From: Candidatus Cloacimonadales bacterium
Lineage (GTDB): Bacteria; Cloacimonadota; Cloacimonadia; Cloacimonadales; JAFGVF01
Assembly (NCBI GenBank): GCA_963663475.2
Contig: CAXXJV010000002.1
Coordinates: 224,001 to 288,000, forward strand
Direction: 5' to 3'
Length of the DNA stretch: 64,000 nt
The position numbers and the translations under genes are program-made. Below are positions 1-64,000 of this stretch, one piece after another. The notes under the pieces are model-generated. The model made no database searches and was not told the DNA's origin. It was given only the letters and a program-made list of their open reading frames with translations. Numbering within the stretch: position 1 is the first letter of the stretch; each line of letters begins with the position of its first letter.

Positions 1-561
1 TATAGATTCTCAGATGAACAAGCTTCAACTATTGTTAAGATTGATAAGGATATTGTCTGCCTAAGAGAAGCTTCAATTCCATTTTATGAAATTAAGGAGA
101 GCTATTACAAATCAATGGTATTATTTGTTTGTACTGGAAATGTATGTCGCTCCCCAATAGCTGAATATCTCCTAAAACAAAAAATTGAAGCTAATCAGCT
201 ACCCTTTAGAACAGCTTCAGCAGGAGTACTTCAAGATGGTATGGTTATCTCTGCAAATTCAGCAGCCCTGCTTTTAGAAGCAGATATTGATGCTACAAAA
301 CATATTTCCAGAAAATTAAACGAGAATATTATTAGAGATAGCTGGCTGATCTTAACTATGGAAGAAGATCATAAAAAATATTTCGCTAAGAGGTATCCTC
401 AGTATGAGCATAAGGTATTTACCCTCTTAGAATTTTGTGGACAAGAAGGCGATATTGAAGATCCTTATCAAGAGAGTATTGAAAAGTATAAAATAGCTTA
501 TAAGATTATTGAAGAAAAAATAAATTGCTTAATTGATATATTAAAGAAAGAGGTAAAATAG
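1..561 (+). CDS. 5'-truncated fusion: C-terminal end of a TsaC/Sua5(YrdC)-like domain + low-molecular-weight protein (Tyr/Arg) phosphatase
   Basis: Frame is open from base 1 (YRFSDEQASTIVKIDKDIVCLREASIP..., resembling the YrdC C-terminal STIV...LRxG motif) into LFVCTGNVCRS (CX5RS P-loop) and DIEDPY. Confidence 0.75.
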   Translation, partial: YRFSDEQASTIVKIDKDIVCLREASIPFYEIKESYYKSMVLFVCTGNVCRSPIAEYLLKQKIEANQLPFRTASAGVLQDGMVISANSAALLLEADIDATKHISRKLNENIIRDSWLILTMEEDHKKYFAKRYPQYEHKVFTLLEFCGQEGDIEDPYQESIEKYKIAYKIIEEKINCLIDILKKEVK

Positions 562-2763
562 ATGATTGAACCGAAAATTACTCCAGAGATTATCCAAGAA
601 CATGGGATTAATCAAGAAGAGTGGAAACAAATTTTAGATACTTTGAAGAGACAACCTACCTTCACTGAATTAGGGATTATTTCAGTTATGTGGTCAGAAC
701 ATGCTAGTTATAAGAATTCAATCAAACTCATTAAAACACTTCCCAGAGATGGACAAGCTATGCTGGCCAAAGCTGGAGATGAAAATGCTGGTGTAGTTGA
801 TATTGGTGATGGCTTAGCTGTTTCCTTTAAAATCGAATCTCATAATCATCCTTCAGCTGTAGAACCTTATCATGGTGCTGCAACTGGTGTAGGAGGTATC
901 TTAAGAGATATCTTTACTATGGGAGCAAGACCTGTAGCTGTCTTAGATTCTTTAAGATTTGGTAATCCTAACAGTCCTAATGTTAAGTTCCTTATGCACG
1001 GTGTGGTTGATGGTATAGCTGATTATGGTAATTGTTTTGGCGTTCCTAATGTTGGTGGTGAAGTTTACTTTGAAGATAGTTATACAGGTAATCCTCTAGT
1101 AAATGCCATGGCTGTAGGAGTTTTAAAACATGAAAATCTCGCTAAATCAGGAGCCGAGGGTGTTGGTAACTATGTTATGTATGTAGGAGCTAAAACTGGT
1201 AGAGATGGTATTCATGGAGCCACCTTTGCTTCAGTTGAACTGACTGATGAATCAGAAGAAAAACGTACAGCTGTCCAAGTTGGAGATCCATTTATGGAAA
1301 AACTCCTTCTAGAAGCTACCTTAGAAACTATCGAAGCTGGTGTTATTGTAGCCATCCAAGATATGGGTGCAGCTGGTTTAACCTGCTCAAGTAGTGAAAT
1401 GGCTGGTAAGACAGGTGTAGGAATTGAGCTTGATGTTAACTTAGTTCCCAAACGTGAATCTGGTATGACCCCCTACGAAGTAATGTTGTCAGAATCTCAA
1501 GAGAGAATGTTGATGATTGTGGAAGATAAAAATGTAGAGAAAGTACAAGCTATCTATGAAAAATGGGATCTTCATGCTGAAATAATAGGAAAAGTTACAG
1601 ATGATGGTATGTTAAGAGTTAAAGAGGGTGATCTTGTTAAAGCTGAATTACCTGCTAAAATGCTAGTTCTTGGTGGTGATGCTCCTCAGTATGACCGTGA
1701 ACAGAAAAAACCAGATTATATAGATCAAGTTCAAAATGCTGACTTATCTGATATTCCTCAACCAGATGATTATAATCAGGCATTTATTACTCTTCTCTCA
1801 TCTTATAACATAGCCTCGAAAGCTAGTATCTATAAGCAATATGACCACATGGTTCAGATTAATTCAATGGTCGAACCAGGTTCTGATGCAGGTGTTGTTA
1901 GGGTTAAAGATACTAACAAAGCACTTGCTCTCTCCACAGATTGTAATGGAAGACATTGCTGGCTTAACCCTTATGAAGGTGCTAAAGGTGCTGTTGCTGA
2001 ATCTGCTCGTAATGTTGTTTGTAGTGGAGCTAAGCCTATAGCTATTACCAACTGCTTAAACTTTGGTAATCCTTATAAACCAGAAGTCTACTGGACTTTT
2101 GCCCAAGCAATAAAAGGTATAGGTGATGCTTGTAGAGCTTTCGATACACCTGTTACTGGTGGTAATGTCTCATTCTATAATGAAAATCCTACTACTGCTA
2201 TTTACCCAACTCCTACTATTGGTATGCTAGGACTTATCTCTGATAATAAAAAAATAATGGATCAATACTTCAAAGATGAAGGTGATATAATTATTCTTTT
2301 AGGAGATAAGGCAGATTCCTTTGCTGGTTCAGAATATCTTAAAGAAGTGCATGGAAAGATTTTAGGTAATGCGCCTCAAGTAGATTTAGATAAAGAAAAA
2401 AGATTATATGAAATAGTCTTAGAACTCATTGATAAAGGTCTAATCAAGTCTGCTCATGACTGTTCAGATGGTGGACTAGCTGTAGCACTAGCTGAATCTT
2501 GTTTCTTACCAAACAAAAGTGTTAAGGGAGCTATTATTGATATTGATTTTGAACACAGACCAGACCAAGAACTATTTGGTGAAGCTCATTCTCGTATTGT
2601 AATTTCAACTGTAGCAGAAAATATTCCTGCAATAATCGATATATGTGATGACTTTACTTGCTCTGTAATCGGAGAAGTTAGTGGCGATTCCTTCAAGATT
2701 AATGATATTATTGATATCCCAAAAGATAAACTTTTTGCTAGTTGGTATAATAGAATTAAATAA
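562..2763 (+). CDS. purL: Phosphoribosylformylglycinamidine synthase subunit PurL
   Basis: [52 protein letters not shown] motifs; 733 aa small-type PurL. Confidence 0.97.
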
Positions 2764-2780
2764 TAATTGACAGAAAATAA

Positions 2781-2825
2781 AAGAGACACAAAAATAACCT
2801 ATTATTGTGTCTCTTATTTTTTTTT
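2781..2825 (+). terminator. Probable intrinsic terminator after purL
   Basis: aagagacacaa...ttgtgtctctt stem followed by a long T run. Confidence 0.55.
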
Positions 2826-2854
2826 GACTAAAAATACTCAAATTTGGAGGAGGA

Positions 2855-3367
2855 ATGAAGATGAACTTTTTATTTTCCAATGCTTTTTGGGGAGTTTTAT
2901 TAATTCTCTGGGGCTTGTCTTTAGTGTTAAAAGCTTTTTTCCCAAGTATTAGATTTCCTATAGCTACAATTTTTATTTCTATTTGCATTATTGTTTTTGG
3001 ATTTCAATTACTAATAGGTGGTTTTGGTTCAAACAGAAGCAGAAACCATAAAAGAATGAGTCATGGCTATACAGAAAGAATTTCCGAAGAATTTTCTGAA
3101 GAACTGAATGTTGTCTTTTCGACTGATAGCATAAGGTTAAACAAGTTAGATGTCTCAACTCAAGACAGATATGTTGATGTAAATGCTGTATTCGGACGAG
3201 CTATAATTTATGTTAGTAGTACAACACCAGTGAGAATTGAGGCAGATGCTGTCTTTGGTAAAATCTATAAAGATTCAAGGTTAAAATGGGCTTCTGGCAA
3301 TGAAACAGCTCTCATCATAAATGCTGATGCTGTCTTTGGATCTGTGGATATTATAGTTTTAGATTAA
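2855..3367 (+). CDS. LiaF-like membrane protein (two N-terminal TM helices, C-terminal repeated 'ADAVFG' beta motifs)
   Basis: FWGVLLILWG TM start; repeated NAVFG/DAVFG; RBS ggagg. Confidence 0.65.
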   Translation: MKMNFLFSNAFWGVLLILWGLSLVLKAFFPSIRFPIATIFISICIIVFGFQLLIGGFGSNRSRNHKRMSHGYTERISEEFSEELNVVFSTDSIRLNKLDVSTQDRYVDVNAVFGRAIIYVSSTTPVRIEADAVFGKIYKDSRLKWASGNETALIINADAVFGSVDIIVLD

Positions 3368-3370
3368 TCG

Positions 3371-5527
3371 ATGAAAAAAAGCATTTTTCTTGTATGTTTT
3401 CTCATTTGTCTTTTTAGCCTGCAAGCTAAAGACCAAAAAATAGGTCTTGCCCTTAGTGGGGGAGGTGCACGTGGCTTTGCTCATATAGGCTTGCTCAAGG
3501 TTATTGATGAAATAGGCTTAGAAATTGATTATGTTTCAGGAACAAGTTTTGGTGCTTTGATAGGAGCTCTTTATTCCTTAGGCTATTCAGGCAAAGAAAT
3601 TGAAGATATCTTTCTTAAATTTGATTTTAGAAGTAATATTGACGAATCAATAAGTAGAAAAGATCTCTTTATCGAAGAAAAGCGGTGGTTAGATTATGGT
3701 GCTGTTAGTTTCAATATTGATGAAGACCTTTCCTTAGATATTCCTATTTCTATCTTATCTGGTAATAATATGTTGCAGAAACTAGCAAAGTATCTTAACA
3801 CAGGGGCTTATTATCAAAATTTTGATGATTTCCCAATCCCTTTTAGATGCAATGCTACCAACTTAACTACTGGTGAAAGTGTTACCTTCAGCAAGGGTAA
3901 CCTGATTGATGTAGTTCGTGCTTCCATGGCTTTCCCTACCCTATTAGAGCCTTTTTTGGTGAATGATCAACCTTATGTAGATGGTGGCGTTAAAGATAAC
4001 TTACCAGTCCAAGCTCTACTGGACATGGGCGCAGACTTTACAATTGCTAGTAAAGTAAATACTCCACTAAAAGATAAAGATGAATGTGAAGACTTTATAG
4101 CTATCCTAAATCAAACGATCAATATTAATATGAATGTCTGGGTTGAGGAATCAATCAAGAAAACTGATCTTTTGATTGTTCCACAACTAAACAATTTCAC
4201 TAATTCTAGTTTTGAAGATATTAGAGAAATAATTCAAGATGGGGAAGATGCAGCTAGAGCAAATCTAGATAGTCTTAAAAGCTTAGTTAAGCAAAACAAG
4301 TTTAAAAAAGCCAGAAAGAAAGCATATAGAACTCCTGAAAGAATATTTATCAATGATGTAAGTGTCTCAGGAAACAAGACAATTCATAGTAGCAAGGTAA
4401 AGTTATATGCTGGGCTTGATAGTAATAACTTTTATTCTTTCAATCAAATTCTTCAAGCTTCCAAAAAGTGTTATAATACTAAAAACTTCACTTGGGTATA
4501 TCCTAAACTTAAGTATAAAGATGGTAAGTATGACCTGGAAATAGTTACTAAGGAAAGAGGTAAAAGCTTTGCATCTTTTGATGCTATCTATGATACCTCT
4601 GATGATCTAGTAGCGAGACTTACTACAACCCTAAATAATATTATTCAAAAGAACTCTAAGTTTATTGCAAGCTTGCAATTAGGAGGGGTTAATTCTCTTA
4701 AAGTAGACTATGTTAAAAATTTCGGAGACCTTTATGGAGCATATTATCACCTATTTCCATATATAGAAGAAAGCAAACTTTATTACTATAATGAAGAAGG
4801 TGATAAAAGTGTTAGAATCAAGAAATTGGAGTATGGTCTAAATTTAGGAATTGGCTTCTTTATCAAAGATATTTTGGTGGGAGAGGGCTATTTATTCGGT
4901 TTTAGATCTAATCTTTACCAAGATGTAGCTGACTTAGATTTAGAGCAAAGACAGTTTAAATCTTCTGGTCTAGGTCTCAAAGCTTATCATGAAACTTTAG
5001 ATGACCTTTACTTCCCTAGTTCAGGCAATAGAATAATGATGAGTTATCAAAAAGCACTCGATAGCCCTTTAGCTGATGAATCATATGAAAAAATATATAT
5101 AGACTTGTTCAAAGCTTTTCCGCTCTCTAATTCTTTATCTGTGCAAGCTGGAATTGAAAGCGGACTCTTTAGAAATGCAGATTTAGGAATTTCATTTTCC
5201 CCCTATGAAATTGGTGGTATCGATTCATTTACAGGTATTGATAAACATGGACTTAACGAAGAAGCATTTCAAATTAATAGGTTAGGTATGCAATATGAAT
5301 TTAATAATAGATACTACCTTACTATGAGTGGTCAGTATCTCTATAAAGGTGAATTAAAAAAATCAGGACAAGCACTAACTTCTCAAAAGGTTATTGACCT
5401 TAGCCTGGGCTATAAAACACCTCTAGGACCACTTCGCTTAGCTATTTCATACGACTTTGATTCCAATGTTAACTACTATTTAGCATTTGGATTCACTAAG
5501 GATATGTTCAAACTCTCAAAACACTAG
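3371..5527 (+). CDS. Patatin-like phospholipase with POTRA and Omp85 beta-barrel (PlpD/type Vd-like)
   Basis: Signal peptide, LSGGGARG, GTSFG, DGG motifs; C-terminal YKTPLGPLRL barrel motif. Confidence 0.85.
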   Translation: MKKSIFLVCFLICLFSLQAKDQKIGLALSGGGARGFAHIGLLKVIDEIGLEIDYVSGTSFGALIGALYSLGYSGKEIEDIFLKFDFRSNIDESISRKDLFIEEKRWLDYGAVSFNIDEDLSLDIPISILSGNNMLQKLAKYLNTGAYYQNFDDFPIPFRCNATNLTTGESVTFSKGNLIDVVRASMAFPTLLEPFLVNDQPYVDGGVKDNLPVQALLDMGADFTIASKVNTPLKDKDECEDFIAILNQTININMNVWVEESIKKTDLLIVPQLNNFTNSSFEDIREIIQDGEDAARANLDSLKSLVKQNKFKKARKKAYRTPERIFINDVSVSGNKTIHSSKVKLYAGLDSNNFYSFNQILQASKKCYNTKNFTWVYPKLKYKDGKYDLEIVTKERGKSFASFDAIYDTSDDLVARLTTTLNNIIQKNSKFIASLQLGGVNSLKVDYVKNFGDLYGAYYHLFPYIEESKLYYYNEEGDKSVRIKKLEYGLNLGIGFFIKDILVGEGYLFGFRSNLYQDVADLDLEQRQFKSSGLGLKAYHETLDDLYFPSSGNRIMMSYQKALDSPLADESYEKIYIDLFKAFPLSNSLSVQAGIESGLFRNADLGISFSPYEIGGIDSFTGIDKHGLNEEAFQINRLGMQYEFNNRYYLTMSGQYLYKGELKKSGQALTSQKVIDLSLGYKTPLGPLRLAISYDFDSNVNYYLAFGFTKDMFKLSKH

Positions 5528-5535
5528 GAGGATAT

Positions 5536-6519
5536 ATGATACCTGTAATTGATCTTCATGCTGATACCTACATGAAGAAGAATATTTTTTCTACCCTACC
5601 TTGGTTAAGAAAGGCCTATTTTAAATTACCTTCTCAACCTGATAAAGAAGTTCAGATGACCGAAGATATCACTAAAGAAAGTCTTGTAGCTGGAAATGTT
5701 AAACTACAAACTCAATCCCTATTTATTGGTCAGATAGGCATTACTAATCCTCTCCATAATAGCTTAAAAATGATATCACAGATAAAACAAGATATTAAGA
5801 AAGATATTGACTTATATCAATATTATGAAAGTAGAGATTTTGACGAACATAAAGATAAATATGGTACCTTGATTTCTATTGAAGGCTTAGAAGTTATAGA
5901 AAATGACCTAGAGTTACTTGATATTTTTGCAGAACTCGGGGTTAGGATAATTGGTCCAACTTGGAACAGATCTCTTCCCTATGTAGGATCTGCTACTGAA
6001 CCATATGGTATTCTTAGACAAGGTAGGAAGCTAGCAGATAAGATTAATGAATTAGGACTGATATTCGATGTCTCACATATGTCTGATCAAGGTTTTTGGG
6101 ATTTCTTAAATATCTTAGAAGTTCCAATTATTGCCTCCCATTCAAATTATCGTAATGTCCTTCCTCATGAAAGAAATTTATCTGAAGAAATGATTAGAGA
6201 AATTGATAATCTCGGAGGTGTTATGGGATTGAACTTCTATCCTGATTTCATGCAAACATCAAAAATTCAAACATTTGCAGATTATCCTAAAGGCTATTCA
6301 GCTATTTATCACATGCTTGATGTAATTGTCTCAGAATTTGGAGATGATGTTGTAGCAATAGGTTCCGATTTTGATGGAATTTCTAAATATTTAGAAGGAG
6401 TTAGAAACCCCAGTTTTTACCAAGATTTCGCAGTCTTTCTAAGAAAACATAATGTTTCTATGAACACAATTGAAAAATTTTATTATAAGAATGCTCTTAG
6501 AGTGTTAAATATGATATGA
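5536..6519 (+). CDS. Membrane dipeptidase (peptidase M19)
   Basis: IDLHADT, SIEG, DVSH, ASHSN, RNL, IGSDFDG motifs. Confidence 0.88.
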   Translation: MIPVIDLHADTYMKKNIFSTLPWLRKAYFKLPSQPDKEVQMTEDITKESLVAGNVKLQTQSLFIGQIGITNPLHNSLKMISQIKQDIKKDIDLYQYYESRDFDEHKDKYGTLISIEGLEVIENDLELLDIFAELGVRIIGPTWNRSLPYVGSATEPYGILRQGRKLADKINELGLIFDVSHMSDQGFWDFLNILEVPIIASHSNYRNVLPHERNLSEEMIREIDNLGGVMGLNFYPDFMQTSKIQTFADYPKGYSAIYHMLDVIVSEFGDDVVAIGSDFDGISKYLEGVRNPSFYQDFAVFLRKHNVSMNTIEKFYYKNALRVLNMI

Positions 6520-6526
6520 GGAAAGT

Positions 6527-7114
6527 ATGAAAAGATGTGAATGGTGCTTATCTGACCCCTTGTATATGAAATACCATGATGAAGAATGGGGAAAACCACT
6601 CTATGATGATCAAAAACTATTTGAGTTTTTAGTCTTAGAGTCTATGCAGGCAGGTTTGAGTTGGCTTACTATTCTTAAAAAGAGAGATAACTTCAGACAG
6701 GCTTTTGCTAATTTCGATATTGCTAAAGTTGCAAGATTTAATGAAGAGAAAGTCCAAGCTCTTTTAGCCAATCCAGGAATCATTAGGAATAAACTGAAAG
6801 TTAGAGCTGCTATTAATAATGCCCAGAGAATCCAAGAAATTCAGGCAGAATTTGCTTCCTTCTCTAGTTATCTTTGGTCTTTTGTAAACGGCAAGCCAAT
6901 AAATAACCACTTTGAGAATATTCATGACCTGCCTAGCTCCACCAACTTATCTGATAAAATATGCAAAGATTTAAAGAAAAGGAAATTTAAGTTTGTAGGT
7001 GGGACTATAATATATTCATTCATGCAAGCAGTAGGTATGGTAAATGATCACATAGTTGATTGTTACAGATATAAGCAAATTCAAGATAATGGATTAACCC
7101 AAATAATGCATTAG
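6527..7114 (+). CDS. tag: DNA-3-methyladenine glycosylase I
   Basis: RCEWC, YHDEEWG, LESMQAGLSW, IIRNKLK, MQAVGMVNDHIVDC. Confidence 0.95.
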   Translation: MKRCEWCLSDPLYMKYHDEEWGKPLYDDQKLFEFLVLESMQAGLSWLTILKKRDNFRQAFANFDIAKVARFNEEKVQALLANPGIIRNKLKVRAAINNAQRIQEIQAEFASFSSYLWSFVNGKPINNHFENIHDLPSSTNLSDKICKDLKKRKFKFVGGTIIYSFMQAVGMVNDHIVDCYRYKQIQDNGLTQIMH

Positions 7115-7165
7115 ATCTTTGCGAATAGCACTCTTCATCAAAGTTAAAATGCACTATTCGGGATT
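7096..7165 (+). repeat. Repeat family A (hairpin/MITE-like), short copy overlapping the tag stop codon
   Basis: aacccaaataatgcattag...gcgaatagcactcttcatcaaag...tgcactattcgggatt; matches ends of the full copy at 63321. Confidence 0.85.
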
Positions 7166-7235
7166 AAGATAGATAGAAAAATTCGATTATTCTTGACTAC
7201 AAACCCTAGTGGAAAATTACTCAACAAAACAAAAT

Positions 7236-7285
7236 AAACAGAATGATATAGTAGAACTTAAAATAACTACTGTATTATTTGGGTT
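7236..7285 (-). repeat. Repeat family A mini copy (terminal repeats only) just upstream of the kdsA RBS
   Basis: Reverse complement reads aacccaaataatacagtag...aagttctactatatcattctgttt. Confidence 0.7.
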
Positions 7286-7297
7286 AAAGGATTTTTA

Positions 7298-8092
7298 ATG
7301 TATAATAGATTGAAAGAAAGTAAGAATTTTTTTCTTTTAGCAGGACCATGTGTTATTGAATCTGAAGATATGATGTATAAGATTGCTGAGGAACTTAAGA
7401 GATTATCAGTCAAGTTTGATATACCTCTTGTCTTTAAAGCCTCTTACAAAAAAGCTAATAGGACTTCACTAGACTCATTTACTGGTCTTGGTATTGAAAC
7501 AGGTCTTAAACTGTTAGCTCAAATAAAGGCAGATTTTGACCTTCCTATAGTAACAGATGTTCATGAAACTAATGAAATTGAACAAGTTGCTCAGGTAGCT
7601 GATATTATTCAAATTCCTGCTTTTTTATCTAGGCAGACTGACCTCTTAATTCAAGCAGGTAAAACTGGTAAAATAGTAAATATTAAAAAAGCTCAATTTA
7701 TGGCAGGCCAAGACATTATTTCTGCTGCTGAGAAAGTTATATCTACGTCTAACAAAAATATTCTCTTAACTGAAAGAGGAACATCGTTTGGCTATAACAA
7801 TTTAGTTGTAGATTTTAGAAATTTTGCTATAATGCATAAGGCAAATTTTCCTATTGTTTATGATGTAACTCATTCTCTCCAACAACCTTCTCTACACAAA
7901 ATCTCTGGTGGTAGTCCTGAATATGTACCTATGATGGCTAAGGCTGCTCTTGCTACTGGATTGGTAGATGGACTCTTTATTGAAACACACCCACAACCTG
8001 AAAAAGCTCTTAGCGATGCTAAATCAATGATCGCTTTGAACCAAATGGAAAAACTACTTACCGATTGTATAAGGATATGGAATGCAAGATAA
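7298..8092 (+). CDS. kdsA: KDO-8-phosphate synthase
   Basis: AGPCVIES, KASYKKANRTS, QIPAFLSRQTDL, ERGTSFGYNNLVVD. Confidence 0.96.
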   Translation: MYNRLKESKNFFLLAGPCVIESEDMMYKIAEELKRLSVKFDIPLVFKASYKKANRTSLDSFTGLGIETGLKLLAQIKADFDLPIVTDVHETNEIEQVAQVADIIQIPAFLSRQTDLLIQAGKTGKIVNIKKAQFMAGQDIISAAEKVISTSNKNILLTERGTSFGYNNLVVDFRNFAIMHKANFPIVYDVTHSLQQPSLHKISGGSPEYVPMMAKAALATGLVDGLFIETHPQPEKALSDAKSMIALNQMEKLLTDCIRIWNAR

Positions 8093-8609
8093 ATTAAAAA
8101 AGATTAAACTAGTCTGCTTCGATTGTGACGGAGTCTTGACTGATGGAAGAATCATCTATATTCAAACTGAAGATTACAAGGTTTATGAACAAAAAAACTT
8201 TTCTGCTCGAGATGGTATGGGAATAATGATGTTGAATAGGGCAGGTTTAATCCCAGCTGTTATCACTGGTAGAACATCAATGGTCTTACAAAAAAGATGC
8301 CAAGATTTAAAAATTAATCACTTCTATCAAAATATAGATAATAAAGCTATTAAAATGCAAGAATTACTCAACTTGTTAAATCTAGATTGGGAAAATTTAG
8401 CCTATATGGGGGATGATTGGAATGATTATCCTATTCTTGCTAAAGCAGGTTTTGCTGCTTGTCCTTTTGATGGTGAAGATGCTATTAAAGAATATGTTGA
8501 TTTTATCTCTCCTAATTGTGGAGGAAAAGGGGCTGTTAGGCAGTTGATTGACCTCATATTACATGCTCAAGGTTTATATGAAAAAGCTATTGAAAAGTTT
8601 ACTGATTAG
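8082..8609 (+). CDS. kdsC: KDO-8-phosphate phosphatase (HAD)
   Basis: FDCDGVLTDG, RDGMG, YMGDDWND, GGKGAVR; follows kdsA. Confidence 0.92.
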   Translation: MQDKLKKIKLVCFDCDGVLTDGRIIYIQTEDYKVYEQKNFSARDGMGIMMLNRAGLIPAVITGRTSMVLQKRCQDLKINHFYQNIDNKAIKMQELLNLLNLDWENLAYMGDDWNDYPILAKAGFAACPFDGEDAIKEYVDFISPNCGGKGAVRQLIDLILHAQGLYEKAIEKFTD

Positions 8610-9171
8610 TTTTCTCATTCTCCTTGCTTTGCTTTTAGTAGCTTGCGAGACTCCTTCTGACTCTGTTCAAATCCAGATGGATAGAAATGCTCCTGATGAA
8701 AACAGTAAGGGGGTTGAAATGAAAAGATATAATGGTGATAAGCTCGAATATCTTTTACAAGCTAGATCAATTACTCGCTATTATGAAGACCAAAGAACTA
8801 TTGCTGATTCAGTTTATATCATGACAGTTGAAGAGGAAACTGGAATTGTTTCAACTGTTGTTTGTGATACAACAATTATTGATGACCGTTCTAATATAAT
8901 TCGCGGAATAGGAAATGTTGTCTTTAAATATGGAGATTTGAGAAGAATTGAAACAGATTTAGCTCTCTGGGATAGAACTTCTGATAGAATTACCTGCCCT
9001 GGAGAAGTTGATTACTGGGACGCTAACACGTATTTAAACGGCTATAATCTAATAACAAATTCTAAATTAGAAATGACAAAAATGGAAAAAGTATCAGGTC
9101 AAGGAGTGGCGGATGAAAAGACTTTTGGCGATTTTTCTAATCGCAACAAGCCTAACAATAGCTCTGAGTAA
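8578..9171 (+). CDS. lptC: LPS export protein LptC-like lipoprotein
   Basis: Likely start ATG 8578; lipobox LLVAC; position kdsC-X-lptA; beta-jellyroll-like sequence. Confidence 0.7.
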   Translation: MKKLLKSLLISFLILLALLLVACETPSDSVQIQMDRNAPDENSKGVEMKRYNGDKLEYLLQARSITRYYEDQRTIADSVYIMTVEEETGIVSTVVCDTTIIDDRSNIIRGIGNVVFKYGDLRRIETDLALWDRTSDRITCPGEVDYWDANTYLNGYNLITNSKLEMTKMEKVSGQGVADEKTFGDFSNRNKPNNSSE

Positions 9172-10216
9172 AGAGATTATTCAAGATAAAAGTTATAAGA
9201 TAAAAAATGCTGATAATGTAGTCTTAAATAAAAATATGGATAAGTATATTCTTAATATGAACGGCAATGTGAATTTTATTTATGGCCAGATTGAGTTTTT
9301 CTGTGATAAATCAACAATAGTTGAACAAAATGAAACTGCTAAACTTTTTAATAATGTTATTGTCAAAAAAGATACACTCACCATTACTTCAGATTATGCC
9401 TACTATAATAATCTCCAAGAGATTGTTCAATTCAGTGGCAATGTCATTGCCTCTGAATACGACCCAAACATGAAACTGAAAAGAGTTTTCCAAGCTGATA
9501 CCCTTGTTTATAACAGGAAATTAGAAAAGATAACTGCTTCTAAGAATGTAATTGCTCAAGAACTATCAGAAAATATCTTTGCCTCTTCAGGCTATCTAGA
9601 ATATCATCGTAATGAAGGATATGGCTTTATGAATCTTGATCCTATTCTAGAGAATAAAAAAGATTCTTTAACTATCTCATCTGAAAAAATGGAGTATCAT
9701 GCCAATTTCGATAAAGTTCTTGCTATGTTCAATGTTGAAACAAAACTTAATGAAGCAGATATCTTTTCCAACTTTCTTATTTATTATAATGAAGAAGGTA
9801 AAGCTGTTTTTACTGGCCAACCTAAAATTGAAACTGACTTTGGTCTAGGCTCAGCAGAAACATTCAATCTCTTCTTTGTGGAAAATAATCTTTCGCATGT
9901 AGAATTTATTAATGATTGTAGGTTAGACTTCTCTTTCCAAGAAGAGCAAGACTTTAATAATTGGCTTACTGCTGAAAAAATTGATATTTTCTTTGAAGAG
10001 AAAAAACCAAAATCTATGCTAGCTGAAACTAATGTTATCTATGAAATAATTTCTGAAGAAGAAAGAGAAAATAGTAAAGACTATTCTCGAAATCAATCAT
10101 CTTCTAATAAACTGCAAGTAGTTTTCACTCAAGATAATGAAATTGAAGAGATAAATCAATTAGAAAATATTAAAGGCACTTATATCTTCAAGTCAGCTCC
10201 CAAACAAACAAAATAA
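9113..10216 (+). CDS. LptA/OstA-like periplasmic protein (extended)
   Basis: Signal peptide, repeated GNV/ADTLVY beta-jellyroll motifs; follows lptC. Confidence 0.7.
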   Translation: MKRLLAIFLIATSLTIALSKEIIQDKSYKIKNADNVVLNKNMDKYILNMNGNVNFIYGQIEFFCDKSTIVEQNETAKLFNNVIVKKDTLTITSDYAYYNNLQEIVQFSGNVIASEYDPNMKLKRVFQADTLVYNRKLEKITASKNVIAQELSENIFASSGYLEYHRNEGYGFMNLDPILENKKDSLTISSEKMEYHANFDKVLAMFNVETKLNEADIFSNFLIYYNEEGKAVFTGQPKIETDFGLGSAETFNLFFVENNLSHVEFINDCRLDFSFQEEQDFNNWLTAEKIDIFFEEKKPKSMLAETNVIYEIISEEERENSKDYSRNQSSSNKLQVVFTQDNEIEEINQLENIKGTYIFKSAPKQTK

Positions 10217-10233
10217 GCTTATTTTCTTCTAAA

Positions 10234-10270
10234 TATATCAAAATGATATTTAGCTATATCAAAATGATAT
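10234..10270. promoter_or_regulatory. Tandem palindromic activator sites (putative enhancer for a sigma54 activator)
   Basis: tatatcaaaatgatat at 10234-10249 and 10255-10270, exact 16-mers 21 bp apart, core ATATCA-N3-TGATAT. Confidence 0.7.
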
Positions 10271-10356
10271 ATATTTTCAGCCTTCTTACAATCTAAAATA
10301 TTCAACTATTTATGATAAGATACTTATAGACAAAGTCTTAAGACTTTTGAAAATCT

Positions 10357-10373
10357 TTGGAACGCCCTGTGCA
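10357..10373 (+). promoter_or_regulatory. Sigma54 (-24/-12) promoter
   Basis: ttGGaacgccctgtGCa, GG-N10-GC spacing, about 40 bp before the start at 10415. Confidence 0.7.
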
Positions 10374-10414
10374 CTTAGGATTAATACGAGATTAAAAAAA
10401 AACTGGAGGATAAA

Positions 10415-11662
10415 ATGAAAAAGTTTTTAATTATTACTGTGTTAATGTCTTTAACATTAACTTTTGTGTTCGCTCAAGAAACTCAGGTCGAAGTCAACAT
10501 GGATAAGTTTGAACAAAAAATGGAAAAATTTGCTGAAGAAATGGAAGATTTAGCTGAAAAATTATCTGAAGAAGAAAATCCATTAGTTATAACCGTAACA
10601 AGTAACAATTCAGGTAGAGTTTATATGGGAGTTTTCCCCAAAGATCTAACATTAGAAGATGTTAGAGAATTAAATTATGACCTAACTTATGGTGTTTTGA
10701 TTTCTGGTGTAGTTACTGGTTCATCAGCCAGCAGACAAAAAATCTTTGCTAATGATATTATCTATGAAATTGATGGTAGAAAGGTTACTAATAATAAAGC
10801 TTTTACAGAGATTCTCAAATCTTATAATCCTGGCGATGTTGCTATGATGAAAATATTCTCAGCTGGTAAGCATATTGAAAAAGAATATACTTTTGAAGCT
10901 AAACCAAAATCAAAAGAAGATATTACTGTTGATATAGAAACAAAGAAAGATGATGTTGATTGGAACTCTATTGCTATCAACTGGATACCTCGTTACTATC
11001 AAATGGACGAAATTGATGATATAAATGAATTATTTACAGGAATGCAGTTTGATGACCTTGATGAAGATGGTATCTTTATGAATGGTTTCGGTTTCAGAAT
11101 TCATGTTGGTAGTGGTTTCTATCTTGGTGGTGAATGGAGCTGGCATGAAGCAGACCAAACAAAAAATATCCAAATGGACACAAGTGTTTTAGCAGCCTAT
11201 CCTGGAAACAATTCTGACCAAAACTACCTGAAAGGTAAAGAAAACTTTGTTAGAGAATTAAAATATTATAATGGCTTCGCTGGAGTCACTTTAGATAAAA
11301 GAATATATTTTACTAAATATTTCCAACCAGGTATTGGTTTCTTGTTAGGTGGGGGAACTCATAAAGTTGAATTTTCTCAAACAAATGGAGACTATGATTG
11401 GACTGATTTAAATAATGAATTTAACCAATCCGGTAACAATCATATGGTAATGAACAGAGATTACGTTATCTTCCAACCACGTGCTGATTTATATATCCCT
11501 ATTCTTTCTTGGGTAGGTGTTAGAGCTGAAGCAGCTTATCTTATCGGCTATACTCCTTACTCAGGCTGGAAATCTGGAGACTATGAATATGGTATTATTA
11601 ATTCTCCAGATACTAAATGCACTGGTTTAACCTTCTCTGTTGGACCATGGATTGAATTTTAA
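10415..11662 (+). CDS. Secreted PDZ-domain protein with probable C-terminal outer-membrane beta-barrel
   Basis: Signal peptide, acidic coiled coil, YMGV...GVLISGVVTGSSA...DIIYEIDG PDZ pattern; alternating aromatic strands ending in WIEF. Confidence 0.7.
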   Translation: MKKFLIITVLMSLTLTFVFAQETQVEVNMDKFEQKMEKFAEEMEDLAEKLSEEENPLVITVTSNNSGRVYMGVFPKDLTLEDVRELNYDLTYGVLISGVVTGSSASRQKIFANDIIYEIDGRKVTNNKAFTEILKSYNPGDVAMMKIFSAGKHIEKEYTFEAKPKSKEDITVDIETKKDDVDWNSIAINWIPRYYQMDEIDDINELFTGMQFDDLDEDGIFMNGFGFRIHVGSGFYLGGEWSWHEADQTKNIQMDTSVLAAYPGNNSDQNYLKGKENFVRELKYYNGFAGVTLDKRIYFTKYFQPGIGFLLGGGTHKVEFSQTNGDYDWTDLNNEFNQSGNNHMVMNRDYVIFQPRADLYIPILSWVGVRAEAAYLIGYTPYSGWKSGDYEYGIINSPDTKCTGLTFSVGPWIEF

Positions 11663-11699
11663 GATAAATTAGACAAGTCGTATTAGTATATCCTTCCAC

Positions 11700-11726
11700 G
11701 CCCAATCCACATTCCTCGGATTGGGC
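11700..11726 (+). terminator. Hairpin, possible terminator
   Basis: gcccaatcc-N9-ggattgggc downstream of the PDZ gene; weak U tract. Confidence 0.45.
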
Positions 11727-11818
11727 TTCCCTTAATATTTTATATTTTTTTCTTGTCAGTTATTTTAAAATATGTTTAATTGAATTTGAAGAGTTTTAGT
11801 GATTATTTTAGATATTTT

Positions 11819-11891
11819 AACTTAGATAATGTAGTGTAATTGTTCAGAATAAGGTAATACTTTTCACTACATTTACTACACTTTCTCGGTT
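11819..11891 (+). repeat. Repeat family A, degenerate copy upstream of the DUF4390 gene
   Basis: aacttagataatgtagtg...tactacactttctcggtt inverted ends. Confidence 0.5.
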
Positions 11892-11917
11892 AAATAACCT
11901 TAATGGGGTAAAAAGAA

Positions 11918-12469
11918 ATGTTTGAGAGTTTTGGAAACTACATTTTAAAAGGTGTAATAACCTTCGGTTTACTTATATTATCTTCTTATGAAGGTAATGA
12001 TGCCAGATTTAGTTCCCTGCAAGTAACTCCCTTAGACGGGGCTATAAGTATTGAATTAAATCTTGATTCTGCTTTTGATAATGATTTTGAAGAGATCTTT
12101 AAAACTGGAAAAAGCATTGATATCTGGTTTCATACCTCAGTTAGTAGTAAGGGTGTAGTTTTGGAAGAGGAAGACTTCAGTCATAAGGTAACTTATAACC
12201 CTCTTCTTGATAGTTATCTCCTGATTAAAGGCTCAGCAAATGAGTCGATTGTCTGTGAAGATTATCAATGCTTAGTTGAAGAACTATCTCTCGTTAAATG
12301 GCATTTTAGAAGACTTAGAAGTGTTTCTGATTATGATTTAGATATTTATGCATATTTAGAAAAAATCTATTTCGAAGATATGGACAAAGAATTTAATCTC
12401 ATGCTTCTATGGAAAAATAAATCACCTCGGTTGAAGGAGAGAATAAAACTCGAAAATGTAAGAAACTAA
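11918..12469 (+). CDS. DUF4390-like protein
   Basis: IFKTGKSIDIWF...VTYNPLLDSY pattern; typical position upstream of NtrY/NtrX-like genes. Confidence 0.6.
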   Translation: MFESFGNYILKGVITFGLLILSSYEGNDARFSSLQVTPLDGAISIELNLDSAFDNDFEEIFKTGKSIDIWFHTSVSSKGVVLEEEDFSHKVTYNPLLDSYLLIKGSANESIVCEDYQCLVEELSLVKWHFRRLRSVSDYDLDIYAYLEKIYFEDMDKEFNLMLLWKNKSPRLKERIKLENVRN

Positions 12470-12490
12470 TTTTGGAAGGATAGGGGATAC

Positions 12491-13657
12491 ATGAAATATC
12501 AACCAGGGATAAGGTCATATTTTATAATTACTTTTGTTGTTGTTTTTGGATTAAGTATTTATTTTATAAACAATTATTTTCTTAATCAACAGGAAACCAT
12601 TAAAGCATCTTTTGATAACATTGATACACAACCTTTTGTCCAGAATCTAAGATTGGAAACAAACCAAGATTCTCTCTTAGCTAGCAATCTAATCAATAAT
12701 ATGAACAGCTTGAAAGCACTGACAACAACTACTCTCATCGAAGTGAAAAGTTATTCCTGGATGGTTATTATTGCTATTGCTCTCGTTGCCTTTGGACTCT
12801 TCATTTTCATAGTAATGAAATTTTCTAAACCAATTATCGAACTTCAAAAAGCTACTGAACTAATCCAAAAAGGTTTCTATGAAGTTTCATTGCCTGAAAC
12901 AGGTATTAGAGAGATGAGACAACTTAAAAAATCATTTAATGCTATGTCTAAAGAACTAACTAATACCCAAGAAAAACTTGTAGAATCAGAAAAACAAGCT
13001 ATCTGGAAAGACCTTTCTCGAGCCCTAGCTCACGAAATAAAAAATCCGTTAACTCCTATCCAACTTACTCTGCAAAGACTTGAAGAAAAATATGAAGATA
13101 AAGAAAAATTCTATGATTACTTCCCTCAAGCTTCAGAGGTGATTCATAACGAAATTCAAAATCTACTCTCAATATCTAGAAATTTCTCAACCTTTGCTAA
13201 ACTCGTTATACCTGAAAAATCTGCCTTCTCTCCCAAGCAAATTCTTGAGAATATCATTGATTCTTATAGCTCTGATTATGACATAAATAAGAACTTTCAA
13301 ACAGAGGCTATCGCCTACTTTGACCAAGACCACTTCTATCAAATTATTACTAACTTGCTACAAAATGCTATAGATGCAAGTGAAAGAAATACTCCAATTG
13401 AAGTAAGCTTAAAAGAAAAGCACAGACTAATTATTGTCTGTATTGAAGACCATGGTGTAGGTATTTCTCGGGAAAATATTAACAGAATCTATAACCCATA
13501 CTTCACTCAAAAAGCAAATGGGAGTGGTATAGGTTTGGCCCTAGTTAAGAAATTTATAGAAGCTAATGGATCAACTATCTATGTAAATAGCCAAGAAGGA
13601 ATTGGCACAAAATTTAGATTCTCTATGGAGATTTTTAATGAAAATATTAATAGCTGA
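12491..13657 (+). CDS. HAMP sensor histidine kinase (NtrY-like)
   Basis: Two TMs, HAMP, WKDLSRALAHEIKNPLTPIQL H-box, NLLQNA, DHGVG, GSGIGL. Confidence 0.9.
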   Translation: MKYQPGIRSYFIITFVVVFGLSIYFINNYFLNQQETIKASFDNIDTQPFVQNLRLETNQDSLLASNLINNMNSLKALTTTTLIEVKSYSWMVIIAIALVAFGLFIFIVMKFSKPIIELQKATELIQKGFYEVSLPETGIREMRQLKKSFNAMSKELTNTQEKLVESEKQAIWKDLSRALAHEIKNPLTPIQLTLQRLEEKYEDKEKFYDYFPQASEVIHNEIQNLLSISRNFSTFAKLVIPEKSAFSPKQILENIIDSYSSDYDINKNFQTEAIAYFDQDHFYQIITNLLQNAIDASERNTPIEVSLKEKHRLIIVCIEDHGVGISRENINRIYNPYFTQKANGSGIGLALVKKFIEANGSTIYVNSQEGIGTKFRFSMEIFNENINS

Positions 13658-14981
13658 TGATGAAATAAATATTGTAAAATTACTGAAAGAAATCTTCGAA
13701 GATGATAAGCATGAAACTGAATCTGCCTATAATGGCCAAGAAGCTCTGGATAAATTTAAAGCCTTTCAACCAGATGTCACATTTTTAGATGTAAAAATGC
13801 CTGTTATGGATGGAGTTAAAACTCTAGAAAAGATAAAAAATTATGCTCCAAATGCTCTAATAATTATGATTTCTGGCCATAGTAATATTCCGATAGCTGT
13901 TAAATCTATAAAAGGAGGAGCCTATGACTTTTTAGAAAAACCTCTCTCTCTTCCCATAGTCAAAGTAACACTCAATAAAGCTATTAAACACATTAGAATC
14001 AATAATAAAGTAGCAAACTTAGAAGAAAATTTAGATGCTAAATATACTATGATCGGTAATTCTCAACCTATGCAAAAACTAAAATCATTGGTTAAAAAAG
14101 TCGCAGTCACTAACTCCAAGGTTCTTATCCAAGGGGAAAGTGGTACTGGAAAAGAACTTGTCGCCTGGGCTATTCATACTCAAAGCTCTAGAGCAGAAAA
14201 TTCTTTTATCCGCTTTAACTCAGCTGCTATACCCAATGAACTGGTGGAAAGCGAACTCTTCGGTTATGAAAAAGGTGCCTTTACTGGAGCAGAAAATTCT
14301 AAAAAAGGTAAGATTGAAGAAGCTGACGGTGGAACACTTTTTTTAGATGAAATAGGGGATATGAGTATGACTGCTCAAGCAAAGATTTTAAGAGTCATTC
14401 AAGAAGGTGAGTTTGAAAGAGTTGGATCAAATCTGCCTATAAAAGTAGATGCTCGTATCATCGCTGCTACTCATAAAAATCTAAGTCAACTTATTAATGA
14501 AGGCAAATTTAGAGAAGACCTCTTTTACCGACTTAATGTCCTTCCTTTAAGTGTTCCCCCTCTAAGAGAACGATTAGATGATATCCCTGTCCTGATTGAA
14601 TATTTTTCTAATAATAATGCCCATGAAATGAAAATTACCCCTAAAAAATTCTCTCCTCAAGCTATTGATTATCTGAAAAAACAAGCCTTTCCTGGAAATA
14701 TCAGAGAATTAAAAAATTTGATAGAAAGACTTTACATTGTCTCGGATGATGAAACTATTGATCTCTCCCTTGTCTCTAATTTCCATAATTCTCATAAGAA
14801 GCAAGGAGACTTCTGGAATGAAACAACTTGTTATAGTGATAAAAAAAATCAATTTGAAAAGAAGTATTTAGAAATTCAACTTAAAAAACACCAAGGTAAT
14901 ATCTCAAAAACTTCCCAAGCTTTAGGACTTCAACAAAGCAACCTTTCCCGAAAAATAAAAGAACTAGGAATTGAACTTTGA
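13638..14981 (+). CDS. Sigma54-dependent response regulator (NtrC/NtrX family)
   Basis: Receiver (ADDE, LDVKMP), GESGTGKE, GAFTGA, FLDEIGDM, FREDLFYRLNV, Fis-type HTH; start MKILIADD. Confidence 0.93.
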   Translation: MKILIADDEINIVKLLKEIFEDDKHETESAYNGQEALDKFKAFQPDVTFLDVKMPVMDGVKTLEKIKNYAPNALIIMISGHSNIPIAVKSIKGGAYDFLEKPLSLPIVKVTLNKAIKHIRINNKVANLEENLDAKYTMIGNSQPMQKLKSLVKKVAVTNSKVLIQGESGTGKELVAWAIHTQSSRAENSFIRFNSAAIPNELVESELFGYEKGAFTGAENSKKGKIEEADGGTLFLDEIGDMSMTAQAKILRVIQEGEFERVGSNLPIKVDARIIAATHKNLSQLINEGKFREDLFYRLNVLPLSVPPLRERLDDIPVLIEYFSNNNAHEMKITPKKFSPQAIDYLKKQAFPGNIRELKNLIERLYIVSDDETIDLSLVSNFHNSHKKQGDFWNETTCYSDKKNQFEKKYLEIQLKKHQGNISKTSQALGLQQSNLSRKIKELGIEL

Positions 14982-15021
14982 CATTAGAGGCCATAGACAA
15001 ATCTCACTAATTGTCTTTATC

Positions 15022-15100
15022 CATCCCTTACCCTTCCTTTACGGTCTTTCGATGAAAGTCCCAGTTTCATCGAAAGACCGTAAAGGAAGGGTAAGGGATG
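15022..15100. repeat. Repeat family B: perfect 36-bp inverted repeat with 7-nt loop
   Basis: catcccttacccttcctttacggtctttcgatgaaa-gtcccag-tttcatcgaaagaccgtaaaggaagggtaagggatg. Confidence 0.92.
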
Positions 15101-15113
15101 CTTATAGCATCTA

Positions 15114-15305
15114 AACCCAAATAAAGCAGTAGAACTTTGTGAATAGCAGAATATTATTCTGCAAAAATAAGATCCATGATTTCTCCGAATATATATTATG
15201 ACTTCAAATTATGTAACTTATTTTGCTAAAAGAATCCAGCACTCTTCACCTGTGATACGTAGCTTTAGCGAAGTATTACTAAAGCTCTACTCCACTATCT
15301 GGATT
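15114..15305 (+). repeat. Repeat family A, long copy with both optional internal modules
   Basis: aacccaaataaagcagtagaactttg...cttattttgctaaaagaatccagcactcttcacctgtgatacgtagctttagcgaagtattactaaagctctactccactatctggatt. Confidence 0.88.
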
Positions 15306-15377
15306 TAACAAAGTCCAATAAAATACTTGACTCTAAAAGGCATTCCTAAAGAATTATTAATCAGAGGTATAAGATTA

Positions 15378-17600
15378 ATGAAAAAGATAGTCAGTATTTT
15401 TATTATATTATTTGTTTTTCATGTCCTGTCAGCTGATGTTTATGTAGATTCTTTGAAGCAAGTTATAGAATCACTTCCTTTCTCATATGAAAAAGGAGAT
15501 AAAATTTGGGATTTAGCTATTTATCAAACTAATAATCTCAAACAAGCAGAAAAGGCAATAAAGAACTTTAACTTAGCTACTCAAATGTTTGTAGAGATGG
15601 ATTCTCTGGAAAGTGCTGTTAAAGCTCATGGCAATGTTTTCAAAGTAGCTTTTACCTTCCCTGAAAATTTCGAGTATTCTAAACAAGCGTTTAAGAAACA
15701 TCTTGAGTTTTTAGATAATCCCAAACTTGCTAAAATGAAACGTTCAATGCTAATAAGTATCCAACGGCATCTTTTGAATGCCTATATTTTAAAAGAAATG
15801 GAAGAACTAAAAAAGGGCTTAGCTGAAGTAGAAATATATTTTGATGATAGAGAAAACGATGACCTAAAACTTGAATTTGACCATTATTATATACTCATGA
15901 CCAATTATTACTATGGAGAAGAAAAAGCACTTACAGAATCAATGAAAATCTATGAAAATATCCAAGAGGGGAAATATAACCTTACATATCCTGAAAAGGA
16001 ATTGGCCAGAGTCAAGATGCTATCTAATATGCAAAATTATCACTATTATAGAGGGGATATTGAACAGTCTAGTAAACTTCTAGCTCAAGCCCTGGATATT
16101 GCTAGAGATGTTTCTATAAATTACTCAGACCAACTTACCCCTATTCAACAGATAAACCTTAGAGATAGTATTGGCCAGCTAATGACTTTAAAGACTGATA
16201 ATATTGAAATTAAACTAGAAAACCTAGCAGAAATAGAACAAGGCTATCTCGATGTAAATAAATTTACTAAGTCTTATGACCCAGAAAGAACTTTTAATAA
16301 TTTTACTAAAATAGCCCATGCTTATGATGTAATTTATACAGGTAAACATCCTAAGGTTAAATACTATTTAGATAAAGCACAAGATCAAAGTGGAAACGTG
16401 CAAAATAAGCTGTATTTGACTAATTATTATCTCACAAAGGCTCGATATCTATTAAATAGAAAAGACTATAAGGCAGCTGATTTAGCCTTCGCTAAGGTGG
16501 AAGATTATGTAGAAAAATCAAATCAATCATGGATAAAATTTAACTATATTATGGAAAGATCTCGTTATTACTTTGAACAAGATCAAACTAAAAAAGCCTA
16601 TGATATGATTACTGGTTTTTATAAGTCTATTGATAAAGATTTTTCAAATAATATAGCCGAAAAAACTGCTGAACTAAATAATCAATTAGATACCCAAAAA
16701 TTAATTCATCAACAGACAAGATTAGAGGATGAACTTAGAATTAAATCCTTGCAGAATTCTCGTGAAACTCTTGTAACAACCCTAGTGGGAATAGTCCTTG
16801 GCTTTACTACTCTCTTACTAGTAAATAATGTTAGACTTAATAAAAAGCTTAAAACTAACCTTCATAGACAAGGTTCTCAATTGAAAGAAGAGATGGAAAT
16901 TAGCCAGAAGAGAGCCCAAGAATTAATTTTTTCTGAGAAACTATCTACTTCAGGCCAAATAGCTTCATCGATAGCCCATGAAATTAAAAATCCTCTAACT
17001 AATATTATTACTGCTGCTAAACTCCTCCATGATTCAAGGAATGAAAATGATATTGAGAAGTTTTATAACATTTGTCAAAGAAATTCTTGGTTAGCAATCG
17101 ATAAAATTAATGCCCTACTTGAGTATTCCAAACAAAAGAAAATGAATTTTGTAGCCTATTCTCTTAAATCTGTCATGAAAGAAGCTTATAACTTAAGCAA
17201 GGGAAGCCTGGAGGATAATCAAGTTAATTTTCAGTTAATCTATAATACCCATGATGATGTCTGCACAATAGACCCTAAAGAAATAACAGGTGTTCTCGTA
17301 AACTTAATTCTAAATTCAGTTCAAGCTATGGAAGATGATAATGAAGATAAAAGAATTGATGCTATCTTAGATGCTGAAGATAAGGATTATATTATTACAA
17401 TTAAAGATAATGGCGAAGGAATTGAGACTAGTAGATTAGATAAGATTTTTAACCCCTTCTATACCACTAAAGTAAAGGGTACTGGCCTAGGCTTAAGCTA
17501 TGCTCAAAAAGTAATTCTTGAACATCATGGGTCAATCTCTATTGATTCAAAAGAAGGTAATGGCACTCAAGTAGTTATCAGAATACCAAGGCAAGTATAA
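15378..17600 (+). CDS. Sensor histidine kinase with large helical (TPR-like) periplasmic domain
   Basis: Signal peptide from MKKIVSIF, TM near the C-terminal third, IAHEIKNPL, NLILNS, DNGEG, GTGLGL. Confidence 0.85.
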   Translation: MKKIVSIFIILFVFHVLSADVYVDSLKQVIESLPFSYEKGDKIWDLAIYQTNNLKQAEKAIKNFNLATQMFVEMDSLESAVKAHGNVFKVAFTFPENFEYSKQAFKKHLEFLDNPKLAKMKRSMLISIQRHLLNAYILKEMEELKKGLAEVEIYFDDRENDDLKLEFDHYYILMTNYYYGEEKALTESMKIYENIQEGKYNLTYPEKELARVKMLSNMQNYHYYRGDIEQSSKLLAQALDIARDVSINYSDQLTPIQQINLRDSIGQLMTLKTDNIEIKLENLAEIEQGYLDVNKFTKSYDPERTFNNFTKIAHAYDVIYTGKHPKVKYYLDKAQDQSGNVQNKLYLTNYYLTKARYLLNRKDYKAADLAFAKVEDYVEKSNQSWIKFNYIMERSRYYFEQDQTKKAYDMITGFYKSIDKDFSNNIAEKTAELNNQLDTQKLIHQQTRLEDELRIKSLQNSRETLVTTLVGIVLGFTTLLLVNNVRLNKKLKTNLHRQGSQLKEEMEISQKRAQELIFSEKLSTSGQIASSIAHEIKNPLTNIITAAKLLHDSRNENDIEKFYNICQRNSWLAIDKINALLEYSKQKKMNFVAYSLKSVMKEAYNLSKGSLEDNQVNFQLIYNTHDDVCTIDPKEITGVLVNLILNSVQAMEDDNEDKRIDAILDAEDKDYIITIKDNGEGIETSRLDKIFNPFYTTKVKGTGLGLSYAQKVILEHHGSISIDSKEGNGTQVVIRIPRQV

Positions 17601-17632
17601 CACTCCTTAATTTTCTATATCTTACTAAATCT

Positions 17633-18676
17633 CTAACTCTTATATTTATCATTGAGATAAGCAAGAAGACACTTGGATATTGCTCCTTCTATATGAGGTC
17701 TTTCTGCTTTGAATTTCCACTCATTACTCTCAAAATAGTAGTAACCCTTGTTCTTAACTATTACGTTTACCCCAAAATGCTGAGCTTGAAATTCTATTAA
17801 ATGATACTTTTCCCCATCATAAGCTACATCAATGGAAAGAGAAGGAGTCTTAAACTTCTTAAAGATATCCATAGCAAAATCCAATAAGGCAGGATCTGCA
17901 GTAAAATCAGAATCAAACTTCTTAGCACCAGATGCCCTAAAATCATTATCCCTATTCCACCTTCTTGTTACCCATAAATTATTGTATAAAACCAAAACGC
18001 GATAATCATACTTTAAATTAGGAATAAATGGTTGCAAAATAAAAGAACGCTCTGGCTTGATATGCTTCTCATATTGTAGAGCATCAATTCTACTGTTGAA
18101 ATCAGGATATTCCTTGAACTTCTTAGATCTTAAATAGGCCCTTCTCAATAAATCTATTTTTTCTGAAAAAGTAATTTTCTCCCACTTCTTCAGCTTCTTT
18201 ACTAATTCTTCTTGCGACTTAACTAAAAATACTCCATTACCATTTGAGCCATCAATAGTCTTCAAAACAATAGGATAATCTATTTTGTAATTATGGATAT
18301 CATCACTTGAAGAAAAGAAAAGACTATTTAATGAGTCAATTCCCCGCATTTTTTTAAATATTTCCTGGTAACCTTTATCTTCATGACAAAGCAACAAAGG
18401 AAGCTCTGGTATTACATCATAATCTTTCATATAAAAATAATGGATCATATCTCCAATATAATGGCGGAGATTCTCTTTTTGACTAAAGGTGTAAAAAACA
18501 GGCATACCAGAAAGGTCAATATTCTTATTGAAAACTTCATGATATGTATAATGAAATGGTTGGTAACCACCCTGTAAAATTAAGTCTTCTATCTGCTTAA
18601 TGTCTGCTGATACCCAAGGCTTTCTTGTCTGTCCATAGAATTTACCATCTCGTGTAATAATTGCTATCTTTTTCAA
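17633..18676 (-). CDS. RimK-like ATP-grasp protein
   Basis: YPIVLK..GSNGNGVFLV, FILQPFIPNLKYDYRVLV, DFRASG, SIDVAYDGEKYHLIEFQ. Confidence 0.75.
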   Translation of the reverse strand: MKKIAIITRDGKFYGQTRKPWVSADIKQIEDLILQGGYQPFHYTYHEVFNKNIDLSGMPVFYTFSQKENLRHYIGDMIHYFYMKDYDVIPELPLLLCHEDKGYQEIFKKMRGIDSLNSLFFSSSDDIHNYKIDYPIVLKTIDGSNGNGVFLVKSQEELVKKLKKWEKITFSEKIDLLRRAYLRSKKFKEYPDFNSRIDALQYEKHIKPERSFILQPFIPNLKYDYRVLVLYNNLWVTRRWNRDNDFRASGAKKFDSDFTADPALLDFAMDIFKKFKTPSLSIDVAYDGEKYHLIEFQAQHFGVNVIVKNKGYYYFESNEWKFKAERPHIEGAISKCLLAYLNDKYKS

Positions 18677-18791
18677 TTAGAATACCTCAAAAGTTTATTT
18701 TATCCCAAGTAGTAGAAATGAATCTGCACCCGCTAGCGAAGTTCTACAAAATGTTAATGTTAATATCCTGACTTTTATTAATTATGTCAAT

Positions 18792-18839
18792 AAAAAAATG
18801 CAGCAAATGAAAGAAAGGGATTCTTAAATTTACTGCATT
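18792..18839 (-). terminator. Probable terminator after nrdD
   Basis: Minus strand aatgcagtaaat...atttgctgcatt followed by T run. Confidence 0.5.
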
Positions 18840-18853
18840 ATAAATTACATATG

Positions 18854-20938
18854 TTATCCTACATTAAAAGTCTTTCTCATTTTAAACTCTTCTTGCTTAC
18901 CTTCATTCCACTGCTTGACAGGTCTTAGATAACCCACAACACGAGAATATATCTCTGTCTCTGTCTGACAAATAGGACAGCGACTTTCTTCACCCTTAAT
19001 GTATCCATGTTCTGGACAGACTGAGAAAGTAGGTGAGAAGGTAAAGTAGGGAAGATGATAATTAGAGCATACTTTTCTTACCAGATTTTTAACCGACTGG
19101 ATGTTACTAATTCTCTCTCCACCAAAAATATGAAGGACTGTTCCGCCTGTATATTTTGATTGTAAAGGATCCTGTAAGTCTAATGCTTCAAAAACATCAT
19201 CAGTGAAGTTGACTGGCAACTGAGTAGAGTTTGTATAGAAAGGCTTATCTGAATATGGATCATTATTAGCTACTATTATCTCAGGGAACTTCTTCCTATC
19301 AAGTCTGGCTAACCTATAAGTAGTTCCTTCTGCAGGAGTTGCTTCTAAGTTATAATTATTCCCTGTCTCTTCCTGATACTCAATAAGTTTCTCCCGCATA
19401 TAATCCATTATCTCAATAGCAAACTGTGAGCCTTCTTTACCTGTAATATCTTGCCCAAGGAAGTTTAAACATACCTCATTCATACCTATAAGCCCTATAG
19501 TGGAGAAGTGATTCTTCCAATATTGATTAAATCTTTGCTTAACATCTTGTAGATAGAAACTTGTATAAGGATAGAGATTTGATTCTGTAAAAGTCTCAAG
19601 AACTTTTCGCTTAATCTCCAAACTCTTTTTGGCTAAATCCATTTTCTCACTAAGTCTGTTGTAAAAATCTTCCTTACCCTTAGCTAAGTAAGCTATTCTT
19701 GGTAAATTAATGGTTACTACCCCAATTGAACCTGTTAATGGATTTGCACCAAATAAGCCACCACCTCTAGCTTCTAATTTACGGGTGTCAAGACGTAATC
19801 GACAGCACATGGAACGAGCATCTTCAGGACTCATCTCAGAGTTAACAAAATTTGAGAAGTAAGGTATGCCATACTTGCCTGTGGCTTCCCATAATAAATC
19901 TAAATCAGGATTATCCCAATCAAAGTCTTCTGTGATATTATAGGTAGGAATTGGGAAGGAGAAAACTCTTCCTTTAGCGTCACCTTCTGTCATGATTTCT
20001 AAAAATGCTTTATTAATCATAATCATTTCTTCCGCAAAGTCTCCGTATGTCTCTTCCATGACCTCTCCACCTATAATTACATTTTGATCTTTATAAATCT
20101 TAGGTGGGATTAAATCCATAGTGATATTAGTGAAAGGTGTTTGAAAACCAACCCTGGTAGGAACATTTATATTAAAAATAAACTCCTGCATGGCTTGCTT
20201 AACCTCAGCATAAGTTAAATTATCATACTTGATAAATGGGGCTAAAAGAGTATCAAAACTTGAAAATGCTTGTGCCCCAGCTGCTTCACCTTGCAGAGTA
20301 TAAAAGAAGTTAACAATTTGTCCAAGTAAACTTCTAAAATGCTTAGCTGGTTTACTCTCAATTTTACCCACAGCACCTGTAAAACCAACCTTGATTAAAT
20401 TATACAAATCCCAGCCTACACAATAAACTGACAATAACCCTAAATCATGGATATGAATATCACCTTGACTATGATTGTCTTTAATTTCTGTAGGATAAAT
20501 TTTATTTAACCAATATGTTTTGCTTACCTCTGAAGCAATATAATTGTTTAATCCCTGCAAAGAATAAGCCATATTACTATTTTCATTAACTTGCCAATCA
20601 AGTTTCTTTAAATATTGATCAATTAAATCAACATTTGATTTTGAGACAATTTCTCTAATTTTTGCATGCTGATCACGATAAATTATGTAACTCTTAGCTG
20701 TCTTCTTAAATGTTGATGAAAGTAGAATTTCTTCTACAATATCTTGAATCTTTTCTATAGTTATAATCTTGTCATTATGTAGTTGCAAAATTAAATTAAC
20801 TACCTTCATTGTCAGTTGCTCAGATGTCTCTTCTCCAAACTCTGCCGTAGCTAATCCTGCTCTTAAAATTGCCTTATTTATTTTATCTTTATCAAAAGCT
20901 ACTAATTCCCCTGTCCTCTTTAAAACAGCCTTAATCAT
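18854..20938 (-). CDS. nrdD: Anaerobic (class III) ribonucleoside-triphosphate reductase with ATP cone
   Basis: N-terminal ATP cone (LKRTG..FDKDKI), SMCCRL, EATPAEG, CPEH...CPIC, glycyl-radical loop YSRVVGYLRP. Confidence 0.95.
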   Translation of the reverse strand: MIKAVLKRTGELVAFDKDKINKAILRAGLATAEFGEETSEQLTMKVVNLILQLHNDKIITIEKIQDIVEEILLSSTFKKTAKSYIIYRDQHAKIREIVSKSNVDLIDQYLKKLDWQVNENSNMAYSLQGLNNYIASEVSKTYWLNKIYPTEIKDNHSQGDIHIHDLGLLSVYCVGWDLYNLIKVGFTGAVGKIESKPAKHFRSLLGQIVNFFYTLQGEAAGAQAFSSFDTLLAPFIKYDNLTYAEVKQAMQEFIFNINVPTRVGFQTPFTNITMDLIPPKIYKDQNVIIGGEVMEETYGDFAEEMIMINKAFLEIMTEGDAKGRVFSFPIPTYNITEDFDWDNPDLDLLWEATGKYGIPYFSNFVNSEMSPEDARSMCCRLRLDTRKLEARGGGLFGANPLTGSIGVVTINLPRIAYLAKGKEDFYNRLSEKMDLAKKSLEIKRKVLETFTESNLYPYTSFYLQDVKQRFNQYWKNHFSTIGLIGMNEVCLNFLGQDITGKEGSQFAIEIMDYMREKLIEYQEETGNNYNLEATPAEGTTYRLARLDRKKFPEIIVANNDPYSDKPFYTNSTQLPVNFTDDVFEALDLQDPLQSKYTGGTVLHIFGGERISNIQSVKNLVRKVCSNYHLPYFTFSPTFSVCPEHGYIKGEESRCPICQTETEIYSRVVGYLRPVKQWNEGKQEEFKMRKTFNVG

Positions 20939-21204
20939 TATAGTCTCCCAATTTTATTAATGTCTTATAGTCCAATACCTTAACTATATTAATTTTAATT
21001 TTTAAACTAATCTTTCAATTAATCTATGATATTAAAAAATATGGAATTACTATCTTGTCAAACATTAAATAATTAATATTTTTCTTAACTATTTCAGATA
21101 ACTATTTACTATGAATTTAGAGAAAATTATTAAAGGAAATTACAGATGACTTATTAATAATTTCTTAAGATTAACTCTTTCTTTTTTATTAAAAATTAAC
21201 AATT

Positions 21205-21332
21205 AAACCAAAATAATACAGCAGACCTTTGCGAATAGCAGAATCTTATTTTGCTAAAAGAATCTAGCACTCTTCACCTGTGATACGTAACTTTAGCGAA
21301 GTATTATCAAAGTTCTACTGGACCATTCGGTT
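21205..21332 (+). repeat. Repeat family A copy (partial inner module + second module)
   Basis: aaaccaaaataatacagcagacctttgcgaatagc...cttattttgctaaaagaatctagcactcttcacctgtgatacg...aaagttctactggaccattcggtt. Confidence 0.88.
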
Positions 21333-21437
21333 AAAATATACAAACTTCATTATTCGTAATTATTCAAAAATTTTAAAGAAAGACTAATAAACATAATATT
21401 TCTTGTATTATAAACTTTATCAATTATAATATTATAA

Positions 21438-21537
21438 AACCCAAATAATGAAGTAGATTTTTGAGAATATGTACTCTTCACCTGTGATACCTAGTTTTAA
21501 CAAAGTATTACTCAAGTTCTACTCTACCATTCGGGTT
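21438..21537 (+). repeat. Repeat family A copy directly upstream of the desaturase RBS
   Basis: aacccaaataatgaagtag...actcttcacctgtgatac...aagttctactctaccattcgggtt. Confidence 0.85.
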
Positions 21538-21557
21538 AAAAAAAGAGCGGAGGATTT

Positions 21558-23039
21558 ATGCGTCCCAAAATCACTATCATAGGAGCTGGACCTGGAGGTT
21601 TAACTGCTGGTATTTTACTACAAAATAGAGGCTTTGATGTAACTATCTATGAAAAAGATAGCAGGCCAGGAGGAAGAAATCAAGCACTTGAACTCGGTGA
21701 TTATCGCTTCGATACAGGTCCTACCTTCTTGATGATGAAGTTTTTCTTAGATGAGATTTTTAAAGAAACTGGTAGAGATATTAATGATTATCTAGACTTT
21801 TACGAGCTTGATCCCCTATATTCATTGATTTTTAAAGATAAAACAATGGTCCACTATAAGGATAAAACTAAAATGAAAGCCGAGATTGAGAAACACTTTC
21901 CTGGTCAATCTACTGGTTTTGATAAACTAATGGAATATGAAGAGGAAAGATACCGTAGACTCTACCCCTGCCTGAAAAAAGATTATTCTTATCCGCAAAG
22001 AATGATAGAATCAGATATTCTCTATGCCTTTCCTTATCTTCAGCTACACAAAACTATGCATCAAGCTCTGGGAGCTTACTTTCATTCTGAAGATCTAAAA
22101 TTAGCCTTCACTTTTCAAGCTAAATACCTTGGAATGTCTCCTTGGTCTTGCCCAGCCCTCTTTACTATGGTCCCCTATATAGAACATGAATACGGTATCT
22201 ATCACGTAAAAGGTGGCCTAAATATGATTTCTCAAGCAATGGCAAAGGTCTTTTCAGAAGAAGGAGGCAATATTATTTATAATACCCCAGTAAAAGAGTT
22301 AATCACTAATTTCGGTGAAGTACTCGGAGTTGTTCTAGATAATTGCGAAAAAGTTTATTCTGAAGATGTAGTTATTAATTCTGATTTTGCCTATTCTTTC
22401 TCAAACTTATATAAAAATTCTAAAAAGTGGTCTCCTAAAAAACTTAAAGGGAAAGACTTCTCTTGCTCTACTTTTATGATTTATCTAGGCTTAGATAAAA
22501 TCTATGATTTACCTCACCATAGTATATATTTCGCTGATGATTACAAAAGCAATATTGATGATATAAGTATCTATCGAAGAATAGGGGAAGACTTCTCAAT
22601 ATATGTTCAAAATGCTTCAGTTACTGATCCTAGTCTAGCTCCCCAAGGACATTCTACTCTCTATATTCTTGTCCCCATTACTAATCTTAAGAGTGGTATA
22701 GATTGGGAAAAGTTTGCTCCTGAATTTAGAGACAAGGTCATTGACCTCCTTAAAGAAAAAGCAGGTATGACTGACCTGCAAGAACATATCATGCAAGAAA
22801 AGATTATTAGCCCTCAAAATTGGCAAGATGATTATAATGTCTTCTTAGGTGCTACTTTTAACCTAGGGCATGGTGTTAACCAAATGTTGTACTTCAGACC
22901 ACATAATAGATTTGAAGAATTAGGAAATTGCTTCCTAGTTGGTGGTGGTACTCATCCTGGTTCTGGTTTGCCAACCATTTATGAATCAGGAAGAATCTCT
23001 GCTAAGATGATCTGCAAGAAACATGGAGTTAAATACTAA
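21558..23039 (+). CDS. Phytoene/diapophytoene desaturase family FAD oxidoreductase (CrtI/CrtN-like)
   Basis: IIGAGPGGL, FDTGPTFL, SCSTFMIYLGLD, VGGGTHPGSGLPTIYESGRISA. Confidence 0.88.
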   Translation: MRPKITIIGAGPGGLTAGILLQNRGFDVTIYEKDSRPGGRNQALELGDYRFDTGPTFLMMKFFLDEIFKETGRDINDYLDFYELDPLYSLIFKDKTMVHYKDKTKMKAEIEKHFPGQSTGFDKLMEYEEERYRRLYPCLKKDYSYPQRMIESDILYAFPYLQLHKTMHQALGAYFHSEDLKLAFTFQAKYLGMSPWSCPALFTMVPYIEHEYGIYHVKGGLNMISQAMAKVFSEEGGNIIYNTPVKELITNFGEVLGVVLDNCEKVYSEDVVINSDFAYSFSNLYKNSKKWSPKKLKGKDFSCSTFMIYLGLDKIYDLPHHSIYFADDYKSNIDDISIYRRIGEDFSIYVQNASVTDPSLAPQGHSTLYILVPITNLKSGIDWEKFAPEFRDKVIDLLKEKAGMTDLQEHIMQEKIISPQNWQDDYNVFLGATFNLGHGVNQMLYFRPHNRFEELGNCFLVGGGTHPGSGLPTIYESGRISAKMICKKHGVKY

Positions 23040-23081
23040 AATTATCTTGACTTAATTTCTATTATATGCAATAAAGATTTA

Positions 23082-23172
23082 ATCTCATATAATGCAGTTA
23101 TGCTAGTCATCTTCACTAATAAACTTTAGGTTATTTGTCGCTAGATAACTAGTTCTACTACAATATAAGGGT
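23082..23172 (+). repeat. Repeat family A, degenerate copy upstream of lemA
   Basis: atctcatataatgcagtt...tcttcact...agttctactacaatataagggt. Confidence 0.55.
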
Positions 23173-23193
23173 AAATAAAAAACAGGAGAAATA

Positions 23194-23799
23194 ATGAAAA
23201 AAGGTTTAATTATAACATTAGTCGTCTTAGGTTTAATAGTATTTATCGGATTTTCTTATGTCCGAGGTGTTTATAATGGAATGGTTGAAAAAGAACAGGC
23301 AGTAATTGCTGCATGGTCACAAGTTGAAAATGTTTACCAGCGTAGAATGGATCTAATCCCTAATCTCGTTGAAGTAGTAAAAGGCTATGCCTCTCATGAA
23401 AGAGAAACTTTATCAGCTGTAACAGAAGCTCGCTCAAGAGTTGGTGGTGTTATGCAACTTTCTGCTCAAGATCTAAATGACCCTCAAGCTGTTGCTAGAT
23501 TCCAAGAAGCTCAAGCTAGCTTAGGTGGTACCTTACAACGCTTGATGATGCTTACCGAAAACTATCCAAATTTAAAGGCAAATGAATCTTTCTTACAACT
23601 GCAAAATGAACTTGCTGGAACCGAAAATAGGATTTCTACAGAAAGAAGAAGATTTAATCTCTCTGCTCAAGAATTCAATACTTACATTAAACGCTTCCCT
23701 CAGGTTATCTTAGCTAATAATTTTGGTTTTTCACCTAAAGCATATTTCAAGGCTAATGAAGGTGCAGAGCAAGCTCCCAAAATTGATATGAGTAATTAA
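23194..23799 (+). CDS. lemA: LemA family protein
   Basis: AWSQVENVYQRRMDLIPNLVEVVKGYASHE, ENYPNLKANESF, LAGTENRI. Confidence 0.95.
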   Translation: MKKGLIITLVVLGLIVFIGFSYVRGVYNGMVEKEQAVIAAWSQVENVYQRRMDLIPNLVEVVKGYASHERETLSAVTEARSRVGGVMQLSAQDLNDPQAVARFQEAQASLGGTLQRLMMLTENYPNLKANESFLQLQNELAGTENRISTERRRFNLSAQEFNTYIKRFPQVILANNFGFSPKAYFKANEGAEQAPKIDMSN

Positions 23800-23801
23800 G
23801 C

Positions 23802-24464
23802 ATGGCTACTTTAAGCAAGAAAGATAAAGAAATAATCTCTCAAGCTGTTGCTAAGGCAGAAAAAAATACTTCTGGAGAAATTGCAGTAGTTGTTGCTAAA
23901 CAAAGCTGTGATTATGCAATCTATGAACTTACTTTTGCTGTGCTAGTAGGCCTTGTCTTCATGGTATTATCCTTGATCTACTTTCCTAATATAGATTCTT
24001 TTATTAAGGATATGTTTTGGAGTAATTCTCCTATCTTAACAACTTCAATAATTGGCTTAGGTACTTTTGCTATTATTACTGTCTTTTATTTCTTAGCAAA
24101 CCTTCCTTTTATTGATAGACTTATCATACCAAAATCAGTTAAAGAAGAAAAAGTTAAAGAAAAGGCAGACTTGTGTTTTTTAGAGTATGGAGTTAGTAAT
24201 ACACGTGATAGAACAGGAGTATTAATCTTTATCTCTAAATTAGAGAAAAAAGTCATGATTCTTGCAGATACTGGCATAGCTCAAGTATATTCAAATGATT
24301 CATGGCAAAAACAAGTTGATAGGATTATCAATGGTATCAAAACAAAGAACTTCACTGCAGAATTAAGTGAAGTAATAAGGGAAATTGGACAAGTACTTTC
24401 TCAGAATTTCCCTATAAAATCAGATGATACAAATGAACTATCAGACCACGTAAGGGAGATTTAA
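23802..24464 (+). CDS. TPM-domain membrane protein
   Basis: AEKNTSGEI, TRDRTGVLIF, ILADTGI, DDTNELSD; lemA operon. Confidence 0.88.
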   Translation: MATLSKKDKEIISQAVAKAEKNTSGEIAVVVAKQSCDYAIYELTFAVLVGLVFMVLSLIYFPNIDSFIKDMFWSNSPILTTSIIGLGTFAIITVFYFLANLPFIDRLIIPKSVKEEKVKEKADLCFLEYGVSNTRDRTGVLIFISKLEKKVMILADTGIAQVYSNDSWQKQVDRIINGIKTKNFTAELSEVIREIGQVLSQNFPIKSDDTNELSDHVREI

Positions 24465-24465
24465 T

Positions 24466-25191
24466 ATGTTTAAAAAAAGTATCATGGTTTTCTCCCTTCT
24501 CCTACTGTCTCTATCCTTACTAGCTATTTCTTTTCCTGAATTATCAGGTAGAGTAGTTGATCAAGCAGGTATATTTTCTAATTCTGAGGAAAGACAGCTT
24601 ACTTCCCTATTGCAAGGTTTAGAAAAAGATTCTGATATCCAAGCAGTAGTAGTTTCAGTAAAATCCCTTGAAGGTTATGCAGTTGAAGACTATACTATTA
24701 GACTTGCTGAAGACTGGGGTATAGGGTCAAGATCAAGTGATAATGGTCTTATCTTATTAGTTGCACCTAATGAAAGAGACGTCCGTATTGAAGTTGGTTA
24801 TGGTTTAGAACATAAGTTAACTGACGGGATGAGTGGTTATATCTTAAGAAAAGATATTATCCCTAACTTCAGAAATGGTGGTTACTTTGCTGGTATAAAA
24901 GCTGGCCTAATAACAATAAACAATGTAATGACTGGTAAAACAAATATTAGTCAAGAAGATATATCAAGGTCTAGAAGAGAGGAGAAAAAAGGCTCTTCTA
25001 TTGGCTATATTATTTTCTTAATTATTATCTCTCTGCTTTTTAGAGGAAGACTCTTTCCGCTTCTTCTCTTTGGTTCACTCATGGGAGGCGGAGGAAGAGG
25101 TGGTCGCGGAGGCGGTAGCTTCGGTGGCGGAGGTGGTTTCTCTGGCGGAGGCGGTGGCTTCGGCGGTGGAGGAGCTTCAGGCTCTTGGTAA
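24466..25191 (+). CDS. TPM-domain protein (YgcG-like) with Gly-rich tail
   Basis: GRVVDQAG, WGIG..DNGLILLVA, RIEVGYGLE, C-terminal GGGGGFGGGGASGSW. Confidence 0.9.
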   Translation: MFKKSIMVFSLLLLSLSLLAISFPELSGRVVDQAGIFSNSEERQLTSLLQGLEKDSDIQAVVVSVKSLEGYAVEDYTIRLAEDWGIGSRSSDNGLILLVAPNERDVRIEVGYGLEHKLTDGMSGYILRKDIIPNFRNGGYFAGIKAGLITINNVMTGKTNISQEDISRSRREEKKGSSIGYIIFLIIISLLFRGRLFPLLLFGSLMGGGGRGGRGGGSFGGGGGFSGGGGGFGGGGASGSW

Positions 25192-25206
25192 TAAGATAAT
25201 GAAATT

Positions 25207-25281
25207 TAAGGAGACATAATCCCAGATAGTGTAGTATTACTAAATCTCTACTACTACACTATCTAGGATTATGTCTCCTTA
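25207..25281. repeat. 30-bp-arm hairpin: family A mini copy nested inside a terminator-like stem
   Basis: taaggagacataatcccagatagtgtagta / tactacactatctaggattatgtctcctta, one mismatch. Confidence 0.8.
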
Positions 25282-25355
25282 TTTACTCTGATAATGACTA
25301 AATTAGTAAACTAAGTTCTTATTATACTTATTTATCGAAAAAAGGAAGAAAAAAC

Positions 25356-26123
25356 TTGAAACCTGAAAAAAGAAATCTAATCTTTATATTTGATTTGAAA
25401 AAATACATTCATCTATTAGAAAAAACTGATGAATTTTTAACAGCTTCGGAAAAAGAAAAGGCTAAAGAATTTATATCTCCCCTTAATGAGTATAAATTAT
25501 TATCTCAAATTATTAGGAGACTCATTCTCTCTTTCTTTTTAGATTGTCCTCCTCAAGAGATTACCTATAAATATCAAGAAAAAGGGAAACCAATACTTGA
25601 TAATGATAATTTATTCTTTAATATCTCTCATTCTAAAAACTATATGGCTATGGCACTTAGTATTAATAATGATATTGGTATTGATATTGAAGCTTTGGCT
25701 TATATTCCCAAGCTTAATTCATTCTTAAATACTTATCTAAACCCTGAAGAAAAAGCTAAATTTAAGAAAGAATTTAGCAATAATAAGGAATATTATGCCT
25801 ATACTTATTGGACAATGAAAGAAGCCTATCTTAAAGGAAGAGCTTTAGGCCTAGACTTTGATATGAAGAGAATTAGTCTAGTAAACGCCAGTAATCTTCA
25901 ACAAGATTCTTTAATGTTTGCTTGCAAAGTTGATGGAGTCTTAGATAAAAAATCATACACTACTATTTTAAAAATAAATGATGAAAAAGAACTTATGTGT
26001 GCAGTGAGCTTACGGAGTAATGAGGCTTTTAATATTGGTCAAAATCAGATAATCCAATTTCTAAATCCCCAACTATCAAAAGCATATATTTTTACTAAAC
26101 TTAACAAAAATGTAGAGGAATAA
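25356..26123 (+). CDS. Sfp-type 4'-phosphopantetheinyl transferase
   Basis: GKP..FFNISHS, IGIDIE, WTMKEAYLKG motifs; adjacent to NRPS. Confidence 0.92.
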   Translation: MKPEKRNLIFIFDLKKYIHLLEKTDEFLTASEKEKAKEFISPLNEYKLLSQIIRRLILSFFLDCPPQEITYKYQEKGKPILDNDNLFFNISHSKNYMAMALSINNDIGIDIEALAYIPKLNSFLNTYLNPEEKAKFKKEFSNNKEYYAYTYWTMKEAYLKGRALGLDFDMKRISLVNASNLQQDSLMFACKVDGVLDKKSYTTILKINDEKELMCAVSLRSNEAFNIGQNQIIQFLNPQLSKAYIFTKLNKNVEE

Positions 26124-27263
26124 ATGAAAGAATATAATTTCAGTGATAGAATTGAAGATACGGAAGTCAAGAGAGTTTATAAAGTTGTTAAAAATCATAA
26201 AGAACTAACAAAAGTAATTGATGAAATGCCAATTTGGATTTTAATTCTCAATAAAACTAGGCAAGCAGTATATTATAACAAAAAGTTATCAGATGATTTG
26301 CAAGTTAAAGATAAATGGGATGTTCTTGGTTTAAGACCTGGGGAGCTCTTCTCTTGTCAACATGCATGGGCTGATCAGGCTGGATGTGGTAATTCTGAAT
26401 TCTGTAAATATTGTGGAGCAGTAAAATCTATTCGTAATTCTCATTTTGGTAAAAAAGATGTTCAAGAATGTAGATTGTTAATAAATAATAATAAGCAAAT
26501 CAATGCAATGGATTTAGAAGTTTCTTCATCTCCCTTAGTCTTGGATTCTGAAGAACTCACCCTATTCTCAATCTTAGATATATCTGCTTTAAACAAGTCC
26601 CTATACATTGAAAAGACCTTCTTACACGATATTAGAAATACTGCTGCTGCTATAGTCTCCAATGCAGATTTAATAAGCCTTGAAGAAGATCCTGAAATTA
26701 AAGATGAACTGCTAAAATTATTAACTCCAACAGCTCATCAACTAATAGAAGAAATAGCAGCTCAACAGGAAATTAGAAGTGCTGATCTAGGTGAATGGAA
26801 ACCTGCTAATAAAACCGTTGAAAGTAGAGAGGTAGTTGATAAAGTAATTGATACATGTAAGCATTATATTATAGACTCTGATATTAAAATTGTTAAATCA
26901 ATCGAATCTTTTTCACTTAAAACTGAAGAAATATTACTGAAGAGAGTATTAATAAATATGCTCAAGAATGCTATAGAAGCATCAAAAGATGGGGATATTA
27001 TTACTATCCAAGGGAAGAATTTAAATGATGTCTCAGTAATTTTTTCTGTCCATAATCCTAAGTATATTCCTGATGATATAAGACTTCAACTCTTTCATCG
27101 CACCTTTTCCACCAAAGGAAATAATCGCGGTTTGGGAACATATAGCATAAAAATGATAACAGAAAACTATCTTAATGGAGAAGTTAGCATTCATTCAGAT
27201 AAGATACACGGAAGCGTATTTTCAATAACTATTCCCAAAGATAATCAATCTGAAAATGATTAG
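26124..27263 (+). CDS. Cytoplasmic histidine kinase with Cys-rich PAS-like sensor
   Basis: GLRPGELFSC-X9-C-X5-C-X2-C; FLHDIRN H-box; NMLKNAIEA; FSTKG..RGLGTY. Confidence 0.85.
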   Translation: MKEYNFSDRIEDTEVKRVYKVVKNHKELTKVIDEMPIWILILNKTRQAVYYNKKLSDDLQVKDKWDVLGLRPGELFSCQHAWADQAGCGNSEFCKYCGAVKSIRNSHFGKKDVQECRLLINNNKQINAMDLEVSSSPLVLDSEELTLFSILDISALNKSLYIEKTFLHDIRNTAAAIVSNADLISLEEDPEIKDELLKLLTPTAHQLIEEIAAQQEIRSADLGEWKPANKTVESREVVDKVIDTCKHYIIDSDIKIVKSIESFSLKTEEILLKRVLINMLKNAIEASKDGDIITIQGKNLNDVSVIFSVHNPKYIPDDIRLQLFHRTFSTKGNNRGLGTYSIKMITENYLNGEVSIHSDKIHGSVFSITIPKDNQSEND

Positions 27264-30200
27264 TTTTTCTGCTCAAGTAGCATCTTAGATATTACTTTTG
27301 AGATATCTTCGACATAAGGGTATTTCAATACAGTTGTATGGGAACCTTTCACTGAATAATAATTAATTTTATTTACCATCCCTGACCAACCATATTTAGG
27401 GTCAGGGATTAATCCTTCTAGAGCTTGTTCAGCTAAAAAGAGATTAATTTCACCTGCTAAATCAGACATTGTATGATTATTCAATGCATCAATATTATAG
27501 CGATATATTCTTTTAAGTTTATCTATTTCTTCTTGAGATTTCCCTCCTAAGCTTTCTGTTATATTCTCAATAAAATCTTCTTCTAAAACTTTATGAATAT
27601 TAGAGAAGTTACTCAGTTTAGTATGGAGATAAGACTTCCAGAATTCTGGTCCTAAAATCACAGCATTAAATAACCTTCTCAATTGGTAGGTAATCTTTCT
27701 AAGTTTAGTATTTGGTCTGCCCCAAGTCTCTATTAAATAAAGGTTAACTTGAGTCTTGCCTCTCTTCTTTAGTTCATTTCCGATTTCATAGGCTAGAATA
27801 CCACCATAACACCATCCTCCTATATAGTAGGGACCAGTTTTTTGGATTTTTAAAATCTCAGCAGTATATTTTTCTACCATATCTTTAAAACAAGTATGGC
27901 ATTCAGCAGAGCTTAAGCCTTGAGATTGGATTCCATAAACTGGTATCTTATTGTCTAAGGAGTGAATTAGGTTCACATAGCCAAGAACATCTCCAGGAGT
28001 AGTGTGGGTTAGGAAAAGAGGTTTGTAATTTTTATCTCCACTCTGCAGAGGTGTAATTATGGAAAAATCAGCTTGTTTTTCTTCTTGTAGATAGCGAGAT
28101 AAGTCTCTCACTGTAGAATGCTGATAGAGTGATGAAGAGTTTATCTTCATATTTAAAGCTTTTTCTAAAGATACAATGAGCTCGATAGCTTTAAGAGAAT
28201 CACCTCCTTCTTTAAAAAAGTTATCATCAGGTTTAATTTGTTTACCTAAAACTTGTCTAAAGAGGGGAAGTATTTTGAGTTCATATAAGTTATAAGCTTG
28301 GACATTTACTTGCTTTTCTTGGATTTTAGGTTCAGGAAGTAAGGACTTATTAATTTTTCCATTAGGGTTTAAAGGAAGTTTATCAATTCTAATAAACTCA
28401 CTTGGCAACATATATTCTGGAAGATATTCTTTGGCAATAGCTCTTAAATTATCCTTGTCCATATCACTATTACTTAGGTAATAGAGGTAGATTTGACGGT
28501 GGTTTTCTTGACCTCTAATGTCTGCAAAAACAGTTTTTAAGGAAGTTCTTTGCATAAAAGTATTTTCAATTTCTGATAATTCAATACGGTAGCCATTCAG
28601 CTTTATTTGATCATCATCTCTTCCTAAGAATTTTATTTTGCCTGATTTATAAAAGAGACCTAAATCACCAGTAGCATATATTCTACCATATTCAGAAGTC
28701 TCAATAAACTTCTCATTTGTAAGTTTAGGGTTAGCAAAATAGCCTGGAGTAAGGCCAAAACCTCCAATATAGATTGATCCACTAAGGCCTATTGGTCTAG
28801 GTTTAAGGAACTTATCTAAGATATGGATAGAAGTATTTGGCATAGGTTTTCCGATTGTATCATCAATTCCCTCATCAATAGTAGCAATGATAGTAGCTTC
28901 AGTTGGACCGTAAGTATTGAAGATTTTCGTATGTTTAGGTCCATGTTCTTGCCAGAAGGAATAGATATCTTGCGAGGCTTTTTCTCCACCAATGACAAGA
29001 GTTTTTACTTTATCTGAGAAAGTATTTTGAGTTAAGGATTTGGTGATTTGCTGCCAAAAAGCTGTAGGAAGATTCACTATAGTTATTTTTTTAGATGCGA
29101 TAAAATCTAAGAATTGAGAAGCAGATTTATTGATTTCTTCATCTCTAAGGACAAGGCTAGCTCCAGCCAAGAGAGTAGGGAAAATCTCTTCCACCGAGAT
29201 GTCAAAACTTATGGAAGCGAATTGCATAACCCTGTCAATGCTTGTGATATCATATCTATCTTTAACAATGAGATTATGGTTGATTAGGTTAAAATGACTT
29301 ACTGTAACGCCTTTAGGCTTGCCAGTAGTGCCAGAAGTGTAGATAATATAGGCTAAGTCTTGCGGATTTATTTTTATCTCATTTTTGTTATTTGACAGGT
29401 ATTTCTGGTAATTAGTCACTGATAAAAAGTCTAAATTTTCCAAGGAAGAATAAGATAAATCAGAGAAAATAGTTTTACATTTAGAATTTTCGATTATATG
29501 TTTAATTCTTTCATGGGGATAATCAGGGTCAATAGGCAGATAGGCATTTCCACTTTTGAGAATTGCTAAGATAATAATTATCATTTCTAGGCATCTATCA
29601 GTTGAAATAGCGATGAAATGTCCTTGTCCATATTCATTGAAGAGGTAGTTAGCTAAATCATCAGAAATTTCATCAAGATGCTTGTAAGTGATGTGTTTAT
29701 CAGCATGTTCTACTGCAATATTATCTGGGTATTTACTTACCGAATCTTTGAATAAATCAATATAAGAAACATTTTTTGGTAAAGGTAATTTTACAGAATT
29801 CCATTGCTTAATTAGGGATAAATCAGTCTCATTGATAAGTAATATATCCTTTAGAGGTAAATGATCTTGGAGATTAGATTTGAAGGTTGAATAAAGAAGA
29901 TTATCTTCAATAACTTCATAATTAGTAAGGATTTTAGCAAGATAAGCAAGGTCTGGGAATCGATAGAAAATACTTTTTAATAAGGATTTATGTTTTTTGA
30001 TTCTTGAAATACTTTTCTGAATATTTGTGATATTTTCTTGAAGAGATAACTTGAAATCTACTTTAATATTAAGCAGGAGTTTATTCATCAGAAGTGGATT
30101 ATTGTTTTTATAAGTAATTGCAAGAGAGAAATTAGATTGGGTATAAAGACGAGCAATAAAGCAAATGTAAGTTGCTAAGTCTGGATTATCAAAGTCCAAA

Positions 30201-33200
30201 TTATCAGAATTACTTACTTTATTATATTTGCCATTAAGGTCTTCTAAAGCTTGGTATTTAGCAAATTGTTTAAGCCAAAAGGCCTGATTTTTGATAGCAT
30301 CTTTATAAGATGCCAAATCTTCTAAAGTAGGTGGTTGCCAAGACTTCTCATCTCTTAGATCATGTAAGTTAATTTCTTGACCTGTAAGATTATAAAGTTT
30401 ATTAGCTATGATTAATCCATCTTTTAGATTTATCTCACAAGTTGATTGGCTAATGCTGAGATTTTTTGCATCACTAGTAGAGTTGCGCTTAAATTGAGCT
30501 TGTCCAATATGATAAAATTCATTAGCAATTTTGATTTTAAGACTTGCCACAGGGTTTTCAGTATCACCAAAAATACTAGCTCTGTATAAATTATCAGCTT
30601 GATCAATGCCTGTATCTGCTAGTAAAGAACAAGAATAATCAGGTCTATAGTCAGCGGGGAAATAAGTTCTTTTGCTTAAGTCTTGTGGATAAGTTTGCAA
30701 ATCATTATCATTAATAGAATCAAGTAAAGATGAAAAGGCATCTAGTGCTGCTTCATAGCATTTCATATTCAAAGAAAGAGAAGTATCTTCTTTGTTAACT
30801 TCTACTTGCTTTTGAATTAGTATCTGTCCAGTATCAATACCTTGGTCTACTTGATGCCAGGTAATACCGTGGTTTGTCTCATTATTTATAATAGCCCAAT
30901 AAGTAGCATAAAGTCCAGCATATTTAGGAAGTAAGGAATCATGATAATTAATAGCTTTCTTAATTGGACTAGCTAGAATCTCTTCATCTAAGACAATACT
31001 ATTGACAATACTAAAAAGGTAGTCATAAGGGTACTTCTTTAATATTTCTTTGATTTGATTCTTGGTTAAATCAAGAGAATAGATTCCTTGGCTTATAGCC
31101 CAGTCTCTAACTTGCTTATTTGGTGAAAATATTCCATAAATGTGAAAACCTTTGGCAATAAGTAATTGGGCAGATTTAATGCCCAGACTTGTCTCAGTTA
31201 AGATAAAGCAAGTATTTTTATTAGCTGTTACAGTAGGAGGATTCAAGTTATCAAGTAAATCTAAAAATCTCTCTTTTACTTCCTGGATTAGTGATTCTTG
31301 ATAGAAATCGGTATTATATTCTAACCAGAACTCCATTCCTGTTTGGATTTCTTCAGCATTTAAGATGATATCAGTTTTAGAAGTATTAGCCCCGATTTCT
31401 TTTTCTGATTTGATGATAGAATTTTCATCTGTTCCATGCCAATTTTGCATAACAAAAATAGCTTGATAGAGAGGAGTTTTAGATTTATCTATAGGTAGGT
31501 TAAAACTTTTAACTACATCTCCAAATGGTTGAGAACTATGGTCTAGGGCTGCCATAACTTGCTTGTGAATTTCAGTTATGATATCTTTAAAGGATTTATT
31601 AAAAAGCATAGCTCTTACAATAACCATGTTAGTATAATAACCTATTAATTGCTCTTCAATCTTACTTTTTCTTCCAGCAAATGGGAAGGCAACTGTGATA
31701 TCACTTCTTTGGGATTTTTCGGCAAGAACTATTTGATATATTGCTAGAAGAAGTGAGAAGAGAGAAACTGAGTTTGCTTGAGCAAACTTACTAATCTTTT
31801 CTAAGTGAATATTATCAATCTTAAACCAAATTCTCTTACCTTTAGGACTAAGATACTTATGCTTTATTCTATCTGGAATAAGGGCTAGGTCTGGAGAGAA
31901 GGGTTTAAGGACTTTATGCCAGTAGTCTTGATCTGTCTCATAGCTATTTGCCTTATCTTGTAGCCATTGGGCATAGTCTATATTCTCTACTTTTGCTTTT
32001 ATCTCAAGTGAAAGTTCTTTATCTGAATCAAGTTTATGGTAAATCTCAGAGAGTTTATCAATAAATACTTGCATCGACCATCCATCAAATATCAGGTGAT
32101 GAATATTTAAGAATAGAAGGAGATTATCCTTATATCTTACTAATTTTATTTGATATAGAGGGTATTGGTCAGCCCTTAATTGACTAGCTTGGAGGTCAGA
32201 TATTATTTTATCTAAGTCTTCTTGGTTTTTGCTAGTCAGTATTTCATAATTCAAATCTCCCACAGGTTGAATGAACTGGAAAATTTTCTTGTTAACTTCT
32301 TTGAAATATGAACGGAAAGATTCATAAGAATTAACTAATAATTGCAGACTATTTATGAGTTTCTTTTCCTTAATGTCTTCTTTGATTTCACATTTAACTA
32401 AGATATTATAAATTCGCTTAGAGTCATCTAAATGACTTAAATACCAGAGGTCTTCTTGGTTCTTAGTTATGGAATAATATTCTTTATCTCTAGAAATGAA
32501 TTTAATCTCAGCTGGCCTGTCTTCTGAGGAACTTACAATTGCTGCTAATTTTCTAATACTTGAATTAGTCATGAACTGCCCTAATTCGAGTTTTAATCCT
32601 CTATTTTGTAATTCATTTACTATCTGAGCTGCTTTGAGAGAATGGCCTCCAATATAAAAAAAGTTATCATCAATAGAGATGTTTTGCAAATCTAAATAGT
32701 CTTTCCAGACTTGAAGTATTTCAGCTTGGATTTCATTCTCTGGACCTATTATAGCCTTATCTTCTTTTGGTAATTCAAGACTTTCCAAGGCACGTCTATC
32801 AACTTTCTTATTAGGAGTAAGAGGAAGCTGGTCTAAATGAAGATAAAACTGAGGTACCATATAATCAGGTAATTCTTGTTGACAATAGGAAACAATCTCA
32901 CTTTGCTTAATTTTCTCTTTATTCTTACTTGTATAATAAGCAACTAGGAATTTCTCATTACCTTGTCCAACTGCAAGAACTGTGGCTTGATCAATATTTT
33001 CATGCTTATGTATTACTTTCTCAATTTCATCTAACTCAATTCTTAAACCTCTAATCTTCACTTGGAAATCAATTCTACCACGGAAATCAATTCTCCCATC
33101 AGCTAGTTGTCTAACCAGATCTCCACTTCTATAAATAACTTCTTCATTTAACCTGTCATTTACTTCCTTATTCCTGATAAATGCTTGGGCTGTTTGCTCA

Positions 33201-34258
33201 GGTAACTTCCAGTAACCATTACCAACACTTGCTCCCGCCAGACATAATTCACCCATTTGTCCTTTTGCTACTTCCTGTAAGTTTTCATCAAGGATATATG
33301 TTCTGGTATTGGTTATTGCTTTGCCAATTGTGATAGGTCCTTGATAAGCTTTAGGAAAGATATCTAAAACTGTAATACAAGCACATTCAGTAGGTCCATA
33401 AACATTAACAATTTGAGGTTTGAAATTAGCTGGTGGAAGTTTTTTAAGAGCATCACCACCTAAATAAAGATACTTGAAGGAGCAAGTTTCTGGAAAAGTT
33501 TCATCAAAAAGCATTTCCGCAATTGGAGTAATCAATAAAATATCTCTGATATCCTTTTCTATTATCCAATCACGTAACTTCTTGGGTTGAAGTAGAATAC
33601 TTTCAGGAGTAAAATATAAGGTAGAAGCAGAAAGCAGGTTATACCAGATTTCTAGAGTAGATGCATCAAAGCTAAGTCTAGCATTTTGACAGGAATTATA
33701 CTTACCAAAAGGTGGCTTAAAAGTCTGCTGGAAGTGTTTAACTAAGTTAATAACTCCTCTGTGATTAACCATTACCCCTTTAGGCTTACCTGTAGAACCT
33801 GAGGTGAAGAGGATATAGATATTGCTCAAGTCATCTATAGTTTCTAAATTTGGTTTTTCGAGAGATAAGTTACTGAGAGAAGGGCTATCAATAAATATTT
33901 TAATCTTATTATAATTGGGAAGAATAGCTTGTAATTTTTCTTGAGAACCAAGGATAAAGGATAGTTCAGAATTAGCAATTATAAAATCTAACCTATCGTC
34001 TGGATATTTAGGATCGAGAGGTACATAATAACAATTCACTTTTAGAATAGCTAAGATTGCTATTATATAATTGTTGTCTCTATAGGCAAGGACACCTATT
34101 GCTTGTTTTGATTTAATCCCTTTTTCTATTAGGTAATTAGCCAACTGATTGGCTTTATTGTTCAGCTCTCCATAGGTTAATGAACTAAATGAATCTACTA
34201 TTGCTGTCCTCTGTGAAAACTCCAAAACAATTTTTTCAAACTTATCTGTAATTAACAT
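27260..34258 (-). CDS. Two-module non-ribosomal peptide synthetase A-T-C-F-(C remnant)-A-T-TE
   Basis: A1 (FTSGSTGKPKG, YGPTE, YRSGD, NKKVDR), T1 GGHSL, C HHLIFDG, formyltransferase INYHDSLLPKYAG/GIDTG, A2 (YTSGTTGKPKG, NGKINK), T2 GGDSL, TE GWCYG...GSH; probable start ATG 34258 with RBS gaggga. Confidence 0.93.
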   Translation of the reverse strand: MLITDKFEKIVLEFSQRTAIVDSFSSLTYGELNNKANQLANYLIEKGIKSKQAIGVLAYRDNNYIIAILAILKVNCYYVPLDPKYPDDRLDFIIANSELSFILGSQEKLQAILPNYNKIKIFIDSPSLSNLSLEKPNLETIDDLSNIYILFTSGSTGKPKGVMVNHRGVINLVKHFQQTFKPPFGKYNSCQNARLSFDASTLEIWYNLLSASTLYFTPESILLQPKKLRDWIIEKDIRDILLITPIAEMLFDETFPETCSFKYLYLGGDALKKLPPANFKPQIVNVYGPTECACITVLDIFPKAYQGPITIGKAITNTRTYILDENLQEVAKGQMGELCLAGASVGNGYWKLPEQTAQAFIRNKEVNDRLNEEVIYRSGDLVRQLADGRIDFRGRIDFQVKIRGLRIELDEIEKVIHKHENIDQATVLAVGQGNEKFLVAYYTSKNKEKIKQSEIVSYCQQELPDYMVPQFYLHLDQLPLTPNKKVDRRALESLELPKEDKAIIGPENEIQAEILQVWKDYLDLQNISIDDNFFYIGGHSLKAAQIVNELQNRGLKLELGQFMTNSSIRKLAAIVSSSEDRPAEIKFISRDKEYYSITKNQEDLWYLSHLDDSKRIYNILVKCEIKEDIKEKKLINSLQLLVNSYESFRSYFKEVNKKIFQFIQPVGDLNYEILTSKNQEDLDKIISDLQASQLRADQYPLYQIKLVRYKDNLLLFLNIHHLIFDGWSMQVFIDKLSEIYHKLDSDKELSLEIKAKVENIDYAQWLQDKANSYETDQDYWHKVLKPFSPDLALIPDRIKHKYLSPKGKRIWFKIDNIHLEKISKFAQANSVSLFSLLLAIYQIVLAEKSQRSDITVAFPFAGRKSKIEEQLIGYYTNMVIVRAMLFNKSFKDIITEIHKQVMAALDHSSQPFGDVVKSFNLPIDKSKTPLYQAIFVMQNWHGTDENSIIKSEKEIGANTSKTDIILNAEEIQTGMEFWLEYNTDFYQESLIQEVKERFLDLLDNLNPPTVTANKNTCFILTETSLGIKSAQLLIAKGFHIYGIFSPNKQVRDWAISQGIYSLDLTKNQIKEILKKYPYDYLFSIVNSIVLDEEILASPIKKAINYHDSLLPKYAGLYATYWAIINNETNHGITWHQVDQGIDTGQILIQKQVEVNKEDTSLSLNMKCYEAALDAFSSLLDSINDNDLQTYPQDLSKRTYFPADYRPDYSCSLLADTGIDQADNLYRASIFGDTENPVASLKIKIANEFYHIGQAQFKRNSTSDAKNLSISQSTCEINLKDGLIIANKLYNLTGQEINLHDLRDEKSWQPPTLEDLASYKDAIKNQAFWLKQFAKYQALEDLNGKYNKVSNSDNLDFDNPDLATYICFIARLYTQSNFSLAITYKNNNPLLMNKLLLNIKVDFKLSLQENITNIQKSISRIKKHKSLLKSIFYRFPDLAYLAKILTNYEVIEDNLLYSTFKSNLQDHLPLKDILLINETDLSLIKQWNSVKLPLPKNVSYIDLFKDSVSKYPDNIAVEHADKHITYKHLDEISDDLANYLFNEYGQGHFIAISTDRCLEMIIIILAILKSGNAYLPIDPDYPHERIKHIIENSKCKTIFSDLSYSSLENLDFLSVTNYQKYLSNNKNEIKINPQDLAYIIYTSGTTGKPKGVTVSHFNLINHNLIVKDRYDITSIDRVMQFASISFDISVEEIFPTLLAGASLVLRDEEINKSASQFLDFIASKKITIVNLPTAFWQQITKSLTQNTFSDKVKTLVIGGEKASQDIYSFWQEHGPKHTKIFNTYGPTEATIIATIDEGIDDTIGKPMPNTSIHILDKFLKPRPIGLSGSIYIGGFGLTPGYFANPKLTNEKFIETSEYGRIYATGDLGLFYKSGKIKFLGRDDDQIKLNGYRIELSEIENTFMQRTSLKTVFADIRGQENHRQIYLYYLSNSDMDKDNLRAIAKEYLPEYMLPSEFIRIDKLPLNPNGKINKSLLPEPKIQEKQVNVQAYNLYELKILPLFRQVLGKQIKPDDNFFKEGGDSLKAIELIVSLEKALNMKINSSSLYQHSTVRDLSRYLQEEKQADFSIITPLQSGDKNYKPLFLTHTTPGDVLGYVNLIHSLDNKIPVYGIQSQGLSSAECHTCFKDMVEKYTAEILKIQKTGPYYIGGWCYGGILAYEIGNELKKRGKTQVNLYLIETWGRPNTKLRKITYQLRRLFNAVILGPEFWKSYLHTKLSNFSNIHKVLEEDFIENITESLGGKSQEEIDKLKRIYRYNIDALNNHTMSDLAGEINLFLAEQALEGLIPDPKYGWSGMVNKINYYSVKGSHTTVLKYPYVEDISKVISKMLLEQKN

Positions 34259-34357
34259 GATCAATCCCTCTCTCTTAAGAATGATATTTAACAATTTATT
34301 AGGAGATGTTTTTATTAGTCAAGAATAAATATCAAAGTTGAAGATAAAAAATTTGTC

Positions 34358-34427
34358 GAGACTGTTCAACCATCAAGCCACCCTCTTCACTAAATCTCTA
34401 CTAGACTATCTGGGTTTAAACAGTCTC
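34358..34427. repeat. Hairpin containing the right end of family A, between the divergent NRPS and gcvPA
   Basis: gagactgttcaacc...ctcttcactaaatctctactagactatctgggtttaaacagtctc. Confidence 0.6.
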
Positions 34428-34618
34428 AGTTTGTCTAACTTGCTCGCAGCTATTGTTATTTTTCATAATTTACTAAAATCATGTTGAATAAAAGAGGATT
34501 ATAACCTGTCTAAGTTACTAACTAATAGGGGAATATAAAATTATTTCACTTTTTATTGACAGAATAGTGCCTTAAAATGTATTAGTTATTAAAAATAAAC
34601 TAAAATTAAGGAGTTAAT

Positions 34619-35959
34619 ATGCCTTACATTTCAACTACTGAGCAAGAACGCAAAGAGATGCTCCAAGAGATTGGTGTTTCCTCTTTCAAAGAGCTTATTA
34701 CCGCTATTCCTGAGAAATTTGTACTCAAGAAGGATTTAGATTTAGAACCTGCCTATTCAGAACAGCAGATTTCAAGAAAAGTTTTTCAACTAACTAATAC
34801 AAACAAATGTACTCAAGCTTCTGATTCATATCTAGGAGCAGGTGTTTATGATCATTTTATTCCAGCTGCAGTTGATACAATAGTGTCTCGTCCTGAATTT
34901 TATACAGCATATACTCCTTATCAAGCTGAAGTAAGCCAAGGAACTCTACAATTCATTTATGAATATCAAACTATGATTTGCGAGCTAACAGGTATGGAAA
35001 TAGCTAATGCTAGTATGTATGATGGTGCTTCTGCTATAGCCGAAGCAATCTTAATGGCAATTAGATCTACTAGAAAAAATAAAGCTCTTATTGCTGATAC
35101 AATAAATCCTAACTATAAGAATGTTATTGCACGTTATACAGAAGGTTTAGGTATTGAAATCGAATATGTTAAGTCGGTAAATGGTGTCTTAGATATCAAT
35201 GATTTACAAGCAAAAGCAAATGATGATTTAGCTTGTTTAGTTGTTCAAAGTCCTAACTTCTTTGGAAATATTGAAGATATGTTTGCTGCAGAGCAAGTAA
35301 TTCATCAAACTAAGAAGGGTATGTTTATTGCTTCAACCGATCCAATTGCTCTAGCAATTACTAATTCTCCAGCAGAATATAAGGCTGATGTTGTAGTTGG
35401 TGAAGGTCAAGCTCTGGGCAACAATATTAATTATGGTGGCCCACTTTTTGGTTTCTTTGCTACTCAACTATCAAGAGCAAGAATGATGCCTGGTAGAATA
35501 GTTGGTGAGACTCTTGATGAAGCTGGTAATAAGGCATATAGTTTAACCTTACAAGCCCGTGAACAGCATATTAGAAGAGTTAAAGCAACATCTAATATCT
35601 GCTCAAATCAATCTTTATGTACTTTAGCAGCAACTGTTTATATGGCATTAATGGGTAGGGAAGGACTTAAGGAAGTTGCTACTCAATCAATAACCAAAGC
35701 TCATTATTTAGCTCAAGAAATTTGTAAGATTGATGGCTTTGAGTTAGCTTATCCTCAGCAAACCTTCTTCAAAGAATTTGTTATCAAAACTCCTATGGCT
35801 GCTGAAAAAGTCATAGCTTATGCTTTAAATCATAATATCTATGCTGGTGTTGATATGAAAAGATTTGGTTATGATAACCAGCTGATGATAGCTGTTACAG
35901 AAAAGAAAACAAAAGCTGATATGGATAGATTTATCAGTGTTCTTAAGGGGGTAAAATAA
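34619..35959 (+). CDS. gcvPA: Glycine dehydrogenase subunit 1
   Basis: YLGAGVYDHFIP, EFYTAYTPYQAEVSQG, NASMYDGA, REQHIRR.KATSNICSNQ. Confidence 0.96.
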   Translation: MPYISTTEQERKEMLQEIGVSSFKELITAIPEKFVLKKDLDLEPAYSEQQISRKVFQLTNTNKCTQASDSYLGAGVYDHFIPAAVDTIVSRPEFYTAYTPYQAEVSQGTLQFIYEYQTMICELTGMEIANASMYDGASAIAEAILMAIRSTRKNKALIADTINPNYKNVIARYTEGLGIEIEYVKSVNGVLDINDLQAKANDDLACLVVQSPNFFGNIEDMFAAEQVIHQTKKGMFIASTDPIALAITNSPAEYKADVVVGEGQALGNNINYGGPLFGFFATQLSRARMMPGRIVGETLDEAGNKAYSLTLQAREQHIRRVKATSNICSNQSLCTLAATVYMALMGREGLKEVATQSITKAHYLAQEICKIDGFELAYPQQTFFKEFVIKTPMAAEKVIAYALNHNIYAGVDMKRFGYDNQLMIAVTEKKTKADMDRFISVLKGVK

Positions 35960-37416
35960 TGTCTACTACAATTTTTGAAAAAAGCTCTCAAGGAAGAAAA
36001 GGCTTCAATATATCACAAAATGATGTTAATATTGAATTAAAAGACATTCTTCCTCAAAATCTTAGTCGTAAAGAAGATGCAAAACTTCCACAGTGTTCAG
36101 AATTAGATGTTTTAAGACATTATATAGAACTTAGTAGCAAGAACCATTTCATTGAAAAAGGTTTTTATCCATTAGGTTCTTGTACTATGAAATACAATCC
36201 CAAGATTAATGAAGCTGTTGCTCGCCAATCAGGTATTGCCAATTTACACCCAATGCAAGCTGAAGAAACTGTGCAAGGTGCTCTTCAGATTATGCATGAA
36301 CTCCAACATGATTTGGCTGAAATCTCTGGTATGGCTAACGTAACTCTACAACCTGTAGCTGGTGCTCAAGGTGAATTTGTTGGCTTAAAAATCATCTCAG
36401 CCTATCACCAAGCAAAAGGTAATAATCATAAAAATGTAATTATCATGCCTGATTCAGCTCATGGTACCAACCCAGCTTCTTGTTCATTAGCTGGCTTTGA
36501 AGTAAAAGAGTTAAAATCAAATTCACAAGGTAAGGTGGATGTTGAAGAATTACGTAAGATGGTAGATGAAAATACTGCAGGTTTCATGCTTACTAATCCA
36601 AATACTCTTGGTCTTTTCGAAAATAAAATAGAAGAAATTGCTGAGATTATTCACTCTGTTGATGGTTTAATGTACATGGATGGAGCTAACTTTAATGCTC
36701 TACTTGGTATTGTTCAACCTGGTAAAATTGGTTTCGACGTAATGCATTATAACCTCCATAAAACTTTCTCAACTCCTCACGGCGGTGGTGGACCTGGTTC
36801 TGGTGCTGTTGGTGTTGTTGAACATTTAGTTAAATTCTTACCAGTTCCTATGGTTTCTAAGAATGATGATGGTTACTTCTTAGACTATTCTCATGAAGCT
36901 ACTTCAATTGGCAAAGTTCATACCTACTATGGTAACTTTGGTATCAATGTCAGAGCTTATGTTTATATCAAAATGTTAGGTGCTAAAGGTATCAGAAGTG
37001 TGGGTGAGAATGCAGTGATTAATGCTAATTACTTACAAGCAAAGCTTAAGGATTATTATAATATTAGTCATGCTGACCAATATTGTATGCACGAATTTGT
37101 TGCAGACGGAACTATCCAAAAGAAAAAATACGGAGTTTCAACTCTAGATATCGCTAAACGCTTACTTGATAAAGGATTCCATGCGCCAACAATTTATTTC
37201 CCTCTTATTATCAGTGAAGCTATTATGATAGAACCAACTGAGACAGAATCCAAGCAATCGCTTGATAAATTCATCCATGCAATGATTGAAATTGCTCATG
37301 AAATTGAAAAAGATCCAGAATCTTTACACCATGCACCATTTAATACTCCTGTAAGAAGAGTAGATGATGTTAGAGCAGTCAAAGAACTAAATGTAAGATT
37401 TACTTTTGATAAATAA
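35959..37416 (+). CDS. gcvPB: Glycine dehydrogenase subunit 2
   Basis: PLGSCTMKYNP, SAHGTNPAS, NLHKTFSTPHGGGGPG, MIEPTETESK. Confidence 0.96.
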   Translation: MSTTIFEKSSQGRKGFNISQNDVNIELKDILPQNLSRKEDAKLPQCSELDVLRHYIELSSKNHFIEKGFYPLGSCTMKYNPKINEAVARQSGIANLHPMQAEETVQGALQIMHELQHDLAEISGMANVTLQPVAGAQGEFVGLKIISAYHQAKGNNHKNVIIMPDSAHGTNPASCSLAGFEVKELKSNSQGKVDVEELRKMVDENTAGFMLTNPNTLGLFENKIEEIAEIIHSVDGLMYMDGANFNALLGIVQPGKIGFDVMHYNLHKTFSTPHGGGGPGSGAVGVVEHLVKFLPVPMVSKNDDGYFLDYSHEATSIGKVHTYYGNFGINVRAYVYIKMLGAKGIRSVGENAVINANYLQAKLKDYYNISHADQYCMHEFVADGTIQKKKYGVSTLDIAKRLLDKGFHAPTIYFPLIISEAIMIEPTETESKQSLDKFIHAMIEIAHEIEKDPESLHHAPFNTPVRRVDDVRAVKELNVRFTFDK

Positions 37417-37446
37417 TCTAATTATCTAAAGAATTAATAAATTAAT

Positions 37447-37481
37447 TTGGGCTAGACTTCAAAGTTTAGCCCAATTTTTTT
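37447..37481 (+). terminator. Intrinsic terminator after gcvPB
   Basis: ttgggctagact-tcaa-agtttagcccaa + T run. Confidence 0.8.
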
Positions 37482-37561
37482 GGTATAGACCTAGATAAGG
37501 CAAATATATACTTGAGTATAATGAAAAAAAAATATTAATAAGATTCTTGAAGCTTGCTTAT

Positions 37562-37622
37562 TTCTTCCTTTACAGTCTTTCGATGAAAGTCCCACTTTCA
37601 TCGAAAGACTGTAAAGGAAGAA
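37562..37622. repeat. Repeat family B copy: perfect 29-bp inverted repeat
   Basis: ttcttcctttacagtctttcgatgaaagt-ccc-actttcatcgaaagactgtaaaggaagaa. Confidence 0.9.
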
Positions 37623-37904
37623 TCAGGGATGAAAAGGGGGAGATTAGTGCCTATTCCCCTTTCGCTAAAAGTGAAAAATGAAAGAGCTTTTACTCAAAGA
37701 GAGAGACATTAATATCGGTGTTTTCAGTGTTTGCGGTGGCAATTTTCTTCCTTCTTCCTTCCCTTTTCTTAAAAACTCTGTGTTAAGGTTTTTAAGATAT
37801 TGATTATTAGTGTTAATTTGTGTTTATTAGGCTCAAGTTCAAGTCTGGTGTGGGAATAATATAGGAAAATGAGAAATATTTCATTAAAATATTGATTCAT
37901 CAAA

Positions 37905-38176
37905 AATCCCTGAAAGGGATAAAATAATTTAGCCCAGGGTAAGATGCTGAAAGTATCGCAAGCCTGGGTAATGATGGCTAGCCCAAAGATATTACCCTGT
38001 AAGGGTTTAATAAAATGATAAATAATGCATTGTTTGGGATTATAATAAGTCTATGGTATATATGATGTTATTTAACCCTTTCAGGGTTATGCTTTGTTTT
38101 TCATCACCAGTACCCAGGGTTGCATTCCCTTCAGGAATTTACCCTGGGCTAAACTATTTATCCCCTTTTGGGGATT
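37905..38176. repeat. Repeat family C: about 270-bp imperfect inverted repeat built of REP-like hairpins
   Basis: Left aatccctgaaagggataaaataatttagcccagggtaa vs right ttaccctgggctaaactatttatccccttttggggatt; inner accctgtaagggt / accctttcagggt. Confidence 0.8.
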
Positions 38177-38403
38177 CAAGACTTAACCCTTCAGGATACA
38201 TAAAAAAGGTGTCCACTATATTGGTATTTGACAATTCGCATTCCCAGTTAATCCCGCATCCCAGTTAGAATCTTCTTATCAGTGACTTATTCATCTTTCT
38301 TAAAAACTCTGTGAAACTCCTCTTTACCTCTGAGAAACTCTGTGTTAAGGATCTTTTATTCTCTTTTTGGGCACTAGCAAAAGTAATTCGTGAAATTCGT
38401 CTT

Positions 38404-38570
38404 AATCCCAAATAATGCAATAGTTCTTTGAGAATAGCACTATATTCTTTTGCAAAAGTAACTTCCATTATTTCTCCGAATATATAAAAAATATGCGTCA
38501 AAATTCTGTAAGCTATTTTGCTAAAAGAATCTAGCACTCTTCTCTAAAGCTCTATTGCACCATTTGGGTT
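38404..38570 (+). repeat. Repeat family A full copy
   Basis: aatcccaaataatgcaatag...gaatagcactat...ttcttttgcaaaagtaa...tattttgctaaaagaatctagcactcttc...ctattgcaccatttgggtt. Confidence 0.9.
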
Positions 38571-38641
38571 AATTAGTCTTAATTCGTGTAAAGAATCTTT
38601 TTTTAGTGGTGAAACTCTTATTTACTTTCACAGCAAAAAAG

Positions 38642-38670
38642 AAAAAGGCTGGTGGGAGACCAGCCTTTTT
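38642..38670. terminator. Bidirectional intrinsic terminator
   Basis: aaaaaggctggt-gggag-accagccttttt. Confidence 0.85.
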
Positions 38671-38689
38671 AGTGATGTGAAATACTTAA

Positions 38690-40357
38690 CTATTTAAGGA
38701 GTGTTACTTTTTTGACAAGATGACTACTACCTGTAACTAGTTTAGTTAAGTAGATTCCAGACGGAATCGGTTTATTATGAGTATTTGTACCATTCCAAAC
38801 GATATGAGTATCTTTTGAAGTAAGATTATTAAATTCTTTAACTAATTGTCCTTTAAGATTGAAAATCTTTAAAGAAGCTACTTCATTCTGAGGGATAGAG
38901 AATGAGATTCTTGTTTGAGGATTAAATGGGTTTGGATAATTAGAAAGTGATAGGTTTGTTAATTGAGCAATATCATTTTCATTAGCCACAGGATCTTCAA
39001 CAACCATAACATCATCAACTAATAGTACCATTTGAATAGCATCACTATAAGCGTGCCAGCCTAAGAATTTTAAACCAGATTCTTCAGGACTATATTCAAC
39101 AGATACTTGTTGGTATTCTGAATTTATAATATTATTATTATCCCATAGTTGAGTTGTCATTTCTGATGCAGCAGGAGAATCGCCGATGAAGAAGTTCATT
39201 TTTTCTACTGAATCTTCAAATGGAGAATTTTTGTACCAGAATGATATTGTATAAGTATTACCAGCTATCATATCCATACCAGGAGAATACATCCAATCAT
39301 CGTGAGCAGCTGAGAAAGAGAATCTCATATGAGCAGCTTTATCTCCTGTATGAGAATTTTCAGACCATTGGGTATTAGCAATAACTTCCCACCAGCTTGT
39401 ATCTCCATTTAAATTCTCAAATTCCCAACCTAATGGTAGTTCTCCAACTTCAGCTGATTCAAAACCTTCAGAATATTCATCAACTACATTGAAGTCAATA
39501 ACAATATTATCCATAGTGGTGAATCCCCAGATAGGGCAATCTTCAGCAGAACCAGCATCATTTGTTGGTACTACTTGCCAGAAGTACTGAGTTGAATAAT
39601 CTAACCCTTCAGAAATCATATATTCTGTTACATTCCCGATATCTACATTATTCATTAAGTTATTTGGTGGGTAATTACTACCAAAATTTAAGACATAAGA
39701 TGTTGGATTACCACCATTAGAAGACCATACTAGTGGGTATTGAAGTCCATGTGTATGATAGTTAATAACTACATTTTCAGCACCATTAAGAGGAGCTACA
39801 ACAGTAGCAGGATTAGGAACAGTGGCTGTTGATTCCCAAGAAATATCATCAATATATGCAGAATATCCTACACCACCTAAAGGCATATGTAAGAAGGCAA
39901 TATGACTATCAGTATTTTCAGCATCAAAACTAAAAGTAAATTGTTGATATTCAAAAGTTAATGGGAAGACAGCTAATTCAGTATAAGTAGTTATGTCAGA
40001 AGGATCTGTCATTGAACCAATTCTTAATGAATCAGTTTCTTGTCCCCAAGAACTCTTAGCCCAGAAAGAAAGGTCATTTGCTGAGAGTTGAGTTAACTCT
40101 GGAGTTACTAGCATAAGATAATCTTGTTCATCTTCAGTATCACCATACATTTTAACAAAATTTGTCCCAGAAAAAGCATCATAGTCTGATGTGTGTACCC
40201 AAACATTAGCAGCAGTATTCTGTGATTCAATAATAGTTGACCAGCCAGCAGGCATAGCTTCTTCAGCATCAAAGGATTCAAAGAGTGAGCTAACTGGTTG
40301 AGCAGTTAGAATAGCAAAAGCCATTACAGCAATAAGTAAAAGTATTACTTTTTTCAT
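38690..40357 (-). CDS. Secreted protein with two cleaved-adhesin/choice-of-anchor-J-like domains and a C-terminal sorting (FlgD-Ig/T9SS-like) domain
   Basis: Signal peptide; ESFD...PAGW, EGFE..LPLGW, DDWMYSP, YIDDI/LVDDV; NYPNPFNPQTRISF CTD. Confidence 0.75.
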   Translation of the reverse strand: MKKVILLLIAVMAFAILTAQPVSSLFESFDAEEAMPAGWSTIIESQNTAANVWVHTSDYDAFSGTNFVKMYGDTEDEQDYLMLVTPELTQLSANDLSFWAKSSWGQETDSLRIGSMTDPSDITTYTELAVFPLTFEYQQFTFSFDAENTDSHIAFLHMPLGGVGYSAYIDDISWESTATVPNPATVVAPLNGAENVVINYHTHGLQYPLVWSSNGGNPTSYVLNFGSNYPPNNLMNNVDIGNVTEYMISEGLDYSTQYFWQVVPTNDAGSAEDCPIWGFTTMDNIVIDFNVVDEYSEGFESAEVGELPLGWEFENLNGDTSWWEVIANTQWSENSHTGDKAAHMRFSFSAAHDDWMYSPGMDMIAGNTYTISFWYKNSPFEDSVEKMNFFIGDSPAASEMTTQLWDNNNIINSEYQQVSVEYSPEESGLKFLGWHAYSDAIQMVLLVDDVMVVEDPVANENDIAQLTNLSLSNYPNPFNPQTRISFSIPQNEVASLKIFNLKGQLVKEFNNLTSKDTHIVWNGTNTHNKPIPSGIYLTKLVTGSSHLVKKVTLLK

Positions 40358-40378
40358 TTTATCTCCTAAATAGTAAAA

Positions 40379-40391
40379 TTAACAGTGTTAA
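40379..40391. promoter_or_regulatory. Palindromic operator TTAACAGTGTTAA (putative TetR site)
   Basis: Perfect palindrome about 20 bp upstream of the 555-aa gene; related copies at 40979-40991 and 41012-41023. Confidence 0.65.
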
Positions 40392-40410
40392 CTAATAGGA
40401 TAAAAAAAAA

Positions 40411-40998
40411 CTATTTCAAGCCTTTAATAACAGTATTTATACTGCTATTGATTAATAGTTCAATTTCTCCCCAGTGAAAACTTGGTCGTTTAGTAAGTAA
40501 AGAACAGAGACCATGTGTATTGACCCAAAGAATTTGTGTGATTAAATCAATATTGCCTTCCGATAATTCTTTGTCTTGGATACATCTCAAAGTTAAAATC
40601 TTAAGTATCTCATATCCTCTACCAGCATTTGTAATCCCTAGATGGACATTATCTGTTTCTGCAAACAAGGTCGTCATTAATTTGTACATACCAGGATTAG
40701 CAAGAGCTCGATTGATATATAGCTTAATGAAAGCAATTAGGTTATCTAAACTTCTTGACTCTTCATTAGCTAAAATATCTTCATAGTCTTTTGAATAATT
40801 ACTAAAGTAATCTTGGGCTAGATGCTTAAGAATGTCTTGCTTATTGGAATAATAGATGTATAGAGTAGTAGGAGAATAACCAATTTTACTGGCTATTTTC
40901 CGCATAGATACACTATTGATTCCATGTTCAAGGAAGAGCTCTTTAGCAGCTTCAAGAATCATTTTTTTTATATTAGTTTTATCACTGTTATTATTCAT
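40411..40998 (-). CDS. TetR/AcrR family regulator (WHG-like C terminus)
   Basis: ILEAAKELF..G...VSMRKIASKIGYSPTTLYIYY.NK HTH; LWVNTHGL. Confidence 0.92.
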   Translation of the reverse strand: MNNNSDKTNIKKMILEAAKELFLEHGINSVSMRKIASKIGYSPTTLYIYYSNKQDILKHLAQDYFSNYSKDYEDILANEESRSLDNLIAFIKLYINRALANPGMYKLMTTLFAETDNVHLGITNAGRGYEILKILTLRCIQDKELSEGNIDLITQILWVNTHGLCSLLTKRPSFHWGEIELLINSSINTVIKGLK

Positions 40999-41011
40999 GA
41001 GCTTAGCTTTA

Positions 41012-41032
41012 TTAACAGTGTAAATATGTCAA
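41012..41032 (-). promoter_or_regulatory. tetR promoter region: TTGACA -35 followed by an operator copy
   Basis: Minus strand ttgacatatttacactgttaa, 14 bp before the ATG. Confidence 0.55.
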
Positions 41033-41057
41033 GGAAAAGATTTAATTATCTTATTTT

Positions 41058-41145
41058 ATCCCATTAGTGCAGTAGGATTTAAGCTGAGAGTGCAGATTCT
41101 TCTAGCAAAATAAGTTACAGAATTTGAAAGCAGATGATATATATT
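41058..41145 (-). repeat. Repeat family A, truncated copy (right half)
   Basis: Reverse complement contains ttcaaattctgtaacttattttgctagaagaatctgcactctc...cctactgcactaatgggat. Confidence 0.8.
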
Positions 41146-41178
41146 TATAGTCATATTCATGATAATCTATTATTCTCA

Positions 41179-43281
41179 TTACTTCTGCAAAATAATTTTC
41201 TTAGAGTATCTTTTATCACTTGTTCTCATAACCACAATATAAGCACCAGAAGCAACTTTGATATTATTATTGTTGTCTCCTTGCCAGATAAGATCTAACT
41301 TTTCTTTACTTTTATCAACATAAGCATCTAAGAGGTTTTTAACTAACTGTCCTTTAGTGTTGTATATTGCTATGTTAACATTCTGAGGTCTCTCAATTGA
41401 AAAAGATATTCTTGTTTGAGGATTGAAGGGATTGGGATAACTAGGGAATAAGTTGTTTCCCCAAGCTATAGTAGGATGATTATCATTAGTGTTGCTTAGT
41501 TTAATCATAATAGGTCCATAAAGGCTAGAATCATTGTTGTGTTCAACACTTTGTAGCCAATAATAAAGATAATCTGTAAGAATATCGGTTTCATGTGTAA
41601 AGGTATACTGGTGAAGCTGACTACTGTTACTTGCATGAATGAGAGATGGGATTAAATTAGCACAAGCAAAATTATTAGTCTTTCCCCAAAATAAATAGTA
41701 GCCTAGTAGATTAGTTTCTGATTCAACTTCCCAAGTAATGTGAATTCCTGGGGCTGCCGTAATAGCTGAAAAGGATGAAATCTGGACTGGTAAACTACTT
41801 TCATCTAAGACAGGTATGAAGTCAGAAAAAGAGTACAGACCAGAAACAGTAACTATTTTATCGATACAGCTAATACTAGCTCCTAATTCAAGTACGTTTA
41901 CCCAAGCTTCTGAAGCATTGGCTCTCTTATATATCTTTAGACAATTATCATTAAAATAACTTTCTATATCTTGCAGGTTAAAAGTTAAATCGTAAGTTAA
42001 AGTATCTGTGTAGCTTGTGGATATTCTCCAGTATTTATCACCTAGAGCTTGATCTGAATCTGCAAGACCTGTTAAAACTGTACTATTAGTATCAAATTGA
42101 TTAATTAGTAAATTGTTACCTGGAGGAAGAGGATTACAGAATTGAATTTGAGTATTTAAGTTCAATGAAATAAAGGTATCCTGGGCTTCATTATCAACAG
42201 ACAAAAGATCAGAAAGTCTGTTGTTCTGCCAAAAAAGATAGGGGAGACCGTTGTTTATATTTTCGTCTTCCATAAACCAAATGGTCTCAAAGTGCCAACC
42301 ACAGTTTATAAAGGTTGAAGACTCTTGCATTTGAACTTGATTTATTGCTATAATGCTAGATTCTTGTAAGAAACTTTCGTCAATAGTTTCACCAAGGCTA
42401 GCTATTGTCTCATTCTCTTCATAAAAACAGGCTGAGATATCTAGGGAAATATCCTGTGGGCTTTCAGAATAGCCAATAATCATTCCTGCTGATGTTAATT
42501 CATTAGGACTTATACTAGCTCTTACATAAGAATCTCTCAGAGAAATATCATTCTCCGAGTACATAATGCCAATAAGTCCTCCAATTCCAATCTGATTTGC
42601 AATTCCAATCTGTCCTTCAAGGGATCCTGTGAAATAGCAATTAGCCAGTTCTAATGTACATGAGAATATGTTTGTAATTCCTCCAATCCCTTCATATCCT
42701 GATACATGTGCAGTAGAATATGAGTTCATCACCCTGCAGTTATTTGTACAAGCACCTATTATCCCAGCTGAGTAGCTGACATTCTGAGTATAAGCTGTAA
42801 TATTTCCTGAAGATGAGCAGTTACTAACACTTGAATTACTAGCATAAGCTACAATCCCTCCAGAGTAACGAAAACTGTAAAAATCAGCATTTACTACGTG
42901 AAGGTTACTAATGCTTGCATTTTGAATTTTTCCAAAAATACCTGCAAAAGATGTAGTTTTATGGATATATAGATTTGAAATACTATAGCCTTGTCCATCA
43001 TAAGTTCCATTAAAGGTATCATCAACTGATCCAATAGGAGAAAAGAAATTTTCATCACCTATGCCTTGATTATATGTCAGAAAAGCATCAATATCATTTG
43101 TTTGGATAAAATACTTACTCTTTGTCCAGAGATTAGTGGTATTTGAAAGAAATAATAAATCTTCATAAGAACCAATAATATAGGGATCTTCTTGCGTACC
43201 AGAACCGTTTAACTGACCAAAACAGGGAAGAGAAAAAGTAATAAATGCTACAACTATAACCATAATCCTAAACATAAACAT
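41179..43281 (-). CDS. Secreted GLUG-motif protein with C-terminal sorting domain
   Basis: GSGTQEDPYII, FNGTYDGQGYSISNL, GGIVA/GGLIG repeats, LPVQISSF, YPNPFNPQTRISF. Confidence 0.75.
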   Translation of the reverse strand: MFMFRIMVIVVAFITFSLPCFGQLNGSGTQEDPYIIGSYEDLLFLSNTTNLWTKSKYFIQTNDIDAFLTYNQGIGDENFFSPIGSVDDTFNGTYDGQGYSISNLYIHKTTSFAGIFGKIQNASISNLHVVNADFYSFRYSGGIVAYASNSSVSNCSSSGNITAYTQNVSYSAGIIGACTNNCRVMNSYSTAHVSGYEGIGGITNIFSCTLELANCYFTGSLEGQIGIANQIGIGGLIGIMYSENDISLRDSYVRASISPNELTSAGMIIGYSESPQDISLDISACFYEENETIASLGETIDESFLQESSIIAINQVQMQESSTFINCGWHFETIWFMEDENINNGLPYLFWQNNRLSDLLSVDNEAQDTFISLNLNTQIQFCNPLPPGNNLLINQFDTNSTVLTGLADSDQALGDKYWRISTSYTDTLTYDLTFNLQDIESYFNDNCLKIYKRANASEAWVNVLELGASISCIDKIVTVSGLYSFSDFIPVLDESSLPVQISSFSAITAAPGIHITWEVESETNLLGYYLFWGKTNNFACANLIPSLIHASNSSQLHQYTFTHETDILTDYLYYWLQSVEHNNDSSLYGPIMIKLSNTNDNHPTIAWGNNLFPSYPNPFNPQTRISFSIERPQNVNIAIYNTKGQLVKNLLDAYVDKSKEKLDLIWQGDNNNNIKVASGAYIVVMRTSDKRYSKKIILQK

Positions 43282-43422
43282 CTCCTTAATGCATTAATAG
43301 TTTAAATTATAATTTACATTAAAAAGGAAAGGAATAAAGATTGTCAAATAAAAAATCTTAAAATATTTTTTTTTACTAGTGAGGATAGGATAATTACTTA
43401 TAAGTAAACAAGTTAAGCTTAT

Positions 43423-43452
43423 AAAAAAATCCTCTTCAAAAAGAAGAGGATT
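43423..43452 (-). terminator. Intrinsic terminator after serS
   Basis: aatcctcttc-N5-gaagaggatt with T run on the minus strand. Confidence 0.75.
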
Positions 43453-43473
43453 ACATTTTAAATTATGAAAAGT

Positions 43474-44730
43474 CTATATTATAGGTAGGTAGGCTTTCAA
43501 AGCTTGGGGTATTTCAAAAGACCCATCTTCATTTTGATAGTTTTCTAAGATAGCTATTATAGTTCTAGGAGTCGCTAAGCCTGAACCATTTAATGTGTGA
43601 ACGAACTGAACTTTACCTTCAGCATCTCTATATCTAATAGAAGCACGTCTTGCTTGGAAATCAACAAAATTAGATACTGAAGATACTTCTAAATATTTAT
43701 TAGCACCAGGAGCCCAAACTTCTAAATCATAGGTCATGGCAGAAGCAAAAGAAGTATCCCCACTACATAATCTTAAAACACGATAGGGGAGTTCAAGTGC
43801 TTTTAAAATATCTTCTGCATCATTTACCATTTCTTCTAAAACTTTCCAAGAATCTTCTGCTTTCACAAATCTAACCATTTCAACCTTATTGAATTGATGT
43901 AACCTTTGAAGACCTCTAGTATCTTTCCCATAAGAGCCAGCTTCTCTTCTAAAACAATTAGAGAAACCAACAAATTTCTTAGGTAAATCTTCGTGTTTCA
44001 ATATCTCACTAGAATAGAAGTTAGTAATAGGAACTTCAGCTGTAGGTATAAGGTACATATCATCTTCAGCTAGATGGTACATATCATCTTTAAGTTTAGG
44101 TAGCTGTCCTGTACCTTTCATGGAAGTTGGGTTAACCATAGAAGGTACCATAATTTCTTGATAGCCATGATGAATTAAGTGATAATCAAGCATGAAGTTA
44201 ATTAAAGCTCTTTCTAATCTTGCACCCATGCCTGTATGAATAGGAAAACCTGATCCAGATATTTTAGCTCCACGTTCTAGGTCTAAAAGTCCATTTCTCT
44301 CTGCAATTTCAACATGATCAAGTGGTTTGAAAGTGAACTCTCTCTTCTTTCCCCATTCTCTAATTGTCTGATTATCATCTTCAGACTTTCCCAGAGGAAC
44401 ATCAGTATGAGGCATATTAGGTACCCAAAGAATAGCTTCATTAAGAGCATTTTCTGCATCAGTTAAAGAGTTTTTTAGGTCTTTTATTTCTTGAGCAACA
44501 GACCCCATCTGGGCAAGTAAGTCTGAAGCATCTTCTTTATTTTTCTTTCTTAAACCAATCTCTTTAGAAACTTTATTTTGCTCTGCTTTCTTTTGATCAA
44601 AATTAAATTGAGCTACTCTTTTTACTTCATCTAATTCTAAAATTTTATCAATATCAGCTTTTTCACTCTTATTTTTTACAGCTTCTTTAACAAGGTCAGC
44701 ATTTTCTCTTATAAATTTTAAATCTAACAT
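43474..44730 (-). CDS. serS: Serine--tRNA ligase
   Basis: MLDLKFIREN, TGQLPK, LIPTAEVP, FRREAGSYGKDTRGLQRLHQFNKVE, HTLNGSGLA. Confidence 0.98.
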   Translation of the reverse strand: MLDLKFIRENADLVKEAVKNKSEKADIDKILELDEVKRVAQFNFDQKKAEQNKVSKEIGLRKKNKEDASDLLAQMGSVAQEIKDLKNSLTDAENALNEAILWVPNMPHTDVPLGKSEDDNQTIREWGKKREFTFKPLDHVEIAERNGLLDLERGAKISGSGFPIHTGMGARLERALINFMLDYHLIHHGYQEIMVPSMVNPTSMKGTGQLPKLKDDMYHLAEDDMYLIPTAEVPITNFYSSEILKHEDLPKKFVGFSNCFRREAGSYGKDTRGLQRLHQFNKVEMVRFVKAEDSWKVLEEMVNDAEDILKALELPYRVLRLCSGDTSFASAMTYDLEVWAPGANKYLEVSSVSNFVDFQARRASIRYRDAEGKVQFVHTLNGSGLATPRTIIAILENYQNEDGSFEIPQALKAYLPII

Positions 44731-44746
44731 TATTTCCTCAATTTCT

Positions 44747-45514
44747 TTATATTTTGTGGGCTATCTTAATCATCTCTAAGTAAGAGTCAACTTTTAATGA
44801 AGCTCCACCAATCAAGCCACCATCAATATTTGGCTGACTTACCAGAGCTTCAATATTATTAGCTTTCATGCTACCACCATAAAGGATATGAATAGCTTCA
44901 GCAGTTTCAGAACCATATTCTGAAGTTAACCAACTTCTAATCATAGCATGAACTTCTTCAGCCATTTCAGGTGTAGCTGTTTTACCTGTTCCTATTGCCC
45001 AAACAGGTTCATAAGCTATTATAACATCTTGATGTCCGTTAAGGTCGATATTAGCAAAACAACCTGCAAGTTGCTTTAGTATGACTTGTTCAGTAATACC
45101 TGCTTCTCTTTCTTTATCTGTTTCACCGATACAAACAATAGGTCTAATCTTATGTTCAAAAAGTTTATTCAATTTTTCTTTTATAAGTTCATTTGATTCA
45201 TTATGATATTCTCTTCTTTCTGAATGGCCAATAATGGCAAAATCACAGTTAATAGAAGCTAACATTTGGGCTGAAACTTCACCAGTGAAAGCTCCTTGAA
45301 CTTGAGAACTTACATCTTGAGATCCAATCAATAAAGTTGAATCTTGAGCTAGTTTTTTCAATTGATCAATAAATAAGAAGCTCGGAGCAATCATAATTTC
45401 AATCTTAGTCTGATTTATACCTGTAAGTTGAGGTAATAATTCTTTAACAAAAGTAGTAGCTTCATTATAACAATGATTCATTTTCCAATTTCCAGCAACA
45501 ATTATCTTTCTCAT
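44747..45514 (-). CDS. tpiA: Triosephosphate isomerase
   Basis: AGNWKM, GAFTGEVS, GHSERR, AYEPVWAIGTG, LYGGS, GGASL. Confidence 0.98.
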   Translation of the reverse strand: MRKIIVAGNWKMNHCYNEATTFVKELLPQLTGINQTKIEIMIAPSFLFIDQLKKLAQDSTLLIGSQDVSSQVQGAFTGEVSAQMLASINCDFAIIGHSERREYHNESNELIKEKLNKLFEHKIRPIVCIGETDKEREAGITEQVILKQLAGCFANIDLNGHQDVIIAYEPVWAIGTGKTATPEMAEEVHAMIRSWLTSEYGSETAEAIHILYGGSMKANNIEALVSQPNIDGGLIGGASLKVDSYLEMIKIAHKI

Positions 45515-45625
45515 GATAACCTCATTTTAATATTTTTCTTCATTTAAAAAAGATGTCAATATCTTGACAAGTAAAATTTTGAAATTGATAGATTAGTGTG
45601 ACTGCTAGACTCTAAGATGAAGCTG

Positions 45626-45663
45626 AAAACACAAACATCTACGAAAAGCCGAAGAAGAAGATT
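45626..45663 (+). repeat. 38-bp direct repeat D, copy 1
   Basis: aaaacacaaacatctacgaaaagccgaagaagaagatt; 36/38 identical to 48763-48800. Confidence 0.8.
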
Positions 45664-45737
45664 ATAACCAGCAAAAATACACAAAAAGAGGAGAACTTTA
45701 TACTTTTGTTGAACTGTTTAACTGATTATCTGATAAT

Positions 45738-45764
45738 AAGAAAGAGCCCCGCTATAGCGAGGCT
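45738..45764 (-). terminator. Probable terminator after the 936-aa gene
   Basis: Minus strand agcctcgctatagcggggct followed by ctttctt. Confidence 0.55.
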
Positions 45765-45848
45765 TCATAGTATGTTGAAATATCATTGTCAAGTAAGATA
45801 ATAAAAATTAATTTTATCTTTTATTTCTTATTCTTTCTAAACAAGATA

Positions 45849-48659
45849 CTATTTTAATAAGATAATCTTCTTTGTATCAATTTTATTATTAGCCTTCATT
45901 CTGCTAAAATATACACCTGACGGTAACTTATTGCCATTGTCATCTTTAGCATTCCAAACAAGTTTATGAAAACCTGTAGTTTGCATTCCTAAGTCAAAAG
46001 TTTTAACTAGTTGCCCTCTGACATTGTAAATTTTGATTTCTGTAAGAGAATTACTATCTAAAGAATATCTAATAGAAGTTGTTGGATTAAATGGATTTGG
46101 GTAAATAGAAACTAGGCCAGTCGTAAGTGGGATATCAACTGAATTGTTAAAGTCGTCTTCAACTTCTATTATTGCAGGTCCGTAAAAACTACTTGAAGCA
46201 TCGTAATCAATCATTTTAATCCAGTAATAGTAGATACCATTAACTTCAATTGAATTGTCTATATAAGAATAAGTTTGTGTTTGACTGGTATTGGTTCCAG
46301 GAATGAAAACATCTAACATTTCAGCATTATTCAAGTTATTATCACAGTTGCGATAGATTCTATAACCATCTAAATCACTTTCAGATTGAGTAACCCATTT
46401 AACCATAACATTACTAGAATTAGTATTAAAAACATCAAAAGAGGATAATTGGACAGGAAGAGTTTGATCGTCATCTAGACCTATAGTTAAGTCTCCTTTT
46501 GAAGTTTTTGCAACTTGTGGGAATGTATAGGTAAATGTTGCAACTCTGATGTCGTCATTTAAAAGAATACTAAAATCTGTAGCTTGTCCAACTTTTACTC
46601 CACCATCAAAAAGAATTGGTGTCTTGCTTGGATTCAACCAATTATAATTATTATCATCTTCAGCATTCCAGTAGAAAGTTATTGTCTTTTGTCTATTAGC
46701 CTCATTATCATCATTGATATTTCCACTAATGTTCCAGGAACGTTTAATCTTGTTTGGATATAATGATGAAGATAGAGAAGTTGATGCACTGTAGTTAGCA
46801 ATATTAAAATCAGTTGTAGGCCAGGATAAGTGCTTAATGTTTGGGGAATTTAAACCATCTATAGCTACATTACTTGCCCCTGTATAAGTACCTGAAGATA
46901 CTGTTAATGTTCCTTCAATAGAAATATTATCAGGAAGTGTTACCCCATTAGTATTATCGATTATTATGTTGTAAACTGAACTTATTCCACTTGCTACTGA
47001 TTGAGCTGAGGAACCATTGAATCTTATGGTAGAGCCTGCTTGACCAATTAGACTTGCTGATTGTCCAATATTTATTGTGCCAGTTATTTCTAATTCTCCA
47101 CCATCAGCAATAATCAAATCATCACCTACCTTGTTTTCAACATTTAAGGTAGCTCCATCATTGATAATAAGTTTTCCTTCCACAGTAGTGCTACTAATAA
47201 ATGCATCATTGGGACTCTGTAAAGTTATAGTATCGTCAGAAAGAACTTTTATAGAATAAGAGTTGGTATAATCAGGTTTTAGCACTGATTCTTCATAGGT
47301 TCCTGACTCTGTTTCAGATTTATCCCAATTAGAAGCAGTCGAGAAGGAACCAGTAGCTTGAGATCGAAAATAGAAAATAGATGAAGGGGAGCTTTTTAAT
47401 GTTGGATAAACACTTTCTGCAAAAGTCCAGACATTTGTTGAATCCCAGTTTGGATAACTTGTAGCATCTTTTAATTCACTATCAGTTTGAGAAGTACCAT
47501 AAGTATTAGCACCGCTTGATGGATCCATAGTCGCCGAATCTAGATAATAAGAATCTTCTAAAGACCCAGTAGCATTAGTTCCACCTAAACCAGGGGGGAG
47601 ATTTCCTGATACTCTACCTGTAATTGGTCCAAATCCGCCTTCCCAAGTTCCTGAAATACGCTGAGTAACATTACCAGTAGTATAAGATCTAAATATCGCT
47701 CCACCGATAGTACAGCCGGCTAAACCACCAACTCTATCTCCTCCGCTGACATTGCCTAAAGCATAAGAGTCTTGAGTAATACCATTCTCGTTACATCCAA
47801 CTAAGCCACCATATTTGATGTTGTAGGGATTGCTATTATCCCCAGAATTTAAGGCTTGGTTAGTAGGATGGGTAGATGCAACTGTTACATCAGCATAGCA
47901 AAATCTAATGATAGGAACAACTTGCTTTCTTTGGCTGTTATTAGCGCCTACTAAACCACCTGTTGCACCAAATCCGGTTACAGACCCACCACTCACATAG
48001 CAATTTTCCGTAATCACTAATTTACCTCTGTTTCGATTGGGTAAGTCCACTTTACCTATTAATGCTCCTGTTCCTCTTTTTCCAGTGATATTTACATTAG
48101 TTAGTCCAACTTTTTCGATATATATGTCAGAAGTATTACTTGCGTTGTCATCAGTAGAACCATTAGTAACATAACCAAAGAGTCCAATAAAATTTTCACC
48201 ATCATTTGGTTCGTTATCATTATCCACAGGATCATCCACAGTGGCTCCTCTAGCAATATAGAGATTAGATATTATTTTACCACCGCCATCAAAATTACCA
48301 TGGAAAGGATAACCTCCATCACCTATTGGTTCCCAACCTTTGCTAGCTTCCCACATTTTGGTCCAGTTATCATCTGTATTTCCTGATGGTTCATTAGTAT
48401 TTGAAGCTATTTTTGAATAATAGGCATAACCATTATACTCCACAATATTCCCAAGTTCATATGAACCAGCTGAGTAAGTAGTAATTGATTCTGGGTTAGT
48501 TTCACTTAAATCGATGTCATTAGTTAGGGTATAATTCCCACCTAAATCATTTCTAACATTCCATAAATCTAAAATGTTGTTAACCTCTATAGCAAATAGT
48601 TTTTCCCCTGTTAAGAAGACAATAATTAGAATCAAAAAAGCCACTTTCAAATTTCTCAT
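45849..48659 (-). CDS. Large secreted GLUG-repeat protein with CBM5/12-like insert and C-terminal sorting domain
   Basis: Signal peptide; GGLVGANN, GGLVGCNE, VGGLAG repeats; TLPVQLSSF; IYPNPFNPTTSI; paralog of 49908-52730. Confidence 0.75.
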   Translation of the reverse strand: MRNLKVAFLILIIVFLTGEKLFAIEVNNILDLWNVRNDLGGNYTLTNDIDLSETNPESITTYSAGSYELGNIVEYNGYAYYSKIASNTNEPSGNTDDNWTKMWEASKGWEPIGDGGYPFHGNFDGGGKIISNLYIARGATVDDPVDNDNEPNDGENFIGLFGYVTNGSTDDNASNTSDIYIEKVGLTNVNITGKRGTGALIGKVDLPNRNRGKLVITENCYVSGGSVTGFGATGGLVGANNSQRKQVVPIIRFCYADVTVASTHPTNQALNSGDNSNPYNIKYGGLVGCNENGITQDSYALGNVSGGDRVGGLAGCTIGGAIFRSYTTGNVTQRISGTWEGGFGPITGRVSGNLPPGLGGTNATGSLEDSYYLDSATMDPSSGANTYGTSQTDSELKDATSYPNWDSTNVWTFAESVYPTLKSSPSSIFYFRSQATGSFSTASNWDKSETESGTYEESVLKPDYTNSYSIKVLSDDTITLQSPNDAFISSTTVEGKLIINDGATLNVENKVGDDLIIADGGELEITGTINIGQSASLIGQAGSTIRFNGSSAQSVASGISSVYNIIIDNTNGVTLPDNISIEGTLTVSSGTYTGASNVAIDGLNSPNIKHLSWPTTDFNIANYSASTSLSSSLYPNKIKRSWNISGNINDDNEANRQKTITFYWNAEDDNNYNWLNPSKTPILFDGGVKVGQATDFSILLNDDIRVATFTYTFPQVAKTSKGDLTIGLDDDQTLPVQLSSFDVFNTNSSNVMVKWVTQSESDLDGYRIYRNCDNNLNNAEMLDVFIPGTNTSQTQTYSYIDNSIEVNGIYYYWIKMIDYDASSSFYGPAIIEVEDDFNNSVDIPLTTGLVSIYPNPFNPTTSIRYSLDSNSLTEIKIYNVRGQLVKTFDLGMQTTGFHKLVWNAKDDNGNKLPSGVYFSRMKANNKIDTKKIILLK

Positions 48660-48762
48660 AAAAACCTCGCTTAGTTAAAGTATTTAATTAAATTAAAATT
48701 AAACTTTGAAAACAATATGTCAAGAAAAAGTTTAATTATATTTGGATTAAGACTTAAAAGCA

Positions 48763-48800
48763 AAAACACAAACATCTACGAAAAGCGGAACAAGAAGATT
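48763..48800 (+). repeat. 38-bp direct repeat D, copy 2
   Basis: aaaacacaaacatctacgaaaagcggaacaagaagatt. Confidence 0.8.
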
Positions 48801-48925
48801 GAAATCCAAATAAACTCTCAAAATCAACATATAAGTGAAGGGTAAAGAAACTTGGCTTAGGAAATATCGATTGACAGAAAATTAATAAGAACAGAATGGC
48901 AATATAATTATGAAGTGGAGCAGTA

Positions 48926-49813
48926 ATGGGCTATTTATTAATTTTATTTACGATAATACTTTTTTCAACATTAGAAGTGACAGGAAAGCTTATAGGTGCT
49001 GATATATCACCATATGCAATTACGCTATACAGATTTCTTTTAGGTGGTTTAATAATGCTACCATTTGCTTTATTTAACTTGCAGAAAGAGAAAATAAAAC
49101 TAAGTAGGAAAGAAATATTTAAATTATCTGTTCCAGGTTTTATAAATGTATCTATTTCAATGTTATTTTTACAGTTAGCTATCTATTATGGTCAAGCAAA
49201 TATTTCAGCAATCCTGATAAGTTCCAACTCGGTCTTTGTGGCAATTTTTTCATATTTTATCTTGCGAGAAAGGCTATCACTATATAAAATTATTGGTTTA
49301 GTTATTGGCTTACTAGGGATAATTATTATAATAGCCAATCATCAAGTAGCTAGTAAAGAAGTAATAAACGGACCTTTAGGAATTATTTTTGCTTGTCTCT
49401 CATCTCTTTCTTTCGGCTTCTATACAGTAATTTCTAAGAAGTTTATCAAGGAATATGGTAATTTAGTAACTAATTCAATTTCTTTTTTGGCTGGTTCCTT
49501 ACTCTTAGCTCTTATATCTCTTATAGCTGGTTTTGATATTAGCATGAATATGACAGTAAAAAATATCAGTTTTATTGCTTATTTAGGAGTTTTTGTCTCT
49601 GGATTAGCTTATTTAAGCTACTTCGCTGGTTTAAAGAGGGTTTCTACAGTAGTTGGTTCTTCTTTTTTCTTCTTAAAACCTGCAATAGCATCAATTTTAG
49701 CATATTTTATATTTCGCGAGACTTTAACTATGTGGCAAATCCTTGGAATTATAATAGTAGTTATTGGAGTCAATATCGAGGTCATTCGCGATATGATAAA
49801 TAAGTCTAAATAA
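48926..49813 (+). CDS. DMT/EamA family transporter
   Basis: About 10 TM helices in two repeats; YRFLLGG, ILRERL, IFRETL. Confidence 0.88.
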   Translation: MGYLLILFTIILFSTLEVTGKLIGADISPYAITLYRFLLGGLIMLPFALFNLQKEKIKLSRKEIFKLSVPGFINVSISMLFLQLAIYYGQANISAILISSNSVFVAIFSYFILRERLSLYKIIGLVIGLLGIIIIIANHQVASKEVINGPLGIIFACLSSLSFGFYTVISKKFIKEYGNLVTNSISFLAGSLLLALISLIAGFDISMNMTVKNISFIAYLGVFVSGLAYLSYFAGLKRVSTVVGSSFFFLKPAIASILAYFIFRETLTMWQILGIIIVVIGVNIEVIRDMINKSK

Positions 49814-49848
49814 TGCCTTAGGTTTGTAAATTCTTGAGGGGATAAAAG

Positions 49849-49872
49849 AAAAGCCCAGCAAGCTGGGCTAAA
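49849..49872. terminator. Hairpin terminator between convergent genes, abutting a family A right end (49869-49893)
   Basis: aaaagcccagc-aa-gctgggct then taaagttctactgatccattctgtt. Confidence 0.7.
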
Positions 49873-49907
49873 GTTCTACTGATCCATTCTGTTAAATTTA
49901 AGAACTA

Positions 49908-52730
49908 CTATTTCATCAAAATCATTTTTTGGAAATAGCTATCTTTACCAATACTAACCTTAGTGAAGTATACTCCTGAAGATAAAGTTTGGTTTGATTT
50001 ATCACTAGCATTCCATACAAAAGAGTGCTTACCTTTTGCTTTTCGGCCAAGATTAACAGAATTAACTCTTTGCCCTTTGACATTATATATTTCAATAGCA
50101 ACATCATTATCTTGGGTTAGATAATATTCAATTTTGGTTGTTGGATTGAAAGGATTAGGATAGATTGAACTTATACCTTGAGTCAGAGGTATAACAAATG
50201 AATCATCAGTTTGGTTAAAGTTTACCTGAATTTGAATAGGTCCATATAAGTGACTTGTTCCGTCATATTCAGAAGTTTTTAACCAATAATAATAATTTCC
50301 GTTTTGTTGGATAGAATCATCAATGAAGATATAAGTATTAGTTTCTAGAGAGTTTTCTGATTCTAGGAATTCAATAGCTGCTGCCTCTTCTAGGTTTTCT
50401 TGGTTATTTCTCAAAACTGTATAACCAATAACATTAGATTCAGATTGGGTAGTCCAGGATATTTGAACCATCTCATCTTGCTGAATCTCTGCTGTGAATG
50501 CTGAAAGAGTCACAGGTAATGTTTCATTGTCTTCAAGTCCGATTTGATATGGAGCTTTGCTAGCTTTTGCACTTTGGTCAAATGTTAGGGTATAAGTAGC
50601 CTGGCGTGGGTCAGAGCTAACATCATAATTGTCTGGAGATATAGGATTTATACCAGCATAAAGGATAGGTTGATTACCTGAAGCAGTCCAATCATATTCT
50701 CCATCCTCACTAGCATTCCAATAGAAAGTTACCTGTCTTTGTCTATCGCTTTCAGTTGAAGAGTTTACTTGACCCTCTAGGTTCCAAGCTCTTTTAATAT
50801 AGGACGGATAAAAACCTGTAAGAGAAGTAGAGGCAGAAAAATTCAAGAGTGGTAAAGTATTATCAGAAATGTTTAAGTATCTTACTTGAGATGAAGATAA
50901 ACTCTTGATTGATGTTGATGCCGAATTAGATAAATAACCATTAGTTTCTGTAAGGCTACCATTAATGGTTAGAGCTTCTGAGAAGGAAACTCCATTAGGA
51001 TTATTAACTACTACATCATAGAGTGAAGAAACACCAGAAGTATAAGCTATGATATCATTTCCCAAGAAAGAAACTTGAGAACCTGTATCACCACGCATTG
51101 ATGCAGATTGCCCCAAAACTAAGTTGCCATTGATATCTAGATTACCTGCAATGATTAAATCATCTCCAGAAGAGTTTTCAATGAAGAGAGTGTCTGCACT
51201 ATTAATAACTAATTTGCCACCACTTTCTATAGTAGTACTAGAAATATACCAGTTTTCATAGATATTAACAGTATGATTATTTTGGATACTTATGCTAATA
51301 GCATTAGCTAAATCTGGGTAGGTTACAGCTGAAGTCCAACTAGATAAATCACTAGAATAAGACCAGATAGAGGCTGAACTATAATTGCCAGTTTCGCTAG
51401 TACGGAAGTGAAAATTAATAATAGGACTATTTTTTAAGGTTGGATAAGTACCTGCTATCTGCCAAATATTTGTAAAGTCCCAGTTGTTGAAATTACTCTG
51501 ATTAGAGAAATTACCAGTTGGCATACCTATTCCGCCAGCAGAAGTAGAAATGCCTGAAGTAGTAGTATCCCAATAAGCATCTTCTACAGAACCATAGGCA
51601 TTTGTTCCTCCTAAAGCAGGAGGTAAATAACCTGAAGAGACTCCTACTATTCCCCCCTTTCCGCCTAAGTAATTACCTGGTGTAATATTTCTGGTTACTG
51701 TGCCTGTAGCATAACTCCTGAAAATTGCACCACCAATAGAGCATCCAGCAAGACCACCAACTCTGTCTCCACCTGAGACATTTCCTAAGGCATAAGAGTC
51801 TTGAGTAGTTCCGTTTTCATTACAGCCAACTAATCCACCATACTTAATGTTATAAGGATTATAATATGCTTGTTCGATTACGTCTAAAGGATTTACTACA
51901 TTATTATTAGGATGGGTAGCTGAAACATCAACGTCAGCATAAGAAAACCTGATAACAGGAATCCTTAGTTTTCTATCGCTATTGTTGGCACCAACTAAGC
52001 CACCAGTAGAACCAAAACCACTTACTGTAGCAGACCCTGAAACTCCATCTGCTTTAGCATAACAGTTTTCAATATAGGCGATGTGGCTTCTTTCTGGGTT
52101 AGTATAAGGTAAGAATACTCTTCCAACTAAGGATCCAGTTGCTCTTCTTCCTGATACATTTGGATTTTCAATACCAAGATCTTTAATATAGACATCATAA
52201 TTTGTACCAGCTCCTTTTTCTGCTGATGGTCCATTACTCACTAGACCAAATAACCCTACAAAATCTTCACCATCCGTTGGATAGAGATTATTAGCCACTG
52301 GAGAAGCTTTTCTATTTATGAATAAATTTTTGATAACATGATTATTACCATTGAACTTTCCGTAAAAGGGACCAGATGAATTTCCAATTGGTTGCCAACC
52401 TTTATCTGCTTCCCACATTTGAACCCAGTTGTCAGAAATGAAAGCAGTTCCTGAATTGTGGTCATTAGTACAATAATGTGCATAATTATTATATCGTACT
52501 ATATTTCCAACGACATAGTCAGTATTGTTTTGATAAGAGGCAATTGTAGCTTGGTTTGTTGATTCTAATTCTAGATCACCTAAAAGATCATAGGTTCCAC
52601 CTAAATTATTTCTAACATTCCATAAATCTAAAACACTATTTATATCTATAGCATTAACCATAACAGAAAAAGACAATAACAATAGAGTTAAAATCAAAAT
52701 CTTTCCATTAAGCAGAATTTTCATTTTCAT
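49908..52730 (-). CDS. Large secreted GLUG-repeat protein with CBM5/12-like insert and C-terminal sorting domain
   Basis: Shares long blocks with the 936-aa protein (NPYNIKYGGLVGCNENG.TQDSYALGNVSGGDRVGGLAGC.IGGAIFRSY); TLPVTLSAF; IYPNPFNPTTKI. Confidence 0.75.
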   Translation of the reverse strand: MKMKILLNGKILILTLLLLSFSVMVNAIDINSVLDLWNVRNNLGGTYDLLGDLELESTNQATIASYQNNTDYVVGNIVRYNNYAHYCTNDHNSGTAFISDNWVQMWEADKGWQPIGNSSGPFYGKFNGNNHVIKNLFINRKASPVANNLYPTDGEDFVGLFGLVSNGPSAEKGAGTNYDVYIKDLGIENPNVSGRRATGSLVGRVFLPYTNPERSHIAYIENCYAKADGVSGSATVSGFGSTGGLVGANNSDRKLRIPVIRFSYADVDVSATHPNNNVVNPLDVIEQAYYNPYNIKYGGLVGCNENGTTQDSYALGNVSGGDRVGGLAGCSIGGAIFRSYATGTVTRNITPGNYLGGKGGIVGVSSGYLPPALGGTNAYGSVEDAYWDTTTSGISTSAGGIGMPTGNFSNQSNFNNWDFTNIWQIAGTYPTLKNSPIINFHFRTSETGNYSSASIWSYSSDLSSWTSAVTYPDLANAISISIQNNHTVNIYENWYISSTTIESGGKLVINSADTLFIENSSGDDLIIAGNLDINGNLVLGQSASMRGDTGSQVSFLGNDIIAYTSGVSSLYDVVVNNPNGVSFSEALTINGSLTETNGYLSNSASTSIKSLSSSQVRYLNISDNTLPLLNFSASTSLTGFYPSYIKRAWNLEGQVNSSTESDRQRQVTFYWNASEDGEYDWTASGNQPILYAGINPISPDNYDVSSDPRQATYTLTFDQSAKASKAPYQIGLEDNETLPVTLSAFTAEIQQDEMVQISWTTQSESNVIGYTVLRNNQENLEEAAAIEFLESENSLETNTYIFIDDSIQQNGNYYYWLKTSEYDGTSHLYGPIQIQVNFNQTDDSFVIPLTQGISSIYPNPFNPTTKIEYYLTQDNDVAIEIYNVKGQRVNSVNLGRKAKGKHSFVWNASDKSNQTLSSGVYFTKVSIGKDSYFQKMILMK

Positions 52731-52975
52731 AATTTTCTCCGTGCATAGTTTTAGTTATTATAATTTTTTTTTAGTTAAAAGCAAATGCTTAAAGTAATTA
52801 TTATAGGCATTATTAGAGAAATAAAATAGCTTTTGTTTAGTTTTGCTATTAATTATTATTAATGATGAGTTGCTTGTTATTGCACTAGAGTGAGTTACTC
52901 TTTATAGCTAATAAAATTATAAACTTCTTGACTTAAGACTAGTCTAGAAAAAATATTTTCAAAGGAGATAGAACA

Positions 52976-54346
52976 ATGCTAATATATGCAGTTACGAATG
53001 AAAATGATCTAAATAACATTCCCCAATGGGCCAAATGGATTGAGTTAAGAATAGACTTATGTTCTAGTTTGACCAATTATCTTGACCAGTTAAGAGGATA
53101 TAAGCTAATTATTACAGACAGGTCATATAAAGAGGGTGGGAAGAGTCAGAGGTCTTTGCAGGAAAAAGTGGAATATTACAAGCAGTTAAAGCTTGATTAT
53201 GAAATCTATTTTGATTTAGAAATTGAGCTCTTGAGGCAAAAACCAGATATTGATTTAAATTATGATTTCTATTTTCTTTCATTTCATTCTTTTGAAGCTT
53301 TGGACATTTCCAAGCTTGATAATCAAATAAGCTTTGCAAAAAAATATCAACCTTACATGATAAAGTTTGCTCAATATTGCTCTTCTTTCAAAGAGGTAAA
53401 TCAATTATATCAACTGGTTAAAGCTAGTAATATTAAACTACTGTGGTTAGTGATGGGTCCTTATGGATATCTACAAAGACTTCTTTATCCTTATCTTGAA
53501 TCTCAAGGATCTTATATTGCTAATTCAAGTCAAGAAACAGTTAAAGGTCAGCTCACTGTTGAAAGTGTGGAAAAATATCAACACTTTTTAAAATCAGACA
53601 TCTGTAAGTGGGGAGGGTTGATAGGAGGACAACAAGTTTATTCTTCCATAGGTTTGGACTTTTATAATAGCTATTTTAAACAGCATAATCTCAGTGCAAT
53701 TTATCTTCCAATCTATCTATCACAATCTGATATATCAGAATTTTTTGACTTACTAGAATCAAATAAAAAACTTAGAGATAAGTGTTATGGTTTTTCTCTA
53801 ACAATGCCTTTCAAGAAAGTAATTCCTCAGCTTTTCAACAAACAGAAAATTAGTAATTTATTAATCACTACTAATTCCTATAGCTTTTATAATACTGATT
53901 ATGATGCCTTATATAAAATGAAAAGAAAGTTGAAAGAGAAAGCTATAAGTAATGTCTTGATTTATGGAAGTGGTTCAATGGCTGAATTAGCTTTAGATAT
54001 TTTTTCTGATTATAAGATTTTCTTAACAGGTAGGAATAAAAAAAGGTTACAGGAACTAAAAAGATTAAATAATAATATAGAAATCATTGACCAAATTACC
54101 CCAGAATTATATTTTGATTTACTTATCAATACTTCACCGATTGGGATGAAGGGAGAAAGTTTCTCTCAGGAAACTGGGATTAGTAAATTCAAATATGTTA
54201 TTGATTTACCTTACTCTCCACTAGAGATACCTTTAGCAAAGCAAATTGCTAAGACTAAGTATTTTTCTGGTAGAGAGTTTTGGCAATATCAAAGTGAAAG
54301 GCAATTGCAATTATTTAAAGAAAGTATAGGAAATGACAAAGAATAA
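52976..54346 (+). CDS. Bifunctional type I 3-dehydroquinate dehydratase / shikimate dehydrogenase (AroD-AroE fusion)
   Basis: IELRID, EGG, SFHSF, IKFA in N half; SLTMPFKK, NTDY, YGSGSMA, INTSPIGM, DLPYSP in C half; first gene of the aro operon. Confidence 0.8.
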   Translation: MLIYAVTNENDLNNIPQWAKWIELRIDLCSSLTNYLDQLRGYKLIITDRSYKEGGKSQRSLQEKVEYYKQLKLDYEIYFDLEIELLRQKPDIDLNYDFYFLSFHSFEALDISKLDNQISFAKKYQPYMIKFAQYCSSFKEVNQLYQLVKASNIKLLWLVMGPYGYLQRLLYPYLESQGSYIANSSQETVKGQLTVESVEKYQHFLKSDICKWGGLIGGQQVYSSIGLDFYNSYFKQHNLSAIYLPIYLSQSDISEFFDLLESNKKLRDKCYGFSLTMPFKKVIPQLFNKQKISNLLITTNSYSFYNTDYDALYKMKRKLKEKAISNVLIYGSGSMAELALDIFSDYKIFLTGRNKKRLQELKRLNNNIEIIDQITPELYFDLLINTSPIGMKGESFSQETGISKFKYVIDLPYSPLEIPLAKQIAKTKYFSGREFWQYQSERQLQLFKESIGNDKE

Positions 54347-55127
54347 AATTTTACAAAATAGAGAAGAAACTTATAATATTGGGAATATTAAAGTAGGTTC
54401 AGATTTCTTAGTGATAGCTGGCCCTTGTAGCATTGAAGGCTATAAAATGGCAGCAGAGTCTGTTGAACATATCCTTAAAAATGGGGCTAACATCTTTAGA
54501 GGTGGTTCTTTTAAACCAAGAACTTCTCCCTATTCTTTTCAAGGACTTCAACAAGAAGCTTTGGAAATTCTTAAGACTATTAAACAGGAAACTAAAATAC
54601 CTATTGTTACAGAGATTCTTGACCCCAGGCAAATTGATAATAGACTTGATTTTATTGATATTATACAAATAGGGTCACGGTCTATGCATAACTTTCCCCT
54701 TCTCAAAGAAGTGGGTATGAGTAAAAAACCTGTTATTTTAAAACGTGGTTTTCAAGCTACTATTGAAGAGTGGGTACATAGTACTGAATATATTTTTAAA
54801 GAAGGAAATAGCAAGATTATTCTCTGTGAGAGAGGTATTAGAACCTTCGAAACATATACAAGGAATACTCTTGATTTAAGTGCTGTGCCTATTATGAAAC
54901 AATTAACAGATCTTCCTGTAATTGTTGATCCTACTCATGCTACAGGTAGAAGAAACTTAATTCCTGCAATGTGCAAGGCTGCTATCGCTGCAGGTGCTGA
55001 TGGTTTAATGGTTGAAGTTCACCCTAATCCAGAACAAGCTCTAAGTGATCCTGACCAGCAATTAAACTTTGCTGAATTTGCCTGTCTTATGAAAGAGCTA
55101 AAAGCAATTATTAACTTTTTCAAGTAG
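54333..55127 (+). CDS. aroF: DAHP synthase (type I beta, no regulatory domain)
   Basis: IAGPCSIE, RGGSFKPRTSPYSFQGL, CERGIRTFE..TRNTLDL, VDPTH. Confidence 0.93.
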   Translation: MTKNKILQNREETYNIGNIKVGSDFLVIAGPCSIEGYKMAAESVEHILKNGANIFRGGSFKPRTSPYSFQGLQQEALEILKTIKQETKIPIVTEILDPRQIDNRLDFIDIIQIGSRSMHNFPLLKEVGMSKKPVILKRGFQATIEEWVHSTEYIFKEGNSKIILCERGIRTFETYTRNTLDLSAVPIMKQLTDLPVIVDPTHATGRRNLIPAMCKAAIAAGADGLMVEVHPNPEQALSDPDQQLNFAEFACLMKELKAIINFFK

Positions 55128-55132
55128 GCTGT

Positions 55133-56158
55133 ATGACTTGGCTAGATGATTATCTAAGAAAAGTATCTTATCTCAAAAGCAATGTTTTTCTAAGTCCTTA
55201 TGAAAATCAAGAGATTTTTATTATTACAGATGACAATTTAGAATCTCTTTATCATGCTGAAATTGCTAACTTTGCATATTATAGTATTAAAGCGGGAGAA
55301 GAATCTAAATGCCTGCAAGAAGTAAATTTAATATTAGAAAGGCTTTTACAAGATAACTTTTCTAGAAATGTTTCCATAATAGCTTTTGGTGGAGGCATAG
55401 TCTGCGATATTGCTGGTTTTGTCTCAGCTATCTATAAGAGAGGTTGCAAGTTACTTCTTATGCCAACAAGTCTAATTGCTATGGTTGATGCTAGCATTGG
55501 TGGTAAAAATGGAGTTAACTCAAGAGATTATAAAAACCAATTTGGAACGGTAAAACAAGCTGATAGAATCAATATTGATATAGATTTGTTAAAGACTTTA
55601 CCTCTAGCTGAGCTTAAAAATGGAATGGCTGAAGTGATTAAGCATGGTTTATTAGCATCTCAATCATACTATGAAGAAGCTCTTAAATTTTTGGACAGTA
55701 TTAGAGTTGAGACTATAAGTAATGCTGGTCTTGATTCGCTTATTAGAGAATCTATAGCAATTAAACTAGCATTTGTTGCAGGTGACGAAAGTGATAAAGG
55801 ACAAAGAAGATTTTTAAATTTTGGCCACACTCTAGGGCATGCTATCGAGAAATTATATCATTTTCCCCATGGTCAGGCAGTTGTTTGGGGCATGTTACAA
55901 GCAGTAAAAATATCCTATCAAACTGGCTTAATGTCTAAATCTATTTATCAGCGAATCAAGTCTGATCTAGAAAGGATTAACACATTTGATGATAGTGTAA
56001 TTGACTGGGATAAGATTCAGGAAGCTCTGCTAAGTGATAAAAAAAGACAGGGTGTTGGACTTGTTTTTATTCTACTGGAAGATTTCGCTAAGCCTCTTGT
56101 AAGAGAAATTGATTTTTCAATAATTAAGCAAACCCTATTTGAAGAAAATGCAAAATAA
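55133..56158 (+). CDS. aroB: 3-dehydroquinate synthase
   Basis: GEESK, GGGIVCDIAGF, VDASIGGKNG, LNFGHTLGHAIE, HGQAV. Confidence 0.93.
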   Translation: MTWLDDYLRKVSYLKSNVFLSPYENQEIFIITDDNLESLYHAEIANFAYYSIKAGEESKCLQEVNLILERLLQDNFSRNVSIIAFGGGIVCDIAGFVSAIYKRGCKLLLMPTSLIAMVDASIGGKNGVNSRDYKNQFGTVKQADRINIDIDLLKTLPLAELKNGMAEVIKHGLLASQSYYEEALKFLDSIRVETISNAGLDSLIRESIAIKLAFVAGDESDKGQRRFLNFGHTLGHAIEKLYHFPHGQAVVWGMLQAVKISYQTGLMSKSIYQRIKSDLERINTFDDSVIDWDKIQEALLSDKKRQGVGLVFILLEDFAKPLVREIDFSIIKQTLFEENAK

Positions 56159-57386
56159 CCAAAAAAGTGTAGTAGCTCCTGCATCTAAAAGTTCTTCTTT
56201 GAGAGCACTAATCTGCTGTCTATTACACAAAGATCAAACTAGTCTTCAAATCAAGAATATTTCTTTATGCCAAGATGTTAAATCAGCTTTGCAAGTAATC
56301 AAGCAACTCAGAAGACAAGAGCAAACAATCACAGCTAGGGATTTAAAAATCGATTTTCTTAAGGGTATAAGTAATATTCAAAAACTTAAATTTAATGTAG
56401 GGGAATCTGGCTTTTTAGCTAGAAGTCTTGTAAGTATTGCTTGCTTGTTTTCCCAAGAATTTATAATAGAGGGATTAGCTAGTATTAATAGACGAAATTT
56501 AGGAATAAAACCTTTTGCCGATATCCTTGGTTTAGAAGCTCAATCATCTTACTTACCAGTTAAAATTAAAGGAATTATTGAAGGCAGAGATTATATTATC
56601 AATGAACACTCTTCTTCTCAATTTCTTTCAGGATTATTATTTACTTTACCCTTACTTGATAATGATTCAACTATTAAGATTGAACAAATGGTTAGCAGAC
56701 AGTATATCAATTTAACTCTTCATTATTTAACAAAGTGTAAAGTTAAGTATCTTGTGGAAGATAATAACTTGATTAAAATTCCTGGAAGGCAAGAGTATAA
56801 GTTCAATGAACTGACAGTAGAATCTGATTGGTCAAGTTTGCCTTATCTAATAGCTGTTGGCTTAATGCTAGGTGGACTTGTTATTGAGGATATAGTAGAT
56901 TCTCCTCACTCTCCTGATAGAGTTTTCTTAAATCTTCTTACTGAGATAGGTGGCAATTACACTTTTCAAGGAAATAATATTCTAAAAGTAGAGAAATCTC
57001 ATATTAAGGGATTCACTTTTGATTTAACCTCAAGTCCAGACTTAGCAGCAGTCCTAGTATCTCTTGCTTTAATAGCCACTAGTCCTTCTAAACTAACAAA
57101 CTGCTACAGATTAAGAAATAAGGAATCAGATAGATTAATAGCTTTGATGGATATGATAAGCTCGCTTGGGGCCCATTATATTTATGAAGATGATGCTTTA
57201 ACTATCTTTCCTCATGAACTCAAAGGAGGCCATATCAAAAGCTATGACGACCATAGAATAGCAATGTCAGCTCTAATCCTAAATGCCTTAGATTCTTGTA
57301 ATGTTACTGTTGATAATTATGATTGTATAGACAAGTCTTATCCAGATTTTATAACTGATATGAAGAAATTAGGAGTTAACCTATGA
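56148..57386 (+). CDS. aroA: EPSP synthase
   Basis: PASKS, SSQFLSGLL, RNKESDRL, DDHRIAM, KSYPDF. Confidence 0.92.
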   Translation: MQNNQKSVVAPASKSSSLRALICCLLHKDQTSLQIKNISLCQDVKSALQVIKQLRRQEQTITARDLKIDFLKGISNIQKLKFNVGESGFLARSLVSIACLFSQEFIIEGLASINRRNLGIKPFADILGLEAQSSYLPVKIKGIIEGRDYIINEHSSSQFLSGLLFTLPLLDNDSTIKIEQMVSRQYINLTLHYLTKCKVKYLVEDNNLIKIPGRQEYKFNELTVESDWSSLPYLIAVGLMLGGLVIEDIVDSPHSPDRVFLNLLTEIGGNYTFQGNNILKVEKSHIKGFTFDLTSSPDLAAVLVSLALIATSPSKLTNCYRLRNKESDRLIALMDMISSLGAHYIYEDDALTIFPHELKGGHIKSYDDHRIAMSALILNALDSCNVTVDNYDCIDKSYPDFITDMKKLGVNL

Positions 57387-58393
57387 ATAGTTTCGGAAGA
57401 ATGTTAAGAATTCAAGTATTTGGTGAATCACATGGAAGTGAGCTGGGAGTAATCCTTGATGGAGTTCCACCAGGTATCAAAATAGATAAGCAAGAATTGC
57501 AGAACTTTTTACAGAGAAGAAGACCTAATAAGCAGGGTACCACACCTAGAAAAGAAGCAGATATTGCAGATTTTAAATCTGGAATCATAGATGATTTTAC
57601 TAGCGGAGCTCCAATCCTTATTACCTTCGCCAATGCTAATGTTAGATCTGCTAACTACCAACAAATGCATGATATACCCAGACCTAATCATACTGATTTA
57701 GTTGCTCGTCAAAAGTATTTTGGTTACAATGAAATACGCGGAGGTGGTCACTTCTCAGGTAGGTTAACTCTTGGACTAGTTGCAGCTGGATTTATAGCTA
57801 AACAGATAATTCCAGAAGTTGATATCAAGGCTGAAATCTATGAAGTTGGTGGACAGAAGAATTATGAAGAGATTCTTCTTAAAGCTATTTCAAACAAGGA
57901 TTCCTTAGGAGGTGAAATTCATTGTAGAGTGACTAAAGTTCCCCTAGGCTTAGGTGATCCTTTCTTCAACTCTTTTGAATCCCAATTAGCCCACGCAATC
58001 TTTAGTATTCCAGGTGTTAAAGGTCTAAGCTTCGGACTTGGTAAATCTCCTGCCAAATCATTTGGTAGCGACTATAATGATAGCATTATTAACAGCAGTG
58101 GTAAGACAAAATCAAACAATTCTGGTGGATTAGTAGGTGGACTTACCAACGGTAATGATATTGAATTTTCTGTGATTATCAAACCAACATCTAGTATTGG
58201 TAAACAGCAAGAAAGTTATAGTTTTTCTCAAGATAAACCTGTCAAATTCAATATCCCAGGAAGGCATGATGTTTGCTTTGCCTTAAGAGTTCCTGTAATT
58301 ATTGAAGCAGTTACAGCTCTTGTTATGGCAGATTTCTACCTACAAAGGTTAAGTGAGGTGGCTGAATATGAGTCTAGAAAAAATCAGAGATGA
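57383..58393 (+). CDS. aroC: Chorismate synthase
   Basis: FGESHG, PRPNH, GGHFSGRLT, NNSGG..GG.TNG, KPTSSI, GRHDVC. Confidence 0.95.
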   Translation: MNSFGRMLRIQVFGESHGSELGVILDGVPPGIKIDKQELQNFLQRRRPNKQGTTPRKEADIADFKSGIIDDFTSGAPILITFANANVRSANYQQMHDIPRPNHTDLVARQKYFGYNEIRGGGHFSGRLTLGLVAAGFIAKQIIPEVDIKAEIYEVGGQKNYEEILLKAISNKDSLGGEIHCRVTKVPLGLGDPFFNSFESQLAHAIFSIPGVKGLSFGLGKSPAKSFGSDYNDSIINSSGKTKSNNSGGLVGGLTNGNDIEFSVIIKPTSSIGKQQESYSFSQDKPVKFNIPGRHDVCFALRVPVIIEAVTALVMADFYLQRLSEVAEYESRKNQR

Positions 58394-58616
58394 TATCGAT
58401 AAACTAGATAGAAAGCTAGTTGAACTCTTACGAGCAAGAATGGATTTAGCGATAAAATCTAAAAAATATAAAAAAGAAATTGAAGATTTAGATAGAGAAA
58501 GGCAAGTCTTAAAAAACTTAAAATTATTAGCCCAGAAATATAATCTTGATAGTAATTACATAATGAGCATTTACCAGCTAATTTTTGAAGAAGGTAAAAA
58601 GCAACAAAAAGGATGA
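58368..58616 (+). CDS. Chorismate mutase (AroQ type)
   Basis: LEKIRDDIDKLDRKLVELLRAR...K...DLDRE; last gene of the aro operon. Confidence 0.88.
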   Translation: MSLEKIRDDIDKLDRKLVELLRARMDLAIKSKKYKKEIEDLDRERQVLKNLKLLAQKYNLDSNYIMSIYQLIFEEGKKQQKG

Positions 58617-58670
58617 TTCCATTCTTATCTTCATTTATTTGCTAGATTGCAAATAAAATTAAATTAAATA

Positions 58671-58698
58671 TTGACAGTTATTGAACTTCTTTTAAAAT
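58671..58698 (+). promoter_or_regulatory. Sigma70-type promoter
   Basis: TTGACA-N16-TAAAAT upstream of the DUF3467 gene. Confidence 0.55.
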
Positions 58699-58729
58699 TA
58701 ACAAATTGAATATTTCGAGAGGAGAACTA

Positions 58730-59035
58730 ATGCAAAATAAGAAGCAAATTAATTTAAAATTAGATGAAAAAGTAGGAGAGGGAGTCTATTCTAACCTCGT
58801 GGTTATCTCACACAACCAATCAGAATTTATAATTGACTTTGGTAGACTTCTACCAGGACTCCAAGATGCTAAGATACTCAGTAGAATTATTAAAACACCT
58901 CAACATGCAAAACAATTTCTAAACTCTCTACAGAAGAATATTGATAACTATGAAAAACAATATGGTGAGATTGTTGTAAAAGGTTTACCAGAAAATAACA
59001 AGTCTATTGGTTTTACTAATAAGAAAGAAGACTAA
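58730..59035 (+). CDS. DUF3467 family protein
   Basis: GVYSNLVVISHNQSEFIIDF, RII.TPQHAK...L..NI.NYEKQYGEI. Confidence 0.85.
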   Translation: MQNKKQINLKLDEKVGEGVYSNLVVISHNQSEFIIDFGRLLPGLQDAKILSRIIKTPQHAKQFLNSLQKNIDNYEKQYGEIVVKGLPENNKSIGFTNKKED

Positions 59036-59225
59036 TTCTATAAATATAAAAAGTTGCAGTATTTATTTGTCATTATAATCAAAGACTATTTTTCAAGATC
59101 AAGAAAAAAATATGGTCATTCAATTAAATACTTGACTTATTAAGATAAAAATAAGATATTGCACTGATTAAAATTAAAAATGAAAGTATATTATAAAAAT
59201 TTATTAATACATGAGGGAGTTATCG

Positions 59226-60788
59226 ATGAGAAATTCAACATTTAACAGAATCTTGATAGCAGTTTTCTTAATTGCTACTGCATATTTTGTATATGTGATG
59301 TTCGATAATGACTCACCGTTAAATTTTGCCGAAAAGAAGTTAAACTTAGGGCTTGATTTAGCTGGTGGCTCATACTTTGTTTTAGAAGTGGACACTTCTG
59401 AATTAGAAGGAACATCTGAGATTGAGAAAGCTTTAGATTCAAATATTGAAGTTATTCGAAACCGCGTGGATAAATTTGGACTTACCGAGCCAGTTATCCA
59501 AAAGAAAGGAACAAAACAGATTATTGTACAGCTTCCAGGAGTTAAAGATCCTGCTAGAGCAAAAAAACTATTAGGGCAAACAGCTCTTTTAGAATTCAAA
59601 ATTGTAGCTAATGACTTTAGAACTAGACGTGCTTTAGGCGAAATTGACAAATATTTTGCTAAAAATAGTATGAATCAAATTAAAGAAATTAGTAAAGAAG
59701 CTAATATTGCTGACCCAACAGAAGAACAAGCTAAAGAACCATTCTCAACTTATATCGTTTCTAATGGTTTTATCCGCAGTGAATTTGTTGATTTTATGAG
59801 ACCATTTACTGATTCACTCTTTGCCAAAAATAGAGTATTATCAGGTAATCATCAGTTAGCATTAATGAAATCTGATGAAGAAATGAGATTAACACGTGGA
59901 GTACCATTTGTAATTATTAATTCTAAACCTGAGTTAGATGGTTCTGTATTAAAACAAGCTTCTTGGAGATTTGCTGAATCTTCATCAACCCAATTGAGAT
60001 CTTCTTCATCTCCTGAAATCAACTTAGAATTTGATAGAGAAGGAGCAGATTTATTTGCAAAGGTTACTGGTGATAATGTTGGAAGACAATTAGCTATAGT
60101 TTTAGATAATATAGTTTATTCAGCTCCAAATATTTCAGGAAGAATTCCTGGTGGTAGAGCTGTGATTACTGGTTCTTTCTCAGTTACAGAAGCAGAAGAC
60201 CTTACTAATATTCTTAATAATGGTTCTTTAAAAGCTCCATTAAAGATAGCTCAAGAAAGTACAGTAGGTCCTTCATTGGGTAAAGATAGTATTGAAAAAG
60301 GTAAGATGGCAGGAATTATTGGTTTAGCAGTTATCTTCATATTTATGCTTGTATATTATAAAGTTGCAGGTATTTATGCTAATATTGCTTTAATCTTTAA
60401 TATTTTATTCATCTTAGGTATGCTTACCATGTTTGGTGCTGCCTTAACAATGCCTGGTATCGCTGGTATTATTCTTACAATTGGTATGGCAGTTGATGCA
60501 AACGTACTTATTTTTGAAAGAATTAAAGAAGAATTAAAGATTGGAAAATCAGTTAATTCAGCAATTGAAGCTGGCTTTAATAGAGCTGTTATTACAATTA
60601 CTGATGCAAATATCACAACCCTTATCGCTGCAGTAGTTCTTTATAGCTTTGGTAGTGGAGCTATTAGAGGTTTTGCAGTTACCTTAATGATTGGTATTAT
60701 TGGTTCAATGTTCTCTGCTATTGTTTTAGTAAGATCAATGTTCAATACATTCATTGTTGGTAAGAAAAAAGATAAGCTTAGTATCTAA
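59226..60788 (+). CDS. secD: Protein translocase subunit SecD
   Basis: LGLDLAGG, IRNRVDKFG..EP, IIVQLPG, VGPSLG, GMAVDANVLIFERIKEE. Confidence 0.97.
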   Translation: MRNSTFNRILIAVFLIATAYFVYVMFDNDSPLNFAEKKLNLGLDLAGGSYFVLEVDTSELEGTSEIEKALDSNIEVIRNRVDKFGLTEPVIQKKGTKQIIVQLPGVKDPARAKKLLGQTALLEFKIVANDFRTRRALGEIDKYFAKNSMNQIKEISKEANIADPTEEQAKEPFSTYIVSNGFIRSEFVDFMRPFTDSLFAKNRVLSGNHQLALMKSDEEMRLTRGVPFVIINSKPELDGSVLKQASWRFAESSSTQLRSSSSPEINLEFDREGADLFAKVTGDNVGRQLAIVLDNIVYSAPNISGRIPGGRAVITGSFSVTEAEDLTNILNNGSLKAPLKIAQESTVGPSLGKDSIEKGKMAGIIGLAVIFIFMLVYYKVAGIYANIALIFNILFILGMLTMFGAALTMPGIAGIILTIGMAVDANVLIFERIKEELKIGKSVNSAIEAGFNRAVITITDANITTLIAAVVLYSFGSGAIRGFAVTLMIGIIGSMFSAIVLVRSMFNTFIVGKKKDKLSI

Positions 60789-60799
60789 GGGAGAAATAA

Positions 60800-61807
60800 A
60801 TGGAAAAATTTAACTTTATACATAACCGTAAAATAACATATATTATTTCAACCATATTAGTTCTTGTAAGTATAGCTTCTTTAATTTTTATTGGTCCTAA
60901 TTGGTCAATTGACTTTACTGGTGGTCAGCAGATCATGGTAAAGATTGATCCTCTTAATCCAGATTTAGAGCAAATTAGTGTTGATGAAGTTAGAAGCGCT
61001 CTTGAAAAAGAGGGAATTGCAGATGCTGTAATTCAAAAACTCACTTACAAAATTGCTGATTCAGATAAAGAGATTAGTGATGGTGGAGAAAAAAGAAATG
61101 TAAAATCAGCTCTTTTCCTAATTAAAACTAGAGAAGCTGAAGAGATAGAAGGAAGTGATGAAGGATTAGGACAATCTGACATCCTTAGTGCTATTAGTAA
61201 AAACATCAAGGAATATAAAATTGATGACCAAGCTACTAATATTGAAATTGTGTCTGGATCAATTGGTAAAGAACTTAAGAGCAAGGCTTTTAACTCAGTT
61301 ATTATCGCTTTAGTTCTTATGGTTATATACATTGGTATTAGATTCCAGTTTAATTTTGGTATTGCAGCTATTATTGCTCTTTTCCATGATGTTATCATTG
61401 TGTTAGGCGTATTTAGCATCTTAGGTTTAGACCTTTCAGCTGCTATTATTGCTGCTATTCTTTCAATTGTGGGTTATTCTATTAATGATACTATTGTTGT
61501 ATTTGATAGAATTAGAGAAGACATGAGAAAGAGAAAGAGTGGTCAGGACTTAGACAATGTTTTCAATATTGCTATTAATAGAACAATCAGCAGAACTATT
61601 ATTACATCTGTAACTACATTAATTGCAGCTGTTTCTCTTTATGTTTTTGCTGGTATTGTTATCAGAGATTTTGCTTTTGCAATTATTATAGGTACTTTAA
61701 TTGGTACTTATTCATCAATCTTTGTTGCTAGTCCTATTGTGCTTGACTACTTCCATTCAAAACACAATGATTCTCACGTATTTAGTAGAATCTTAAAAAA
61801 GAATTAA
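60800..61807 (+). CDS. secF: Protein translocase subunit SecF
   Basis: IDFTGG, ALFHD, GYSINDTIVVFDRIRE, GTYSSIFVA. Confidence 0.97.
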   Translation: MEKFNFIHNRKITYIISTILVLVSIASLIFIGPNWSIDFTGGQQIMVKIDPLNPDLEQISVDEVRSALEKEGIADAVIQKLTYKIADSDKEISDGGEKRNVKSALFLIKTREAEEIEGSDEGLGQSDILSAISKNIKEYKIDDQATNIEIVSGSIGKELKSKAFNSVIIALVLMVIYIGIRFQFNFGIAAIIALFHDVIIVLGVFSILGLDLSAAIIAAILSIVGYSINDTIVVFDRIREDMRKRKSGQDLDNVFNIAINRTISRTIITSVTTLIAAVSLYVFAGIVIRDFAFAIIIGTLIGTYSSIFVASPIVLDYFHSKHNDSHVFSRILKKN

Positions 61808-61839
61808 TTAGAAATTTAATTTTCTAAAAGATATTGTAT

Positions 61840-61873
61840 AAGAGCTAAGTTTATTTCTTAGCTCTTTTTTTTT
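61840..61873 (+). terminator. Intrinsic terminator after secF
   Basis: aagagctaag-N7-cttagctctt + T run. Confidence 0.85.
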
Positions 61874-62038
61874 ATCACAATAGTGTAGTAGAACTTTCGT
61901 GTAGAGTACAGATTATTCTAGCAAAATAGCTTATATAATTTTGACCTATATAATATATATATTCCTGAAAATTATGTAGCTTACTTTTGCAAAAGAAGAT
62001 AGTGCTATTCGCAAAGGTCTACTGCATTATTTGGACTT
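61874..62038 (-). repeat. Repeat family A full copy (reverse orientation)
   Basis: 61948-62012 is the exact reverse complement of 63354-63418. Confidence 0.92.
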
Positions 62039-62119
62039 ATAGAAAATATTCCTATCTTGAAGATTTTATTTGACCACAAACTCTAAGATAAAAGTATGAC
62101 CAAAAAAAGGGAAGGGAAA

Positions 62120-63331
62120 ATGGACTCATTAAAAAATTTGTATAAAATTGGCTTTGGACCCTCTAGTAGTCACACTATGGGACCAAGTAATGCTGCCTTA
62201 AGATTTAAAGAAGAGAATAATCAGGCTTATAAAATTGTTATTATCCTATATGGTTCTTTGGCAGCTACTGGCAAGGGCCACTTAACAGATAAAGCAATTA
62301 TGGAAATTATCAAGCCTATGGAATGTGAGATAATTTGGAAAGATAATGAATTTTTACCTCAACATCCTAATGGACTTAAGTTACAAGCTTATGATAAAGA
62401 AGATAAATTACTAAATGAAGAAACAGTTTATAGTATTGGCGGAGGGGCACTTCTCTATGAGGGACAAGTTGCCAAGTATGAATCATTCTATCCCTATCAA
62501 ACTATGGAAGAAATAATCACTTACTGCCAAAAAACAGGAAAATCCTTTTGGGAATATGTCTTTGAAAATGAAGATTACGATCTAAGTAACTATCTTACAG
62601 AAGTTTGGCATGTTATGAAAAAGGCAGTAGAAAGGGGACTCATAACTGAAGGTGTTTTACCAGGTGGACTTGGGGTTGCTAGAAAAGCTTATCAATACCA
62701 CAGGAAGGCACAGATAATGGGTAAACACTACAAACAATCTGGATATCTATATGCTTATGCTTTAGCTGTTGCTGAAGAAAATGCTTCGGCAAGTATGGTT
62801 GTGACTGCTCCAACCTGTGGTTCATCAGGTGTTTTACCTGGGATGCTCTATTTTTTACAAGAAGATATGCACCTAAGAGATGAAGAAATCATTAAAGCTC
62901 TTGCAACTGCTGGACTGGTAGGAAATTTAGTTAAACATAATGCCTCAATATCTGGGGCAGAAGTGGGTTGTCAAGGTGAGATAGGAACAGCCTGTTCAAT
63001 GGCTGCAGCAGCTGCCACACAATTAATGGGTGGGTCTATTCGCCAAATTGAATATGCAGCAGAAATAGGTCTGGAACATAATTTAGGATTGACCTGTGAT
63101 CCTATCTGTGGATTAGTGCAGATTCCTTGTATTGAAAGAAATGCTTTTGCTGTAAGATCAGCAATGTCTGCTTCAATCTATGCTCTATTTTCAGATGGAA
63201 CACATTTTGTAAAGTTTGATGAAGTGGTAAGAGTAATGAAACAGACTGGTCATGATATTCCATCTTTATATAAAGAGACTTCAGGTGGTGGTTTAGCTTT
63301 AGAATATAGTAAGCGAGATAAACCCAAATAA
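62120..63331 (+). CDS. sdaA: Fe-S L-serine dehydratase, single-chain form
   Basis: IGFGPSSSHTMGP, LYGSLAATGKGH, APTCGSSG, GAEVGCQGE, LGLTCDP..GLVQIPCIERN. Confidence 0.95.
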   Translation: MDSLKNLYKIGFGPSSSHTMGPSNAALRFKEENNQAYKIVIILYGSLAATGKGHLTDKAIMEIIKPMECEIIWKDNEFLPQHPNGLKLQAYDKEDKLLNEETVYSIGGGALLYEGQVAKYESFYPYQTMEEIITYCQKTGKSFWEYVFENEDYDLSNYLTEVWHVMKKAVERGLITEGVLPGGLGVARKAYQYHRKAQIMGKHYKQSGYLYAYALAVAEENASASMVVTAPTCGSSGVLPGMLYFLQEDMHLRDEEIIKALATAGLVGNLVKHNASISGAEVGCQGEIGTACSMAAAAATQLMGGSIRQIEYAAEIGLEHNLGLTCDPICGLVQIPCIERNAFAVRSAMSASIYALFSDGTHFVKFDEVVRVMKQTGHDIPSLYKETSGGGLALEYSKRDKPK

Positions 63332-63494
63332 TGCAGTAGAATTTAAGGAAAAAGCGAATAGCACTATCTTCTTTTGCAAAAGTAAGCTACATAATTTTCA
63401 GGAATATATATATTATATGCCTTCAAATTCTGTAACTTATTTTGCTAAAAGAATCTAGCACTCTTCATCAAAGTTCTACTGCACCATTCGGGAT
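63321..63494 (+). repeat. Repeat family A full copy; supplies the sdaA stop codon
   Basis: aacccaaataatgcagtagaa...aagttctactgcaccattcgggat terminal inverted repeats with nested inner inverted repeat. Confidence 0.92.
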
Positions 63495-63602
63495 AAAAGG
63501 ATTTAGTTGTTTTTAGCTAAGGATATTTAAAGCTCTACTGAAAGCTTGGGATTAAACCTAAACTTTCCCAGAAAAATAAAAGATTCTCTTGTTTCATCAT
63601 TT

Positions 63603-63665
63603 ATCCTTCCTTTACGGTCTTTCGATGAAAGTCCGCTTTTCATCGAAAGACTGTAAAGGAAGGAT
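63603..63665. repeat. Repeat family B copy: 28-bp inverted repeat with one G-T pair
   Basis: atccttcctttacggtctttcgatgaaa-gtccgct-tttcatcgaaagactgtaaaggaaggat. Confidence 0.9.
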
Positions 63666-63671
63666 TAGGGA

Positions 63672-63998
63672 TCATAAGGGGGTATTTGAAATTTTATTAG
63701 CTTTATTTTTACTCACTGCTTGAATTTCTTCCTGGATAGGATATGTGAGAAATTCAGAAACTGGAACAAGTTTGTAACCCATGAGAGAAGCTTGCTGGAT
63801 GAAGTAATTCAGTGATGTTTGCCTTTGTAAAGTACTTGCATGAGTAATTACCAAAATATCTTTACCTTCTTGAGAGTATTTAGATAATTTAGTTAAATAA
63901 TGTTCAACTGTTTCTATTGATGCATCTGGAACATCAAGGAAGATATTTCTTTTTGCACTTGGAATTCCAAGCTCAAGAGCTAAATCATAGGCTAGACT
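63672..63998 (-). CDS. 3' part of a divergent polysaccharide deacetylase family protein (5'-truncated by the window edge)
   Basis: Open frame from the window end: SLAYDLALELGIPSAKRNIFLD...VITH...GYKLVPVSEF. Confidence 0.75.
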   Translation of the reverse strand, partial: SLAYDLALELGIPSAKRNIFLDVPDASIETVEHYLTKLSKYSQEGKDILVITHASTLQRQTSLNYFIQQASLMGYKLVPVSEFLTYPIQEEIQAVSKNKANKISNTPL

Positions 63999-64000
63999 AT

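Follow-up and report, generated by a model that had tools for sequence, protein, structure and literature searches.

Two reviews state that formyltransferase (F) domains of non-ribosomal peptide synthetases (NRPS) are restricted to initiation modules, with formylation confined to the N-terminal residue. In the initiation module of LgrA (F-A-T; PDB ID: 5ES5) the F domain is N-terminal, has ~193 residues and is joined directly to the adenylation (A) domain. The mollusc bursatellin enzyme is described as Fmt-A(Tyr)-T-R. Formylation later within a peptide is described for PvdF and its relatives, which modify the side-chain nitrogen of a diamino acid in hydroxamate siderophores; these enzymes are stand-alone and act in trans on N-hydroxy-ornithine. 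The N-terminal domain of ArnA and methionyl-tRNA formyltransferase (Fmt) occur either on their own or in fusion with other enzymes; their substrates are a sugar nucleotide and Met-tRNA. The isonitrile lipopeptide NRPSs (Rv0101, MmaA, ScoA) have lysine-type A codes close to those of the family reported here; they lack a formyltransferase domain and release their product reductively. A search of the literature, without most subscription journals or supplements, found neither an F domain placed within an elongation module nor a formyl-lysine made by an NRPS, and the ten-residue codes of the present family had no match in the literature searched.

The synthetase described here is encoded in a 64,000-nucleotide stretch of DNA (the window) whose closest named relative is a Candidatus Cloacimonadales MAG, in agreement with the anaerobic host assumed in the initial annotation. 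Like LgrA, it carries a formyltransferase core in cis with A and T (carrier) domains. Unlike that of LgrA, its F follows a condensation (C) domain, keeps a second subdomain of the ArnA/Fmt type and is followed by half a C domain before A; unlike PvdF, it is part of the synthetase itself.

Domain organization and integrity of the gene

The gene is single, intact and the sole NRPS gene of its genome (3.3 Mb, anaerobe). It encodes 2332 residues counted from the ATG at 34258. The open frame extends to an in-frame TTG upstream of this codon (27260..34294, minus strand, 2344 codons). The ATG, residue 13 of the longer frame, is the likely start, since P0002, a protein 97% identical to that of the window, begins there and is of equal length thereafter (2332 aa).

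The domains are arranged in the order A1-T1-C-F-C′-A2-T2-TE, that of a two-module NRPS (Table 1); Pfam, profile comparison and structure prediction agree with the order originally read from the sequence. Pfam reports AMP-binding and PP-binding in two stretches each (E 5.5e-143 and 1.1e-28), Condensation at residues 605-1017 (E 1.5e-76), Formyl_trans_N at residues 1076-1187 (E 9.6e-21, exceeding the curated cut-off) and Thioesterase at residues 2092-2193 (E 7e-16). The formyltransferase that had been recognised by its motifs is thus found by the domain scan, and the C domain in front of it is intact, with HHLIFDG in place. The motifs INYHDSLLPKYAG (30914-30952), HHLIFDG, AFWLKQF (30263-30283) and YICFIARLY (30143-30169) lie exactly where they had been placed. 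The ~320 residues between Formyl_trans_N and A2 have no Pfam match, even at E<=10.

Table 1. Features of the NRPS gene and the neighbouring transferase gene, in window coordinates.
Feature	Position	Strand	Evidence
NRPS gene	27260..34258	-	ORF, start of P0002, spanning contigs
A1 adenylation, residues 14-500	32795..34255	-	Pfam; ten-residue code DALLYGVCIK
T1 carrier, GGHSL serine motif	32501..32752	-	Pfam, motif
Condensation domain, full-length	31235..32482	-	Pfam; HHLIFDG 32081-32101; Arg821, Glu966-x-Gly968
F_N, formyltransferase catalytic subdomain	30650..31216	-	Pfam, alignment, structure match
F_C, formyltransferase C-terminal beta-barrel subdomain	30335..30649	-	structure match to ArnA and Fmt
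C′, condensation C-terminal subdomain remnant	29798..30334	-	hhalign, predicted structure
A2 adenylation	28310..29779	-	Pfam; code DIENVGTIIK
T2 carrier, GGDSL serine motif	28070..28297	-	Pfam, motif
Thioesterase, elbow Cys in GGWCYGG 27800-27820	27263..28042	-	Pfam, motif
Sfp-type 4′-phosphopantetheinyl transferase	25356..26123	+	near NRPS gene

The A1 code contains Asp235 and Lys517, so that its predicted substrate is an α-amino acid, and both carriers have the phosphopantetheine serine. The thioesterase (TE) departs from the canonical G-x-S-x-G elbow in that Cys replaces Ser (GWCYG), as it does in 31 of the 33 TE-bearing internal-F relatives.

An assembly chimera, a frameshifted gene or a decaying pseudogene could in principle imitate such an architecture. 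Two metagenome contigs from other studies, of 22,290 and 18,620 nt, extend over the entire gene; they show 94 and 129 substitutions, respectively, and no gap. A third covers positions 28191-34294. The frame is kept in six related Cloacimonadota genomes, with open frames of 2117-2350 aa. P0002 differs from the window protein at 38 of 2332 residues; if it derives from the contig of 18,620 nt, these 38 changes stand beside about 129 changes at the base level, a proportion that by rough estimate implies purifying selection and argues against decay. The gap-free contigs and the open frames of the relatives refute a chimera or frameshift, including one between C and F, and we regard an artefactual or decaying gene as practically negligible. 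The presence of an internal F domain, as first annotated, is confirmed by the domain scan, the contigs and the related genomes alike.

Structure of the formyltransferase domain and the C′ segment

F begins at about residue 1027, immediately after the intact C domain, and is thus not N-terminal. The insert ahead of A2 consists of a two-subdomain F of ~290 residues and a C′ segment of ~180 residues. The model of F (pLDDT 90.5) superposes on ArnA with Z 27.8 over 286 residues (rmsd 2.6 Å; Foldseek E 2.7e-22) and on Fmt with Z 26.5 over 289 residues at 2.6 Å. The match to the LgrA F core has a Z of about 17 over only ~170 residues, and that to PvdF is weak (Z 12.5). Sequence and model both indicate that the insert is a complete two-domain formyltransferase of the ArnA/Fmt type.

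The putative catalytic residues align with those of ArnA: Asn1116 and His1118 lie with the SLLP motif within 30914-30952, and Asp1154 within 30827-30868. Asn, His and Asp, together with L104 and P105 of the SLLP motif, occur without exception in the internal-F relatives that were aligned (29 of 29 and 36 of 36), although the 36 relatives have only 31-67% identity. F_N is also among the parts least altered in P0002 (2 changes in 195 residues). Judged by these residues and by the model, F looks active in formyl transfer.

The structures that resemble the F model also include the hydrolase domain of 10-formyl-THF dehydrogenase (Z 24.5 over 279 residues), and C′ is itself an example of a dead remnant retained in this family. 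F might accordingly serve as a scaffold holding C beside C′-A2, or catalyse another folate reaction, such as hydrolysis or thiol transfer of the 10-formyl-THF dehydrogenase kind, with no formylation of the peptide. The invariance of the catalytic residues at such divergence and the near-constancy of F_N make either role improbable.

The C′ segment, which lacks HHxxxDG, had been described as a degenerate half-C domain, and both lines of comparison bear this out. In hhalign its profile matches the C-domain profile over a part that begins shortly after HHxxxDG and stops close to the domain end (probability 95%, E 3.4e-8). Solved C domains superpose through their C-terminal subdomains on the model of residues 1322-1496, with Z 8.7-9.4 over 137-156 residues. 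The AlphaFold model of C′ with A2 overlays the C-A pairs of McyB, Txo1, EntF, BmdB and FmoA3 over 525-649 residues at 2.7-4.3 Å, for example the McyB didomain over 533 residues at 2.7 Å and that of EntF over 642 residues at 3.7 Å. C′ would thus sit on A2 as the C half does in a canonical C-A platform. A joint overlay of F and A on LgrA instead gives an rmsd of about 20 Å, compared with 2.7-4 Å for the modelled C′ and A on C-A didomains.

Relationship to initiation modules and the C domain preceding F

The N-terminal F-C′-A modules are homologous to this unit, with 25-45% identity across 44-98% of the region used as query; 1059 clusters score E<=1e-30. Comparison of these sequences indicates that F-C′-A is one inherited unit, usually placed at the start of an assembly line, with F serving the T domain that follows its own A. 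The initial annotation had taken the gene for a fusion of A-T-C to an F-type initiation unit, and the full-length homology of F-C′-A to mostly protein-starting modules agrees with this. The N-terminal F-C′-A modules (F-C′-A-T-TE, F-C′-A-T-R and others) are largely uncharacterised and differ from the window NRPS in having F at the very beginning of the protein and A codes of many kinds. P0035-like proteins combine F-C′-A-T with Pfam reductase-type families and a Phe/Tyr-like code; the bursatellin enzyme is grouped here by domain order and size alone.

In the window gene, and in no fewer than 42 related protein clusters, a conserved F domain lies within an elongation module. The C-F junction and the codes were surveyed in the best 150 of the 1059 clusters. 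Position changes number at least five in the F-C′ tree (coded rows) and at least four in the C-domain tree; the C-F junction thus arose repeatedly.

The C domains before F are by sequence of the ordinary elongation type, and HHxxxDG is intact in 38 of 41. Arg821 is present in 95% of them compared with 4% of other C domains, and Gly968 in 90% compared with 4%; in P0186, Arg occupies the position in the C domain before F and Ser in its own sister paralogue. Arg821 and Glu966-x-Gly968 are candidate gate residues by which C may recognise a formylated residue.

The homology of F-C′-A-T to initiation modules invites a non-collinear reading, also raised at the outset, in which F-C′-A2-T2 initiates and formyl-lysine is donated to residue 1 on T1. 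In the protein, the donor position immediately before C is taken by T1 and the acceptor position after A2 by T2, with TE following T2; this topology makes such a route very improbable, and it would leave the lysine association described below unexplained.

Specificity of A2 and its association with lysine

The best solved sequence relative of A2 is LgrA (E 4e-165 over the two A domains of LgrA), and the ApnA and GrsA structures also match. The A2 code is identical to the lysine code DIEDVGSVVK at 6 of 10 positions, the others being D/N, S/T and two V/I exchanges. Published lysine codes include DIEDVGSVVK, DTEDVGTVVK and DGEDHGTVVK, and an ornithine code is one residue away from a lysine code. 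Relatives come closer: P0062 and likewise the P0022 group match one published lysine code at 9 of 10 positions. The code columns used here reproduced DLYNLSLIWK exactly and agreed with a Phe code in 9 of 10 positions. The code of A2 is thus lysine-like, lysine and ornithine being inseparable by this measure, and its predicted substrate is a diamino acid, most likely L-lysine. A basic residue lacking a free amine would also be formally compatible with the code.

Within the best 150 of the 1059 clusters, 52 modules have C before F (48 classed as internal and 4 with an N-terminal HHxxxDG). Their codes comprise 43 that fit D-x-E-[DN]-x-G-[TS]-[IV]-[IV]-K, 7 of the glycine type and 2 that are unreadable. 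Where C precedes F and A is uninterrupted, all readable codes are lysine-like (43 of 43). The N-terminal F modules offer 125 readable codes, of which 11 fit D-x-E-[DN]-x-G; the majority of these 11 end in GAITK or GSVNK, unlike the internal pattern. N-terminal F-C′-A proteins with a lysine-like code include P0040, P0044, P0131 and P0137. The association spans several lineages and at least six different upstream A1 codes, and persists where lysine is not the last residue (P0014-16, P0176, P0186). It rests on related sequences: independent contrasts number three on supported branches and five on all branches, with the code changing the same way in ~2 and the opposite way in none, too few for significance in a sign test. 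Lactam formation from lysine by the Cys thioesterase, which would account for the link through release rather than F, was rejected, as the link also occurs in three-module relatives in which lysine is not last.

The exception is a clade of seven proteins with an intact HHxxxDG C domain before F and a glycine-type A domain interrupted by a monooxygenase. Here F follows a C domain although its own residue offers no second amine, which shows that such an amine is not always required.

The clade also bears on whether F acts on residue 1, one of the options first listed, by capping its free N-terminal α-amine in the T2-bound dipeptide or on T1 to give formyl-Xaa-Lys. All characterised F domains cap an N-terminus, according to the two reviews; A1 has no N-terminal cap domain, so the amine of residue 1 would be free; and the glycine-type clade manages with no second amine on its own residue. 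Furthermore, at 85% versus 20% the F alignment has no column that marks out the internal domains, and there is no sign of a remodelled acceptor pocket; Ser1172 alone stands out at a looser threshold. Capping nevertheless leaves the 43 of 43 lysine-like codes, across lineages and A1 codes and in proteins where lysine is not last, without an explanation, and we consider it unlikely, though not negligible.

Genomic context

The 4′-phosphopantetheinyl transferase noted earlier as adjacent lies one gene away from the NRPS gene and is the likely activator of T1 and T2. Its position is kept in four relatives of the genus, with a mutual identity of 35-44%. In another genus (G103) the NRPS gene sits among restriction and other defence genes, and the transferase and the neighbours seen in genus g1 are absent from the 20-kb stretch around it. 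On the ground of this differing neighbourhood a multi-gene cluster was rejected; since the g1 neighbours are absent in G103, the adjacent glycine-cleavage genes (34619-37416) are probably unrelated. No N-hydroxylase lies beside the NRPS gene. The upstream region (34150-34700) has no match at E<=1 to Rfam families, lysine and THF riboswitches included, and promoter-like sites occur at chance level (35 found, 35.1 expected). A look for RNA runs covering the gene returned none.

Proposed mechanism

We propose a working two-module NRPS in which, by a modest balance of probability, F formylates one amine of T2-bound lysine, C acylates the other, and a formylated Xaa-Lys dipeptide is released. Beyond the observed domains, their order, motifs and conservation and the A2 code, we infer that F is active, which group takes the formyl, how the steps follow one another and what is made. 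A1 would load an α-amino acid onto T1, and A2 a diamino acid, most likely L-lysine, onto T2. F and C′ would stand in for a C domain on the A2 platform, and F would transfer a formyl group from 10-formyl-tetrahydrofolate to one of the two amines of the T2-bound residue. The intact upstream C would then link residue 1 to the remaining amine, and the Cys thioesterase would release the formylated Xaa-Lys dipeptide. F is probably internal because the module loads lysine, whose second amine can accept the formyl group.

In the isonitrile lipopeptide system both amines of carrier-bound lysine are reportedly acylated, which would be a precedent for dual modification of lysine amines.

The initial annotation held that α-formylation of residue 2 must block the upstream C domain. 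This is too strong, as the ε-amine of lysine could be acylated instead; acylation of the ε-amine by C is an option that the annotation had not listed. Its suggestion that F may act on a side chain fits the lysine-like A2 code. Between the two acceptors we lean slightly towards N-ε-formyl-lysine with a normal α-peptide bond, a tentative assignment, over N-α-formyl-lysine with an ε-isopeptide bond, which seems a shade more doubtful. It is possible, at somewhat less than even confidence, that C-F-C′-A(Lys)-T is a distinct, recurrent elongation module that installs N-ε-formyl- or N-α-formyl/ε-linked lysine in line, with C accepting only the formylated residue.

Significance

An internal, conserved and apparently active F domain, found almost only with lysine-like A domains, departs from the initiation-only statement of the two reviews. 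If our reading is correct, in-cis formylation extends beyond chain initiation, and the proposed rule is that a second amine reconciles in-line formylation with chain extension. The architecture also shows how the module was built, namely by a formyltransferase taking the place of the N-terminal half of a C domain with the C-A platform preserved. This is of use in NRPS engineering and to genome-mining tools, which look for F at the start only. Enzymes of ~2340 aa with the order A-T-C-F-C′-A-T-TE(Cys) occur in Cloacimonadota, a Kiritimatiellales-labelled group and other uncultivated lineages; they would make an unseen family of small formylated Xaa-Lys metabolites, of which the product of the window gene would be the first NRPS metabolite to be predicted for this clade of Cloacimonadota.

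Gene structure and domain order

The NRPS is encoded by a single long open reading frame, and its start is most likely the ATG at 34258, because a near-identical relative (P0002) begins there and has equal length onward; on this sequence comparison the protein would have 2332 aa. A Pfam scan of the protein gives the order A1-T1-C-F-A2-T2-TE; with a half condensation domain (C') recognised after F by structure and profile comparison, the order becomes A1-T1-C-F-C'-A2-T2-TE. The formyltransferase (F) proposed in the initial annotation is present, and every motif coordinate given there was exact. The stretch of about 320 residues between F and A2 has no Pfam match at a cut-off of E≤10.

Coordinates of the NRPS, its domains and neighbouring features
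Feature	Nucleotides	Residues or place in order	Strand	Evidence or content
Open reading frame	27260-34294		minus	single long ORF
NRPS gene (most likely extent)	27260-34258	2332 aa	minus	start as in P0002
First adenylation domain (A1) with C-terminal lid		1st	minus	Pfam
First carrier domain (T1)		2nd	minus	Pfam
Full condensation domain (C)	31235-32482	605-1017	minus	Pfam, E 1.5e-76
Formyl_trans_N (F)		1076-1187	minus	Pfam, E 9.6e-21
Second adenylation domain (A2)		from 1515	minus	Pfam
Second carrier domain (T2)		between A2 and TE	minus	Pfam
Thioesterase (TE)		last	minus	Pfam
TE nucleophile elbow	27800-27820			GGWCYGG
Sfp-type PPTase	25356-26123			
Gene between NRPS and PPTase	26124-27263	379 aa		sole match GHKL/HATPase_c
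Glycine-cleavage P-protein subunits	34619-37416			two genes, divergent from NRPS
Protein with type IX secretion C-terminal sorting domain	38690-40357	555 aa		Por_Secre_tail; carbohydrate-binding and cleaved-adhesin matches
NRPS flanks in second genus (L036)	620-6416 and 13923-16194 of L036			type I restriction-modification genes (methylase, specificity subunit), nucleotidyltransferase pair, GmrSD, PhzF-like and Schlafen/AlbA_2 proteins

An assembly chimera was checked against contigs of other public studies. Two of these, of 22,290 nt (94 substitutions) and 18,620 nt (129 substitutions), cover the whole gene, and a third, from a separate run, extends over 28191-34294 and spans C, F, C' and A2. 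There are no gaps or joints, and an artefact is scarcely conceivable. P0002 differs from the window NRPS at 38 of 2332 residues, and at 2 of 195 in the catalytic subdomain of F; if it derives from the 18,620-nt contig, 38 residue against 129 base changes would give, as a rough estimate, a dN/dS of 0.1-0.15.

Structure of the formyltransferase insert

With 29 aligned sequences as input, AlphaFold gave a model of residues 1019-1510 whose mean pLDDT is 90.5 and whose pTM is 0.83. Model residues 9-302 are predicted to form a complete formyltransferase of two subdomains, which aligns with ArnA over 286 residues (Z 27.8, rmsd 2.6 Å; Foldseek E 2.7e-22 for the model), with Fmt over 289 residues (Z 26.5, rmsd 2.6 Å) and with the F domain of LgrA over about 170 residues (Z about 17, rmsd 2.3-2.5 Å). 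The catalytic Asn, His and Asp line up with those of ArnA and, together with L104 and P105 of the SLLP motif, are invariant in 29/29 and 36/36 relatives. With these residues in place, it is improbable that F is inactive or performs other chemistry.

Model residues 304-478 resemble the C-terminal subdomain in solved structures of C domains (TycC, EntF, RzmA, ObiF1, CDA, AB3403 and TomB; Z 8.7-9.4, 137-156 residues aligned). In a profile comparison, the match of C' to C domains starts just past HHxxxDG (probability 95%, E 3.4e-8, 197 columns). A second model, of the 977 residues of F-C'-A2 (pLDDT 88.1, pTM 0.76), places C' and A2 as a rigid pair on the solved C-A didomains of McyB (533 residues, rmsd 2.7 Å), FmoA3 (534, 3.2 Å), EntF (642, 3.7 Å) and Txo1 (536, 4.0 Å), whereas F and A jointly fit LgrA only at an rmsd of about 20 Å. 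The predicted structures therefore indicate that the formyltransferase replaced the catalytic N-terminal half of a C domain, and that the half which holds the A domain was retained.

Position of F among related proteins

A search with the F-C'-A region matched 159 proteins, of which 120 were listed; in an exhaustive search 19,743 clusters passed E≤1e-3, and 1059 of these passed E≤1e-30. The window domains were mapped onto the 120 proteins and onto a second set of 141 representatives. An N-terminal F is the commonest form (80 rows in the first set, 124 in the second), followed by C', A and T and then by a TE, a reductase or more modules. That most mapped relatives have this form fits the suggestion that the gene is a fusion of A-T-C to an F-type initiation unit. 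The order with C before F recurs in 37 rows of the first set and 11 of the second, and in four extra rows an N-terminal C domain is visible by its HHxxxDG motif alone. A non-collinear order of the assembly line is very improbable.

Internal and N-terminal forms are intermixed in the F-C' tree, which needs at least five switches of F position across the 90 rows with a code. In the C-domain tree, those before F form two large clades, and four more stand singly amid ordinary C domains, with at least four changes; in one singleton, P0186, this domain is the sister of the protein's own downstream C domain. Both are quick trees, in which many deep branches are unsupported.

In three proteins (P0139, P0213 and P0227) the F unit apparently lies within the A domain, in the order A core, F, last part of A, T, a placement similar to that of methyltransferases inserted in interrupted A domains. 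This layout would add a third F position.

Adenylation specificity codes

All A domains were aligned and the ten code positions read off, with columns anchored on the motifs of GrsA. The list of positions agrees with a published source, and the columns look correct, since the published string DLYNLSLIWK was reproduced exactly and a published Phe code at 9/10.

Where C directly precedes F and the A domain is uninterrupted, 43 of 43 rows carry D-x-E-[DN]-x-G-[TS]-[IV]-[IV]-K, the window's A2 reading DIENVGTIIK; among 125 rows with an N-terminal F and a readable code, 11 fit D-x-E-[DN]-x-G, mostly with GAITK or GSVNK endings, and the rest are highly varied; allowing for kinship of the rows, this amounts to three independent contrasts on supported branches, or five on all, none in the wrong direction, and the test is not significant. 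Two further rows with C before F are truncated and their code is unreadable. Lysine codes in the literature are DIEDVGSVVK and DTEDVGTVVK (Rv0101/MmaA and ScoA) and DGEDHGTVVK, from which an ornithine code differs by one residue; relatives of the window's A2 module are 9/10 identical to these lysine codes.

The upstream A1 code is DALLYGVCIK in the window and DVWHISLVD-, DSCSQGLVDK, DVYYLGGVYK, DGWFSGVVYK or DASFRGEIVK in other lineages. The A1 codes thus vary by lineage, and the constant element is C-F-C'-A(Lys-like). Beside this, a cap placed by F on the N-terminus of residue 1, the residue loaded by A1, is rather unlikely.

One clade departs from the Lys-like pattern. Where a luciferase-like monooxygenase (about 400 residues) is inserted in the A domain, the code is glycine-type (DIL-MGMIWK and variants) in 34 of 34 modules; these are F-C'-A-T proteins, a subset of P0041-P0119 together with P0240, several with cyanobacterial names, and the insertion lies at about query positions 210-250. 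Seven of the 34 have an N-terminal C domain with intact HHxxxDG before F, and in these F would stand beside a glycine residue that C also uses.

The C domain before F and the thioesterase

The C domains before F were compared with the 26 C domains that these proteins have elsewhere. Arg821 is found in 95% against 4%, Glu966 in 93% against 19%, and Gly968 in 90% against 4%; in P0186 the C domain before F has Arg and its sister paralogue Ser. Arg821 and Glu966-x-Gly968 are candidate acceptor-gate residues. No F column was specific to internal F domains at a threshold of 85% against 20%, a weak hint that adaptation to the arrangement lies in C rather than in F. The C domain could be tuned to a formylated or to an epsilon-amine acceptor, and formylation of either amine is compatible with this.

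Cysteine replaces serine in the nucleophile elbow of the thioesterase, as in 31 of 33 TE-bearing proteins with an internal F. Among 39 N-terminal-F proteins the nucleophile is Cys in 6 and Ser in 31, and was not found in 2. Cysteine thioesterases are known in NRPSs that form beta-lactones and beta-lactams.

Genomic setting and distribution

Four genomes of the same genus keep the gene order of glycine-cleavage P subunits, NRPS, GHKL/histidine-kinase-like gene, Sfp-type PPTase, two TPM genes, LemA and amine oxidase. Identities are 77-97% for flanking proteins, 69-80% for the kinase-like protein, 68-72% for the NRPS, which evolves faster than its flanks, and 35-44% for the PPTase, far below the flanks across these loci (L033-L035 and L037).

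In the second genus the NRPS lies amid restriction-modification and GmrSD genes, with all of the neighbours above absent. Further flanks there include a nucleotidyltransferase pair and genes for PhzF-like and Schlafen/AlbA_2 proteins, a context that resembles a defence island. Across the two genera the NRPS therefore appears to work as a single-gene pathway with a PPTase. Glycine-cleavage P subunits supply the folate one-carbon pool, the presumed source for F; their adjacency is probably a coincidence, since the second genus does not share this neighbourhood.

Of 232 genomes searched in the phylum, six beyond the window's own carry the gene, with open frames of 2117-2350 aa (47-60% identity in F-C'). 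All are of one family: five of six other genomes of the window's genus and the single genome of the second. With the query used it was found in none of four genomes of the third genus. The other 36 genomes with a match have frames of only 224-353 aa, typical of Met-tRNA formyltransferases. The window's genome, an assembly of 3.30 Mb in 2 contigs with a completeness of 99%, has one condensation domain, that of this NRPS.

Proposed reaction and relation to known systems

In the proposed reaction, A1 and A2 would each load their own residue, T2 would present the Lys-like residue to F for formylation of one amine, C would link the T1-bound residue to the remaining amine, and the Cys thioesterase would free the formylated dipeptide. 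On balance, we favour that F formylates whichever Lys amine C leaves unused. According to a review, the C domain of LgrA appears to be selective for the formylated donor; by analogy, its counterpart in the window NRPS may take a residue only once it is formylated.

The same chemistry is expected for LgrA, but its F is shorter and differently positioned. Close systems are the N-terminal F-C'-A modules, among them the Fmt-A-T-R enzyme of the bursatellin pathway (likened by its described architecture), and the Lys-modifying isonitrile lipopeptide synthetases. Siderophore formyltransferases are also close, but act in trans. The literature covered, with few subscription journals and without supplements, describes no F domain in an elongation module and no NRPS-made formyl-lysine. 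The arrangement of C before F is conserved, recurs across metagenomes and yields a clear, testable prediction.
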